A DNA stretch of 30,920 nt. It comes from an uncultured Bacteroides sp. (GTDB lineage Bacteria > Bacteroidota > Bacteroidia > Bacteroidales > JACABE01). The notes below the pieces were generated by a model. The model searched no databases, was not told the origin of the DNA, and was given only the letters and a program-made list of their open reading frames with translations. The translations under genes were made by a program, and so were the position numbers. The stretch lies in the NCBI GenBank assembly GCA_964437995.1, contig CAYTJB010000007.1, forward strand, positions 1 through 30,920, given 5' to 3'. Positions 1 through 30,920 of the stretch are shown piece by piece; positions within the stretch are counted from its first letter, which is position 1, and the number at the start of each line of letters is the position of its first letter.

Positions 1-2
1 CT

Positions 3-1649
3 GACGGCAGAAATATTCCTGATTTTATCCGCAATGTAGTAGAACCTATCAATAATCTAAAAGGCGACGATTTGCCTGTAAGTGCTTTTCTTGGTAGAGA
101 AGACGGTACTTTTCCTGCAGGCACTTCTGCTTACGAAAAACGCGGTATTGCCGTTAACGTTCCTGAATGGTTGCCCGAAAATTGTATCCAATGTAATCAA
201 TGTGCTTATGTATGTCCTCACGCTGCTATCCGTCCGTTCCTTTTAGATGAAAAAGAAATGAAAAATGCACCCGCAGGGATCAAAACTATTAAAGCAATTG
301 GTAAAGAATTGGCAGGTCTTGAATTTAAAATTCAAGTAACACCATTGGATTGTACCGGTTGTGGTAACTGTGTTGATGTTTGCCCTGCTAAAACAAAGGC
401 GTTGGAAATGAAACCATTGGCAACACAAATGCCCGAAACCAAAAATTGGGATTACTTAATTGAAAAAGTATCTTACAAAACCGAATTAGCTCCAAGAGAA
501 AAAACATTCAAAAACAGCCAGTTTGCACAACCATTGTTTGAGTTCTCCGGTGCTTGTGCAGGTTGTGGCGAAACTCCATACATTAAATTAATTACCCAAT
601 TATTTGGCGAAAGAATGATGGTTGCCAATGCGACCGGATGTTCTTCTATCTATGGCGGTTCAGCTCCATCAATGCCTTATTGCAAAAATAAAGAAGGTCA
701 AGGTCCGGCATGGGCTAACTCATTGTTTGAAGATAATGCTGAGTATGGTTTTGGAATGGTTACTGCTGTTAACAAATTACGCAACAGACTTGTGCAAATA
801 ATGAAAGATGCTCAAAACTGTACTTGCTGTTCAACAGAGTTAAAAGGCTTATTCTTAGAATGGATTGCTAACAAAGAAGACGCTGCAAAATCAAAGGAAA
901 TAAGCGACAAAATACTTCCAATGGTTGAAAAATGCGATTGCGAATCTTGCAAATCTATCTATCAACTTCGTCAATACTTGGTAAAAAAATCAGTTTGGGT
1001 ATTTGGTGGCGATGGTTGGGCTTACGATATTGGATATGGTGGTTTAGACCACGTATTGGCTTCGGGCGACGACATCAACGTTTTGGTTATGGATACCGAA
1101 GTTTATTCTAATACAGGCGGTCAATCTTCAAAATCTACTCCGGTAGGTGCTGTGGCTAAATTTGCTGCATCAGGCAAAAGAATTCGCAAAAAAGATTTAG
1201 GTGCTATGGCAATGACTTACGGTTACGTTTATGTAGCTCAAGTTGCGATGGGTGCTAATCAAAGTCAGTATTTCAGAGCATTGAAAGAAGCAGAAGCATT
1301 CCCTGGACCATCTCTTATTATTGCTTATGCTCCATGTATCAATCATGGTTTAAAAAATGGTATGGGCAAAACGCAGGAAGAAGCTAAATTAGCTGTTGAA
1401 TGCGGTTACTGGCACTTATATCGTTACAATCCTGCATTGGCTGAAGAAGGTAAAAATCCATTTATTTTAGATTCGAAAGAACCAGAATGGGATAAATTTC
1501 AAGATTTCTTAAACAGCGAAGTACGTTATACTACGTTGAAGAAAACTTTCCCAGCCGAAGCTACCGAACTCTTCAAAAAAGCACAAGAAAATGCAAAATG
1601 GAGATACGACGGTTACAAACGTTTTGCTGGTATGGATTACACTAAATAA
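3..1649 (+). CDS. nifJ: Pyruvate:ferredoxin (flavodoxin) oxidoreductase, C-terminal part (5' truncated by window edge)
   Basis: Frame is open from base 3 (DGRNIPDFIRNVVEPINNLKGDDLPVSAF...). Two 4Fe-4S motifs (CIQCNQCAYVCP, CTGCGNCVDVCP), GACAGCGE, ANATGCSSIYG, TPP-binding GGDGWAYDIG and YSNTGGQ. Confidence 0.97.
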   Translation, partial: DGRNIPDFIRNVVEPINNLKGDDLPVSAFLGREDGTFPAGTSAYEKRGIAVNVPEWLPENCIQCNQCAYVCPHAAIRPFLLDEKEMKNAPAGIKTIKAIGKELAGLEFKIQVTPLDCTGCGNCVDVCPAKTKALEMKPLATQMPETKNWDYLIEKVSYKTELAPREKTFKNSQFAQPLFEFSGACAGCGETPYIKLITQLFGERMMVANATGCSSIYGGSAPSMPYCKNKEGQGPAWANSLFEDNAEYGFGMVTAVNKLRNRLVQIMKDAQNCTCCSTELKGLFLEWIANKEDAAKSKEISDKILPMVEKCDCESCKSIYQLRQYLVKKSVWVFGGDGWAYDIGYGGLDHVLASGDDINVLVMDTEVYSNTGGQSSKSTPVGAVAKFAASGKRIRKKDLGAMAMTYGYVYVAQVAMGANQSQYFRALKEAEAFPGPSLIIAYAPCINHGLKNGMGKTQEEAKLAVECGYWHLYRYNPALAEEGKNPFILDSKEPEWDKFQDFLNSEVRYTTLKKTFPAEATELFKKAQENAKWRYDGYKRFAGMDYTK

Positions 1650-1670
1650 AAGTATTTTTTCAAATACATA

Positions 1671-1707
1671 AAAAGAGCCGTTTTGCATTCAGCGAAACGG
1701 CTCTTTT
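1671..1707 (+). terminator. Intrinsic terminator after nifJ (possibly bidirectional)
   Basis: Perfect 13-bp inverted repeat AAAAGAGCCGTTT (1671-1683) / AAACGGCTCTTTT (1695-1707), with A- and T-tracts at the ends, 21 bp after the stop. Confidence 0.85.
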
Positions 1708-1860
1708 AGGTTTATCACTAATATCAGAATAAATTATAAACTAATTTAATAAATTTAAGGTATAATGCCGATTAGAAATAGGTTAAAGTTCCAAGAGTGG
1801 TAGCGAATTGGACTATTACATCTTTCATTTTGGGATAAAGTGAAGAATACGTTAAAAAAA

Positions 1861-1969
1861 TCATTATCTTTGCGTCAGTTTTAGCCTTGTTGGTTCACTA
1901 TTTCTATTGTAACTGACAAGGCGAAGCTGTGTATATACTTTAGCAATTTGCTTTATAAATAACTGATAT
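1861..1969 (+). promoter_or_regulatory. Conserved polysaccharide-operon leader copy 1 (hairpin + ops/JUMPstart-like element)
   Basis: Ungapped match to 28446-28554 (84/109 identical by hand count). Stem TTAGCCTTGTTGG (1881-1893) / CTGACAAGGCGAA (1913-1925); ops-like GGCGAAGCTGTG (1920-1931); TAAATAACTGATAT (1956-1969). Confidence 0.75.
1865..1872 (+). promoter_or_regulatory. Bacteroidota sigma-A -7 box (TAnnTTTG), operon 1
   Basis: TATCTTTG matches the TAnnTTTG consensus. The second leader copy has TATTTTTG at the same relative position. No clear -33 box seen. Confidence 0.65.
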
Positions 1970-2115
1970 ACAAATACAATTTTTAAAAATATGAATACAA
2001 GCGTTTTGATTTTTTTTAATTACGGCATATCTAAAATAAATTAAAAAATGAGTTTCCTAAGACTTTTAACAAATATTCAGATTTCAACATAGTATAAAGC
2101 GAAAAAACATTTTTT

Positions 2116-2457
2116 ATGCAAATTATTTCAGAACCAATTTTATTAAAATTTATTTGGGAAAACAAAACAACTGATTTTACTGAGTTAATAAAAATCGTTG
2201 TTGATGTAAATAAGAAGATAATAGCTATTGATGCAGAAATGCATGCAGATCTTGAAAATCTTTTATTATTGAATAATTCAGAACAGCAGAATTTATGGGG
2301 TGCAAATATTTATCCGTTTAAATACGAAGATGATTATATTGAATACACCTCATTTATAAACATTCGTCCTTCGCAAAATAATAGGAGCATGGAAGTAATA
2401 GATACTGAAATTCGAGAAAAAATCAAGCAAATAGTAAATCATTTATTAATCCAATAA
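2116..2457 (+). CDS. DUF5674-family protein
   Basis: Motifs IKIVVDV, IAIDAEMHADLE, LWGANIYP, INIRPSQNNRSM recognised as typical of DUF5674. Confidence 0.75.
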   Translation: MQIISEPILLKFIWENKTTDFTELIKIVVDVNKKIIAIDAEMHADLENLLLLNNSEQQNLWGANIYPFKYEDDYIEYTSFINIRPSQNNRSMEVIDTEIREKIKQIVNHLLIQ

Positions 2458-2460
2458 CAA

Positions 2461-2808
2461 ATGTATGCACTCATTTATCATAAGATGCTAACCGTAGAGA
2501 AATGGAATGCATACCCCAAAATGCAGCAAATATTAATGATTTCAAATGAATTGAATAGAGCAAAAAATTGGATTCTTAAAAATCAAAACACGGAAACAAA
2601 TTTGGCTTACGAACGAGCATTTGAGCTAATTGATTTATCTTTAATGGATGTAAAATGGGAATCTTCTCGAAAAGAATTACTTAGGCTTAAAGAAACCTTA
2701 GGTGAATTATATTGCCAATCACAAAAAGATATTGCCAAAAACAACTTGTGTTTACAGCTATTAATATCATTTAGCTCCGAATCGTATAACTTACTTAACA
2801 GCAGATAG
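2461..2808 (+). CDS. Small all-helical hypothetical protein
   Basis: 115-aa ORF 3 bp after DUF5674. Amphipathic helical segments (QILMISNELNRAKNW, YERAFELIDLSL, KELLRLKETLGELY). Function not recognised. Confidence 0.7.
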   Translation: MYALIYHKMLTVEKWNAYPKMQQILMISNELNRAKNWILKNQNTETNLAYERAFELIDLSLMDVKWESSRKELLRLKETLGELYCQSQKDIAKNNLCLQLLISFSSESYNLLNSR

Positions 2809-2832
2809 TATAAAAAATATTATTTTGAAACA

Positions 2833-3231
2833 ATGCAAGCAATTATAATCCAACTTCCTAAAATTGAGGATGAACGCGGCAATCTTTCTTTTATTGAGGA
2901 AGAAAAACACATTCCTTTTAAAATTGAACGCACTTATTGGATATACGATGTGCCAGGTGGACAAATTAGAGGTGGTCATGCTTTTAAAGAACAGCAAGAA
3001 TTGATAGTGGCTCTTTCGGGTAGTTTTGATGTGATAGTAGATGATGGTAAACAAAAACAAACTTTTTCGCTAAACCGCTCTTACTATGGCTTATATATTC
3101 CAGCTGGTTTGTGGCGACAAATGGAAAATTTTTCTACTAATTCATTGGCATTGGTGCTAAGCTCTACACAATATAGCGTAGATGATTATATTTACGATTA
3201 TGAGCAGTTCTTAAAAATCTGTGTATTATGA
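2833..3231 (+). CDS. fdtA: dTDP-4-keto-6-deoxyhexose 3,4-ketoisomerase (FdtA/QdtA/WxcM-like cupin), copy 1
   Basis: DERGNLSFIE, RGGHAFK, SGSFDV, GLWRQMENFS and DDYIYDYEQF motifs. Confidence 0.85.
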   Translation: MQAIIIQLPKIEDERGNLSFIEEEKHIPFKIERTYWIYDVPGGQIRGGHAFKEQQELIVALSGSFDVIVDDGKQKQTFSLNRSYYGLYIPAGLWRQMENFSTNSLALVLSSTQYSVDDYIYDYEQFLKICVL

Positions 3232-3644
3232 AAAATAGCGTGAACGACTGTATAGTAATACCTTTAAACAAAATACACAATAGGGCTGGAAATATTACTA
3301 TAGTTGAAGGACAAGCGAAAATACCTTTTGAAGTAAAAAGAGTTTATTATCTTTACGACATACCAGGTGGCGAAGCTCGGGGTGGCCATGCTCATAAAGA
3401 ACTACAGCAGTTAATTGTTGCAGCAAGTGGTTCTTTTGATGTTTTACTTGATGATGGGTTAAATAAAAAAATAATAACACTCAATAGACCAGATTATGGA
3501 TTATTAGTAGTTCCGTGTATATGGCGTGAGCTTATGGCATTTTCTTCTGGAGCTATTTGTTTAGCAATTGCTTCAGAAAAATATAATGAAGATGATTATA
3601 TAAGAATCCACGAATCTTTTTTAGAATTTAGGAAAAATGATTGA
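3228..3644 (+). CDS. fdtA: dTDP-4-keto-6-deoxyhexose 3,4-ketoisomerase (FdtA/QdtA-like cupin), copy 2
   Basis: NRAGNITIVE, RVYYLYDIPGG, RGGHAHKEL, IWRELMAFSSG and YNEDDYIR motifs. ATGA overlap with copy 1. Confidence 0.85.
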   Translation: MKNSVNDCIVIPLNKIHNRAGNITIVEGQAKIPFEVKRVYYLYDIPGGEARGGHAHKELQQLIVAASGSFDVLLDDGLNKKIITLNRPDYGLLVVPCIWRELMAFSSGAICLAIASEKYNEDDYIRIHESFLEFRKND

Positions 3645-4575
3645 AGTTAGAAAATATACTGCTGATGAAAAAGCCAATTGGGATAAAATGCTTGCTTTTT
3701 CTAAAGCTGACACTTTCTTGTTTTATCGCGATTTTATGGATTATCATTCTGATAGATTTCGTGACAATTCATTTATGATTTACCGAAAAGGTAAATTGGA
3801 AGCTTTACTCCCGGGAAATATAAGTGGCAATATATTTTACTCACACCAAGGTTTAACTTATGGTGGTTTAATTTCAACTTTAAAAATCGCAACAGACGAT
3901 GTTATTCAATCATTTAAAACAATTAATAAGATATTAAAAGCTGATGGGATTACAGAAGTAATTTATAAACCACTTCCAACAATTTACCATCATTATCCAT
4001 CTCAAGAAGATATTTATGCTTTATTTCGGCTTGGTGCCGAAAAAATTGGATGTAATCTCTCATCAACAATATTTCAAAATAATAAATCTGCTTTTAACGA
4101 ATCTCGTAAAAGTGGTGTTAGGAAAGCCCAAAAAGAAGGTGTTCTTATTAAAGAATCTGAGAATTTTTCTGAGTTTTGGAAGGTTTTAGAAATTAATCTT
4201 TTAAAGCTTTACGAAAAAAAACCAGTTCATTCTCTTGATGAAATTATTTTTTTAAAATCAAAATTTCCTAATAACATAAAACTATACAATTGTTTAAAAG
4301 ATAATAAGGTTATTGGAGGCTGCCTATTGTTTATTATGAAAAATATTGTTCATGTACAATACATTTCAGCTAATGATACAGGTAAATCAATGGGTGCAAT
4401 TGATTTACTTTTTGATAAATTAATTAATGATTTATACCATCAAGTTCCAATTTTTGATTTCGGGCATTCTACTGAAAATATGGGTAATTTACTAAATGAA
4501 AACCTAATTTTTCAAAAAGAAGGATTTGGAGGGCGAGGAATTGCTTATGATATTTATAAATACAAAATTTTGTAA
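3637..4575 (+). CDS. GNAT/FemAB-like N-acyltransferase
   Basis: FLFYRDFMDYHSDRF, HQGLTYGG, FDFGHSTE and FQKEGFGGRG pattern typical of GNAT-fold proteins next to fdtA in Bacteroidota loci. Confidence 0.7.
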   Translation: MIEVRKYTADEKANWDKMLAFSKADTFLFYRDFMDYHSDRFRDNSFMIYRKGKLEALLPGNISGNIFYSHQGLTYGGLISTLKIATDDVIQSFKTINKILKADGITEVIYKPLPTIYHHYPSQEDIYALFRLGAEKIGCNLSSTIFQNNKSAFNESRKSGVRKAQKEGVLIKESENFSEFWKVLEINLLKLYEKKPVHSLDEIIFLKSKFPNNIKLYNCLKDNKVIGGCLLFIMKNIVHVQYISANDTGKSMGAIDLLFDKLINDLYHQVPIFDFGHSTENMGNLLNENLIFQKEGFGGRGIAYDIYKYKIL

Positions 4576-4595
4576 TTAATCCTTATTTCGAATTA

Positions 4596-5471
4596 TTGCC
4601 CGATTATAAAATCTGTCCTTTTTCAAATAACGATTTATTAACGAACAGATTACTTCCCAAAAGTAATAAAATTGATGATTTTTTTTCATCAAGATTTCCT
4701 CAAAAAAAATACATATATACTTCAACTGGAAGAGAAGCTATTTATTTAGCTTTAGAAAGCTATAAACTTCAAGCTAACGATGTAGTTACAATTATTACTA
4801 CTACTGATAATTATTATATTAGTGGCTGTGTAACCAACGAGATTGAAAAGTTTTGTAAATGGTCAAGAGTTATTGAACAAAACACAAAGCTTCTTTTTGT
4901 AAATCATGAGTTTGGCTATCCTTATGAGGAACTGCTTGAATTAAAAAAATATCAGTTGCCCATAATTGAAGATTGTGCACATTCATTTTTTTCAAGTGAT
5001 AAAAAAAACATAATTGGTACAGTTGGAGATTATGTAATTTATAGCTTTCCAAAAATTTTTCCTATACAAATAGGAGGATTATTGGTAAACAACGCTAACA
5101 ATGAACTATTAAAAAAAAGCGTGTTAGGAGAAAGCGAATGCAAATATATTAAAAACGTGCTTTCTTATTACATTCAAAGCAAGGACGAAATTATTGATAA
5201 ACGCTTGCATAACTATTTATATCTATCAACCAAATTCAAGGAATTAGGATTTACAGAACGTTTTGAACTTACAGATGATATAGTGCCTGGTGTTTTTATG
5301 TTCCAAAAAGGCAGTCATAAAATTGAATTGCCCGAATTTAAAAAATATTTTTATGCTCATGGCATTCAGTGTAGTGTTTTTTACGGAGAAGAATCGTTTT
5401 TTTTACCTGTTCATCAAGCATTGAATGAGGATGACCTTGATTATTTTATTGAAGTAATGAAATCTTTTTAA
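4596..5471 (+). CDS. Compact DegT/DnrJ/EryC1/StrS-like PLP-dependent protein (start uncertain)
   Basis: HEFG, IIEDCAHS, YSFPKIFPIQIGG and C-terminal LPVHQ motifs. About 290 aa, shorter than typical family members. TTG start called, but the frame is open from 4560. Confidence 0.7.
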   Translation: MPDYKICPFSNNDLLTNRLLPKSNKIDDFFSSRFPQKKYIYTSTGREAIYLALESYKLQANDVVTIITTTDNYYISGCVTNEIEKFCKWSRVIEQNTKLLFVNHEFGYPYEELLELKKYQLPIIEDCAHSFFSSDKKNIIGTVGDYVIYSFPKIFPIQIGGLLVNNANNELLKKSVLGESECKYIKNVLSYYIQSKDEIIDKRLHNYLYLSTKFKELGFTERFELTDDIVPGVFMFQKGSHKIELPEFKKYFYAHGIQCSVFYGEESFFLPVHQALNEDDLDYFIEVMKSF

Positions 5472-5484
5472 AACAATAAAAATA

Positions 5485-5988
5485 ATGAAATTTGCAAATA
5501 TAACTTTAGGTTCTGATGTAGAAATCGATCCTTCAACTTCTTTCAATAATGTAATTATTGGAGATTATGTCAAAATTGCCAAGCGATGCAGTATTTTTGG
5601 CAGCCCTAATAATTTGCTCGAAATAGGTGCAAATTCAATTATTTCGATGAATAGTATTATAAACGGTTTTGCAGCTAAAGTAACAATAGGGAAAAACGTT
5701 GGAATTGGTCAAAATACAAACATAATGGCTGACTCTGGACCAACTAATTCGCCAGAAATGTTAAAAGTTTTTCCACTCGAAAAGGGTCCTATAAATATTG
5801 GAGATCACTGTTGGATTGGTGCAAGTGTAATTATTATGCCTAATGTTTCATTAGGTAATTATTGTGTTGTGGCTGCAAATAGTTTTGTAAATAAATCTTT
5901 TCCTACATTCTCAATCATTGGCGGGAACCCTGCAAAATTGATACGAAATTTCACAAAAGAAGAAATAAAAAAAATTCAAGGGAAATGA
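5485..5988 (+). CDS. Hexapeptide-repeat (left-handed beta-helix) acyltransferase, candidate amino-sugar N-acyltransferase
   Basis: Repeated [LIV]G-x-x-x-x-[IV] hexapeptides, [18 protein letters not shown]. Confidence 0.8.
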
Positions 5989-7118
5989 TTAAATTTCTTG
6001 ACTTACAAAAAATAAATGCACAATATACCGAGGAACTCAAATCGGCATCAGCTCGAGTAATTGATAGTGGCTGGTACTTGTTGGGTAAGGAAGTAAAAAC
6101 CTTTGAATCTCATTTAGCAGAATTTGTTGGTGTAAAACATGCCATTGGTTTTGCTAATGGATTAGATGCCTTACGTTTAATACTAAAAGCCTACATAGAA
6201 ATGGGTGTAATGCAGGAAGGCGATGAAATTATTGTTCCTGCAAATACATATATTGCTTCTATATTGGCAATAACTGATAATCGGCTAAAGCCTGTTTTGG
6301 TTGAACCAAATATAAAAACCTATAATCTTGATATTTCTCTAATAGAACAACACATAACTTCTCGTACCCGTGCCATAATGGTTGTACATCTATACGGACA
6401 AGTATGCTGGAGTGAAGAAATGGAAGCTATTGCAAATAAGCATAATCTTAAAATTATTGAAGACAATGCACAAGCTATTGGAGCAAGCTACAGTTATCAG
6501 TCGTCGGATATAAAAAAGACAGGTACTTTAGGCGATGCAGCGGGTTTTAGCTTTTATCCTGGTAAAAATCTGGGTGCATTGGGCGATGCTGGAGCTGTTA
6601 CAACTAATAATGATGAATTAGCGGAAGTAATTCGTGCTTTAGGAAATTATGGAAGCAAACAAAAATACATTAATCATTATCAAGGTTTAAATAGCCGCTT
6701 AGATGAAATTCAAGCGGTTTTTTTGGATGTAAAATTAAAATATATTGATGCAGAAACCCAACGAAGAAGAGAAATTGCTCAGTATTATTGTGAAAACATT
6801 AAACACCCTGAAATAATTTTACCAATATTAGCTAACAGCCAACAGCTAATAGCTAATAATCATGTCTGGCATCTTTTCGTAATTAGAACAAAAAATCGCG
6901 AAAAACTACAAAACTATCTTACTCAAAATGATATCGAAACGCTAATTCATTATCCTATACCACCGCATAAACAACTTGCATATAAAGAATGGAATAAAAT
7001 AAATCTTCCAATAACAGAAAAAATTCACGATGAGGTGTTGAGTTTGCCAATAAGCCCTATTATGAAAAAAACTGAAGTAGAGTTTATTGTAAAAATTATA
7101 AATAATTACCAGTCATAA
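5985..7118 (+). CDS. fdtB: dTDP-3-amino-3,6-dideoxyhexose aminotransferase (FdtB/QdtB, DegT family)
   Basis: MIKFLDL start, [58 protein letters not shown]. Confidence 0.88.
6832..6859 (+). repeat. Heptamer tandem array CYAAYAG inside fdtB (4 units)
   Basis: CTAACAG CCAACAG CTAATAG CTAATAA, read directly; encodes ANSQQLIAN. Confidence 0.8.
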
Positions 7119-7155
7119 TATTTTTTATAAGTAAGCATTAATTTCCAACTACTTA

Positions 7156-8646
7156 ATGACGAACCAACAATCCTCCTATCGCCAAATTTTTAAAGCAACA
7201 TCACTTTTCGGCGGTGTGCAGGTTTTTAGTATAATTATTAACATTATCCGATCTAAGTTTATTGCAATACTACTAGGCCCATTAGGCATGGGTATCTATG
7301 GTTTGCTTACAACAACCACAAGTTTAATTGGCGGATTAACTAATTTTGGATTGGGAATTAGTGCAGTAAAAGATGTAGCTACCGCCAATAGCTCAGGAAA
7401 TGAAACACGAATTGCAACAGTAGTAACCGTAATAAAACGTTTGGTTTGGGTTACAGGAACTTTAGGTGCTGTGGTTATGCTAGTATTATCTCAATGGTTA
7501 AGTCAGCTTACTTTTGGTAATTATGATTACACCTTAGCATTTATTTGGATCTCAATTACCCTTTTGTTTAATCAACTAAGTACAGGTCAATTAGTTGTTC
7601 TTCAAGGAATGCGTAAACTGCATTACCTTGCAAAAGCAAGTTTGCTGGGTAGTGCATTGGGATTAATTATTACTATTCCTTTGTATTATAGGTTTGGTAT
7701 TGATGGTATTGTTCCTTCAATAATTATCGCTTCACTAATATCACTGTTACTTTCGTGGTATTTTGCAAAAAAAGTTAAAATAAATGCTATAAAAGTATCA
7801 AGAGTAAGAACGATAGTAGAAAGTAAAAAAATGCTTTTTCTCGGCTTTATGATTAGCCTTAGTGGGCTAATTTCGCTCGGAGCATCGTCTGTTTTACGAA
7901 TTTATATCAGTAATATCGGTGGTGTTGAGCAAGTTGGATTATATACAGCTGGATTTGCCATTATTAACGGTTATGTTGGTTTAATTTTTACTGCCATGGC
8001 AACTGACTATTACCCACGTCTTTCGGGAGTAGCCAATAGCAATATTCTTTGCAAACAAACTATTAATCAACAAGCCGAAATAGCAATGTTACTTTTAGCT
8101 CCCATAATATTGATTTTTATTACATTTATCAATTGGGTTATTATTTTGCTATATTCCAAACAATTTATCACAATAAACGACATGATTTATTGGGCGGCAT
8201 TAGGAATGTTTTTTAAAGCTGCCAGTTGGTCAATCGCATATATTTTATTAGCTAAAGGGGCTTCTAAACTTTTTTTTTGGAATGAACTGATAGGGAATAT
8301 GTATGGTTTAGGGCTAAATATACTTGGGTATTATTTTATGGGCTTAACTGGTTTGGGGATTTCTTTTATGTTAGGTTACTTACTTTACTTAATACAAGTT
8401 TTTATTTTAAGTAAAATAAAATACCAATTTTCTTTCAATCTTGCTTTTCTTCGCATTTTTGTTGTTCAGTTTTTGCTGGCAATATCTTGTTTCTTTGTAA
8501 TAAAACTTTTTGGTGGTATAAGTTCTTATGTAATTGGGATGGGGTTAATATTGATTTCGGCTTGGTATTCTTATAATGAGTTGGATAAACGATTAGGGCT
8601 AAAAGAAATTTTTCTTAGTTTTAAGAATAAAACTTTTAAAAAGTAG
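7156..8646 (+). CDS. wzx: O-antigen/polysaccharide flippase
   Basis: 496 aa, about 12-14 hydrophobic segments. SSYRQIFKATSLFGGVQ N-terminus and DYYPRLS motif typical of Bacteroidota O-antigen translocases. Confidence 0.9.
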   Translation: MTNQQSSYRQIFKATSLFGGVQVFSIIINIIRSKFIAILLGPLGMGIYGLLTTTTSLIGGLTNFGLGISAVKDVATANSSGNETRIATVVTVIKRLVWVTGTLGAVVMLVLSQWLSQLTFGNYDYTLAFIWISITLLFNQLSTGQLVVLQGMRKLHYLAKASLLGSALGLIITIPLYYRFGIDGIVPSIIIASLISLLLSWYFAKKVKINAIKVSRVRTIVESKKMLFLGFMISLSGLISLGASSVLRIYISNIGGVEQVGLYTAGFAIINGYVGLIFTAMATDYYPRLSGVANSNILCKQTINQQAEIAMLLLAPIILIFITFINWVIILLYSKQFITINDMIYWAALGMFFKAASWSIAYILLAKGASKLFFWNELIGNMYGLGLNILGYYFMGLTGLGISFMLGYLLYLIQVFILSKIKYQFSFNLAFLRIFVVQFLLAISCFFVIKLFGGISSYVIGMGLILISAWYSYNELDKRLGLKEIFLSFKNKTFKK

Positions 8647-8649
8647 ATT

Positions 8650-9543
8650 ATGAAGATTGAAGAAAAAAAAGAACTTCCTTTAGTTTCAGTAATAGTACCT
8701 TGTTATAATCACGAACGCTTCATTACGACATGCATAGAAAGCATATATAGTCAAACTTATAAAAATATTGAATTAACCGTTATTGATGATGGCTCAACTG
8801 ATAATAGTCCGCAAATTTTAAAAGAATTACAAGCAAAATATGGTTTTAATTTGATTTTTCAAGAAAACCATGGGATTGCCTATACACTGAATAAAGGGTA
8901 TAAAGAATATTCGAATGGAAAATATATTTCAGGGTGTTCGTCAGATGATTTTTGGGCAGTTGATAAACTCGAAAAGCAAGTTCAATTCCTGGAATCAAAT
9001 CAGTTTTACCCAATGTGTTATGGTAAAACTTATTATGTAGATGAAAATTCAAACATATTGCATAATTTAGACAGTGCTAACAATAATTTAAAAGGAGGAT
9101 GGATCTTTGATGATATTTTCCTTTTCAAACTACAACCTCCTGTAAATTATATGTTTAGAACCTCCATTTTTAGCGAAGTAGGATATTATGATGAGGATAT
9201 TTTTGCCGAAGATTATTATATGAATTTAAAAATTTCAAGCAAATATACAATAGGTTTTTTAAATGAATATCTTGGTTATTACAGATTAACAGCCATTCCA
9301 ACTAAAGTTGACAAAACAGAAATCGTATCAAATTCGCATCTAATGGCTATTGAATTATATAAAAATCATTATTTATATAAGAAAGTCAAAACAATGGTTA
9401 ATTTACGAAATTTTTGTGCATTTTCCGGACATACTAAGCACAAAATAAAAGCAATTAATTTCTTTTTCAAATCAATTTCTTTATTTTACCACAAATTATT
9501 TATAATCGGTTGTATAATGCTGATTGTTAGGTGGAAAAGATAA
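8650..9543 (+). CDS. Glycosyltransferase family 2
   Basis: PLVSVIVPCYN, VIDDGSTD, SSDD, AEDY motifs. Confidence 0.9.
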   Translation: MKIEEKKELPLVSVIVPCYNHERFITTCIESIYSQTYKNIELTVIDDGSTDNSPQILKELQAKYGFNLIFQENHGIAYTLNKGYKEYSNGKYISGCSSDDFWAVDKLEKQVQFLESNQFYPMCYGKTYYVDENSNILHNLDSANNNLKGGWIFDDIFLFKLQPPVNYMFRTSIFSEVGYYDEDIFAEDYYMNLKISSKYTIGFLNEYLGYYRLTAIPTKVDKTEIVSNSHLMAIELYKNHYLYKKVKTMVNLRNFCAFSGHTKHKIKAINFFFKSISLFYHKLFIIGCIMLIVRWKR

Positions 9544-9586
9544 TTTTAAATGTATTATTTTTCTACCAAATTTCAAACAATGGTTA

Positions 9587-10876
9587 ATGAAAATAATTAG
9601 CTTCAAATATATACTTTTATTGGTTTTTTTGTACATATACCTGTATAATCCACCTTTCCAATTTTTAGGTTTTGGAGCAATAAAAATATTGTTATTCATT
9701 TCAATATTTTATCTAATTATTTCTGAAAAAGGTAAAGTTTTTTTTACACTTTTTAGAAAAGAAATGATTCTAACCCTAATTTTAATCTTTTATTCATTGT
9801 TTACTGTTTACCATGAAGGCGGAAGTGCATCAAAAATGCCATACCTTCATATAATGTGGTTTATAGAATCTTTTCTTGTTCCTTTTTGCATAATGTTTAT
9901 GTTTAAAGATATTTTACAAAAACAATCATGGGAATCAATAATTGTGAATACAGGATTAATAGCAGCTTTAATAACATTCTTTTTAATTCTCAATCCTGGT
10001 ATCAATTCTATTGTACGTAATTCGATAATACAAGATTCTCTAACAGATAACTCAAACTCAAACTTCCTGTATAGAGGCTTTTCAATAGCCGACAGTCCTG
10101 TGTATGGTTATGGAATTGTTCAAGGGTTAATATTATCTATTTGCTTAATATCAATTCAAAAAAATTATTTGTATGCAATTCCTGTTTTCTTTTTATTTGT
10201 TTCTATTTTATTTAATGCAAGAATTGGTTTCTCTGCTATTATTGTTGCTGGTTTAATAATAATAATAAGTCGAAAAATAAAATTTAAAAATATCTTAATT
10301 TATGGTGTAATTTCATATCTTGGATATTTATTTTTGTTTCAATCAGATTTTGCAAAAAATAATTTAGATTCATTGCAATGGGGATTTCGCTTTTTTGATG
10401 ATACTTCAAACTTTATTAATGGACAAGATTCCGATTCTAATTATTCAATATTGTTTAAAGATATGTTATTTTTCCCTTCAAATAGTTTAGGCTTAATATT
10501 TGGGGAGGGGCGAAGTGTAGCTGGTATTATAGGGAAATCTTCTGATATTGGATATGTAAATCAAATATTTATTGGAGGTGTTTGCTACCTTCTATTAATG
10601 CTATCTTTCTTGGTTTTTATGTTTAAAACTAATCTTAAAAGTACTACAAATAGATATTATCCATTTTTGTTTTTTCTAACTCTAATAATTGTAAATATAA
10701 AAGGGTTTGCATTTTTTGTTCCAAGTTCTTTTTTTCGTCTTTATACTTTTTATTATATCTATTGCATTTTATTAAGCCGAACTAATAATTTTATTCCATT
10801 ACCCATAGAGAGCACTCAGGCAAGGAATAAAAAAAGATTTTTAAAATTAAGCATCCCACAAAAACGCAAAACATAG
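9587..10876 (+). CDS. wzy: Polysaccharide polymerase (Wzy-like); start set at Met22 of the called ORF
   Basis: Highly hydrophobic multi-TM protein between GT genes. NARIG motif, large loop, late GLIFGEG...SDIGYVNQIFIGG segment. Confidence 0.75.
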   Translation: MKIISFKYILLLVFLYIYLYNPPFQFLGFGAIKILLFISIFYLIISEKGKVFFTLFRKEMILTLILIFYSLFTVYHEGGSASKMPYLHIMWFIESFLVPFCIMFMFKDILQKQSWESIIVNTGLIAALITFFLILNPGINSIVRNSIIQDSLTDNSNSNFLYRGFSIADSPVYGYGIVQGLILSICLISIQKNYLYAIPVFFLFVSILFNARIGFSAIIVAGLIIIISRKIKFKNILIYGVISYLGYLFLFQSDFAKNNLDSLQWGFRFFDDTSNFINGQDSDSNYSILFKDMLFFPSNSLGLIFGEGRSVAGIIGKSSDIGYVNQIFIGGVCYLLLMLSFLVFMFKTNLKSTTNRYYPFLFFLTLIIVNIKGFAFFVPSSFFRLYTFYYIYCILLSRTNNFIPLPIESTQARNKKRFLKLSIPQKRKT

Positions 10877-10879
10877 TCA

Positions 10880-11962
10880 ATGAAAAATATTGATTTATTT
10901 TTGGGACATTTTATTGATTGCGACACCAAAGAAATGCCAATTGGTATTTCCTTTGCCAGTAATTACTATCAACAAAAAATCAAATCAATTTTAAATATAA
11001 ATCACTCAATAAGTATATTTTATGGGGAAAATAATAAAAAATATGAAACTAAAAATGAAGTTGAATATCTTATTCTAAAACAGCATAAGCATATTGCAAA
11101 CATCTTTCATATTGTTAAACATATACTTGCATTACCCACTAAAGAAAAAAAAAGTAAAACAATCCTTTTCTATAATCTTAACATTTATACTATTTTATAT
11201 TTCCTGTATTTTAAATTTATAAAAAAAGCAAAAGTGGTTGTATTATTAGCTGATGCAGGATTTCTTGTGGAAAAAAATATAATTAGTCAACTGGTAAGTA
11301 AAGTGCTTTCCTATTCAAATGGCATACTTACTTTAAGAGAAATTTCTGAGCTAAGAAAGTTTAAGTCTAACATTGAAGTGATGGCTGGTATCATTTCAAA
11401 TAATTTGATTTCTAATGAATCAGAGAAAAACCCTAATACCGTTTTATTAAGTGGATCTCTTGGAACAACTGCAGGTCTTTTTTTAGCACTTGAGTATTTT
11501 TCAAATCAATCACAATTTAAATTATATATAACAGGTGTACCCTATTTAATGTCTAATTTAGAATTTGAAAAAATTCTATTAAAATATAAAAGTGATTATA
11601 TCAGCTATTTGGGTATATTAGATTATAATGATTACATACGTGTTTTATGCTCATGTGAATTTAGTCTTAGCCTTCGCAATCCAAACGATATTGAACATAA
11701 TTACAATTTCCCTTCAAAAATATTAGAATATATGTCTTATAGGAATATTGTTATTTCTTCATTAAAATACCCTGAATTATCAGATGAAATTTATTATCAA
11801 ACAGAATATTCAATTAAGAGTTTAAATGATTGTTTTCAGAATATATTAGATACTCCAATTTTTGAAAGAAAATTGCTTTCAGAAAAAGCACAAATCTTTG
11901 TAAAAAATAATTTTTCAGAAGAAGTATTGAAAAATAAAATTGAGAACTTATTTCAATCCTAA
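10880..11962 (+). CDS. Glycosyltransferase, GT-B fold (GT4-like)
   Basis: C-terminal NFPSKILEYMSY motif, SGSLG and YLGIL segments. Confidence 0.75.
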   Translation: MKNIDLFLGHFIDCDTKEMPIGISFASNYYQQKIKSILNINHSISIFYGENNKKYETKNEVEYLILKQHKHIANIFHIVKHILALPTKEKKSKTILFYNLNIYTILYFLYFKFIKKAKVVVLLADAGFLVEKNIISQLVSKVLSYSNGILTLREISELRKFKSNIEVMAGIISNNLISNESEKNPNTVLLSGSLGTTAGLFLALEYFSNQSQFKLYITGVPYLMSNLEFEKILLKYKSDYISYLGILDYNDYIRVLCSCEFSLSLRNPNDIEHNYNFPSKILEYMSYRNIVISSLKYPELSDEIYYQTEYSIKSLNDCFQNILDTPIFERKLLSEKAQIFVKNNFSEEVLKNKIENLFQS

Positions 11963-11985
11963 AAAATAATATCAATTTCAAATTT

Positions 11986-12549
11986 ATGACAAAAAGCAGA
12001 ATAAAAATTAAATTGATTGCAGTAATGTTTCTAATTACACGAATTATAACATTTTTTATTCCTGAAACAAGCTTTTTTGGAGCTAAAAGAGTTTTGTATC
12101 GGATGTGTGGTGTAAAAATAGGTAAAAATACCAGAATATGTTCTTCGGCTTTAATAGTACCATTTGGAAAAGTAACTATTGGTTACAATGTTTGGATTGG
12201 CCCTGAAGTTAGAATATACTGTAATGAAGATAGTATTGTTGAAATTCAAAACAATGTTGGAATAGGACCAAGGGCGATTCTTCAACTTGGATTTCATGAA
12301 TTTAATCCAACAGGAAACAGAATTATAGCTAATGAAGGAACATCAAGTACTATTGTACTAGAAGATGGATCTTCAATTGGAGCAATGGCGATAATTTTAC
12401 CAGGAAAAAGAATTTGTAAAATGGCTTTTGTAGGAGCTGGTTCTTTAGTGTCAAAAGATATTCCCGCTTATTCTATTGCAGTAGGTAATCCGTGCAAACC
12501 AATAAAAAAATGGAATTCCGAAACTCAAAAGTTTGATAATATTCTGTAA
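11986..12549 (+). CDS. Hexapeptide-repeat O-acyltransferase (WcaF/maltose O-acetyltransferase-like)
   Basis: KIGKNTRI, TIGYNVWIG, VGAGSLVSKDIP, AVGNPCK. Confidence 0.85.
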   Translation: MTKSRIKIKLIAVMFLITRIITFFIPETSFFGAKRVLYRMCGVKIGKNTRICSSALIVPFGKVTIGYNVWIGPEVRIYCNEDSIVEIQNNVGIGPRAILQLGFHEFNPTGNRIIANEGTSSTIVLEDGSSIGAMAIILPGKRICKMAFVGAGSLVSKDIPAYSIAVGNPCKPIKKWNSETQKFDNIL

Positions 12550-12560
12550 TACTGCGATAT

Positions 12561-13574
12561 ATGTATCATTTTATTTATATTACAAATATTCCTTCTTTTT
12601 ATAAAATAAATTTATTCAATAAAATTGCAGAACAGAGAAATATTCTTGTAATTTTCACAAAACATGCAAGTAAAGAAAGAAATACTGATTTTATAGCAGG
12701 AGAACGTAATTTTAAGTATATTTCAATTGGCAATTATGTTGGAATTTTTAAAACAATAAAACTAATTTTAATATTACTTCGCAATAGTTATAATAAGCTT
12801 ATTCTTGGAGGATTAGACTCAAAGGAACTATGGGCAGCGGCTTTTATTAGCCCCAAAAGGAAAAACTGTATTGTAATTGAATCCAGTATTTTTGAAAGCA
12901 TTACAACTGGATTTAAAGGATTTATTAAACGTATTTTCTTAAAGCGTGTAACTACTGCTTATGTGTCAGGAAAAGCACAAAAAGAACTTGCGTTAGCGTT
13001 GGAATTTAAAGGAGAATTAATAATTACCAAAGGTGTAGGTATATTTAATATAATTGAACAACCAGTTTTTTGCCCAAAAGACAAAGTTAAAAAATTTATT
13101 TATGTAGGAAGATTATCAGCGGAAAAAAATTTAAAACATTTAGTTTATACTTTTAATCAACTCCCTGATTTACAATTAAATATTGTAGGCTTTGGTTCTC
13201 TAGAAAAAAAATTGAAATCAATTGCAAAAAACAACACAATATTTCATGGAGCAATTGACAACAAAGAACTTTCAAACTATTATCAATCAAATGACGTTTT
13301 TATACTACCCTCAAAGTCAGAACCTTGGGGTTTGGTTGTTGAAGAAGCATTAAATAATGGACTTCCGGTAATTGTAAGTAATAAGGTTGGATGTTCTTCT
13401 GAAATAATTATTGAAGATAAAAATGGAATAATTTTTCAATTAGATGAAATTGATGGACTTAGAAAAGCTATTTTAAAGATGACAGATATTTCCTACTACA
13501 ATTCATTACGTAAAAATATCAGTACAATGAATTTTGAGTTTATTGCTAAAGAGCAAACAAATTGCTATTTATAA
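12561..13574 (+). CDS. Glycosyltransferase family 4
   Basis: YVGRLSAEKN, FILPSKSEPWGLVVEEALNNGLPVIVS. Confidence 0.9.
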   Translation: MYHFIYITNIPSFYKINLFNKIAEQRNILVIFTKHASKERNTDFIAGERNFKYISIGNYVGIFKTIKLILILLRNSYNKLILGGLDSKELWAAAFISPKRKNCIVIESSIFESITTGFKGFIKRIFLKRVTTAYVSGKAQKELALALEFKGELIITKGVGIFNIIEQPVFCPKDKVKKFIYVGRLSAEKNLKHLVYTFNQLPDLQLNIVGFGSLEKKLKSIAKNNTIFHGAIDNKELSNYYQSNDVFILPSKSEPWGLVVEEALNNGLPVIVSNKVGCSSEIIIEDKNGIIFQLDEIDGLRKAILKMTDISYYNSLRKNISTMNFEFIAKEQTNCYL

Positions 13575-13702
13575 AAGCTTTAATATTAATTAATTTTTAG
13601 GATGTTTTATCTTTAACCTAAAAAGCTACGAAATATCAAAAATTAAACAATGATTACAATTGCCAATTCCAATTTTTATACTCATTTTAAAAAGTATATT
13701 TC

Positions 13703-14584
13703 ATGAATTTGTTTTCAATTATTAAAGCTATAATCAATCATCCATTAAACAAAGACAAAAAAATTAATGCTATTTTAAGGTATATTAAATGGCAGATTAA
13801 TACTCGTTTAAATCCCTATCCTATTATTTATAATTATACCGAAAAAAGCAAGCTTATTGTTAGCAAAGGAATGACAGGAGCAACTGGGAATCTAATTTGT
13901 GGGCTTCATGAATACAACGATATGTTATTTCTGCTGCATTTTTTAAGAGAAGAAGATTTATTTATTGATGTTGGTGCCAATATTGGAAGCTATACTGTTT
14001 TAGCATCAGCACATGTAGAAGCAAACACTATTTCCATTGAACCAATTCCTTCAACTTTTACTAATTTAATCAATAATATTCAAATTAATCATATTCAAAA
14101 TAAAGTTGAAGCAATTAATATTGCATTAGGTGCTCAAAGTGGAAGTATTAATTTCACTAAAACATTGGACACTATGAACCATGTTGCAACTGATTCAGAT
14201 AATGAAACGATAATGGTTGATATTTATACTTTAGATGAAATTTTATCAAAAAAAAGAGCTCCTTCATTGCTAAAAATTGATGTAGAAGGTTTTGAGGCAG
14301 AGGTTATAAAAGGAGCTATAAATACACTTTTAAAACAAGAGCTGAAAGCGATTATAATTGAGCTAAATGGTTGTGGGGCAAGATATGGCTATAACGAAGC
14401 AGAAATTCATACTAAACTAATTCAAAGTGGCTTTGTACCATGTTTTTATGAACCAATTCAAAGGAATCTTACTATAATTGAATCTTTTGGAAAACACAAT
14501 ACTATTTATGTAAGAGATTTTGATTTTGTAAACAATAGATTACAAAATGCTAATAAAGTTAAAATTCATAATAAAACTATATGA
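13703..14584 (+). CDS. FkbM-family SAM-dependent methyltransferase
   Basis: FIDVGANIG, IEP, LLKIDVEGFE, IIIE motifs. Confidence 0.9.
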   Translation: MNLFSIIKAIINHPLNKDKKINAILRYIKWQINTRLNPYPIIYNYTEKSKLIVSKGMTGATGNLICGLHEYNDMLFLLHFLREEDLFIDVGANIGSYTVLASAHVEANTISIEPIPSTFTNLINNIQINHIQNKVEAINIALGAQSGSINFTKTLDTMNHVATDSDNETIMVDIYTLDEILSKKRAPSLLKIDVEGFEAEVIKGAINTLLKQELKAIIIELNGCGARYGYNEAEIHTKLIQSGFVPCFYEPIQRNLTIIESFGKHNTIYVRDFDFVNNRLQNANKVKIHNKTI

Positions 14585-14606
14585 TTTTTAGTTTTGACGT
14601 AGACAA

Positions 14607-15839
14607 ATGATGAAGACGCTCCTTCAAATAAATTCAGTTGTAAACTATGGTTCCACTGGAAGAATTGTAGAAGAACTTGGTCAGCTTGCTATTAATAATG
14701 GTTGGAGAAGTTACGTTGCTTATGGTCGTAATAGTAATAAGAGCAAATCAAAATTAATTAAAATTGGAACAGCTTGTGATGTAAAAACACATGGACTTCA
14801 AACCCGACTATTCGATAGACATGGCTTGGGTTCTTGTAATGCAACTAAAAAATTAATTGAACAAATAAAAGAAATAAAACCTGATATAATCCATCTCCAC
14901 AATCTTCATGGATATTACCTAAATATTAACGTTTTATTCAAATATCTAAATGTCAGTAATATTCCAATTGTTTGGACATTTCATGATTGTTGGGCTATGA
15001 CAGGTCATTGCTCATACTTCGATTTTGCTGGATGTGATAAATGGAAAACCGAATGTTATAATTGTCCACAAAAAAAAGAATATCCTTCAAGTTTTGGACT
15101 CGATCAATCAAAAAGAAACTATAATCTTAAAAGGGAATTATTTACATCGGTAAATAACTTAACAATTGTGCCTGTCTCAAAATGGTTGGAAGGAATTGTA
15201 AGACAATCTTTTTTAGCAAAATTTCCAATCCAGGTAATAAACAATGGAATTAACATTGATATTTTTCATGCTTTGCAAGATTTTTCTATCCGTGATAAAT
15301 ATAAATTAAAGGATAAATTTATCATTTTAGGAGTTGCCAATGTTTGGGAACATCGCAAAGGGCTTAAAGATTTTATTGAATTGAGTATAAACTTAGACTT
15401 AAATTATCAAATTATTTTAGTTGGATTAACTGAATCTCAGAAAAAAAAACTGCCTTCAAATATTATATGTATTTCAAAAACACAAAATACTCAAGAACTG
15501 CAAAGTCTTTATTCAACAGCAGATGTTTTTGTTAATCCTTCTGAAGAAGAAACATTTGGTTTAACAACAGTAGAGGCTTTTGCTTGTGGTACACCTGCAA
15601 TTGTATACAATGCCACAGGAAGTCCGGAGTTAATAACATCTGAGACAGGCATTATTGTTGAAAAAGGAGATATAACAGGCTTAATTAATGCGATTAACAT
15701 TATAAAAGAAAAAGGCAAAAGTAGTTTCAGCATTGCCTGTAGAGAACATGCAAAAAAGTTTTATAATAAAAATGATCGTTATTTAGATTATATAAATTTA
15801 TATGAATCGATGTTAAAACAAAAAACAGACATCATATAA
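14607..15839 (+). CDS. Glycosyltransferase family 4 (WcaC-like)
   Basis: GSTGRI, PDIIHLHNLHG, WTFHDCWAMTGHC, EETFGLTTVEAFACGTP. Confidence 0.88.
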   Translation: MMKTLLQINSVVNYGSTGRIVEELGQLAINNGWRSYVAYGRNSNKSKSKLIKIGTACDVKTHGLQTRLFDRHGLGSCNATKKLIEQIKEIKPDIIHLHNLHGYYLNINVLFKYLNVSNIPIVWTFHDCWAMTGHCSYFDFAGCDKWKTECYNCPQKKEYPSSFGLDQSKRNYNLKRELFTSVNNLTIVPVSKWLEGIVRQSFLAKFPIQVINNGINIDIFHALQDFSIRDKYKLKDKFIILGVANVWEHRKGLKDFIELSINLDLNYQIILVGLTESQKKKLPSNIICISKTQNTQELQSLYSTADVFVNPSEEETFGLTTVEAFACGTPAIVYNATGSPELITSETGIIVEKGDITGLINAINIIKEKGKSSFSIACREHAKKFYNKNDRYLDYINLYESMLKQKTDII

Positions 15840-15874
15840 AATTCTTATTATCAGCATATTTTAATTTATATACT

Positions 15875-16894
15875 ATGTTTAAAAACAAGATTTTACTTAT
15901 CACTGGAGGTACAGGTTCTTTTGGTAACGCTGTACTCAACCGTTTTCTAAATACTGAAATTAAAGAAATTCGCATTTTTTCGCGTGACGAAAAAAAGCAA
16001 GACGACATGCGGCATAAATTGCAAAATTCAAAGTTAAAATTTTATATTGGCGATGTTCGCGATAAACAGAGTGTAGATGCCGTTATGAAAGATGTTGATT
16101 TTGTTTTTCATGCAGCAGCCTTGAAACAAGTTCCTTCCTGTGAATTTTTTCCAATGCAGGCGGTAAAAACCAATGTAATAGGAACAGAAAATGTATTAGA
16201 ATCTGCTATTTCGCATGGAGTAAAGAATGTTGTAGTTTTAAGTACAGATAAAGCATGTTACCCAATCAATGCAATGGGAATTAGCAAAGCAATGATGGAG
16301 AAAGTTGCCATTGCTAAAGGCAGAGCATTAGGGAAAAATGCAAACACAACAATCTGCTGCACACGCTATGGAAACGTAATGGCATCAAGAGGTTCTGTAA
16401 TTCCTTTGTTTATTGAGCAAATAAAAGCAGGAAAAAACCTCACAGTTACTGATCCGAATATGACCCGCTTTATGATGACATTGGAAGATGCAGTTGATTT
16501 GGTTATTTATGCGTGGGAACATGGGAAAAATGGCGACCTTTTTGTGCAAAAAGCACCAGCTGCAACCTTAGAAACTTTGACTAAAGCTATTATTTCTCTT
16601 TACAAATCTAACGTTACTGTAGGTGTAATAGGCACTCGTCATGGAGAAAAACTTTACGAAACATTGGTTACACGCGAAGAAATGTCTAATAGTAGGGATA
16701 TGGGTAAATATTTTTGTATTCCTTGCGATGCAAGAGATTTGAATTATGATAAATTTTTTATAGAAGGCGAAGAAGAAATTGCCAACATTGAAGATTATCA
16801 TTCTCATAATACTGAAAGATTAGATATTGAAGGCATGAAAAACTTGTTGTTGAAATTAGATGTGATAAGGGAAGATATTAATAATGATTGGTAA
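15875..16894 (+). CDS. fnlA: UDP-GlcNAc 4,6-dehydratase/5-epimerase (FnlA/WbjB/CapE)
   Basis: LITGGTGSFG, FSRDEKKQ, HAAALKQVPSCEF, STDKACYP, RYGNVMASRGSV, DLNYDKF, YHSHNT. Confidence 0.93.
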   Translation: MFKNKILLITGGTGSFGNAVLNRFLNTEIKEIRIFSRDEKKQDDMRHKLQNSKLKFYIGDVRDKQSVDAVMKDVDFVFHAAALKQVPSCEFFPMQAVKTNVIGTENVLESAISHGVKNVVVLSTDKACYPINAMGISKAMMEKVAIAKGRALGKNANTTICCTRYGNVMASRGSVIPLFIEQIKAGKNLTVTDPNMTRFMMTLEDAVDLVIYAWEHGKNGDLFVQKAPAATLETLTKAIISLYKSNVTVGVIGTRHGEKLYETLVTREEMSNSRDMGKYFCIPCDARDLNYDKFFIEGEEEIANIEDYHSHNTERLDIEGMKNLLLKLDVIREDINNDW

Positions 16895-16912
16895 TTTGTG
16901 ATTAGTAATTGG
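16885..16912 (+). repeat. Heptamer array (TRATTNG x4), left flank of four-helix-bundle gene 1
   Basis: TGATTGG TAATTTG TGATTAG TAATTGG; contains the last codon and stop of fnlA. Confidence 0.8.
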
Positions 16913-16933
16913 CAAAAAATCAAATCATAAAAA

Positions 16934-17294
16934 ATGAAAACGTATAAAGATTTAGATGTTTGGAAATTAAGTATAAATTTTGTTAGTGAAATTTATAAAA
17001 TTACAGTTGCGTTTCCTAAAGAAGAAATGTTTGGCATTGTTTCGCAAATGAGAAGGTCAGCAGTATCTATACCTTTTAATATTGCTGAAGGAGCAGCCAG
17101 AAACCATCCAAAAAGAATTTAAACAATTTTTGTATATTGCATTAGGAAGTGTATCTGAATTAAATACACAGCTTGTAATTTCTGAACAATTGGGCTATAT
17201 AAAACTTTCAGAAGTAGAAAAACTTATAAGCTCACTTGAAATAATTTCAAAAATGCTACAAGGACTTATTAGGTCAATAAAAAGTAATTTCTAA
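16934..17294 (+). pseudogene. Four helix bundle protein (23S rRNA IVS-protein family), frameshifted
   Basis: YKDLDVWK, FPKEEMFG, SQMRRSAVSIPxNIAEG in one frame; EFKQFLYIALGS-SEL-TQL in the +1 frame. The break is one extra A in the A5 run at 17110-17114; removing it gives a 119-aa ORF. Confidence 0.88.
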
Positions 17295-17319
17295 TTAACT
17301 AATTACCAATTACCATTCA
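17291..17319 (+). repeat. Heptamer array (CYAATYA x4), right flank of four-helix-bundle gene 1, inverted relative to 16885-16912
   Basis: CTAATTA A CTAATTA CCAATTA CCATTCA; contains the stop of the bundle gene and ends 3 bp before the fnlB ATG. Confidence 0.8.
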
Positions 17320-17322
17320 CTT

Positions 17323-18456
17323 ATGCTAAAGATAGGAATAACAGGACAAGCAGGGTTTGTCGGAACTCATTTGTTCAATACATTAAATCTTAAAAAAGAC
17401 GAATTTCTTACTATTCCTTTTGAAGATGAATTTTTTCAAAGTGAGGAAAAGTTAAAGTTTTTTGTTAAGCAATGTGATGTAATTGTGCATTTAGCAGCTA
17501 TGAATAGGCACAACGATGCCGAAGTAATTTATAATACAAATATTGAATTAGTTAAACAACTGATTGTAGCCTGTGAAGCCACAAATTCTAAACCACATAT
17601 CTTGTTTTCTTCATCAACACAAGAAGAAAGAGATAATTTATATGGAAAATCTAAAAAAGAAGGCAGACTTTTATTTGAACAGTGGGCAGCAAGAAACAAT
17701 GCTGTTTTTACAGGTTTAATAATACCTAACGTATTTGGACCTTTTGGACATCCTTATTATAATTCTGTAATTGCTACTTTTTGCCATCAACTCACACATA
17801 ACGAAACGCCCAAAATTGACATAGATGGCGAGTTAAAGCTCATTTACATTGACGAACTGATAAAAGAAATTCTCATACCAATTACCAATCACCAATCACT
17901 AATCACTAATTACCAATTACCAATTACTATTCCACACACCTCAACTATCAAAGTTTCCGATTTGCTTCAAAAGTTGAATACTATAAAAACAAACTATTTT
18001 GAAAAAGGAGAAATCCCATCTCTACAAAGCGATTTCGATAGAAATTTATTTATTACTTTTCTTTGCTATGTTGACCATAAAAGCTTTTTCCCGTTTATGC
18101 TGAAGAAAAACACTGATAACAGAGGCTCTTTTGTAGAAACAGTAAAGTTGAACAGTGGAGGGCAAATTTCATTTTCTACAACGGTTACGGGTATTACACG
18201 TGGTAATCATTTTCATACCCGCAAAGCCGAACGGTTTGCAGTAATTAAAGGAAAAGCATTGATTGAATTAAGAAAAATAGGATGCAATGAAGTTTTATCT
18301 TTTGAATTAGATGGAGAAAATCCTTCTTTTGTAGATATGCCTATTTGGTACACACATAATATCAAAAACATAGGAACTGAAGAATTGTATACTATTTTCT
18401 GGATCAATGAGCATTTTGATGCCAACGACCCGGATACTTTTTTTGAAGCTGTTTAA
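17323..18456 (+). CDS. fnlB: UDP-2-acetamido-2,6-dideoxy-hexulose reductase with C-terminal cupin (FnlB/WbjC/CapF)
   Basis: GITGQAGFVG, HLAAMNR, YGKSK, PNVFGPF-PYYNSVIATFC, DNRGSFVE, RGNHFHTRK, DMPIWYTHNI. Confidence 0.92.
   Translation: MLKIGITGQAGFVGTHLFNTLNLKKDEFLTIPFEDEFFQSEEKLKFFVKQCDVIVHLAAMNRHNDAEVIYNTNIELVKQLIVACEATNSKPHILFSSSTQEERDNLYGKSKKEGRLLFEQWAARNNAVFTGLIIPNVFGPFGHPYYNSVIATFCHQLTHNETPKIDIDGELKLIYIDELIKEILIPITNHQSLITNYQLPITIPHTSTIKVSDLLQKLNTIKTNYFEKGEIPSLQSDFDRNLFITFLCYVDHKSFFPFMLKKNTDNRGSFVETVKLNSGGQISFSTTVTGITRGNHFHTRKAERFAVIKGKALIELRKIGCNEVLSFELDGENPSFVDMPIWYTHNIKNIGTEELYTIFWINEHFDANDPDTFFEAV
17878..17926 (+). repeat. Heptamer tandem array CYAATYA x7 inside fnlB
   Basis: CCAATTA CCAATCA CCAATCA CTAATCA CTAATTA CCAATTA CCAATTA; encodes PITNHQSLITNYQLPI. 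Confidence 0.92.
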
Positions 18457-18460
18457 TAAA

Positions 18461-18488
18461 AGCTTTTAGCAATTAGCTTTTAGCTTGA
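18461..18488 (+). repeat. Heptamer array (AGCWDTT-type x4), left flank of four-helix-bundle gene 2
   Basis: AGCTTTT AGCAATT AGCTTTT AGCTTGA, starting 5 bp after the fnlB stop. Confidence 0.75.
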
Positions 18489-18539
18489 AATCAGTGGATT
18501 ATATTATGAATTTACTAAAACCGAAAAGCTAAAACTGAA

Positions 18540-18893
18540 ATGAAAGATTTTAGAACGCTATAGGTCTGGCAAAAAAGCCATTCATTAACAATAGATATAT
18601 ATCTTCTTACATAGGAAATACCTAAAAGTGAATTATATGGATTAACTTCACAAATAAGAAGAGCCGCATCTTCCATTCCTACAAATATTGCAGAAGGTTG
18701 TGGAAGAGGAAGCGACAAAGATTTTGCAAGATTTATTCAAATTGCTATGGGTTCTGCAAGCGAAATTTCTTATCTATTAATTTTGATTTCAGATTTAAAC
18801 TATATTGATAAATCAATTGCACTAAATATGATTGAGAAAGTAAACGAAATCATGAAAATGCTATCGGCTTTAATAAAAACACTAAAGAAATAA
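18540..18893 (+). pseudogene. Four helix bundle protein (23S rRNA IVS-protein family) with two in-frame TAG codons; absent from the ORF track
   Basis: Manual translation: MKDFRTL*VWQKSHSLTIDIYLLT*EIPKSELYGLTSQIRRAASSIPTNIAEGCGRGSDKDFARFIQIAMGSASEISYLLILISDLNYIDKSIALNMIEKVNEIMKMLSALIKTLKK. TAG at 18561 and 18612; TAA at 18891. Confidence 0.92.
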
Positions 18894-18907
18894 TTTTTAA
18901 ATGCACC

Positions 18908-18954
18908 CTATTAGCTGTTAGTTTCTAACAGCTAATAGCTAACAGCTAACAGCT
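18908..18954 (+). repeat. Heptamer array CTAAYAG with perfect 14-bp hairpin, right flank of four-helix-bundle gene 2
   Basis: CTATTAGCTGTTAG (18908-18921) TTT CTAACAGCTAATAG (18925-18938), then CTAACAG CTAACAG CT directly before the fnlC ATG. Confidence 0.9.
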
Positions 18955-20091
18955 ATGAAAAATTCCAAACTCAAAGTAATGACCGTAGTTGGTACACGTC
19001 CAGAGATTATCCGACTATCATGCGTATTGCAAAAATTAGATGCTTCCGAAGTTATTGACCATGTATTGGTTCACACCGGACAGAATTACGACTATGAATT
19101 AAACGAAGTATTTTTTGAAGATTTAGGCTTGCGAAAACCCGATTTCTTTTTAAATGCTGCTGGTGGTAATGCTACAACTACGGCAGGGCAAATACTAATC
19201 AGTATTGACGCTGTTTTGGAAGAAGTAAAACCCGATGCCTTCCTTGTATTGGGCGATACAAATAGTTGCTTATGTGCTATTGCTGCAAAGAAAAGACATA
19301 TTCCTATTTTTCACATGGAAGCTGGCAATCGTTGCTTCGACCAGCGTGTTCCCGAAGAAAGTAATCGTAAAATAGTAGATCATACAGCCGATATTAATCT
19401 TACTTACTCTGATATTGCAAGGGAATATTTATTACGAGAAGGCTTGCCAGCCGACAGAGTAATAAAAACAGGCAGTCCGATGTATGAAGTGCTTATGAAT
19501 TATATGCCAAAAATTAAGAAATCAAATATTATCGAGAAATTACAACTCAAAAAACAAGCATATTTTGTGGTTTCGGCACATAGAGAAGAAAATATTTCCT
19601 CTGAAAAGCATTTTTTAAATTTGGTAAATATTTTGAACCAAATAGCTGAAAAATACAATTATCCTGTAATTGTGAGTACTCATCCGCGTACAAGGAAAAT
19701 GATTGAAAAAACAGGTGTTAGCTTTCATAAAAATATCAATTTAATGAAGCCAATGGGCTTGAGTGATTACATTTCATTGCAAATGAATGCCACAGCCGTA
19801 TTATCTGATAGTGGAACTATTTCGGAAGAGTCGTCAATTCTAAATTTTAGAGCACTCAATATTCGTGAAGCTCATGAACGTCCCGAAGCTATGGAAGAAA
19901 CTTCGGTAATGATGGTTGGTTTAAATCCGGAAAGAGTAATGCAAGGCTTGGTACAATTGCAATACCAAAATATTGAAAACAGAAATTTCCGTCAGGTTAA
20001 TGATTACAGCATGCCTAATGTTTCTGACAAGGTAGTGAGAATTATTTTATCATATACCGATTATATTAAACGTGTAGTTTGGAGCGAGTAA
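18955..20091 (+). CDS. fnlC: UDP-N-acetylhexosamine 2-epimerase, non-hydrolysing (FnlC/WbjD/CapG)
   Basis: VVGTRPEIIR, HTGQNYD, GDTNS, HMEAGNR, HREEN, SDSGTISEE, ERPE; follows fnlA-fnlB. Confidence 0.92.
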   Translation: MKNSKLKVMTVVGTRPEIIRLSCVLQKLDASEVIDHVLVHTGQNYDYELNEVFFEDLGLRKPDFFLNAAGGNATTTAGQILISIDAVLEEVKPDAFLVLGDTNSCLCAIAAKKRHIPIFHMEAGNRCFDQRVPEESNRKIVDHTADINLTYSDIAREYLLREGLPADRVIKTGSPMYEVLMNYMPKIKKSNIIEKLQLKKQAYFVVSAHREENISSEKHFLNLVNILNQIAEKYNYPVIVSTHPRTRKMIEKTGVSFHKNINLMKPMGLSDYISLQMNATAVLSDSGTISEESSILNFRALNIREAHERPEAMEETSVMMVGLNPERVMQGLVQLQYQNIENRNFRQVNDYSMPNVSDKVVRIILSYTDYIKRVVWSE

Positions 20092-20108
20092 CAATTTTTG
20101 AAATCTAA

Positions 20109-21320
20109 ATGAAGCTATTAATTGTAAGTCAGGTTTTTTGGCCCGAAAATTTCAGGATAAACGACCTGTGTACAGAATTAGTTAAACTTGGACACGAAGT
20201 AAGTGTAATTACAGGCAAACCAAATTACCCAAAAGGTAAATTTTATAAAGGTTATGGCTTATTTTCAAAAATAAAAAGCGATTATAACGGTGCTACTGTT
20301 TATCGCATTCCAATAATACCAAGGGGAAGTGCTTCAGGTTTAAGCCTTTCGATAAACTATTTATCTTTTGCATTTTTTGCATCTATTTTTGCATTTTTTC
20401 ACAGAAAAAAATATGATTTTTCTTTTGTTTTTGCTGTTTCGCCCATTACATCTGCATTACCTGCTATAGTTCATAGAGCTGTTTATGGCACCAAGCATTA
20501 TTTGTGGGTATTGGATTTGTGGCCCGAAGGCGTTGAGGTAACAGGAAAACTAAAATCGAAATTTCTTAAAAAACAATTATATTCGTTGGTTAAATTTATT
20601 TATCGGAAATCAGATAAAATTTATGTGTCTTCGCGGTTTATGGAAAATTCTATCGTTGAAAAATTACCAACAAATCATAAAAAAGAAATCATTTATTTAC
20701 CTAATTGGGCAGAAGACCATTTTGTGTCAGAAAATGTGGATAAAACTAAATACGCTTCATTAATACCAAAGGGTTTTATCATTATGTTTGCTGGTAATAT
20801 TGGATTTGGGCAAGATTGCCCTTCTATAATAAAGGCTGCACAATTATTACAGGCTGAAAAAAACGTTAAATTTGTTTTATTGGGCGATGGGAGCGAAAAG
20901 CAATACATGGAACAGCAAGTAAAAGAATTAGGTTTAGAAAATACTGTTTATTTTTTAGGCAGTTATCCAATTGAAGAAATGCCACATTTCTATTGCCATG
21001 CAGATATGATGTTACTAACACTCAGAGGAGGTTCAATTTATAATTATACTGTTCCCGGTAAACTACAAAGCTATCTTGCTTCAAAAAAGCCAATTGTAGC
21101 AATGATAAACGGAGAAACAAAAGAAATAATCGAAAAAAGCAAAAGTGGAATTGTAGTAAATGCTGAAGATTATAAATTATTTGCTGAAAAGATAGCTGAA
21201 GTAGCAAAAAAACCCAAATCTATTTTTGAAGAAATGGGACAGAATGGCTATGAATATTATTTTAAAACCTTTACAAAGAAAATCGTAATTACCACATTAT
21301 TGGATTCAGTAAAAAATTAA
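20109..21320 (+). CDS. Glycosyltransferase family 4 (WbuB/WbjE-like, candidate L-FucNAc transferase)
   Basis: SQVFWPENFRIND, GKPNYPKG, LDLWPE, FAGNIG-GQ, PGKLQSYLAS; directly after fnlABC. Confidence 0.88.
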   Translation: MKLLIVSQVFWPENFRINDLCTELVKLGHEVSVITGKPNYPKGKFYKGYGLFSKIKSDYNGATVYRIPIIPRGSASGLSLSINYLSFAFFASIFAFFHRKKYDFSFVFAVSPITSALPAIVHRAVYGTKHYLWVLDLWPEGVEVTGKLKSKFLKKQLYSLVKFIYRKSDKIYVSSRFMENSIVEKLPTNHKKEIIYLPNWAEDHFVSENVDKTKYASLIPKGFIIMFAGNIGFGQDCPSIIKAAQLLQAEKNVKFVLLGDGSEKQYMEQQVKELGLENTVYFLGSYPIEEMPHFYCHADMMLLTLRGGSIYNYTVPGKLQSYLASKKPIVAMINGETKEIIEKSKSGIVVNAEDYKLFAEKIAEVAKKPKSIFEEMGQNGYEYYFKTFTKKIVITTLLDSVKN

Positions 21321-21332
21321 TAAAATATTCAA

Positions 21333-22325
21333 ATGAAACAATTGGTTCGTAATGTAAAAATAATAGGAACAGGCTCTTATGTTCCTGAAACGATTTTTAC
21401 GAATGAATATTTAGAAACAATACTACCAACCTCATCAAAATGGATTTTTGAGAACTTGGGAATAAAAGAAAGACGTATTTCTGCAGAACATGAAGCTACA
21501 AGCGATTTGGCATGGAAAGCAGGTTTAAAAGCTATTGAAAATGCAGGTCTTACAAAAGATGATATTGATTTAATTATTGTAGCAACTGCTACACCCGATA
21601 GACTTGCTCCATCAACTGCTTGTATTGTTCAAGATAAATTGCAAGCATACAATGCAGTAGCTTTTGATATTGCTGCTGTTTGTAGTGGGTTTTTGTTTGG
21701 CATGTCAGTAGCTTCGCAATATATAGCCAGTGGTGTTTACGACAATGTGTTAGTGATTGGTGCTGATACTTTTTCTAAAATAACTGATTGGACTAAAAGA
21801 GATGCTGTGTTTTTTGGAGATGGAGCAGGGGCAGCAGTTCTTTCTCATTCTAATGTAACTGGTGGTTTTTTAGCATATCGTCTTTATTCTGATGGCAGAG
21901 GGAAACATCATTTTACAATACCAGCAGGAGGTTCCGAATTTCCAGCCAATCAAGAAACAGTGGACGAAAAAATGCATTATTTCCAAATGAATGGAAAAGC
22001 TGTTTATGAAACCGGCACCGTTGTTTTGCCAAAAGCAATTAATCAAGTACTTGCAGATACAGGTCTTACAATTGATGATATTGATTTGATGATTCCTCAC
22101 CAACCCAGTATTAAAATTTTACAAAAAACTGCCGAAGTTATTGGCTTGCCGTTTGAAAAAGTGATGACCAATATGGATAAATATGCCAATACCTCCGGAG
22201 GAACACTTCCAATATTGTTAGATGAAGTTAATCGTGCTGGTAAAATAAAAGCTGGAAATATTATTCTTTTTGCAGCCGTTGGAAGTGGATGGACTTATGG
22301 AGCAGCAATAATTAAGTGGGCTTAA
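21333..22325 (+). CDS. fabH: Beta-ketoacyl synthase III (FabH family)
   Basis: Catalytic triad intact: AAVCSGF (Cys), IPHQP (His), YANTS (Asn). Also GIKERR, FGDGAGA, GSGWTYG. Probably a pathway-specific paralog. Confidence 0.9.
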   Translation: MKQLVRNVKIIGTGSYVPETIFTNEYLETILPTSSKWIFENLGIKERRISAEHEATSDLAWKAGLKAIENAGLTKDDIDLIIVATATPDRLAPSTACIVQDKLQAYNAVAFDIAAVCSGFLFGMSVASQYIASGVYDNVLVIGADTFSKITDWTKRDAVFFGDGAGAAVLSHSNVTGGFLAYRLYSDGRGKHHFTIPAGGSEFPANQETVDEKMHYFQMNGKAVYETGTVVLPKAINQVLADTGLTIDDIDLMIPHQPSIKILQKTAEVIGLPFEKVMTNMDKYANTSGGTLPILLDEVNRAGKIKAGNIILFAAVGSGWTYGAAIIKWA

Positions 22326-22349
22326 TATTATACCAAAACAAAAGAAATT

Positions 22350-23033
22350 ATGATAATAATTACAGGAGCATCAAGAGGAATAGGCAAATACCTATTTAAC
22401 TCATTTCTTCAAACTTCAGAAGAACAAATAATTGGTACATATTTCAATACAAAACCAACTGAAAATATTGAAAAGTTTGTAAAATTAGATGTTTGCGATT
22501 TTGAACAAATAAATAATTTTGTGCAGGAAAAATTGAGCGAATTTAAAAATATTACACTTATTAATTGTGCAGGAATAACTTACAACGCTTTTGCACATAA
22601 AAGTGATCCGGAAAAATGGAAAAATGTTATAGAAATAAACGTATTTGGAACGTATAATTTTATAAGAGCTTTGTTGCCAATAATGAGAGAACAGAAATTT
22701 GGAAGAATTATCAATTTTTCATCAGTAGTGGCAATAAAACCTACACCTGGAATTAGTGCTTATGCTGCTTCAAAATCAGCATTATGGGGCTTGTCGAAAT
22801 CAATAGCAATAGAAAATGCAGCATTTAATATCAATATAAACAATATTAATCTTGGTTATTCTGAGTTAGGCATGATTGAAATGGTTCCCGAAGAATACAA
22901 GAAAAATATTATTTCTCAAATTCCGGCAGGCACTCTTTGCGAGCCAAAAGATATTTTAAATACTGTAAATTATTTAAAAACAACAAGGTACATAACCGGT
23001 TCGTCTATTGATTTAAGTGGTGGACTTATTTAA
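22350..23033 (+). CDS. Short-chain dehydrogenase/reductase (FabG/acetoacetyl-CoA reductase-like)
   Basis: ITGASRGIG, INCAG, GRIINFSS, YAASK (YxxxK). Confidence 0.88.
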   Translation: MIIITGASRGIGKYLFNSFLQTSEEQIIGTYFNTKPTENIEKFVKLDVCDFEQINNFVQEKLSEFKNITLINCAGITYNAFAHKSDPEKWKNVIEINVFGTYNFIRALLPIMREQKFGRIINFSSVVAIKPTPGISAYAASKSALWGLSKSIAIENAAFNININNINLGYSELGMIEMVPEEYKKNIISQIPAGTLCEPKDILNTVNYLKTTRYITGSSIDLSGGLI

Positions 23034-23040
23034 CAAAAAA

Positions 23041-24114
23041 ATGGAACTACAATTTAAAAAATTTGACAAAAACACTGAGTTAAAAAAGCAGCGAGATCTT
23101 TTTGTAGATTGCTTTCCAGAAAATATTGGTACTGCTGTTGTTCAAGAAAATCATTATAATTGGAAATTCCATACTTTCCCCAATGCTACTTCTTCTTACG
23201 AGTATGTATCTTATGTTGAAGAAGATATGATAGGTTATTATGCAGCCATTCCTTACAAATATAAAATAAATGATAAAATTACGCCAGTAGCTATGGTATG
23301 CGATGTAATGACGAGTTCAAAATATCGTGGCAAAGGAATTTTTACCAAATTGGGAGCTTATTCAACCAATGAGTTTAAAAATGAAGGCTTACCATTTACA
23401 ACAGGCTATCCCATTAGAAAAGAAGTAATACCAGGTCATTTAAAAGTAGGTTGGAAAATAGCTTTTGAACTTCCGCTTTACATTAAATTATTAAAAGTAG
23501 ATGGCATTTTAAAGAAAAAAAAACTTTCTTTCTTGTCAATATTTATTAATCCGTGTTTGAACTTATATCATTTTATTTTATCTGTCAATTTCAAAAACAA
23601 ATCAGATTATTCAATAAAAATTTACAACAAAATTGATGAAATAGAAGGAATTGAAGCCTTTACAAGTGAATGGTCGAAGCAAATACCCAATGCACTTATT
23701 AAAGATAAAGCATTTCTTAATTGGAGATTTAATGCACCGGAAAGAAATTATCATTTTATTGTTGCTATGAAAAACGGGGAAATTCATGGTTTAATGGTTG
23801 CTCGTAAAATTATCAAAGAAGAAATTCCTTCATTGGCAATAATGGATTGGATGGTGTTAAATAACGAAAAAACAATTAATTACTTATTGAATAAAACAAT
23901 TTATTCATTTGCAAAAAATTATCATTTAGAAACAATTTTGTGTATGATGAGTAAATATTCTGCCAATAATTGTAAGCTTTTTAAAAATGGGTTTCTAAAA
24001 AGTCCGTATAAATTTTATTTAATTATTAAAAATCTCACGCAAGAATTTTCAGATAAAATACTTTTAAATGAAAAAAATTGGCATTTAATGTGGGTAGATT
24101 CAGACGATTTATAA
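23041..24114 (+). CDS. GNAT-family N-acyltransferase; start set at Met9 of the called ORF
   Basis: Acyl-CoA-binding motif DVMTSSKYRGKGIF, YNWKF, FLNWRF, W---DSD C-terminus. Confidence 0.8.
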   Translation: MELQFKKFDKNTELKKQRDLFVDCFPENIGTAVVQENHYNWKFHTFPNATSSYEYVSYVEEDMIGYYAAIPYKYKINDKITPVAMVCDVMTSSKYRGKGIFTKLGAYSTNEFKNEGLPFTTGYPIRKEVIPGHLKVGWKIAFELPLYIKLLKVDGILKKKKLSFLSIFINPCLNLYHFILSVNFKNKSDYSIKIYNKIDEIEGIEAFTSEWSKQIPNALIKDKAFLNWRFNAPERNYHFIVAMKNGEIHGLMVARKIIKEEIPSLAIMDWMVLNNEKTINYLLNKTIYSFAKNYHLETILCMMSKYSANNCKLFKNGFLKSPYKFYLIIKNLTQEFSDKILLNEKNWHLMWVDSDDL

Positions 24115-24115
24115 A

Positions 24116-24964
24116 ATGAATATTTTAACTGTTGATGTTGAAGAATGGTTTCATTTGTTAGATAATAATTCTACCAAAACCTATAAAGAATGGAGTCAAT
24201 ACGAAAGCCGTATTCAAGCTAATATGGAACGGATTTTTGCTATTTTGGAACAATATAATCAGAAAGCAACATTTTTTTGTTTGGGTTGGATAGCAGAAAA
24301 ATATCCTGAAATTATTCGCAAAATCGCAAATAAAGGTTATGAAATAGGCTCTCATACTCGCATGCACCAGTTAATCTACGAGCAATCTCCTTTGGAGTTC
24401 AAAAAAGATATTGAACATTCAATAAAAACCTTAGAAGATATTACTGGCAACAAAATTAAATATTTTAGAGCACCGGGGTTTTCAATTAAAAAAGAAAATA
24501 CTTGGGCATTTGAAATTATTGCTGAGCAAGGAATAGAAGTGGATAGTTCTATTTTCCCAGTCCAGCGATCTCACGGTGGTTTACCAAATTATACCAATCC
24601 ACTTCCTTCCGTAATTAAATATCAGGGAATTACGTTAAAAGAATTACCTATTAATTATGCCCGCTTAATGGGTATGTCTTTCATTTTTACGGGAGGTGGT
24701 TATTTCAGATTATTCCCATACTCTTTAATCAAAAAATGGACAAAAGAATCAGATTATATCATGTCGTACGTACATCCGAGAGATTTTGATGCCAAACAAC
24801 CAATGATAAAAGATTTATCTTTATTCAGAAAATTCAAATCGTATTATGGTTTACGTACTTCAGAAGATAAATTTAGACAATGGTTATCTGATTTTAAATT
24901 TATTGATATTGGAACAGCCGTAAATCAAATAGATTGGGAAAATGCTCCTATTGTAAATCTATAA
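24116..24964 (+). CDS. Polysaccharide deacetylase family protein (CE4, DUF3473/PEP-CTERM-locus type)
   Basis: LTVDVEEWF, ATFFCLGW, HTRMH, FRAPGFS, DSSIFP, GGGYFRLFPY, YVHPRDFD. Confidence 0.9.
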   Translation: MNILTVDVEEWFHLLDNNSTKTYKEWSQYESRIQANMERIFAILEQYNQKATFFCLGWIAEKYPEIIRKIANKGYEIGSHTRMHQLIYEQSPLEFKKDIEHSIKTLEDITGNKIKYFRAPGFSIKKENTWAFEIIAEQGIEVDSSIFPVQRSHGGLPNYTNPLPSVIKYQGITLKELPINYARLMGMSFIFTGGGYFRLFPYSLIKKWTKESDYIMSYVHPRDFDAKQPMIKDLSLFRKFKSYYGLRTSEDKFRQWLSDFKFIDIGTAVNQIDWENAPIVNL

Positions 24965-25008
24965 AAATGTAACTTCATAACAGTTTTAAACAACATAATA
25001 ATAAAAAT

Positions 25009-26088
25009 ATGTCAAAAATAGCCTTAATTACTGGTATTACAGGACAAGACGGTTCTTATTTAGCCGAATTTCTTATAGAAAAAGGATACGAAGTACACGG
25101 TATTATGCGTCGTGCTTCTTCTTTTAACACTGCACGAATTGAACACCTTTATTTTGATGAGTGGATAAAAGATACTCACCAAAAGCGTAGCATTAATTTG
25201 CATTATGGTGATATGACCGATAGTAGCTCTCTTATCCGTATTATACAATCAGTACAACCCGACGAAATTTATAACTTGGCTGCACAAAGCCATGTACAAG
25301 TGTCGTTTGAAGTGCCGGAATATACAGCCGAATCAGATGCTGTGGGCACATTGCGTATATTAGAAGCTGTTCGCATTTTAGGTATGGAAAAGAAATGCAA
25401 GATATATCAAGCTTCTACCTCTGAGTTATATGGCAAGGTACAGGAAGTACCTCAAAAAGAAACTACGCCTTTCTATCCTCGTTCGCCTTATGGTGTTGCC
25501 AAGCAATATGGTTTTTGGATTACAAAAAATTATCGCGAATCTTATGGCATGTTTGCTGTAAACGGTATTCTTTTCAATCACGAAAGTGAGCGTCGTGGCG
25601 AAACTTTTGTTACACGCAAAATCACATTGGCTGCAAGTCGTATTGCTCATGGTTTGCAAAAGAAATTGTATATGGGTAATTTAGATGCTTTACGCGATTG
25701 GGGCTATGCTAAAGATTATGTGCAATGTATGTGGATGATGTTGCAACACTCAGAACCCGAAGATTTTGTAATTGCAACTGGCGAAATGCATACCGTACGT
25801 GAGTTTATTGAATTGGCTTTTAAAGAAGCAAATATTGAAATTATATGGCAAGGAAAAGGTATAGATGAAAAAGGCATTAATAAAACTACAAAAGAAATAT
25901 TGGTAGAAGTAGATTCAAAATATTTCCGTCCTGCAGAAGTAGAGCAACTCTGTGGCGACCCTACTAAAGCAAAAACATTACTTGGCTGGAATCCAACCCA
26001 AACGCCTTTTAAAGAACTTGTAAAAAAAATGATGAAACACGATTTGGTGTATGTGAAAAAGTTGCATGAGTCGAAAGTTGAGATTTAA
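25009..26088 (+). CDS. gmd: GDP-mannose 4,6-dehydratase
   Basis: [66 protein letters not shown]. Confidence 0.97.
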
Positions 26089-26092
26089 AAAA

Positions 26093-27199
26093 ATGGAAAA
26101 ACACAGTAAAATATACATAGCCGGACACAAAGGTCTTGTCGGCTCTGCATTATGGAACAATTTGCTTTCAAAAGGCTATACAAATCTTATTGGAAAAACA
26201 ATAGAGGAACTTGATTTGATGAATCAACAAGCTGTGGAAGCGTTTTTTGAAACAGAAAAACCTGAATATGTTGTTCTTGCAGCTGCTAAAGTTGGAGGTA
26301 TTGTAGCAAATAATACCTATCGCGGACAATTTATTTACGAAAATCTTCAAATACAAAACAACGTTATTCATCAAGCCTATCTGAGCGGCGTAAAAAAACT
26401 TCTTTTTTTGGGTTCAACCTGCATTTATCCTCGTGATGCTCAACAACCCATGCCCGAAGATTGTTTGTTAACAGATGTATTGGAATACACCAACGAACCT
26501 TATGCCATTGCTAAGATTGCTGGATTAAAAATGTGTGAGAGCTATAATCTTCAGTACGGAACTAATTTTATAGCTGTAATGCCTACCAATCTTTATGGTC
26601 CTAATGATAATTTTGATTTAGAAAAAAGTCATGTATTGCCAGCTTTGATTCGTAAAATATATTTGGGTAAATGTCTTGAAAATTCTAATTGGCAAGCAAT
26701 TCGCGAAGATTTGAATAAACGACCTATCGAAAAAATTGATGGAAATGCAACAGAACAAGCTATTCTAAGTATTTTATCAAACTATGGAATGAAAGTAAAT
26801 CAACACCCAATTTCTGTGGAGATTTGGGGAAGTGGTAAGCCTTTGCGCGAATTTTTGTGGAGCGAAGAAATGGCAGATGCTTGCATTTACATTATGGAAA
26901 ATGTTGATTTTAAGGATATTGTTAATAGTTCGGCAAATCAATTAAATACGCAAGTTAAAGAAATTCGCAATACTCATATCAATATTGGTACAGGGAAGGA
27001 AATTACAATAAAAAACCTTGCACATCTTATCAAAGAAACGGTTGGTTTTAAAGGAAACCTTGAATTTAATGCTTCTAAGCCCGATGGCACTACGCGTAAA
27101 CTTACCAATCCTTCAAAATTGCATAGTCTTGGTTGGCATCACAAAATTGAAATAGAAGAAGGTATTAGAAAAATGTACGAATGGTATGTTCAAAATTAG
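26093..27199 (+). CDS. fcl: GDP-L-fucose synthase; start set at Met10 of the called ORF
   Basis: IAGHKGLVGSA, LAAAKVGGI, LGSTCIYP, YAIAKIAG, MPTNLYGPNDNF, SHVLPA, WGSGKPLREF, KPDGT. Confidence 0.96.
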   Translation: MEKHSKIYIAGHKGLVGSALWNNLLSKGYTNLIGKTIEELDLMNQQAVEAFFETEKPEYVVLAAAKVGGIVANNTYRGQFIYENLQIQNNVIHQAYLSGVKKLLFLGSTCIYPRDAQQPMPEDCLLTDVLEYTNEPYAIAKIAGLKMCESYNLQYGTNFIAVMPTNLYGPNDNFDLEKSHVLPALIRKIYLGKCLENSNWQAIREDLNKRPIEKIDGNATEQAILSILSNYGMKVNQHPISVEIWGSGKPLREFLWSEEMADACIYIMENVDFKDIVNSSANQLNTQVKEIRNTHINIGTGKEITIKNLAHLIKETVGFKGNLEFNASKPDGTTRKLTNPSKLHSLGWHHKIEIEEGIRKMYEWYVQN

Positions 27200-27221
27200 T
27201 TCGCGTAATTCGTTAAATTTG

Positions 27222-27602
27222 ATGATTAAAAAAAGTATTCTCATATTATACCTTGCCATTATCACTACGCTAAGTATTATACCTTCATCAGATATGTCAA
27301 GTATAAAACTTTTTAAACATTCAGACAAAGTAGCACATATTTGTATGTACGCTGGATTGAGCTTTCTGTTGTTGTGGTTATGGAATAAACAAACAAACAA
27401 AAGCAAGTATTTAACAATTCTACTTATTATATTTGGATGGGGATTATTAATGGAAATTATTCAAGGAACAAGTCATTTAGGTCGTTCATTTGACATGCTT
27501 GATATAATAGCTAATATATTAGGCTTTTTGCCTGGCTTGTTAGTTTGGGAAATAATAATCAAAAAGTTTGGAGAAAAGATAGATTCTTCAAAATTATCAT
27601 AA
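27222..27602 (+). CDS. VanZ-like small membrane protein; start set at Met13 of the called ORF
   Basis: DKVAH--MY, EIIQ, GRSFDMLDIIAN--G motifs, four hydrophobic segments. Confidence 0.85.
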   Translation: MIKKSILILYLAIITTLSIIPSSDMSSIKLFKHSDKVAHICMYAGLSFLLLWLWNKQTNKSKYLTILLIIFGWGLLMEIIQGTSHLGRSFDMLDIIANILGFLPGLLVWEIIIKKFGEKIDSSKLS

Positions 27603-27643
27603 TCTTGACAATATTTTTTTATTAAACTTGCCTTTACTTTTAT

Positions 27644-28294
27644 ATGCAACTTAACTTTTCTGTCTTTAAAATGAGCTTACAAAAGCTTAATTTATTAATA
27701 AATAAAAATTATATTTTAAAAACATTTATCTTCCGCCTTCTCCTTTTAATGGGTAGTGGAGCTATTATTTTATTTATTTTAAGAAATAGTCCTGATTTAA
27801 AGTATAAAGTACAACATGCTCATTTTATATACGATTTTTATAAAATTATTATTTATTCAAGTTTTTATTTTCTTAAGGCAATAGGATATGACGCTTATGT
27901 ATTTTATTCTGAAACTATTTACTACTACGAAGTGTATGGCGTTGGAATAATTGGTTCAAGTTCTGTTTTTATGGGTATTTCTTGTTTGGGAATGTCGTTA
28001 ATGGGAGGCTTTGTAGCATTAATAGTTTCGTTTCCGGGTAAGTTAAAGCATAAATTATGGTTTATCCCTTGTGGGCTTATTGTTATTCAACTGCTAAACA
28101 TATTGAGAATGAGTACACTTGCAGTTTTGCTTCACGCTGGTTATGAATATACATTTAAAGATTTTTTGTTTTTGGGAATTGTAAAATTAAACCATCACGA
28201 TATTTTTAATGCTTTTATATACATCGTAATTTTTGCAATGTTTGTTTTGTATGTAAATAAATTTGGAGTAAAAAAATATTTTAAAAAAGAATAA
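27644..28294 (+). CDS. Exosortase/archaeosortase-family membrane protein (start may be 27671)
   Basis: Cys-Arg-His arrangement (GISCLG ... LNILRM ... NHHDIF) in a multi-TM protein. Subfamily not assignable by eye. Confidence 0.8.
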   Translation: MQLNFSVFKMSLQKLNLLINKNYILKTFIFRLLLLMGSGAIILFILRNSPDLKYKVQHAHFIYDFYKIIIYSSFYFLKAIGYDAYVFYSETIYYYEVYGVGIIGSSSVFMGISCLGMSLMGGFVALIVSFPGKLKHKLWFIPCGLIVIQLLNILRMSTLAVLLHAGYEYTFKDFLFLGIVKLNHHDIFNAFIYIVIFAMFVLYVNKFGVKKYFKKE

Positions 28295-28445
28295 AATAAC
28301 CGAAAATGTTTTTAACAGCCTCTATCCTAAATAGTTAATTGATTAATTTCTAATACAGTTTAGCAAACAACTATGAATTTTAATTTGACACATCGCTCTG
28401 TTGGCGGTTTTACTCATACCAAAATATATATAAAGTTAAACAAAT

Positions 28446-28554
28446 TCACTATTTTTGCACCTAATTTAGCCTTGTTGGTGCATTATTATTGATGTAACTG
28501 ACGAGGCGAAGCTGTGTAATGAACACAGTAATTTTGTTTTTAAATAACTGATAT
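28446..28554 (+). promoter_or_regulatory. Conserved polysaccharide-operon leader copy 2 (hairpin + ops/JUMPstart-like element)
   Basis: Stem TTAGCCTTGTTGG (28466-28478) / CTGACGAGGCGAA (28498-28510); GGCGAAGCTGTG (28505-28516); TAAATAACTGATAT (28541-28554). Constant 26585-bp offset from copy 1. Confidence 0.75.
28450..28457 (+). promoter_or_regulatory. Bacteroidota sigma-A -7 box (TAnnTTTG), operon 2
   Basis: TATTTTTG, positionally equivalent to 1865-1872. Confidence 0.65.
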
Positions 28555-28665
28555 TCAGATATAAAAAATTAAAAACAGATTAAATTTTTTTAATAAGCCT
28601 ATAATTATAAACGACAAGAACTTTATATTCAAAATAAATTATAAAGCCTTAAATATTAATACTAA

Positions 28666-29652
28666 ATGAATAATCATAAAGCTTTAATTACAGGTGCCGA
28701 TGGTTTTATTGGTTCGCATTTAACAGAATTATTATTAGAAAAAGGATATAAAGTAAAAGCTTTATCTCAATACAATTCATTTAATTATTGGGGATGGTTG
28801 GAAGATATTCCTGCTAACCCAAATCTGGAAGTAGTTACTGGAGATATTCGTGATCCTCACTTTGTGAAACATATTATGAAAGATTCAGACATTGTTTTTC
28901 ACTTAGCTGCTTTAATTGCCATTCCTTATTCATATCATGCTCCTGACAGCTATGTAGATACAAATATTCGAGGCACGCTCAATGTTTGCCAAGCAGCAAA
29001 AGAATTGGGAAATATTCGGCTTATACATACTTCTACTTCAGAAGTTTATGGCACTGCACTATATGTTCCTATTGATGAGAAACATCCAAAACAAGCACAG
29101 TCGCCATATTCTGCCTCCAAAATTGGAGCAGATGCTATAGCAATGAGTTTCTACAATGCTTTTGAATTACCAGTAACCATTGCCCGCCCTTTTAATACCT
29201 ACGGACCAAGACAATCAGCAAGGGCAATTATTCCGACAATTATTACTCAAATTGCCAACGGAATAAAAGAAATTAAATTAGGTGATTTAACACCTACTCG
29301 CGATTTTAACTTTGTAAAAGATACATGTAATGGTTTTTTAGCGATTGCCAGGTGCAATGAAACCATTGGCAAAGAAATTAATATTTGCTCAAATTTTGAG
29401 ATGTCAATGCAAAATACTTTTGATATAATTAAAGAAATTATGCAAAGCGATGTTACTTTTGTTACTGATAAACAACGTATTCGTCCTGAAAATTCTGAAG
29501 TATTTAGATTATGTGGGAATAATAGTCTTATTAGGGAATTAACAGGTTTTCAACCTAAATACACCATTGAAAAAGGTTTAGAAGAAACTTGTGCATGGTT
29601 TACCAAACTAGAAAATTTAAAAAAATACAAAATAGGAATTTACACTTTATAA
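28666..29652 (+). CDS. legB: NAD-dependent NDP-GlcNAc 4,6-dehydratase (LegB-like)
   Basis: LITGADGFIGSHL, QYNSFNYWGWL, HLAALIAIPYSY, HTSTSEVYGTA, QSPYSASK, RPFNTYGPRQS, RPENSEV. Confidence 0.85.
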   Translation: MNNHKALITGADGFIGSHLTELLLEKGYKVKALSQYNSFNYWGWLEDIPANPNLEVVTGDIRDPHFVKHIMKDSDIVFHLAALIAIPYSYHAPDSYVDTNIRGTLNVCQAAKELGNIRLIHTSTSEVYGTALYVPIDEKHPKQAQSPYSASKIGADAIAMSFYNAFELPVTIARPFNTYGPRQSARAIIPTIITQIANGIKEIKLGDLTPTRDFNFVKDTCNGFLAIARCNETIGKEINICSNFEMSMQNTFDIIKEIMQSDVTFVTDKQRIRPENSEVFRLCGNNSLIRELTGFQPKYTIEKGLEETCAWFTKLENLKKYKIGIYTL

Positions 29653-29653
29653 A

Positions 29654-30811
29654 ATGGAAAACCATTTTAAAGAAATTATTGAATTTATCAGGCAACTTTA
29701 CCAAAAACCCGAAGGTTTTATTCCTTTACATGCACCATTGTTCAATGGTAATGAAAAAAAATACTTAGCCGAATGTATTGATACCACTTTTGTTTCAAGT
29801 GTAGGTAAATTTGTTGATATATTTGAAATAAAAATGGCGAAATATACAGCTGCAAAAAAAGCTGTTGTATGTGTGAATGGAACAAATGCTTTGCATCTTG
29901 CATTAAAGATAGTAGGTGTAGAAAGAGAAACAGAAGTAATTACACAACCACTAACATTTATTGCAACTGCAAATGCTATAGCATATTGCGAAGCACATCC
30001 TGTTTTTTTAGATGTAGATTTAGATACTTTGGGTCTGTCGCCAAAAGCATTACTGAGCTTCCTTGAAAATCAAACTTATTTTAATAAATCAACAAATCAA
30101 CAGATTAATAAATCAACAAATCTTGCTATTTCAGCTTGTGTTCCTATGCACACATTCGGACATCCATGCAGAATTGATGAAATAATAGAGATTTGTAAAA
30201 ATTACCATATTCCTGTTGTAGAAGATGCAGCTGAAAGTTTAGGTAGTTTTTATAAAGGAAAACACACGGGAACATTTGGAAATGTTGGCATATTGAGTTT
30301 TAATGGTAATAAAATACTAACAACTGGTGGTGGTGGAATGTTGTTATTTAATGACGAAGAATTAGCTAAAAAAGCCAAACATTTAACTACACAAGCAAAG
30401 GTGCCTCATGCATGGGAATTTGTACATGACGAAATTGCATATAATTACAGAATGCCCAATTTGAATGCTGCATTAGGTGTAGCTCAGTTAGAGCAGTTAC
30501 CTATATTTCTTGAAAGCAAAAGAGAAATTGCAAAACAGTATAAAATATTTTTTCAAAAGACAGAATTTCAATTTATTTCAGAGCCTCCAAATTCATCTTC
30601 TAATTATTGGTTAAATGCAATACTCTGCAAATCTAAAGAAGAAAGAGATACATTGCTGACTTCAACAAATAAAAATGGAGTAATGACTAGACCAGCCTGG
30701 CAATTAATGAACAAATTATCTATGTTTAAAAATCGCCAAACGGATGAATTGATAAATGCAAATTATATTACAGATAGGTTAGTAAATTTACCAAGTAGTG
30801 TGAGAATATGA
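29654..30811 (+). CDS. legC: LegC-family aminotransferase (DegT/DnrJ superfamily)
   Basis: IPLHAP, VSSVGKFV, NGTNALH, VPMHTFGHP, EDAAESLGS, SFNGNKILTTGGGG, YNYRMPNLNAA, RPAW, NLPSS. Confidence 0.88.
   Translation: MENHFKEIIEFIRQLYQKPEGFIPLHAPLFNGNEKKYLAECIDTTFVSSVGKFVDIFEIKMAKYTAAKKAVVCVNGTNALHLALKIVGVERETEVITQPLTFIATANAIAYCEAHPVFLDVDLDTLGLSPKALLSFLENQTYFNKSTNQQINKSTNLAISACVPMHTFGHPCRIDEIIEICKNYHIPVVEDAAESLGSFYKGKHTGTFGNVGILSFNGNKILTTGGGGMLLFNDEELAKKAKHLTTQAKVPHAWEFVHDEIAYNYRMPNLNAALGVAQLEQLPIFLESKREIAKQYKIFFQKTEFQFISEPPNSSSNYWLNAILCKSKEERDTLLTSTNKNGVMTRPAWQLMNKLSMFKNRQTDELINANYITDRLVNLPSSVRI
30081..30122 (+). repeat. Octamer tandem array TYAAYARA x5 inside legC
   Basis: TTAATAAA TCAACAAA TCAACAGA TTAATAAA TCAACAAA TC; encodes NKSTNQQINKSTN. 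Confidence 0.85.
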
Positions 30812-30865
30812 AATATCCATGAGCGATAAATGTCACACCAACCGAGAATGATTAAGAATGCAGAC

Positions 30866-30883
30866 AACCGCTTAGCGGTTTTT
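30866..30883 (+). terminator. Possible intrinsic terminator after legC
   Basis: AACCGC-TTA-GCGGTT followed by TTT. Short stem and 3-nt loop, so weak. Confidence 0.4.
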
Positions 30884-30920
30884 AATGAAACCTGTTAATT
30901 ATAAATTCTTAAGTTTTTAA

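Follow-up and report, generated by a model that had tools for sequence, protein, structure and literature searches.

Candidate opsX-type UpxY loading sites lead dispersed operons of an uncultured Bacteroides sp. and are probably served in trans by a single UpxY

In Bacteroides fragilis, the capsule leaders hold opsX sites of ~40 bp where UpxY is recruited (Saba et al. 2024, PMC11685472). In an opsX site, a NusA-stimulated pause hairpin in the nascent RNA ends at -12 to -9, reaching -9 (the 'escape duplex') in opsA and opsB; the site also has a sequence-specific contact with the upstream duplex, a non-template DNA hairpin of the form 5'-YGCGNAGCR at -11 to -3, and a consensus pause (PMC11685472). 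The oligonucleotide d(GCGAAGC) is a classic mini-hairpin with two G-C pairs and a sheared G-A pair (Tm 76.5 °C), and its sister motif is the GCGNNAGC family, to which E. coli ops GCGGTAGC belongs (PMC13037366). According to an older finding cited in PMC7819879, UpxY prevents premature termination in the leader. The mechanism of UpxY has been worked out solely in B. fragilis, in which eight cis-encoded paralogs and the UpxZ inhibitors must distinguish similar sites. The architecture of the leaders described below is already published as opsX (PMC11685472), of which the original prediction was unaware. The kind of element is already known, and what is new is a set of orphan sites with, in our reading, one trans-acting UpxY.

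The window analyzed here is the entire contig C7 (30,920 nt) of an assembly of 3.18 Mb with 32% G+C, 92% completeness and 408 contigs, from which a second UpxY or more sites could be missing. Two leaders on the plus strand, leader A (1861-1969) and leader B (28446-28554), were identical at 84 of 109 positions in an ungapped alignment. As background, the 61,622 other placements of leader A on both strands of the window gave a mean of 31.0 identities (standard deviation 4.7), with 51 for the next best. The identity clusters in the TAnnTTTG box, in both arms of a predicted hairpin, in the GGCGAAGCTGTG block (1920-1931 in leader A and 28505-28516 in leader B) and in a last block with AAATAACTGATAT that ends in CTGATAT; the spacers are equal in length and differ in sequence. 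The original prediction of a two-copy repeat at constant offset, with its identity concentrated in a -7 box, the stem arms and two blocks, was reproduced in all these respects. A third, more diverged copy, which had been overlooked, is found on the minus strand of contig C55 (core 11519-11544), where it sits behind a TACTTTTG box and heads a nine-gene glycosyltransferase/sulfotransferase-like array. With the core pattern TGTAACTGAC-N3-GCGAAGCTGTGTA (24 nt, up to 3 mismatches), three copies were found in the genome and 0 in the reversed control; with up to 4 mismatches, one extra match at noise level appeared in the whole genome, and none in the reversed control. The core is perfectly kept in all three copies.

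The predicted -7 promoter box of leader A, TATCTTTG (1865-1872), is of the Bacteroidota type and fits TAnnTTTG by sequence, and the box TATTTTTG of leader B (28450-28457) aligns with it. The distance from this box to the hairpin is 12 nt, and is constant in all class-1 leaders of the GTDB family. The predicted nascent-RNA pause hairpin spans 1884-1922 in leader A (5' arm 1884-1895, 3' arm 1911-1922) and 28469-28507 in leader B, and both predicted hairpins end at -9 (C1922 in leader A) in the manner of an 'escape duplex'. In leader A, the invariant box TGTAACTGAC occupies 1908-1917 (-23 to -14), GCGAAGC, a predicted mini-hairpin of the non-template DNA strand that fits the GCGNAGC core of B. 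fragilis class 1, occupies 1921-1927 (-10 to -4), and TGTG occupies 1928-1931 with a predicted pause at which the RNA 3' end would be U1930, with G1921 at -10 and G1931 at +1. The core of leader B, TGTAACTGAC GAG GCGAAGC TGTG (28493-28516), is an exact match to the family-wide pattern, and its predicted pause is at U28515, with G28506 at -10 and G28516 at +1. In general terms, the predicted RNA 3' end is the U of ...GCGAAGCTGU, followed by G, and YRTR is kept across the 121 sites among the matches listed from the public scan described below. GCGAAGC is invariant in the family copies and lies at -10 to -4 in all three copies of this genome. The core is strand-specific, and its orientation is in all cases that of the genes that follow. 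The sequence of TGTAACTGAC is conserved even in copies whose 5' arm and loop differ, and by analogy with opsX this box is a candidate contact for UpxY on the upstream duplex. An ops-type leader element, as had been proposed, is present in each copy: the hairpin comes first, then a GCG..AGC core and a pause dinucleotide. Nearest-neighbour folding of the 12-mer with the ViennaRNA DNA parameters predicted no structure; this type of folding does not capture the mini-hairpin, the stability of which is known from experiment on the free oligonucleotide.

The RNA fold of leader A has a minimum free energy of -15.7 kcal/mol (z = -4.5) and that of leader B -20.0 kcal/mol (z = -7.2), and in each case 0 of 200 shuffles were as stable. 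The leaders of the family form classes in which the 5' arms and loop sizes differ greatly, and all of them pair with the invariant 3' arm. In a swap test, the variable S-NNN block of each copy was exchanged for those of other copies, and the sequences were refolded. For the family (n = 32), the native form reached -11.7 kcal/mol compared to -9.2 kcal/mol for the swapped form (p = 5e-6) and was more stable in 78% of the copies; for all copies (n = 147), the swapped fold was likewise less stable (p = 6e-7). In the class-1 alignment of 11 close copies, 87% of the cells were paired compared to 25-50% for slid partners. These 11 copies contain no double compensatory changes, and the column-shuffle control was not exceeded. 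The stem changes among close copies are all one-sided (U-A/U-G and G-U/A-U), and the sole stem difference between leaders A and B, A1918 versus G28503 opposite T1888/T28473, changes U-A to U-G, as had been noted. Wobble changes of this kind would fit an RNA helix and not a DNA helix. Among close copies, the stem therefore shows wobble-compatible changes without strict covariation, and the support for the hairpin comes from the swap test on leaders of different build.

A profile search of the contigs found a single UpxY-family gene in the genome, on contig C70 (2181-2687). The region C70:2193-2651 matches positions 1-160 of the 164 positions of NF033644 with 157.3 bits, where the curated NCBIfam cut-off is 100 bits, and it contains the Pfam NusG NGN domain. 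The housekeeping NusG is encoded on contig C118 beside EF-Tu, no NusG/UpxY-like gene was found on the window, and no UpxZ was found in the genome. As the original prediction had it, neither leader is followed by upxY, the first genes being those for DUF5674 and an epimerase, and the NusG paralog is encoded elsewhere; the C55 copy is not followed by upxY either. Since there is exactly one UpxY-family paralog and it lies on another contig, one factor for several operons is the simplest reading, and the presence of one UpxY, no UpxZ and three sites without their own upxY indicates that the three operons are most likely all served by this UpxY in trans. We therefore propose that the leaders are opsX-type UpxY loading/pause sites that are served in trans by the one UpxY of the genome, and we give this reading a probability of about 0.7. 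Against a role in trans, the characterized UpxY proteins of B. fragilis are all cis-encoded, and the literature found keeps the cis paradigm, with no demonstration there of UpxY acting in trans; a literature search for the literal motif found no paper that prints it. The upxY gene on C70 forms a pair with a UDP-sugar dehydrogenase gene, without an ops site next to it, and this pair is syntenic through the genus; in the sister genus, upxY lies just 5' of one ops leader. Within the genus, the identity of UpxY is 55-87% and that of the adjoining UDP-sugar dehydrogenase 87-91%, and the ops core does not vary (L003, L158-L170). Judging from these sequences, there seem to be two UpxY allele groups in the genus.

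The same arrangement, one UpxY with 1-9 sites, was found in the family and across the order. UpxY is present in 16 of the 17 family genomes (15 with one copy and one with two), and 0 of ~30 family leaders precede upxY. In a sample of the order with one genome per family, 93 of 151 genomes have UpxY, nearly all as a single copy, and it occurs in 25 of 26 motif-positive genomes compared to 68 of the 125 others (p = 3e-5). With a looser pattern, UpxY was found in 34 of 36 order genomes with at least two sites (p = 1e-6), and 30 of these 34 have one UpxY and 2-9 sites. Two of the assemblies consist of a single contig, G090 (OY764079.1) with one UpxY and four dispersed sites and G045 with one UpxY and seven sites, which rules out assembly gaps as the cause of the pattern of one UpxY and many sites. 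The RfaH-type layout, in which one paralog is accompanied by dispersed sites away from its gene (here one UpxY and three sites on other contigs), thus recurs in 15 family genomes and 30 order genomes, two of them single-contig. Two genomes, G015 in the family and G142 in the order sample, have sites but no detected UpxY, which counts against UpxY as the factor.

The motif had been described as lineage-specific, and this does not hold, since the 24-nt core is common to the GTDB family, the Bacteroidales, other Bacteroidota and several other phyla. The core is present in all 17 genomes of the family with 1-5 copies each (reversed control 0) and in 26 of the 151 genomes of the order sample. In a public scan, the pattern TGTRACTGASNNNGCGAAGCYRTG was compared with 185,579 species genomes and matched at least 120 stretches. 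The matches listed include Chitinophagaceae, Pedobacter, Cyclobacterium, Flavobacteriales, Marinilabiliaceae, Prolixibacteraceae and many Bacteroidales MAGs, and in addition MAGs labelled as Acidobacteriaceae/Terriglobia, Nitrospirae, Rhodothermales, Balneolales, Ignavibacteriaceae, Kryptoniota, Verrucomicrobiia and an anammox planctomycete. Among the matches listed, a UpxY homolog starts directly downstream at 39 of 121 sites and ends 60-120 nt upstream on the same strand at ~18, so that a UpxY gene lies on either flank at 57, and no UpxY homolog is found inside the 8-kb locus at 62. Among these matches, UpxY-like genes adjoin the signal in Acidobacteriota, Nitrospirota, Rhodothermota and an anammox planctomycete. 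The motif ends in ATG in Chitinophagaceae and Acidobacteria, and this ATG is often the apparent, in-frame start codon of the UpxY homolog, so that the predicted pause would fall on the start codon. Such loci are L037, L079, L086, L090 and L092 in Chitinophagaceae and L046, L074 and L087 in Acidobacteria. In the order sample, the sites of one genome mostly share the same loop base (GCGAAGC or GCGGAGC), for example A in all nine sites of G135 and G in all five of G112, which is expected if one protein reads all sites; G143, G088, G141 and G094 have a mixed loop base.

By analogy with opsX and ops, transcription would start a few bases past the TAnnTTTG box, and ~50 nt further on the polymerase would reach the consensus pause, with G at -10, U at -1 (1930 in leader A and 28515 in leader B) and G at +1. 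The nascent RNA hairpin reaching -9 would stabilize the pause, while the non-template strand in the open bubble would expose GCGAAGC, which forms the most stable DNA mini-hairpin known, with the invariant TGTAACTGAC in the duplex just upstream. UpxY would read these two elements together, replace NusG on the polymerase and make the polymerase termination-resistant over the whole of the long operon, also at a terminator-like hairpin in leader B. The latter was found by a terminator scan and folding (28511-28541, plus strand) and consists of a hairpin of 7 bp, GCTGTGT-AATGA-ACACAGT (28511-28529), and the T tract AATTTTGTTTTT. It overlaps the predicted pause, has a weak counterpart in leader A, and is a candidate leader terminator. 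Its presence fits a role of UpxY in preventing premature termination in the leader, but the feature is not conserved in leader A. A consistent leader terminator after the pause was considered and rejected, as it is convincing just in copy B and a few relatives. The terminator-like hairpin and T tract right after the pause, together with the very stable pause hairpin, would also suit a self-contained leader attenuator, in which the hairpin and the pause, with NusA or the housekeeping NusG, control a leader terminator in response to a signal with no specialised NusG paralog. We consider such an attenuator unlikely, since the terminator-like structure is conserved neither in leader A nor in most family copies, and what is invariant in the 3' arm and in the single-stranded GCGAAGC is sequence rather than structure. 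In addition, the motif strongly co-occurs with UpxY genes and often adjoins them, and no Rfam family matches: the whole window, searched at the gathering threshold, and both leaders, searched at E ≤ 10, gave no relevant match, and none to JUMPstart.

A second conserved box of the TGAWWWTCA class, TGATATACA in leader A (1964-1972) and TGATATTCA in leader B (28549-28557), both on the plus strand, lies +33 after the TG. This partly palindromic box, often within TTGAWWWTCAAT, is found at exactly +33 in 14 of the 32 family leaders, that is, in leader B as in leader A and 12 others (among them L194, which is the C55 copy, L007, L009, L010, L013, L016, L017, L024, L026, L029 and L032), and the spacer before it is free to vary in sequence. 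Its identity and fixed offset had been overlooked. The box may be left over from an earlier feature, or it may bind a protein or act as a signal related to the ribosome. A short leader peptide at this box (YTG start, 7-13 codons) was considered, but such frames are the default in AT-rich sequence. In relatives' leaders without a TAnnTTTG box, a GGCAACGTT motif is found ~52-59 nt 5' of the ops core (L008, L019, L025, L030, L006, L014, L018 and L033), as the perfect palindrome GGCAACGTTGCC in L019 and L030. A search nearby for a partner that would make it an inverted repeat found none, so that the motif probably does not belong to an invertible promoter.

A box of this kind at a fixed +33 would also suit a factor other than the UpxY of C70, such as a LoaP-like hairpin-binding protein or a DNA-binding regulator of TGTAACTGAC or of the +33 TGAWWWTCA box, and so would an invariant core next to a UpxY that is just 55-87% identical within the genus, and the two genomes that have sites but no detected UpxY. 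However, the strand-specific core always points in the direction of the genes downstream, it lies in a leader that is predicted to be transcribed, its layout of GCGNAGC plus pause is that of experimentally proven UpxY sites (PMC11685472), and UpxY genes flank 57 of the 121 sites among the matches listed; we therefore judge a different factor to be improbable. Although the assembly is fragmented (408 contigs, 92% complete) and cis arrangements are common in other lineages, it is very improbable that the sites are non-functional relics of former cis-UpxY operons or that a locus-linked UpxY is hidden in unassembled sequence, because the core is perfect in three copies and present in 17 of 17 family genomes, both leaders of the window run directly into non-UpxY genes, and single-contig assemblies of the order show the same pattern of one UpxY and many sites.

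In each leader of the window, the TAnnTTTG box lies before the hairpin and a long polysaccharide operon follows, and the element is thereby predicted to lie in the transcribed 5' leader. Leader A lies directly after the 3' end of a pyruvate:ferredoxin oxidoreductase gene and leads the first polysaccharide unit (2116-27602, ~26 kb, all on the plus strand, from ORFs and Pfam). This unit begins with DUF5674 and two FdtA genes, includes aminotransferases, Wzx, glycosyltransferases, an FnlA-like protein and UDP-GlcNAc 2-epimerase, and ends with Gmd, Fcl and VanZ. Leader B leads the start of a second unit (28666-30811, plus strand, from Pfam), with an NAD-dependent epimerase/dehydratase and a DegT-type aminotransferase, at which the contig ends. 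The polysaccharide genes begin at +186 after leader A and at +151 after leader B, and all three sites of the genome head glycan operons. The two large gaps of the first unit at 16931-17294 and 18615-18893 hold broken 23S_rRNA_IVP (four-helix-bundle) genes, one frameshifted and one without its N-terminus, bordered by short tandem repeats such as AATTACC and CAGCTAA.

In relatives, most sites head long arrays of genes that share one strand, among them FdtA, DegT, Wzx, GT2 and epimerase genes. In one genome of the same genus (L190, G009:C468), the ops site is followed 75 nt on by a gene for a 3273-aa TcA-like ABC toxin with TcA_TcB_BD, ABC_toxin_N and neuraminidase-like domains. Other sites of relatives (L175, L177, L195, L196 and L180) precede AAA_21/AbiEii, GmrSD and SMODS-plus-TPR loci, a two-component system made up of a histidine kinase and a LuxR-type response regulator, and a cluster of 2-hydroxyacyl-CoA dehydratase/BcrAD genes. 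The original prediction held that copies away from long polysaccharide operons would count against it; such copies do exist before toxin, defence and regulator genes of relatives, so that this refuting condition applies in part and an exclusive association with polysaccharide operons is not supported. The mixed gene set resembles the mixed RfaH regulon and, by that analogy, would be no argument against an ops function. Taken together, one UpxY, three orphan sites and the recurrence of this pattern in the family and order support the proposed RfaH-like single-factor regulon, but not one that is limited to polysaccharide.

One UpxY, no UpxZ and several identical scattered sites seem to be the rule outside gut Bacteroides. 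We tentatively suggest, as a combined proposal that we hold at slightly less than even odds, that the one-UpxY-per-locus organization of gut Bacteroides is a derived special case, and that an RfaH-like regulon with a single UpxY is ancestral and prevailing in Bacteroidales and perhaps in wider phyla. As part of this proposal, the single UpxY would read a near-invariant TGTRACTGAS-N3-GCGAAGC-YRTG with a pause hairpin, placed before surface polysaccharide, Tc-type toxin, defence and regulatory operons; the cross-phylum ops class would be older than the proteobacterial RfaH/ops, and the +33 box would be an undescribed component. If the arrangement of one UpxY and several scattered sites is confirmed, these genomes offer a natural minimal system for the recognition of a non-template mini-hairpin and upstream duplex by UpxY, the whole antitermination regulon of an uncultured member of the Bacteroidota could be predicted from its sequence, and there would be a starting point for the evolution of the multi-paralog hierarchy. 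For annotation, the leaders would mark true operon starts and co-regulated accessory loci.

Compared with the class-1 opsX sites of B. fragilis (PSA, PSB and PSE), the leaders share a position downstream of a TAnnTTTG-type promoter, a predicted RNA pause hairpin that reaches -9 as in the escape-duplex type, a non-template GCGNAGC core at -10 to -4 with a fit to the consensus elemental pause (G-10, Y-1, G+1) in both leaders, a sequence-conserved upstream duplex stretch with TGTAACTGAC where the contact would be, and a UpxY-family paralog in the genome. In contrast, the flanks of the mini-hairpin are G...T here and not the Y...R of B. fragilis class 1, which counts against the assignment. In class 1 the upxY start codon lies at +41/42, whereas here no upxY follows the site, and the TGAWWWTCA box at +33 is found roughly at its place; a cognate upxZ following the site is likewise absent. 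Moreover, one core serves for all sites here rather than locus-specific variants, and there is one UpxY for several operons.

The original prediction called the element a JUMPstart/ops analogue; membership of JUMPstart was not supported, as neither leader matched RF01707 at E ≤ 10 and GGCGGTAGnnTG agrees at 7 of 12 positions. The likeness to RfaH and its ops site (GGCGGTAGCGTG, inside JUMPstart) is in a single stand-alone NusG paralog that probably serves several long operons through a shared 12-nt signal. The GGCG start and GTG end of E. coli ops are identical here, the layout of G-10, U-1 and G+1 is the same, both cores belong to DNA mini-hairpin families (GCGNNAGC in ops and GCGNAGC here), and the regulon of the relatives, like that of RfaH, also takes in toxin and other accessory loci. 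In contrast, just those 7 of 12 positions agree, the mini-hairpin here has one base fewer than that of ops and is separated from the pause by one more base, ops has neither the pause hairpin nor the conserved upstream box, and the protein is of the UpxY family and not an RfaH orthologue. LoaP of Bacillus is similar in that a NusG paralog acts at a structured leader before a long biosynthetic operon; however, LoaP is proposed to read an RNA hairpin, whereas here the sequence of the 3' arm and the single-stranded DNA-type core are invariant and the 5' arm is free to vary. Judged by sequence and model, the element is neither JUMPstart nor the ops of RfaH, and the architecture of its regulon is RfaH-like.

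Follow-up and report, generated by a model that had tools for sequence, protein, structure and literature searches.

Four-helix-bundle genes between inverted heptamer arrays: candidate IVS-like cassettes at the junctions of a Bacteroides fnl operon and in other bacterial phyla

Both junctions of the fnlA-fnlB-fnlC locus of an uncultured Bacteroides sp. carry a four-helix-bundle (S23p, PF05635) pseudogene between two arrays of tandem heptamers that are reverse complements of each other. The locus lies in a stretch of 30,920 nt, which we analysed as a whole and refer to as the window. We propose that the two junctions are occupied by degenerate copies of a small, selfish cassette, probably similar in nature to the intervening sequences (IVSs) of 23S rRNA, with arms that pair as a stem once transcribed. 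Besides 80 related fnl loci, the comparison covered 80 unrelated loci from metagenomes and six cyanobacterial plasmids (about 170 loci), and the same gene-plus-array pattern was found in these as well. The comparison shows the unit of gene and repeats to be a discrete movable cassette situated between genes in several bacterial phyla.

The three host enzymes can clearly be assigned, at the level of family, to the predicted fnlABC (UDP-L-FucNAc) pathway. The profile scores of the FnlA-like enzyme and the WbjC-type reductase are below the respective cut-offs (equivalog cut-off of 730 bits for TIGR04130 and 500 bits for NF047837), and that of the 2-epimerase is above its cut-off (210 bits). The first-pass annotation had regarded fnlA, fnlB and fnlC as normally contiguous, which is not the case in this lineage: the gap was 60 nt or less at 8 of 78 fnlA-fnlB and 17 of 70 fnlB-fnlC junctions.

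Table 1 Host genes, cassette parts and solo arrays of the window
Feature	Coordinates	Strand	Evidence
Solo array, cassette-2 family, TAGCTAA x4.3, in frame in DegT/FdtB-like gene	6829..6858	+	TRF score 39
FnlA-like UDP-GlcNAc 4,6-dehydratase/5-epimerase gene (host gene)	15875..16894	+	TIGR04130 571 bits; PF02719 E 3e-105
Cassette 1 5' arm, four G/T-rich heptamers TGATTGG TAATTTG TGATTAG TAATTGG	16885..16912	+	
Cassette 1 four-helix-bundle gene, PF05635/TIGR02436 pseudogene	16934..17294	+	Profile match after bridging frameshift
Cassette 1 3' arm, A/C-rich heptamers ACTAATT ACCAATT ACCATTC	17298..17319	+	
FnlB/WbjC-like reductase gene (host gene)	17323..18456	+	NF047837 245 bits; PF14667 + PF01370
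Solo array, cassette-1 family, 7.4 copies TACCAAT-type, in frame in fnlB	17876..17927	+	TRF score 69
Cassette 2 5' arm, AGCTTTT AGCAATT AGCTTTT AGCTT	18461..18486	+	TRF score 38
Cassette 2 short proximal copy of complementary unit CTAAAACCGAAAAGCTAAAA, between 5' arm and ORF	18515..18534	+	
Cassette 2 four-helix-bundle gene, PF05635/TIGR02436 pseudogene	18540..18893	+	Profile match after bridging stops
Cassette 2 3' arm, local hairpin 18911-18937 + CTAACAG/CTAATAG array	18910..18954	+	
FnlC/WecB-like UDP-GlcNAc 2-epimerase gene (host gene)	18955..20091	+	TIGR00236 238 bits

After bridging of their defects, the bundle genes of cassettes 1 and 2 scored 134.3 and 137.0 bits with PF05635 (cut-off 33.8; E 2e-39 and 3e-40) and 130.8 and 139.0 bits with TIGR02436 (cut-off 24); the PDB relative is 2gsc (XCC0516, E 7e-25). 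An intact translatable ORF is absent in both. In cassette 1, one additional A in the A5 run at 17110-17114 causes a +1 frameshift that leads to a premature TAA at 17120-17122, and the orthologue of this gene at locus L001 is an intact ORF. In cassette 2, in-frame TAG codons occur at 18561-18563 and 18612-18614, and the rest of the gene is intact. These defects are real, since two independent metagenome contigs identical to the window over 16800-19000 share them, and TAG, which ends four of the 31 ORFs of the window, is a genuine stop codon here. The first-pass annotation correctly placed a bundle gene at each junction but overlooked that both are disrupted. Since both copies are pseudogenes of the family, they have no protein function at this locus.

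The architecture described for the arrays was confirmed. Heptamer arrays of ~30 bp flank each bundle gene, each 3' copy is the reverse complement of its 5' counterpart, the G/T-rich array is on the 5' side and the A/C-rich array on the 3' side, and the arrays contain or adjoin codons of the neighbours. The final codons and the TAA stop of fnlA fall within the 5' array of cassette 1, whose 3' arm stops 3 nt upstream of the fnlB ATG; the 5' arm of cassette 2 begins 5 nt past the fnlB stop, and its 3' arm (TRF array 18925-18955, score 55) abuts the fnlC ATG at 18955. The predicted arm duplexes measure 30 bp in both cassettes (−27.1 kcal/mol for the cassette-1 5' arm with 17295-17324, and −30.1 kcal/mol for the arms of cassette 2). 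The proximal copy in cassette 2 pairs weakly (−12.7 kcal/mol); the resulting layout with three arrays was also found at L001, L008 and L043 and in Pseudanabaena. Both the MFE and the centroid fold predicted for cassette 1 are closed by arm-arm pairing (z −3.2), and z for the predicted fold of cassette 2 is −4.0. The window holds four periodic segments at lag 7 (0.04 expected from 200 Markov simulations) and, by the same test, none at lags 4-6 or 8-12. No Rfam match was found in 15500-20500.

The enrichment of inverted arrays around bundle genes, which the first-pass annotation had proposed as a check, was indeed observed. In the 80 fnl loci, inverted-complement heptamers flanked 37.5% of the bundle genes versus 0.3% of the other genes (odds ratio 187, p 1e-20), and 30% of all arrays fell in the neighbourhood of bundle genes, which makes up 5.5% of the sequence (p 1e-30). 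Two-sided arrays with a period of 7, 14, 21 or 28 were present at 52% of 48 bundle genes versus 2% of 626 others (p 2e-23). In the fnl loci, the median energy of the flank duplex was −43 kcal/mol for cognate and −29 kcal/mol for non-cognate arms (p 2.5e-10). In the metagenome set, cognate units were reverse complementary within one mismatch in 30 of 36 cases, compared with 5% of non-cognate pairs; 5' arrays with more G than C outnumbered the opposite kind 43:3, and 3' arrays with more C than G did so 42:1. The canonical order, with spacers and unit numbers taken from this set, starts with a G-rich array of ~4.4 units, followed by a leader of ~23 nt, the ORF, a spacer of ~5 nt after the stop codon, and a C-rich array of ~4.3 units. 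The array-only stems have a median length of 26 bp. About 30-45% of the bundle genes have no detectable arrays, half of all arrays are located away from any bundle gene, and some cassettes are flanked on either side by arrays of one polarity, their inverted partner lying farther upstream.

Heptamer similarity follows protein identity in pairs that differ in genome and in junction class (Mantel r 0.32, p ≤ 0.0005). Proteins from Calothrix and Pseudanabaena are 56-60% identical to that of cassette 2 of the window, and an AGCTAAA-type heptamer is common to all of them. The heptamer sequence follows the protein clade, even across phyla, and each clade has a heptamer of its own. At loci L027 and L029, cassettes with 97.7% identity are present at different sites, although the host fnlA and fnlB genes are only 86% identical, and the homology of the cassettes ends at the outer edges of the arrays; this agrees with the earlier view of the gene and its inverted arrays as a discrete unit. 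The suggested search for empty sites was successful in part: the fnlB-fnlC junction of L027 is empty (7 nt), but no target-site duplication was visible between the filled L029 and the empty L027 site, the sequences of which have diverged.

All 59 bundle ORF matches were on the operon strand, and in the metagenome set both neighbours were co-oriented with the cassette in 49 cases and opposed in two; some of the cyanobacterial cassettes run antiparallel to the genes beside them. The same cassettes were found between cas6 and cas4, beside nrd genes and between tRNA genes, and none of the 80 metagenome copies was in an rRNA gene. A position at gene junctions on the sense strand is supported, but the specificity for polysaccharide operons that the first-pass annotation had inferred is not. 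The intact copies are under purifying selection (median dN/dS of the bundle protein 0.075), and about one quarter of all copies, including both in the window, are decaying. The comparison shows that the cassettes spread horizontally and insert in sense orientation between co-directional genes. No nuclease, recombinase or transposase was present in or near the cassettes, and a profile search of the 31 ORFs of the window revealed no transposase, integrase or reverse transcriptase (RT), in line with the first-pass annotation as regards transposases and integrases.

Gene-less arrays and in-frame intragenic arrays are common across the compared loci, the in-frame ones being found in the fnlB and fnlC genes of many loci. 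In the window, both heptamer families recur within host genes, as had been noted. The array in fnlB encodes PITNHQSLITNYQLPIT in the hypervariable interdomain linker of FnlB and is complementary to the 5' arm of cassette 1 (26 bp, −31.8 kcal/mol). The array in the DegT/FdtB-like aminotransferase gene (5985-7118) encodes 11 residues.

According to our reading, the cassette, which has no evident promoter, would be read within the transcript of the host operon. Its arms would pair as a stem of ~26-30 bp, so that the ORF is looped out and the upstream stop is brought beside the downstream start. By analogy with the 23S rRNA IVSs that encode the same protein family, this stem is probably a substrate of RNase III, which may be the reason why the insertion is tolerated within an operon. 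The arrays may expand, contract and seed related solo arrays nearby, such as the in-frame ones in fnlB and the aminotransferase gene, through slippage or local recombination. As for the protein, our favoured guess is that a ring-shaped pentamer binds a run of cognate heptamers.

A much broader reading, which we put forward tentatively and consider doubtful, is that PF05635 cassettes are ancient, cross-phylum, self-recognising elements whose pentameric ring binds ~5 clade-specific heptamers on the transcript in a TRAP-like manner and thereby toggles the arm stem. The 23S IVSs, much of the cyanobacterial STRR load, the IVP genes reported as "CRISPR-associated" and the peptide inserts that repeats encode in host enzymes would then all be products of one element family. 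Toggling of the arm-arm stem would control how the transcript is processed or translated at the operon junction and perhaps also the spread of the cassette, possibly through an RNA intermediate.

An element acting at the level of DNA is the strongest rival of the transcript-stem reading, though we regard it as unlikely. Here, the arrays would be iteron-like or hairpin/cruciform sites of binding or recombination and the arms the ends used for movement, recognised either by an unlinked enzyme, e.g., a transposase of single-strand DNA (RAYT/HUH-type or other), or by the bundle protein. The near-perfect complementarity of the arms is consistent with this, as are the low share of G-U (~6% of the pairs) and the equal stability of array-only duplexes in sense and antisense (19 versus 15, p 0.37); the wobble test does not discriminate between stems of RNA and structures at the level of DNA. 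(When flanks of 120 nt are used, pairing is better in the antisense than in the sense strand, an effect of composition, as C/A-rich arrays lie on both sides.) Homology that ends exactly at the array edges, heptamers that co-vary with the protein clade as terminal repeats do with transposases, and gene-less inverted array pairs such as that in the 113-nt fnlA-fnlB gap of L037 also fit a DNA element. However, such an element would lack both an enzyme in or near the cassettes and a visible duplication at the single filled/empty pair, and a period of 7 bp is short for repeated binding of double-stranded DNA. The near-absolute sense orientation in operons and the RNase III cleavage shown for the related element of Coxiella (PMC4990558) speak for RNA.

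We find it improbable that the arrays are contingency repeats of benefit to the host, in which gain or loss of 7 nt shifts the frame inside fnlB or the aminotransferase gene, or across the fnlA stop or fnlC start, and toggles surface-polysaccharide genes, with the bundle genes as bystanders or regulators. In-frame arrays in fnlB and the DegT gene, their recurrence in fnlB and fnlC of many loci, the overlap of arrays with stop and start codons, and array lengths that vary among orthologous cassettes (e.g., L046 versus L062) fit such a switch. Yet the cassettes are also situated among cas, nrd and tRNA genes, where glycan phase variation is irrelevant, the window arrays are imperfect (78-91% matches) and identical in three independent assemblies, and inverted complementarity and clade-specific heptamers are left unexplained. 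Mere coincidence of slippage-born heptamer microsatellites and small accessory genes in permissive AT-rich intergenic gaps is hardly credible: among long simple sequence repeats, those of heptanucleotides are given as the most frequent in many genomes (Mrazek 2007, as cited in PMC4679880), half of the arrays are not beside a bundle gene, and in the array-rich genomes L029, L013 and L041 other genes, too, are surrounded by arrays, but the enrichment (odds ratio 187), the excess of cognate over non-cognate pairing and the fixed polarity (43:3 and 42:1) already contradict it, the heptamers are clade-specific and conserved across phyla, two-sided arrays of other genes are not complementary, and PDDEXK_3 genes in the same gaps bear another repeat type.

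If the cassette reading is correct, the large uncharacterised four-helix-bundle/S23p (PF05635) family would gain a coherent biology as cargo of mobile cassettes, and 23S rRNA IVSs, the STRR-type repeats of Cyanobacteria and Bacteroidota, and the IVP genes in cas and polysaccharide operons would be tied together. Guilt-by-association labels for PF05635, e.g., "CRISPR-associated", may merely reflect insertion at junctions, and the cassettes are a possible origin of repeat-encoded linker peptides and slippage-prone tracts in surface-polysaccharide genes. If real, the pairing of heptamers and proteins by clade would represent a compact programmable system of protein-repeat recognition.

We found no published description of such cassettes beyond the heptamers noted in Coxiella, but several known systems share some of their features. 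Integron cassettes are likewise promoterless ORFs, each accompanied by a site of imperfect inverted repeats, that enter a transcribed array co-directionally; here, however, there is no integrase, attI or attC, the heptamer arrays are two-sided, and the cargo is always of one family. REP/BIME, REPIN with RAYT, and MITE elements are short structured inverted repeats at gene ends or between co-directional genes, also exist as gene-less copies and do not encode their enzyme locally. They differ from the cassettes, whose arms are heptamer arrays of variable length in place of a fixed hairpin or a terminal inverted repeat, which enclose a conserved non-nuclease ORF, and for which neither RAYT nor target duplication was seen. 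An insertion sequence or MITE was rejected, given the lack of a transposase in the window, the tandem-array nature of the arms and the absence of a visible duplication in the diverged L029/L027 pair.

The Avd protein of diversity-generating retroelements has a distantly related four-helix-bundle fold, is pentameric and binds nucleic acid and RT. The window genes score only 20.9 and 21.7 bits with NF033474, far below the cut-off of 80, and the bundle genes stand alone. A diversity-generating retroelement was rejected, as the 31 ORFs contain no RT domain and the window no template/variable repeat pair.

The heptanucleotide STRRs of Cyanobacteria, long simple sequence repeats and TAACTGA repeats, the latter reported from intergenic regions of Beggiatoaceae, Cyanobacteria and Bacteroidetes (PMC4679880), resemble the arrays in being intergenic tandem 7-nt units in the same phyla, with occasional in-frame genic arrays, often directly upstream of start codons and in fixed orientation. 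The window arrays, too, are 7-nt tandem units beyond chance, which places them in a class that is descriptive and not mechanistic. The reports cover repeats alone, without a flanked PF05635 gene, a reverse-complement partner or clade co-variation (PMC4679880), and the cassette heptamers have many sequences instead of one.

The closest relatives are the IVSs that encode S23p/PF05635 in Coxiella burnetii, Leptospira, Xanthomonas and Brucella (PMC4990558). PF05635 ORFs have also been found in 16S and 23S insertions of CPR bacteria and between cas genes. The cassettes differ from the IVSs in their position between protein-coding or tRNA genes and not in helix 9, 25 or 45 of 23S rRNA, and in having both arms built of heptamer arrays; excision by RNase III is known for rRNA IVSs only (PMC4990558). 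Nevertheless, the link to IVSs is stronger than the first-pass annotation knew. The Coxiella 23S IVS has 428 nt, a terminal stem of 28 bp and a decaying PF05635 ORF, with three to four tandem GACAGAT heptamers directly upstream of its start, at the first of which RNase III cuts (PMC4990558). The cassettes likewise carry the same protein family in sense orientation within a predicted loop, terminal inverted repeats of ~28-30 bp (with complementary termini, i.e., the predicted 30-bp duplexes, in both window cassettes), a size of ~430-490 nt, an often decaying ORF and a presumed dependence on the host transcript. In both, heptamers adjoin the ORF and differ in number between strains, and the GACAGAT of Coxiella has its counterpart in CACAGAT or TCACAGA of several cassettes studied here.

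In the window, a surface-polysaccharide locus with a GC content of 31% whose large ORFs all lie on the + strand, a four-helix-bundle gene (PF05635/TIGR02436, E 2e-39 and 3e-40) is present at both fnl junctions and is flanked on each side by an array of heptamers. We refer to such a gene with its 5' and 3' arms as a cassette (cassette 1, fnlA-fnlB junction; cassette 2, fnlB-fnlC junction). The first-pass annotation had described this arrangement, and it was confirmed: TRF and a repeat finder recovered the arrays at the places where they had been reported, and four lag-7 periodic segments were detected against 0.04 expected by chance, with no periodicity in the window at other lags from 4 to 12. 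Both cassettes combine a G/T-rich 5' arm with an A/C-rich 3' arm that is its reverse complement. The fnlA stop codon falls within an arm, and the distance from the 3' arm to the next start codon is 3 nt for fnlB and 0 nt for fnlC. The solved structure nearest to the two bundle proteins is XCC0516 (2gsc). The other products of the locus include FdtA-like cupins, an acyltransferase, DegT aminotransferases, a flippase, glycosyltransferases, a GDP-mannose dehydratase and Fcl-like enzymes. Genes for a transposase, an integrase or a reverse transcriptase are absent from the window.

Positions of genes, arrays and junction elements in the window and in the related loci
Locus	Feature	Position	Strand
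Window	Truncated pyruvate:ferredoxin-oxidoreductase-like gene	72-1649	
Window	Two small ORFs at the locus head	2116-2808	
Window	Solo array, cassette-2 heptamer family, in frame in DegT aminotransferase	6829-6858	
Window	FnlA-like host gene	15875-16894	+
Window	Run with one surplus A, cassette 1 bundle gene	17110-17114	
Window	FnlB/WbjC-like host gene	17323-18456	+
Window	Solo array, cassette-1 heptamer family, in frame in FnlB interdomain linker (aa ~185-200)	17876-17927	
Window	In-frame TAG codons, cassette 2 bundle gene	18561, 18612	
Window	WecB/FnlC-like host gene	18955-20091	+
Window	Fcl-like ORF	26066-27199	
L004	PDDEXK_3 element	7393-8273	
L006	PDDEXK_3 element	5574-5945	
L020	PDDEXK_3 element	7389-7766	
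L031	PDDEXK_3 element	1693-2076	
L013	Gene-less hairpin	7174-7432	
L026	Gene-less hairpin	7174-7340	
L032	Gene-less hairpin	7174-7340	
L040	Gene-less hairpin	7174-7444	
L027	Bare fnlB-fnlC junction	7173-7181	
L029	Filled fnlB-fnlC junction	7170-7685	
L029	Array readable as part of a neighbouring gene	7660-7700	
L073	Array readable as part of a neighbouring gene	7544-7700	
L037	Gene-less inverted pair	5322-5442	
L045	Three paralogous bundle copies	1538-4564	
L049	~140-aa family ORF	4960-5511	
L147	Cassette between tRNA genes	1231-1850	

Both bundle genes of the window are broken, that of cassette 1 by a frameshift and that of cassette 2 by two stops. Sequencing error is excluded, since 16800-19000 is identical in two independent metagenome contigs (ENA ERZ27262927 and JGI 3300020048), and so is stop-codon recoding, since TAG terminates 4 of the 31 ORFs in the window and the remaining ORFs are intact with table 11. 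As the defects are the same in both contigs and TAG is an ordinary stop there, the two genes are real pseudogenes, and both cassette copies are dead. Because the genes are otherwise perfectly conserved, we judged the pseudogenes to be probably recent.

Besides the cassettes, the window has two solo arrays within coding sequences. The FnlB interdomain linker is hypervariable in length across the 80 related fnl loci (L001-L080; 1119-1215 nt for fnlB among the loci listed) and encodes repeat-derived peptides, ITNHQSP for the heptamer type and NTVKHCET or RTQITQIEQ...NQCHPCS for the PDDEXK_3 type, the DNA repeat being of the same type as the cassette at the adjacent junction of that genome. An apparent insert of ~40 aa in the Fcl-like ORF was rejected as a repeat-derived stretch, since it is not repetitive. 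The small ORFs at the locus head, DUF5674 (113 aa, E 3e-37) and a 115-aa ORF without a Pfam match, are neither bundle nor PDDEXK_3 genes; a 467-nt gap separates them from the truncated gene upstream.

The 80 loci used for comparison came from an FnlB scan and belong mostly to MAGs of Bacteroidales, Prolixibacteraceae and Lentimicrobiaceae. Among their tandem repeats, the predominant periods are 7 and its multiples. An iterative profile search of these loci gave 59 bundle ORF matches, all on the operon strand, forming 52 bundle loci, 13 of which are defective. The arrays were strongly enriched at these genes: they occurred on both sides of 52% of the bundle genes vs 2% of other genes (p 2e-23), and reverse-complement units flanked 37.5% vs 0.3% (odds ratio 187, p 1e-20). 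The duplex of cognate arms had an energy of -43 kcal/mol vs -29 kcal/mol for arms exchanged between cassettes (p 2.5e-10). We rejected the arrays as a generic boundary of any accessory gene, since those on both sides of other genes are not complementary and the PDDEXK_3 genes described below carry another type of repeat. Junction lengths vary widely, and some junctions are empty (gaps of 10 and 12 nt in L051, 13 and 27 nt in L042). The most frequent occupant of the fnlA-fnlB gap is a ~140-aa family without a Pfam match (36 ORFs, on the operon strand in every copy), which may be a genuine pathway gene and accounts for the median gap of 538 nt.

The boundaries of the cassette can be read from two loci, L027 and L029, that carry cassettes with 97.7% identity in the ORF. 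Their homology starts with the outermost 5' array unit and stops with the outermost 3' array unit, and the flanking DNA is unrelated because the cassettes occupy different sites, the region upstream of fnlA in one genome and the fnlB-fnlC junction in the other; between these genomes, fnlA and fnlB as host genes show only 86% identity. The comparison also provided an empty site: the fnlB-fnlC junction filled in L029 is a bare 7-nt spacer in L027. Multiple copies occur, with three cassettes in L004 and five in L045. Sequence comparison shows the cassette to be a discrete unit that spreads horizontally, inserts in sense between co-directional genes and frequently decays.

Filling of the L029 junction coincides with a change of fnlC type (identity only 62%, against the value for fnlA and fnlB), so that the cassette sits at a recombination breakpoint of the polysaccharide locus. 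In L045, three paralogous bundle copies have the same in-frame stop (ESYP*SELYG), and a dead cassette was therefore duplicated with its arrays inside one locus. The 113-nt fnlA-fnlB gap of L037 holds an inverted pair, (ATAAAAG)x5 followed by (CTTTTGT-type)x3, with no gene between; its heptamer family is that of the intact cassette in the next junction and of the in-frame fnlB array in the same genome. 3' arrays can extend the downstream gene N-terminally or provide its start codon, and 5' arrays can give the upstream gene C-terminal residues and a stop (FnlB of L073 ends ...EKVSSVIGNL*).

The fnl junctions also harbour another small family, PDDEXK_3/GxxExxY-like (PF13366, E 4e-40), represented by 41 ORFs in the 80 loci, all 41 on the operon strand. 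Instead of heptamers, inverted units of their own, 9-12.5 nt long (CACAGTGTAA, AATCAGCG/AATCTGCG, CGCAGAG/CTCTGCG), flank these genes. Some fnlB-fnlC junctions are filled by gene-less hairpin elements of 167-270 nt with PDDEXK_3-type repeats, in two tandem copies in L040, which look like MITE-like derivatives of this cassette type.

Every bundle protein clade has its own heptamer: AATTACC and AATCACG for the clade of window cassette 1, AGCTAAC and AGCTAAA for that of cassette 2, and, for clades designated by their N-termini, GTGATCT (5' arm)/TCACAGA (3' arm) for MKTHHDLDVWKK..., AAGGTTC (5')/TTGAACC (3') for FEDLDIWKDAR... and AAAGACA (5')/CTTTTAT (3') for NDLExRLFDF.... When pairs were taken across genomes and across junction classes, protein identity correlated with heptamer similarity (Mantel r 0.32, p <= 0.0005). 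Of the pairs reaching 75% protein identity, 69% had heptamers in common, and below 55% essentially none did. Strong purifying selection acts on the intact bundle proteins (median dN/dS 0.075).

The same layout was found in 5 of the 6 cyanobacterial plasmid copies examined: (AGTAGGG)x8, gene, (TCCCTAC)x5 in Nostoc edaphicum; AAGGCAG, gene, CCTTCTG in Stanieria; TTAGCTG, gene, AGCTAAA in Calothrix; and long heptamer arrays between cas6 and cas4 of type I-D loci in Anabaena sp. 90 pANA02 (L086) and Pseudanabaena galeata pPg_01 (L087). The copy of Nostoc PCC 7120 has a Stanieria-like 3' array without an evident matching 5' partner, and an ISL3 transposase gene lies immediately upstream. The nearest relatives of the window cassette 2 protein are Calothrix and Pseudanabaena proteins, with 56-60% identity and the same heptamer family.

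In an independent metagenome set of 80 loci (GC 31-63%), obtained by a scan with a 12-sequence clade alignment, at least one array bordered the gene in 46 of 65 loci, and 29 of these 65 had arrays on either side; 30 of 36 cognate units were reverse-complementary with at most one mismatch. G exceeded C in the 5' arrays (43:3) and C exceeded G in the 3' arrays (42:1). The arms comprised 4.4 (5') and 4.3 (3') units, the stems had a median of 26 bp, and the spacers were ~23 nt from the 5' array to the start codon and ~5 nt from the stop to the 3' array. Both neighbouring genes shared the direction of the cassette in 49 cases and ran against it in 2, and none of the 80 bundle genes lay within an rRNA gene. 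One locus of this set, L147, has a cassette (TTTAGTA x4.7, ORF, ACTAAAT x3.7) between two co-directional tRNA genes, a stable-RNA operon setting that bridges the mRNA and rRNA cases. The initial interpretation, a small mobile or putatively RNA-level element at gene junctions of polysaccharide operons, was largely right in kind but too narrow in its restriction to such operons, since cassettes also lie between cas6 and cas4 and between tRNA genes.

In the window, the arms can form duplexes of 30 bp each (-27.1 kcal/mol for cassette 1, -30.1 kcal/mol for cassette 2). The MFE and centroid structures of cassette 1 RNA are both closed by the arm-arm stem (z -3.2), and cassette 2 RNA folds with a partial closing stem and a local hairpin (z -4.0). 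The arms would pair within the operon transcript and loop the ORF out; the stem would probably be processed by RNase III, by analogy with rRNA, and pairing would place the upstream stop codon beside the downstream start codon, which would make the insertion tolerable. A G-U wobble test was used to weigh a stem in the sense RNA against a DNA-level or antisense structure. With 120-nt flanks, the antisense strand was more stable in 35 of 39 cases, a composition artefact caused by C/A-rich arrays on both sides; with the arrays only, sense and antisense did not differ (19 vs 15, p 0.37). As the bundle family is reported, in a work cited in PMC4990558 (Lin et al. 2006), to form a pentameric ring, the arms have ~4-5 units and the heptamers are clade-specific, one may hypothesize that one ring binds one heptamer run.

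Rfam gave no match to the window junction RNAs at E <= 1. Earlier work treated the heptanucleotide repeats of Cyanobacteria, Beggiatoaceae and Bacteroidetes purely as repeats (PMC4679880). PF05635 ORFs have been noted in 16S/23S insertions of CPR bacteria as well as between cas genes of many types, with a 'CRISPR association' published for 23S_rRNA_IVP genes (PMC3936711). The model of a junction cassette explains both occurrences without a CRISPR function, and the association may reflect junction insertion and not function. In the non-subscription literature covered by our search, we found no published link of PF05635 genes to flanking inverted heptamer arrays beyond the description of the Coxiella burnetii intervening sequence (IVS). 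The closest described object is indeed the 23S rRNA IVS encoding a PF05635 protein, and we rate the cassettes as an IVS-type element residing in mRNA operons. The 428-nt IVS of C. burnetii has a 28-bp closing stem and three or four tandem GACAGAT repeats, strain-variable in number, directly upstream of the S23p start; the first repeat is the RNase III cut site, and the ORF is decaying (PMC4990558). Apart from the location and the demonstration of cleavage, these features all recur in the cassettes.

What the first reader, a model, noticed from the sequence alone, without database searches (positions are those of the whole stretch)
16885..17319. Cassette 1 flanks can form a ~28-bp duplex enclosing the whole gene
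Seen: the reverse complement of 17291-17319 (TGAATGG TAATTGG TAATTAG T TAATTAG) aligns to 16885-16912 (TGATTGG TAATTTG TGATTAG TAATTGG) with two mismatches, two G-U pairs and one bulge. The left flank can also pair with the longer array at 17878-17926 in fnlB. Inference: in mRNA this would loop out the bundle gene as an rRNA IVS does and bring the fnlA stop close to the fnlB start; in DNA it acts as terminal inverted repeats.
Basis: partly seen in the sequence, partly recalled or inferred. Interest (0 to 1): 0.62.

Follow-up and report, generated by a model that had tools for sequence, protein, structure and literature searches.

The report
Hairpin-armed four-helix-bundle cassette between fnlA and fnlB
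A decayed small gene of the kind found inside ribosomal-RNA intervening sequences sits between two sugar-synthesis genes, and mirror-image 7-base repeat arrays on either side can zip into a 26-pair stem around it; this layout is typical of the gene family, but how it works is still untested.

Summary
16885-16912 pairs with 17291-17319: 24 Watson-Crick pairs, 2 G-U pairs, 2 mismatches and 1 bulge. The stem is in the RNA MFE and centroid folds (z -3.75) and dominates the ensemble. The array inside fnlB (17878-17926) is an even better partner at equilibrium.

The stem is not a local oddity. It encloses a frameshifted PF05635/TIGR02436 gene. Of the 11 copies scored in this genome, 8 have flanks more inverted-repeat-like than 95% of control small ORFs, each with its own unit. 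So do 70 of 90 cassettes pooled with other phyla.

A same-genus relative keeps the cassette at the same junction with a 33-pair stem. Other relatives show an arm remnant, a different gene or a short empty spacer. The fnlB-fnlC junction holds three different cassettes in different genomes.

The arms evolve in concert: in one orthologous set the core changed TTAGC to TCAGC on the left and GCTAA to GCTGA on the right. Variable unit positions do not covary, and the G-U versus A-C test is inconclusive (87:64).

The closest match in print is the Coxiella 23S rRNA IVS, but this element lies in an mRNA operon.

The parts
15875..16894 (+). fnlA (UDP-GlcNAc 4,6-dehydratase/5-epimerase). Its last three codons and its stop codon TAA (16892-16894) lie inside the left arm.
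   Evidence: Polysacc_synt_2 3.3e-105; TIGR04130 FnlA 4.2e-172, 571.6 bits, below that model's curated cut-off of 730. The C-terminus reads ...REDINNDW*, against ...REDLGIK... in relatives without the cassette.
16885..16912 (+). Left arm: four heptamers, TGATTGG TAATTTG TGATTAG TAATTGG.
   Evidence: (I7).
16934..17294 (+). Four-helix-bundle gene HB1 (PF05635 / TIGR02436), split by one extra A in the A-run 17110-17114 with a premature TAA at 17120-17122. The stop of the restored frame (17292-17294) lies inside the right arm.
   Evidence: PF05635 2.6e-21 (profile 1-56) and 9.8e-13 (profile 55-106) for the two halves. The read-through protein scores NF008911 149 bits and TIGR02436 2.2e-38. The G001 orthologue is intact at 68% identity.
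17291..17319 (+). Right arm (CTAATTA A CTAATTA CCAATTA CCATTCA), the reverse complement of the left arm. It ends 4 nt before the fnlB ATG.
17323..18456 (+). fnlB-type reductase (epimerase fold plus C-terminal cupin-like domain).
   Evidence: Polysacc_synt_C 5.3e-48 and Epimerase 2.5e-15; NF047837 9.4e-73, 245.2 bits, below that model's curated cut-off of 500.
17878..17926 (+). In-frame array of seven heptamers (ACCAATY/ACTAATY) that encodes the IPITNHQSLITNYQLPITI linker. It has the same unit family and orientation as the right arm and is the strongest thermodynamic partner of the left arm.
   Evidence: TRF period 7, 7.4 copies; duplex -35.7 kcal/mol. Arrays occur at the same FnlB position in G001, G015 and G023 and are absent in G011 and G025.
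18461..18486 (+). Cassette 2 left arm (AGCTTTT AGCAATT AGCTTTT AGCTT), a different unit family from cassette 1.
   Evidence: (I5, I6).
18541..18893 (+). Second four-helix-bundle gene, HB2, with two in-frame TAG codons.
   Evidence: PF05635 1.0e-39 with 2 TAG; frame translation. The G015 orthologue is intact at 78% identity.
18908..18954 (+). Cassette 2 right arm (CTAACAG/CTAATAG units), preceded by a short left-type unit that allows a local hairpin. It ends at the fnlC ATG.
18955..20091 (+). fnlC (UDP-GlcNAc 2-epimerase).
   Evidence: Epimerase_2 3.3e-95.

Best explanation
Cassette 1 (16885-17319) is a decaying copy of an IVS-type foldback cassette: a promoter-less PF05635 four-helix-bundle gene bracketed by inverted arrays of a 7-nt unit. 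It sits co-directionally in the fnlA-fnlB intercistronic junction.

Shown:
- The arms are complementary and the long-range stem dominates predicted RNA folds.
- This architecture is a hallmark of the gene family in this genome and across phyla.
- In an orthologous set from other genomes, the two arms are kept as inverted copies by concerted evolution.
- The cassette is present, gutted, replaced or absent at the same junctions in relatives.
- The gene decays while the arms persist.

Inferred:
- In the polycistronic fnl transcript the arms zip into a 26-pair stem. This folds the 380-nt insert into a closed loop and places the fnlA stop next to the fnlB start.
- Such a stem would make the insert tolerable inside an operon in one of two ways. 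RNase III could cut the stem as it does in 23S rRNA IVSs (my odds about 0.35). Alternatively, ribosomes terminating at the fnlA stop could melt the stem and so expose the fnlB start.
- Spread at the DNA level uses the arms in some structure- or motif-dependent way that is not yet known.
- Pairing with the fnlB internal array is most likely incidental, a consequence of the shared unit family.
For: Stem:
- Folded as single-stranded DNA the same stem appears (z -2.77).

Family hallmark:
- 13 PF05635 matches, representing 11 gene copies, lie in the genome, and nearly all have upstream arrays with reverse-complement downstream arrays of copy-specific units.
- HB flanks score a median of 28 against 19 for 414 control small ORFs (Mann-Whitney p 4e-6), and 8 of 11 exceed the control 95th percentile.
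- In 90 cassettes (79 from many phyla, 11 own) the median inverted score is 36, the direct score 18 and the cross-locus null 16.
- Loop sizes are 347-518 nt and the arms abut neighbouring stop and start codons.
- The HB gene is co-directional with both neighbours in 38 loci and opposed to both in 3.

Orthology and turnover:
- G001 has the cassette at the same site with a 33-pair stem of -42.5 kcal/mol.
- At fnlA-fnlB, G015 keeps only a left-arm remnant, G011 has another gene and G022 has a 57-nt spacer.
- fnlB-fnlC holds HB2 with AGCnnTT arms in G000 and G015. In G001 it holds an HB1-like gene with GTGATGn arrays. In G023 it holds a GxxExxY gene with CACTAAG arms. In G025 there is only a 38-nt spacer.

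Concerted arm evolution:
- Orthologous cassettes at one site carry TTAGC/GCTAA cores in one subgroup and TCAGC/GCTGA cores in the other.

Precedent and context:
- The Coxiella IVS has a 28-bp stem, heptamers, RNase III cuts mid-stem and a decaying ORF (PMC4990558).
- RNase III is encoded in this genome.
- No plus-strand terminator-like site lies in 16700-19100.
Against:
- In 8 orthologous cassettes from other genomes, with arms of the same unit family as cassette 2, the variable unit positions do not covary: 47 of 80 cells are paired against a null of 48.6. Pairing is therefore confined to the conserved 5-nt cores, which fits a repeated binding motif as well as it fits a stem.
- G-U versus A-C mismatches are 87:64 (p 0.07). 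That excess could also come from strand-biased mutation.
- Such stems carry a mismatch or internal loop roughly every 5-8 pairs and are AU-rich, so they may be poor RNase III substrates.
- The genome holds 568 arrays of period 6-10, 64% of them intergenic, so arrays exist independently of the gene.
- At equilibrium the left arm prefers the fnlB array.
- One copy, on contig C241, has direct rather than inverted flanking arrays.
Confidence: 0.55

Rival explanations
1. The arms are inverted arrays of a protein-binding motif, like iterons or transposon ends, that act in DNA. A factor recognises the 5-nt core in each unit on both sides and mediates insertion, excision or copy-out. That factor could be the four-helix-bundle pentamer itself, a GxxExxY nuclease acting in trans, or a host enzyme. 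RNA pairing would then be a by-product.
For: - Only the unit cores are conserved and they change in concert on both arms, while the variable positions do not covary.
- The 5' arm is G-rich in 56 of 64 non-redundant cassettes and carries AG far more often than CT (274 vs 109; TAG 94 vs CTA 32). The units therefore have a fixed orientation relative to the cassette interior, as transposon ends do.
- Cassettes are gained, lost and replaced at the same junctions.
- A second cargo family with a nuclease fold (GxxExxY) has the same layout.
- Closer protein relatives share arm units.
Against: - There is no recombinase or transposase in the cassette, and PF05635 has no known catalytic activity.
- No target-site duplication is seen at cassette 1 in G000 or G001.
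- Units differ between copies, so one factor could not serve them all.
- Both HB genes in this operon are broken and the arms persist.
- No movement between near-identical genomes was observed here.
Confidence: 0.3
2. The pairing is incidental. Heptamer arrays arise and spread by replication slippage and local gene conversion throughout this AT-rich genome, and a small gene merely happens to sit between two arrays of one family. The stem has no role in RNA or DNA.
For: - The genome holds 568 arrays, many of them gene-less and 153 of them inside ORFs.
- The same unit families recur nearby in coding sequence: the fnlB linker at 17878-17926 and an array at 6829-6858.
- Flanks of random small ORFs also share 12-mers with many arrays.
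- Unrelated windows reach -25.6 kcal/mol against the left arm.
Against: - Inverted, matched arms are specifically enriched around PF05635 genes compared with control ORFs (p 4e-6). They are also enriched over direct-repeat and cross-locus nulls in many phyla with quite different base composition.
- Arm position relative to neighbouring stops and starts is sharply peaked.
- The G001 orthologue keeps the stem.
- The arm cores co-vary.
Confidence: 0.07
3. The functional partner of the left arm is the fnlB internal array, not the right flank. A 1-kb long-range pairing, or recombination between these arrays, would switch fnlB expression. This could work through direct-repeat deletion between 17291-17319 and 17878-17926, or through inversion between 16885-16912 and 17878-17926.
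For: - The left arm pairs best with the fnlB array (-35.7 vs -27.3 kcal/mol).
- G001 shows the same pattern (-40.0 kcal/mol).
- The right arm and the fnlB array are direct repeats of 82-86% identity over 28 nt (D1).
Against: - The array lies inside a translated ORF, where ribosomes would keep it unpaired, and the right arm is transcribed about 560 nt earlier.
- Arrays at this linker exist in G015 and G023, which lack a matching cassette 1 stem.
- The repeats are short and imperfect for homologous recombination.
Confidence: 0.05

Closest known systems
ORF-bearing intervening sequences (IVS) of 23S rRNA, e.g. the Coxiella burnetii helix-45 IVS and the Leptospira IVS (PMC4990558)
   Same: - Same protein family in the loop (S23p = PF05635).
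- Nearly the same size: 428 nt there, 435 nt here.
- A terminal inverted-repeat stem of about 28 bp with a mismatch and a bulge.
- Tandem heptamers next to the ORF start, with variable copy number.
- An ORF undergoing decay while the RNA structure persists.
   Different: - This element lies between protein-coding genes of a polysaccharide operon, not in an rRNA helix.
- Both arms are entirely tandem heptamers.
- RNase III excision is demonstrated for the IVS and is untested here.
- Cleavage here would separate two cistrons rather than fragment rRNA.
REP/REPIN elements with RAYT genes (PMC3733652), and Ssn nucleases framed by their NTS repeats (PMC11893778)
   Same: A small gene flanked by inverted copies of a short repeat that also occurs in hundreds of gene-less copies in the same genome.
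   Different: - RAYT is a Y1 transposase and Ssn is a GIY-YIG ssDNA nuclease, each with demonstrated activity on its repeat. PF05635 has no known catalytic activity.
- The repeats here are tandem 7-9-nt units that differ between gene copies, not one genome-wide palindrome.
Short tandem heptamer arrays of Cyanobacteria, Beggiatoaceae and Bacteroidetes (TAACTGA arrays, PMC4679880)
   Same: Intergenic tandem heptamer arrays lying close to start codons, with a patchy phylogenetic distribution and unknown function.
   Different: That paper describes mostly direct arrays and draws no link to a four-helix-bundle gene or to an inverted partner array.
Avd of diversity-generating retroelements
   Same: A distant member of the same four-helix-bundle superfamily (NF033474, E 3.3e-4, 20.9 bits against a cut-off of 80).
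   Different: There is no reverse transcriptase, template repeat or variable repeat nearby, and the score is far below the family cut-off.

Membership tests
PF05635 / TIGR02436 four-helix-bundle (23S rRNA IVS protein) family | Match to the family HMM above the curated cut-off over the full length. | tested here: met
   The two halves score 76.3 and 48.7 bits against a cut-off of 33.8 and cover profile positions 1-56 and 55-106. The read-through protein scores TIGR02436 130.8 bits (cut-off 24) and NF008911 149.2 bits (cut-off 137). The gene is broken by a +1 frameshift.
23S rRNA intervening sequence (IVS) | Inserted in a helix (9, 25 or 45) of a 23S rRNA gene. | tested here: not met
   The flanking genes are fnlA and fnlB. 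Twenty related armed loci gave no Rfam match at gathering score, so no rRNA surrounds them.
23S rRNA intervening sequence (IVS) | Terminal complementary sequences that form a long stem enclosing the element. | tested here: met
   A 26-pair stem is present in the MFE and centroid folds, with z -3.75.
23S rRNA intervening sequence (IVS) | Excised from the precursor RNA by RNase III without religation. | not testable with these tools
The only relevant result is that an RNase III gene is present (177.3 bits, cut-off 166.25).
Classical TIR transposon / MITE | Terminal inverted repeats shared by the copies of one genome, plus a target-site duplication. | tested here: not met
   Arm units differ between most of the copies in this genome. 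No direct duplication flanks the arms in G000 or G001.
Classical TIR transposon / MITE | A transposase encoded by an autonomous copy. | tested here: not met
   The only ORF between the arms is the PF05635 gene.
REP/RAYT-like (REPIN) system | A gene flanked by inverted repeats that also occur as many gene-less copies with the same sequence. | tested here: inconclusive
   Of 553 distant arrays, 189 share at least two exact 12-mers with HB flanks, against 65 +/- 33 for flanks of random small ORFs. This is an enrichment, but arrays are ubiquitous and the control level is high.
REP/RAYT-like (REPIN) system | The flanked gene is a Y1 (HUH) transposase. | tested here: not met
   The gene is PF05635, with no HUH domain hit.

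The most novel reading that the evidence does not exclude
Four-helix-bundle (PF05635) and GxxExxY (PF13366) genes with inverted short-unit arrays would form one class of promoter-less foldback cassettes.
- They would colonise transcribed junctions; 23S rRNA IVSs would be the copies that landed in rRNA.
- Their arms would be kept complementary by concerted evolution because the transcript stem is processed, by RNase III or by ribosome-driven melting. This would insulate host operons from the insert.
- The fnl operon would then be a hotspot where three different cassettes have occupied the same junction in different lineages.
Probability: 0.3. Interest if true: 0.8.

Novelty: new variant of a known kind. 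Interest (0 to 1): 0.5.

Why it matters
The function of the PF05635 family and the origin of rRNA intervening sequences are both long-standing open questions. So is the meaning of the abundant 7-nt arrays in Bacteroidota, Cyanobacteria and other groups.

This locus ties all three together in an ordinary operon and offers natural controls:
- an orthologous filled site;
- a gutted site;
- empty sites;
- a junction occupied by three different cassettes;
- an in-frame copy of the arm unit.

If the stem is processed in mRNA, these cassettes would be a widespread and unannotated source of operon mRNA processing sites. If the arms act in DNA, they would define a mobile element that carries no recognisable recombinase. 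Either way, annotators should treat the arrays and the small gene as one unit.

Tried and rejected

2. Literature. Searches linking PF05635, TIGR02436 or 'intervening sequence protein' to heptamer repeats found no paper that describes operon cassettes. MacGregor 2015 describes heptamer arrays without the gene link.

3. G-U versus A-C asymmetry as a test of RNA-strand selection gave 87:64, p 0.07, and a per-locus sign test gave p 0.47. The result is inconclusive and is confounded by strand-biased mutation, so I did not spend more calls enlarging the sample.

4. Hypothesis that left arms act as frame-independent translation stops. Stop-triplet density is higher in the left arm than the right in 35 loci and lower in 21 (p 0.08). 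Not supported.

5. Covariation at variable unit positions in 8 orthologous cassettes: none found.

6. Whether the best-armed relatives lie in rRNA: no Rfam hits in 20 loci.

7. Unit matching between HB arms and the genome's solo arrays. With 7-mers the null was too high to be useful. With 12-mers the enrichment is moderate.

8. The search for close orthologues of HB1 in 185,579 species genomes returned nothing above 56% identity. The tool notes that records of the window's own genome or one very near it may be left out, and the G001 orthologue (68% identity) was indeed found only through the genome search. The covariation test specific to cassette 1 is therefore limited to G000 against G001, whose arrays differ in unit order and number and cannot be aligned column by column.

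9. Intrinsic terminator or sigma-70-type promoter inside the cassette: nothing above shuffle expectation on the plus strand.
Full report
WHAT IS THERE. The window is contig C7 of a 3.18-Mb, 32% GC draft genome of 408 contigs. The finding lies in a long co-directional polysaccharide locus.
- fnlA is at 15875-16894 (Polysacc_synt_2 3.3e-105; TIGR04130 4.2e-172, though its 571.6 bits are below that model's curated cut-off of 730).
- fnlB is at 17323-18456 (Polysacc_synt_C 5.3e-48; NF047837 9.4e-73, 245.2 bits against a cut-off of 500).
- fnlC is at 18955-20091 (Epimerase_2 3.3e-95).
- Between fnlA and fnlB lies a PF05635/TIGR02436 four-helix-bundle gene, the '23S rRNA intervening sequence protein' family. 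It is split into 16934-17122 and 17082-17294 by one extra A in the run 17110-17114. Read through, it scores above the cut-off of NCBIfam subfamily NF008911.
- Between fnlB and fnlC lies a second copy at 18541-18893 with two in-frame TAG codons.

CHECK OF THE OBSERVATION.
- 16885-16912 (TGATTGG TAATTTG TGATTAG TAATTGG) pairs with 17291-17319 through 24 Watson-Crick and 2 G-U pairs. There are two mismatches (16888/17316 and 16897/17307) and one bulged base (17297).
- RNAduplex gives -24.9 kcal/mol, or -27.3 with wider flanks. None of 1000 dinucleotide shuffles reaches this.
- Folding 16875-17330 as RNA puts the stem in both the MFE and the centroid structure (z -3.75).
- In the ensemble about 25 of the 28 left-arm bases pair with the right flank, whether 16860-17340 or 16700-17500 is folded.
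- The second claim also holds. The left arm pairs better still with the in-frame heptamer array at 17878-17926 in fnlB (-35.7 kcal/mol) and switches to it at equilibrium when that region is included.
- Caveat: in this AT-rich sequence unrelated windows reach -25.6 kcal/mol. The inverted-alignment score of 31 lies between the 95th (25) and 99th (34.7) percentiles of 414 control small ORFs. The locus taken alone is only moderately exceptional.

IT IS A FAMILY HALLMARK.
- The genome gives 13 PF05635 matches, which represent 11 gene copies because three copies are split by frameshifts or a gap. Printing their flanks shows, for nearly every copy, a tandem array of 7-9-nt units upstream and its reverse complement downstream. 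The unit differs from copy to copy (for example GCGACAAGT, AAAGTTT, TTAATTG, AGTACTTA, AGCTTTT).
- Scored with a mismatch-neutral local alignment, HB flanks have a median of 28 against 19 for controls (Mann-Whitney p 4e-6), and 8 of 11 exceed the control 95th percentile.
- A scan of one genome per species returned 80 loci from many phyla, including Omnitrophota, Planctomycetota, Alphaproteobacteria, Bacteroidales and Patescibacteria. Pooled with the own copies (90 cassettes), the median inverted score is 36, the direct score 18 and the cross-locus null 16. Seventy cassettes score 30 or more.
- In those 70 the loop is 347-518 nt. Fifty-nine have a same-strand upstream stop near the outer end of the left arm, most within about 10 nt. 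Fifty-nine have a same-strand start near the end of the right arm, most 0-20 nt beyond it.
- Where both neighbours could be called, the HB gene is co-directional with both in 38 loci and opposed to both in 3.
- None of the 20 best-armed loci lies in rRNA.

RELATIVES OF THIS LOCUS. FnlB homologues were found in 7 of 60 related genomes, and six loci were fetched.
- fnlA-fnlB junction:
  - G001 (same genus) has an intact orthologous HB (68% identity). Its arms are of the same unit family and form a 33-pair stem of -42.5 kcal/mol in the MFE. Its fnlA stop is again supplied by the first unit.
  - G015 (another genus) keeps only a left-arm-like array in a 164-nt spacer.
  - G011 (same genus) has an unrelated gene there.
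  - G023 has other repeats.
  - G022 has a 57-nt spacer.
- fnlB-fnlC junction:
  - G000 and G015 share HB2 (78% identity) with AGCnnTT arms.
  - G001 instead has an HB1-like, frameshifted gene. It is preceded by about 200 nt of GTGATGn units followed directly by about 190 nt of the inverse units, with a further inverse array after the gene.
  - G023 has a GxxExxY gene (TIGR04256, 9.3e-42) between CACTAAG-type inverted arrays.
  - G025 has a 38-nt spacer.
- The same junction has thus been occupied by three different cassettes, which argues for repeated gain or replacement at the DNA level.

THE fnlB ARRAY.
- The 49-nt array encodes part of the linker between the Rossmann and cupin-like domains (IPITNHQSLITNYQLPITI).
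- Arrays of the same CCAATCA family sit at the same position in G001, G015 and G023. In G023, FnlB is only 64% identical.
- G015 additionally has an AGCnnTT array there.
- G011 and G025 have none.
- This linker is therefore a hotspot for in-frame arrays. Its ability to pair with the cassette 1 left arm is most simply a consequence of the shared unit family. Ribosomes translating fnlB, and the earlier transcription of the right arm, would both favour the left-right stem.

RNA STEM OR DNA MOTIF? I ran four tests.
1. Among transition mismatches in 68 non-redundant arm pairs, those that give G-U on the sense RNA number 87 and those that give A-C number 64 (p 0.07). This is a weak trend that strand-biased mutation could also produce.
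2. In eight orthologous cassettes (arms AGCnnTT; both flanks 82-96% identical) the 5-nt cores are invariant. The variable positions show no covariation: 47 of 80 cells are paired against a null of 48.6.
3. In a second orthologous set, one subgroup has TTAGC cores on the left and GCTAA on the right, while the other has TCAGC and GCTGA. This is a concerted, complementary change of all units on both arms.
4. The 5' arm is G-rich in 56 of 64 cassettes and carries AG far more often than CT (274:109). The units therefore have a fixed orientation relative to the cassette interior.
Together these results show that the arms are maintained as inverted copies. They do not decide between selection on pairing (in RNA or in single-stranded DNA) and recognition of a repeated core motif.

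CONTEXT IN THE GENOME.
- TRF finds 568 arrays of period 6-10 with at least three copies. Of these, 64% are intergenic, although only about 21% of the genome is non-coding.
- Gene-less inverted array pairs with loops of 9-135 nt exist.
- About a third of the arrays that lie far from HB genes share exact 12-mers with HB flanks: 189 against 65 +/- 33 for control flanks.
- GxxExxY genes in this genome (C317, C312) are enclosed by near-perfect arms of 37-44 nt.

COMPARISON WITH WHAT IS KNOWN.
- The closest described object is the ORF-bearing 23S rRNA IVS. In Coxiella burnetii it is 428 nt long and has a 28-bp stem with one mismatch and one bulge. It carries two or three tandem heptamers (GACAGAT) before the S23p start codon. 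RNase III cuts it mid-stem, and its ORF is undergoing reductive evolution. The authors conclude that the RNA matters more than the protein (PMC4990558).
- Cassette 1 matches all of these sequence features, and this genome encodes RNase III. It fails the defining location test because it is in an mRNA operon, and excision is untested. I therefore call it a new variant of a known kind and not a member of that family.
- REP/RAYT and Ssn/NTS systems (PMC3733652, PMC11893778) are functional analogies only.
- I found no paper describing PF05635 cassettes with heptamer arms in operons. Earlier notes of this scan report the same architecture in many genomes. I used them as leads and re-tested the points listed under earlier findings.

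MECHANISM I COMMIT TO. Overall confidence is 0.55. Cassette 1 is a decaying IVS-type foldback cassette.
- In the fnl polycistronic RNA its arms form the 26-pair stem. The stem contains the fnlA stop (16892-16894) and the HB stop (17292-17294), and it ends 4 nt before the fnlB AUG.
- The stem makes the insert tolerable in one of two ways. RNase III may cut mid-stem; this would leave the fnlA stop intact and give fnlB a leader of roughly 18 nt (odds about 0.35). Otherwise, ribosomes terminating in the left arm would free the right arm and expose the fnlB start.
- Spread and replacement occur in DNA by an unknown mechanism that depends on the arms.
- Shown: the sequence architecture, its recurrence, turnover at the junctions and concerted arm evolution. 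Inferred: folding in vivo, cleavage, translational coupling and the mode of mobility.

Noticed in passing
own genome C317:1003-1413 and C312:1611-1992; L005 (G023) about 3750-4350: GxxExxY (TIGR04256 / PF13366, PD-(D/E)XK fold) genes are enclosed by near-perfect inverted arrays of 8-9-nt units (ACCACTAAGACACTAAG..., ACCACAGAGACACAGAG...). In G023 one such cassette occupies the fnlB-fnlC junction that holds a four-helix-bundle cassette in this window.
   Followed up: partly
window 17878-17926, and the same FnlB position in L001, L002 and L005: The FnlB interdomain linker is a hotspot for in-frame heptamer arrays (ITNHQSP/ITNYQLP peptide repeats) in at least four genomes from three or more genera. 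G015 carries two different unit families side by side there.
   Followed up: partly
L001 (G001) 3195-3990: At the fnlB-fnlC junction there are about 200 nt of GTGATGn heptamers, followed directly by about 190 nt of the inverse units. A frameshifted HB1-like gene comes next, and then a further inverse array. This is a very large array expansion at a site that has short arms in this window.
   Followed up: partly
L044, L049-L051, L053 versus L025, L036, L037, L068 (cassette flanks): Orthologous cassettes at one chromosomal site switched the arm core from TTAGC/GCTAA to TCAGC/GCTGA in all units of both arms. This is a concerted compensatory change.
   Followed up: yes
window 18541-18893: HB2 is interrupted only by two TAG codons. 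They fall where the G015 orthologue has Leu codons, and the frame is otherwise intact (PF05635 1.0e-39).
   Followed up: partly
window 17110-17114: The HB1 frameshift is one extra A in a five-A run. It could be a real mutation or an assembly error in this draft genome, and reads could not be checked.
   Followed up: no
whole genome (G000): The genome holds 568 tandem arrays of period 6-10 with at least 3 copies; 64% are intergenic and 153 lie mostly inside ORFs. The commonest unit, AAACTTTAT (37 arrays), is the arm unit of the HB copy on contig C315.
   Followed up: partly
own genome C241:284-1570: One HB copy has direct, not inverted, flanking arrays (GAAGTCG family). The inverted partner array lies about 740 nt away, beyond a neighbouring open reading frame of about 176 codons.
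   Followed up: partly
window 6829-6858: A period-7 array (TAGCTAA, 4.3 copies) of the same unit family as the right arm of cassette 2 lies about 12 kb upstream, within the ORF at 5985-7118.
   Followed up: no
own genome C112:1244-1582: A Cas2-like small ORF (identified by eye, not by an HMM search) is flanked by copies of a palindrome (TTCATCAGATGAC...GTCATCAGATGAA). It scored high in the control set for inverted flanks.
   Followed up: no
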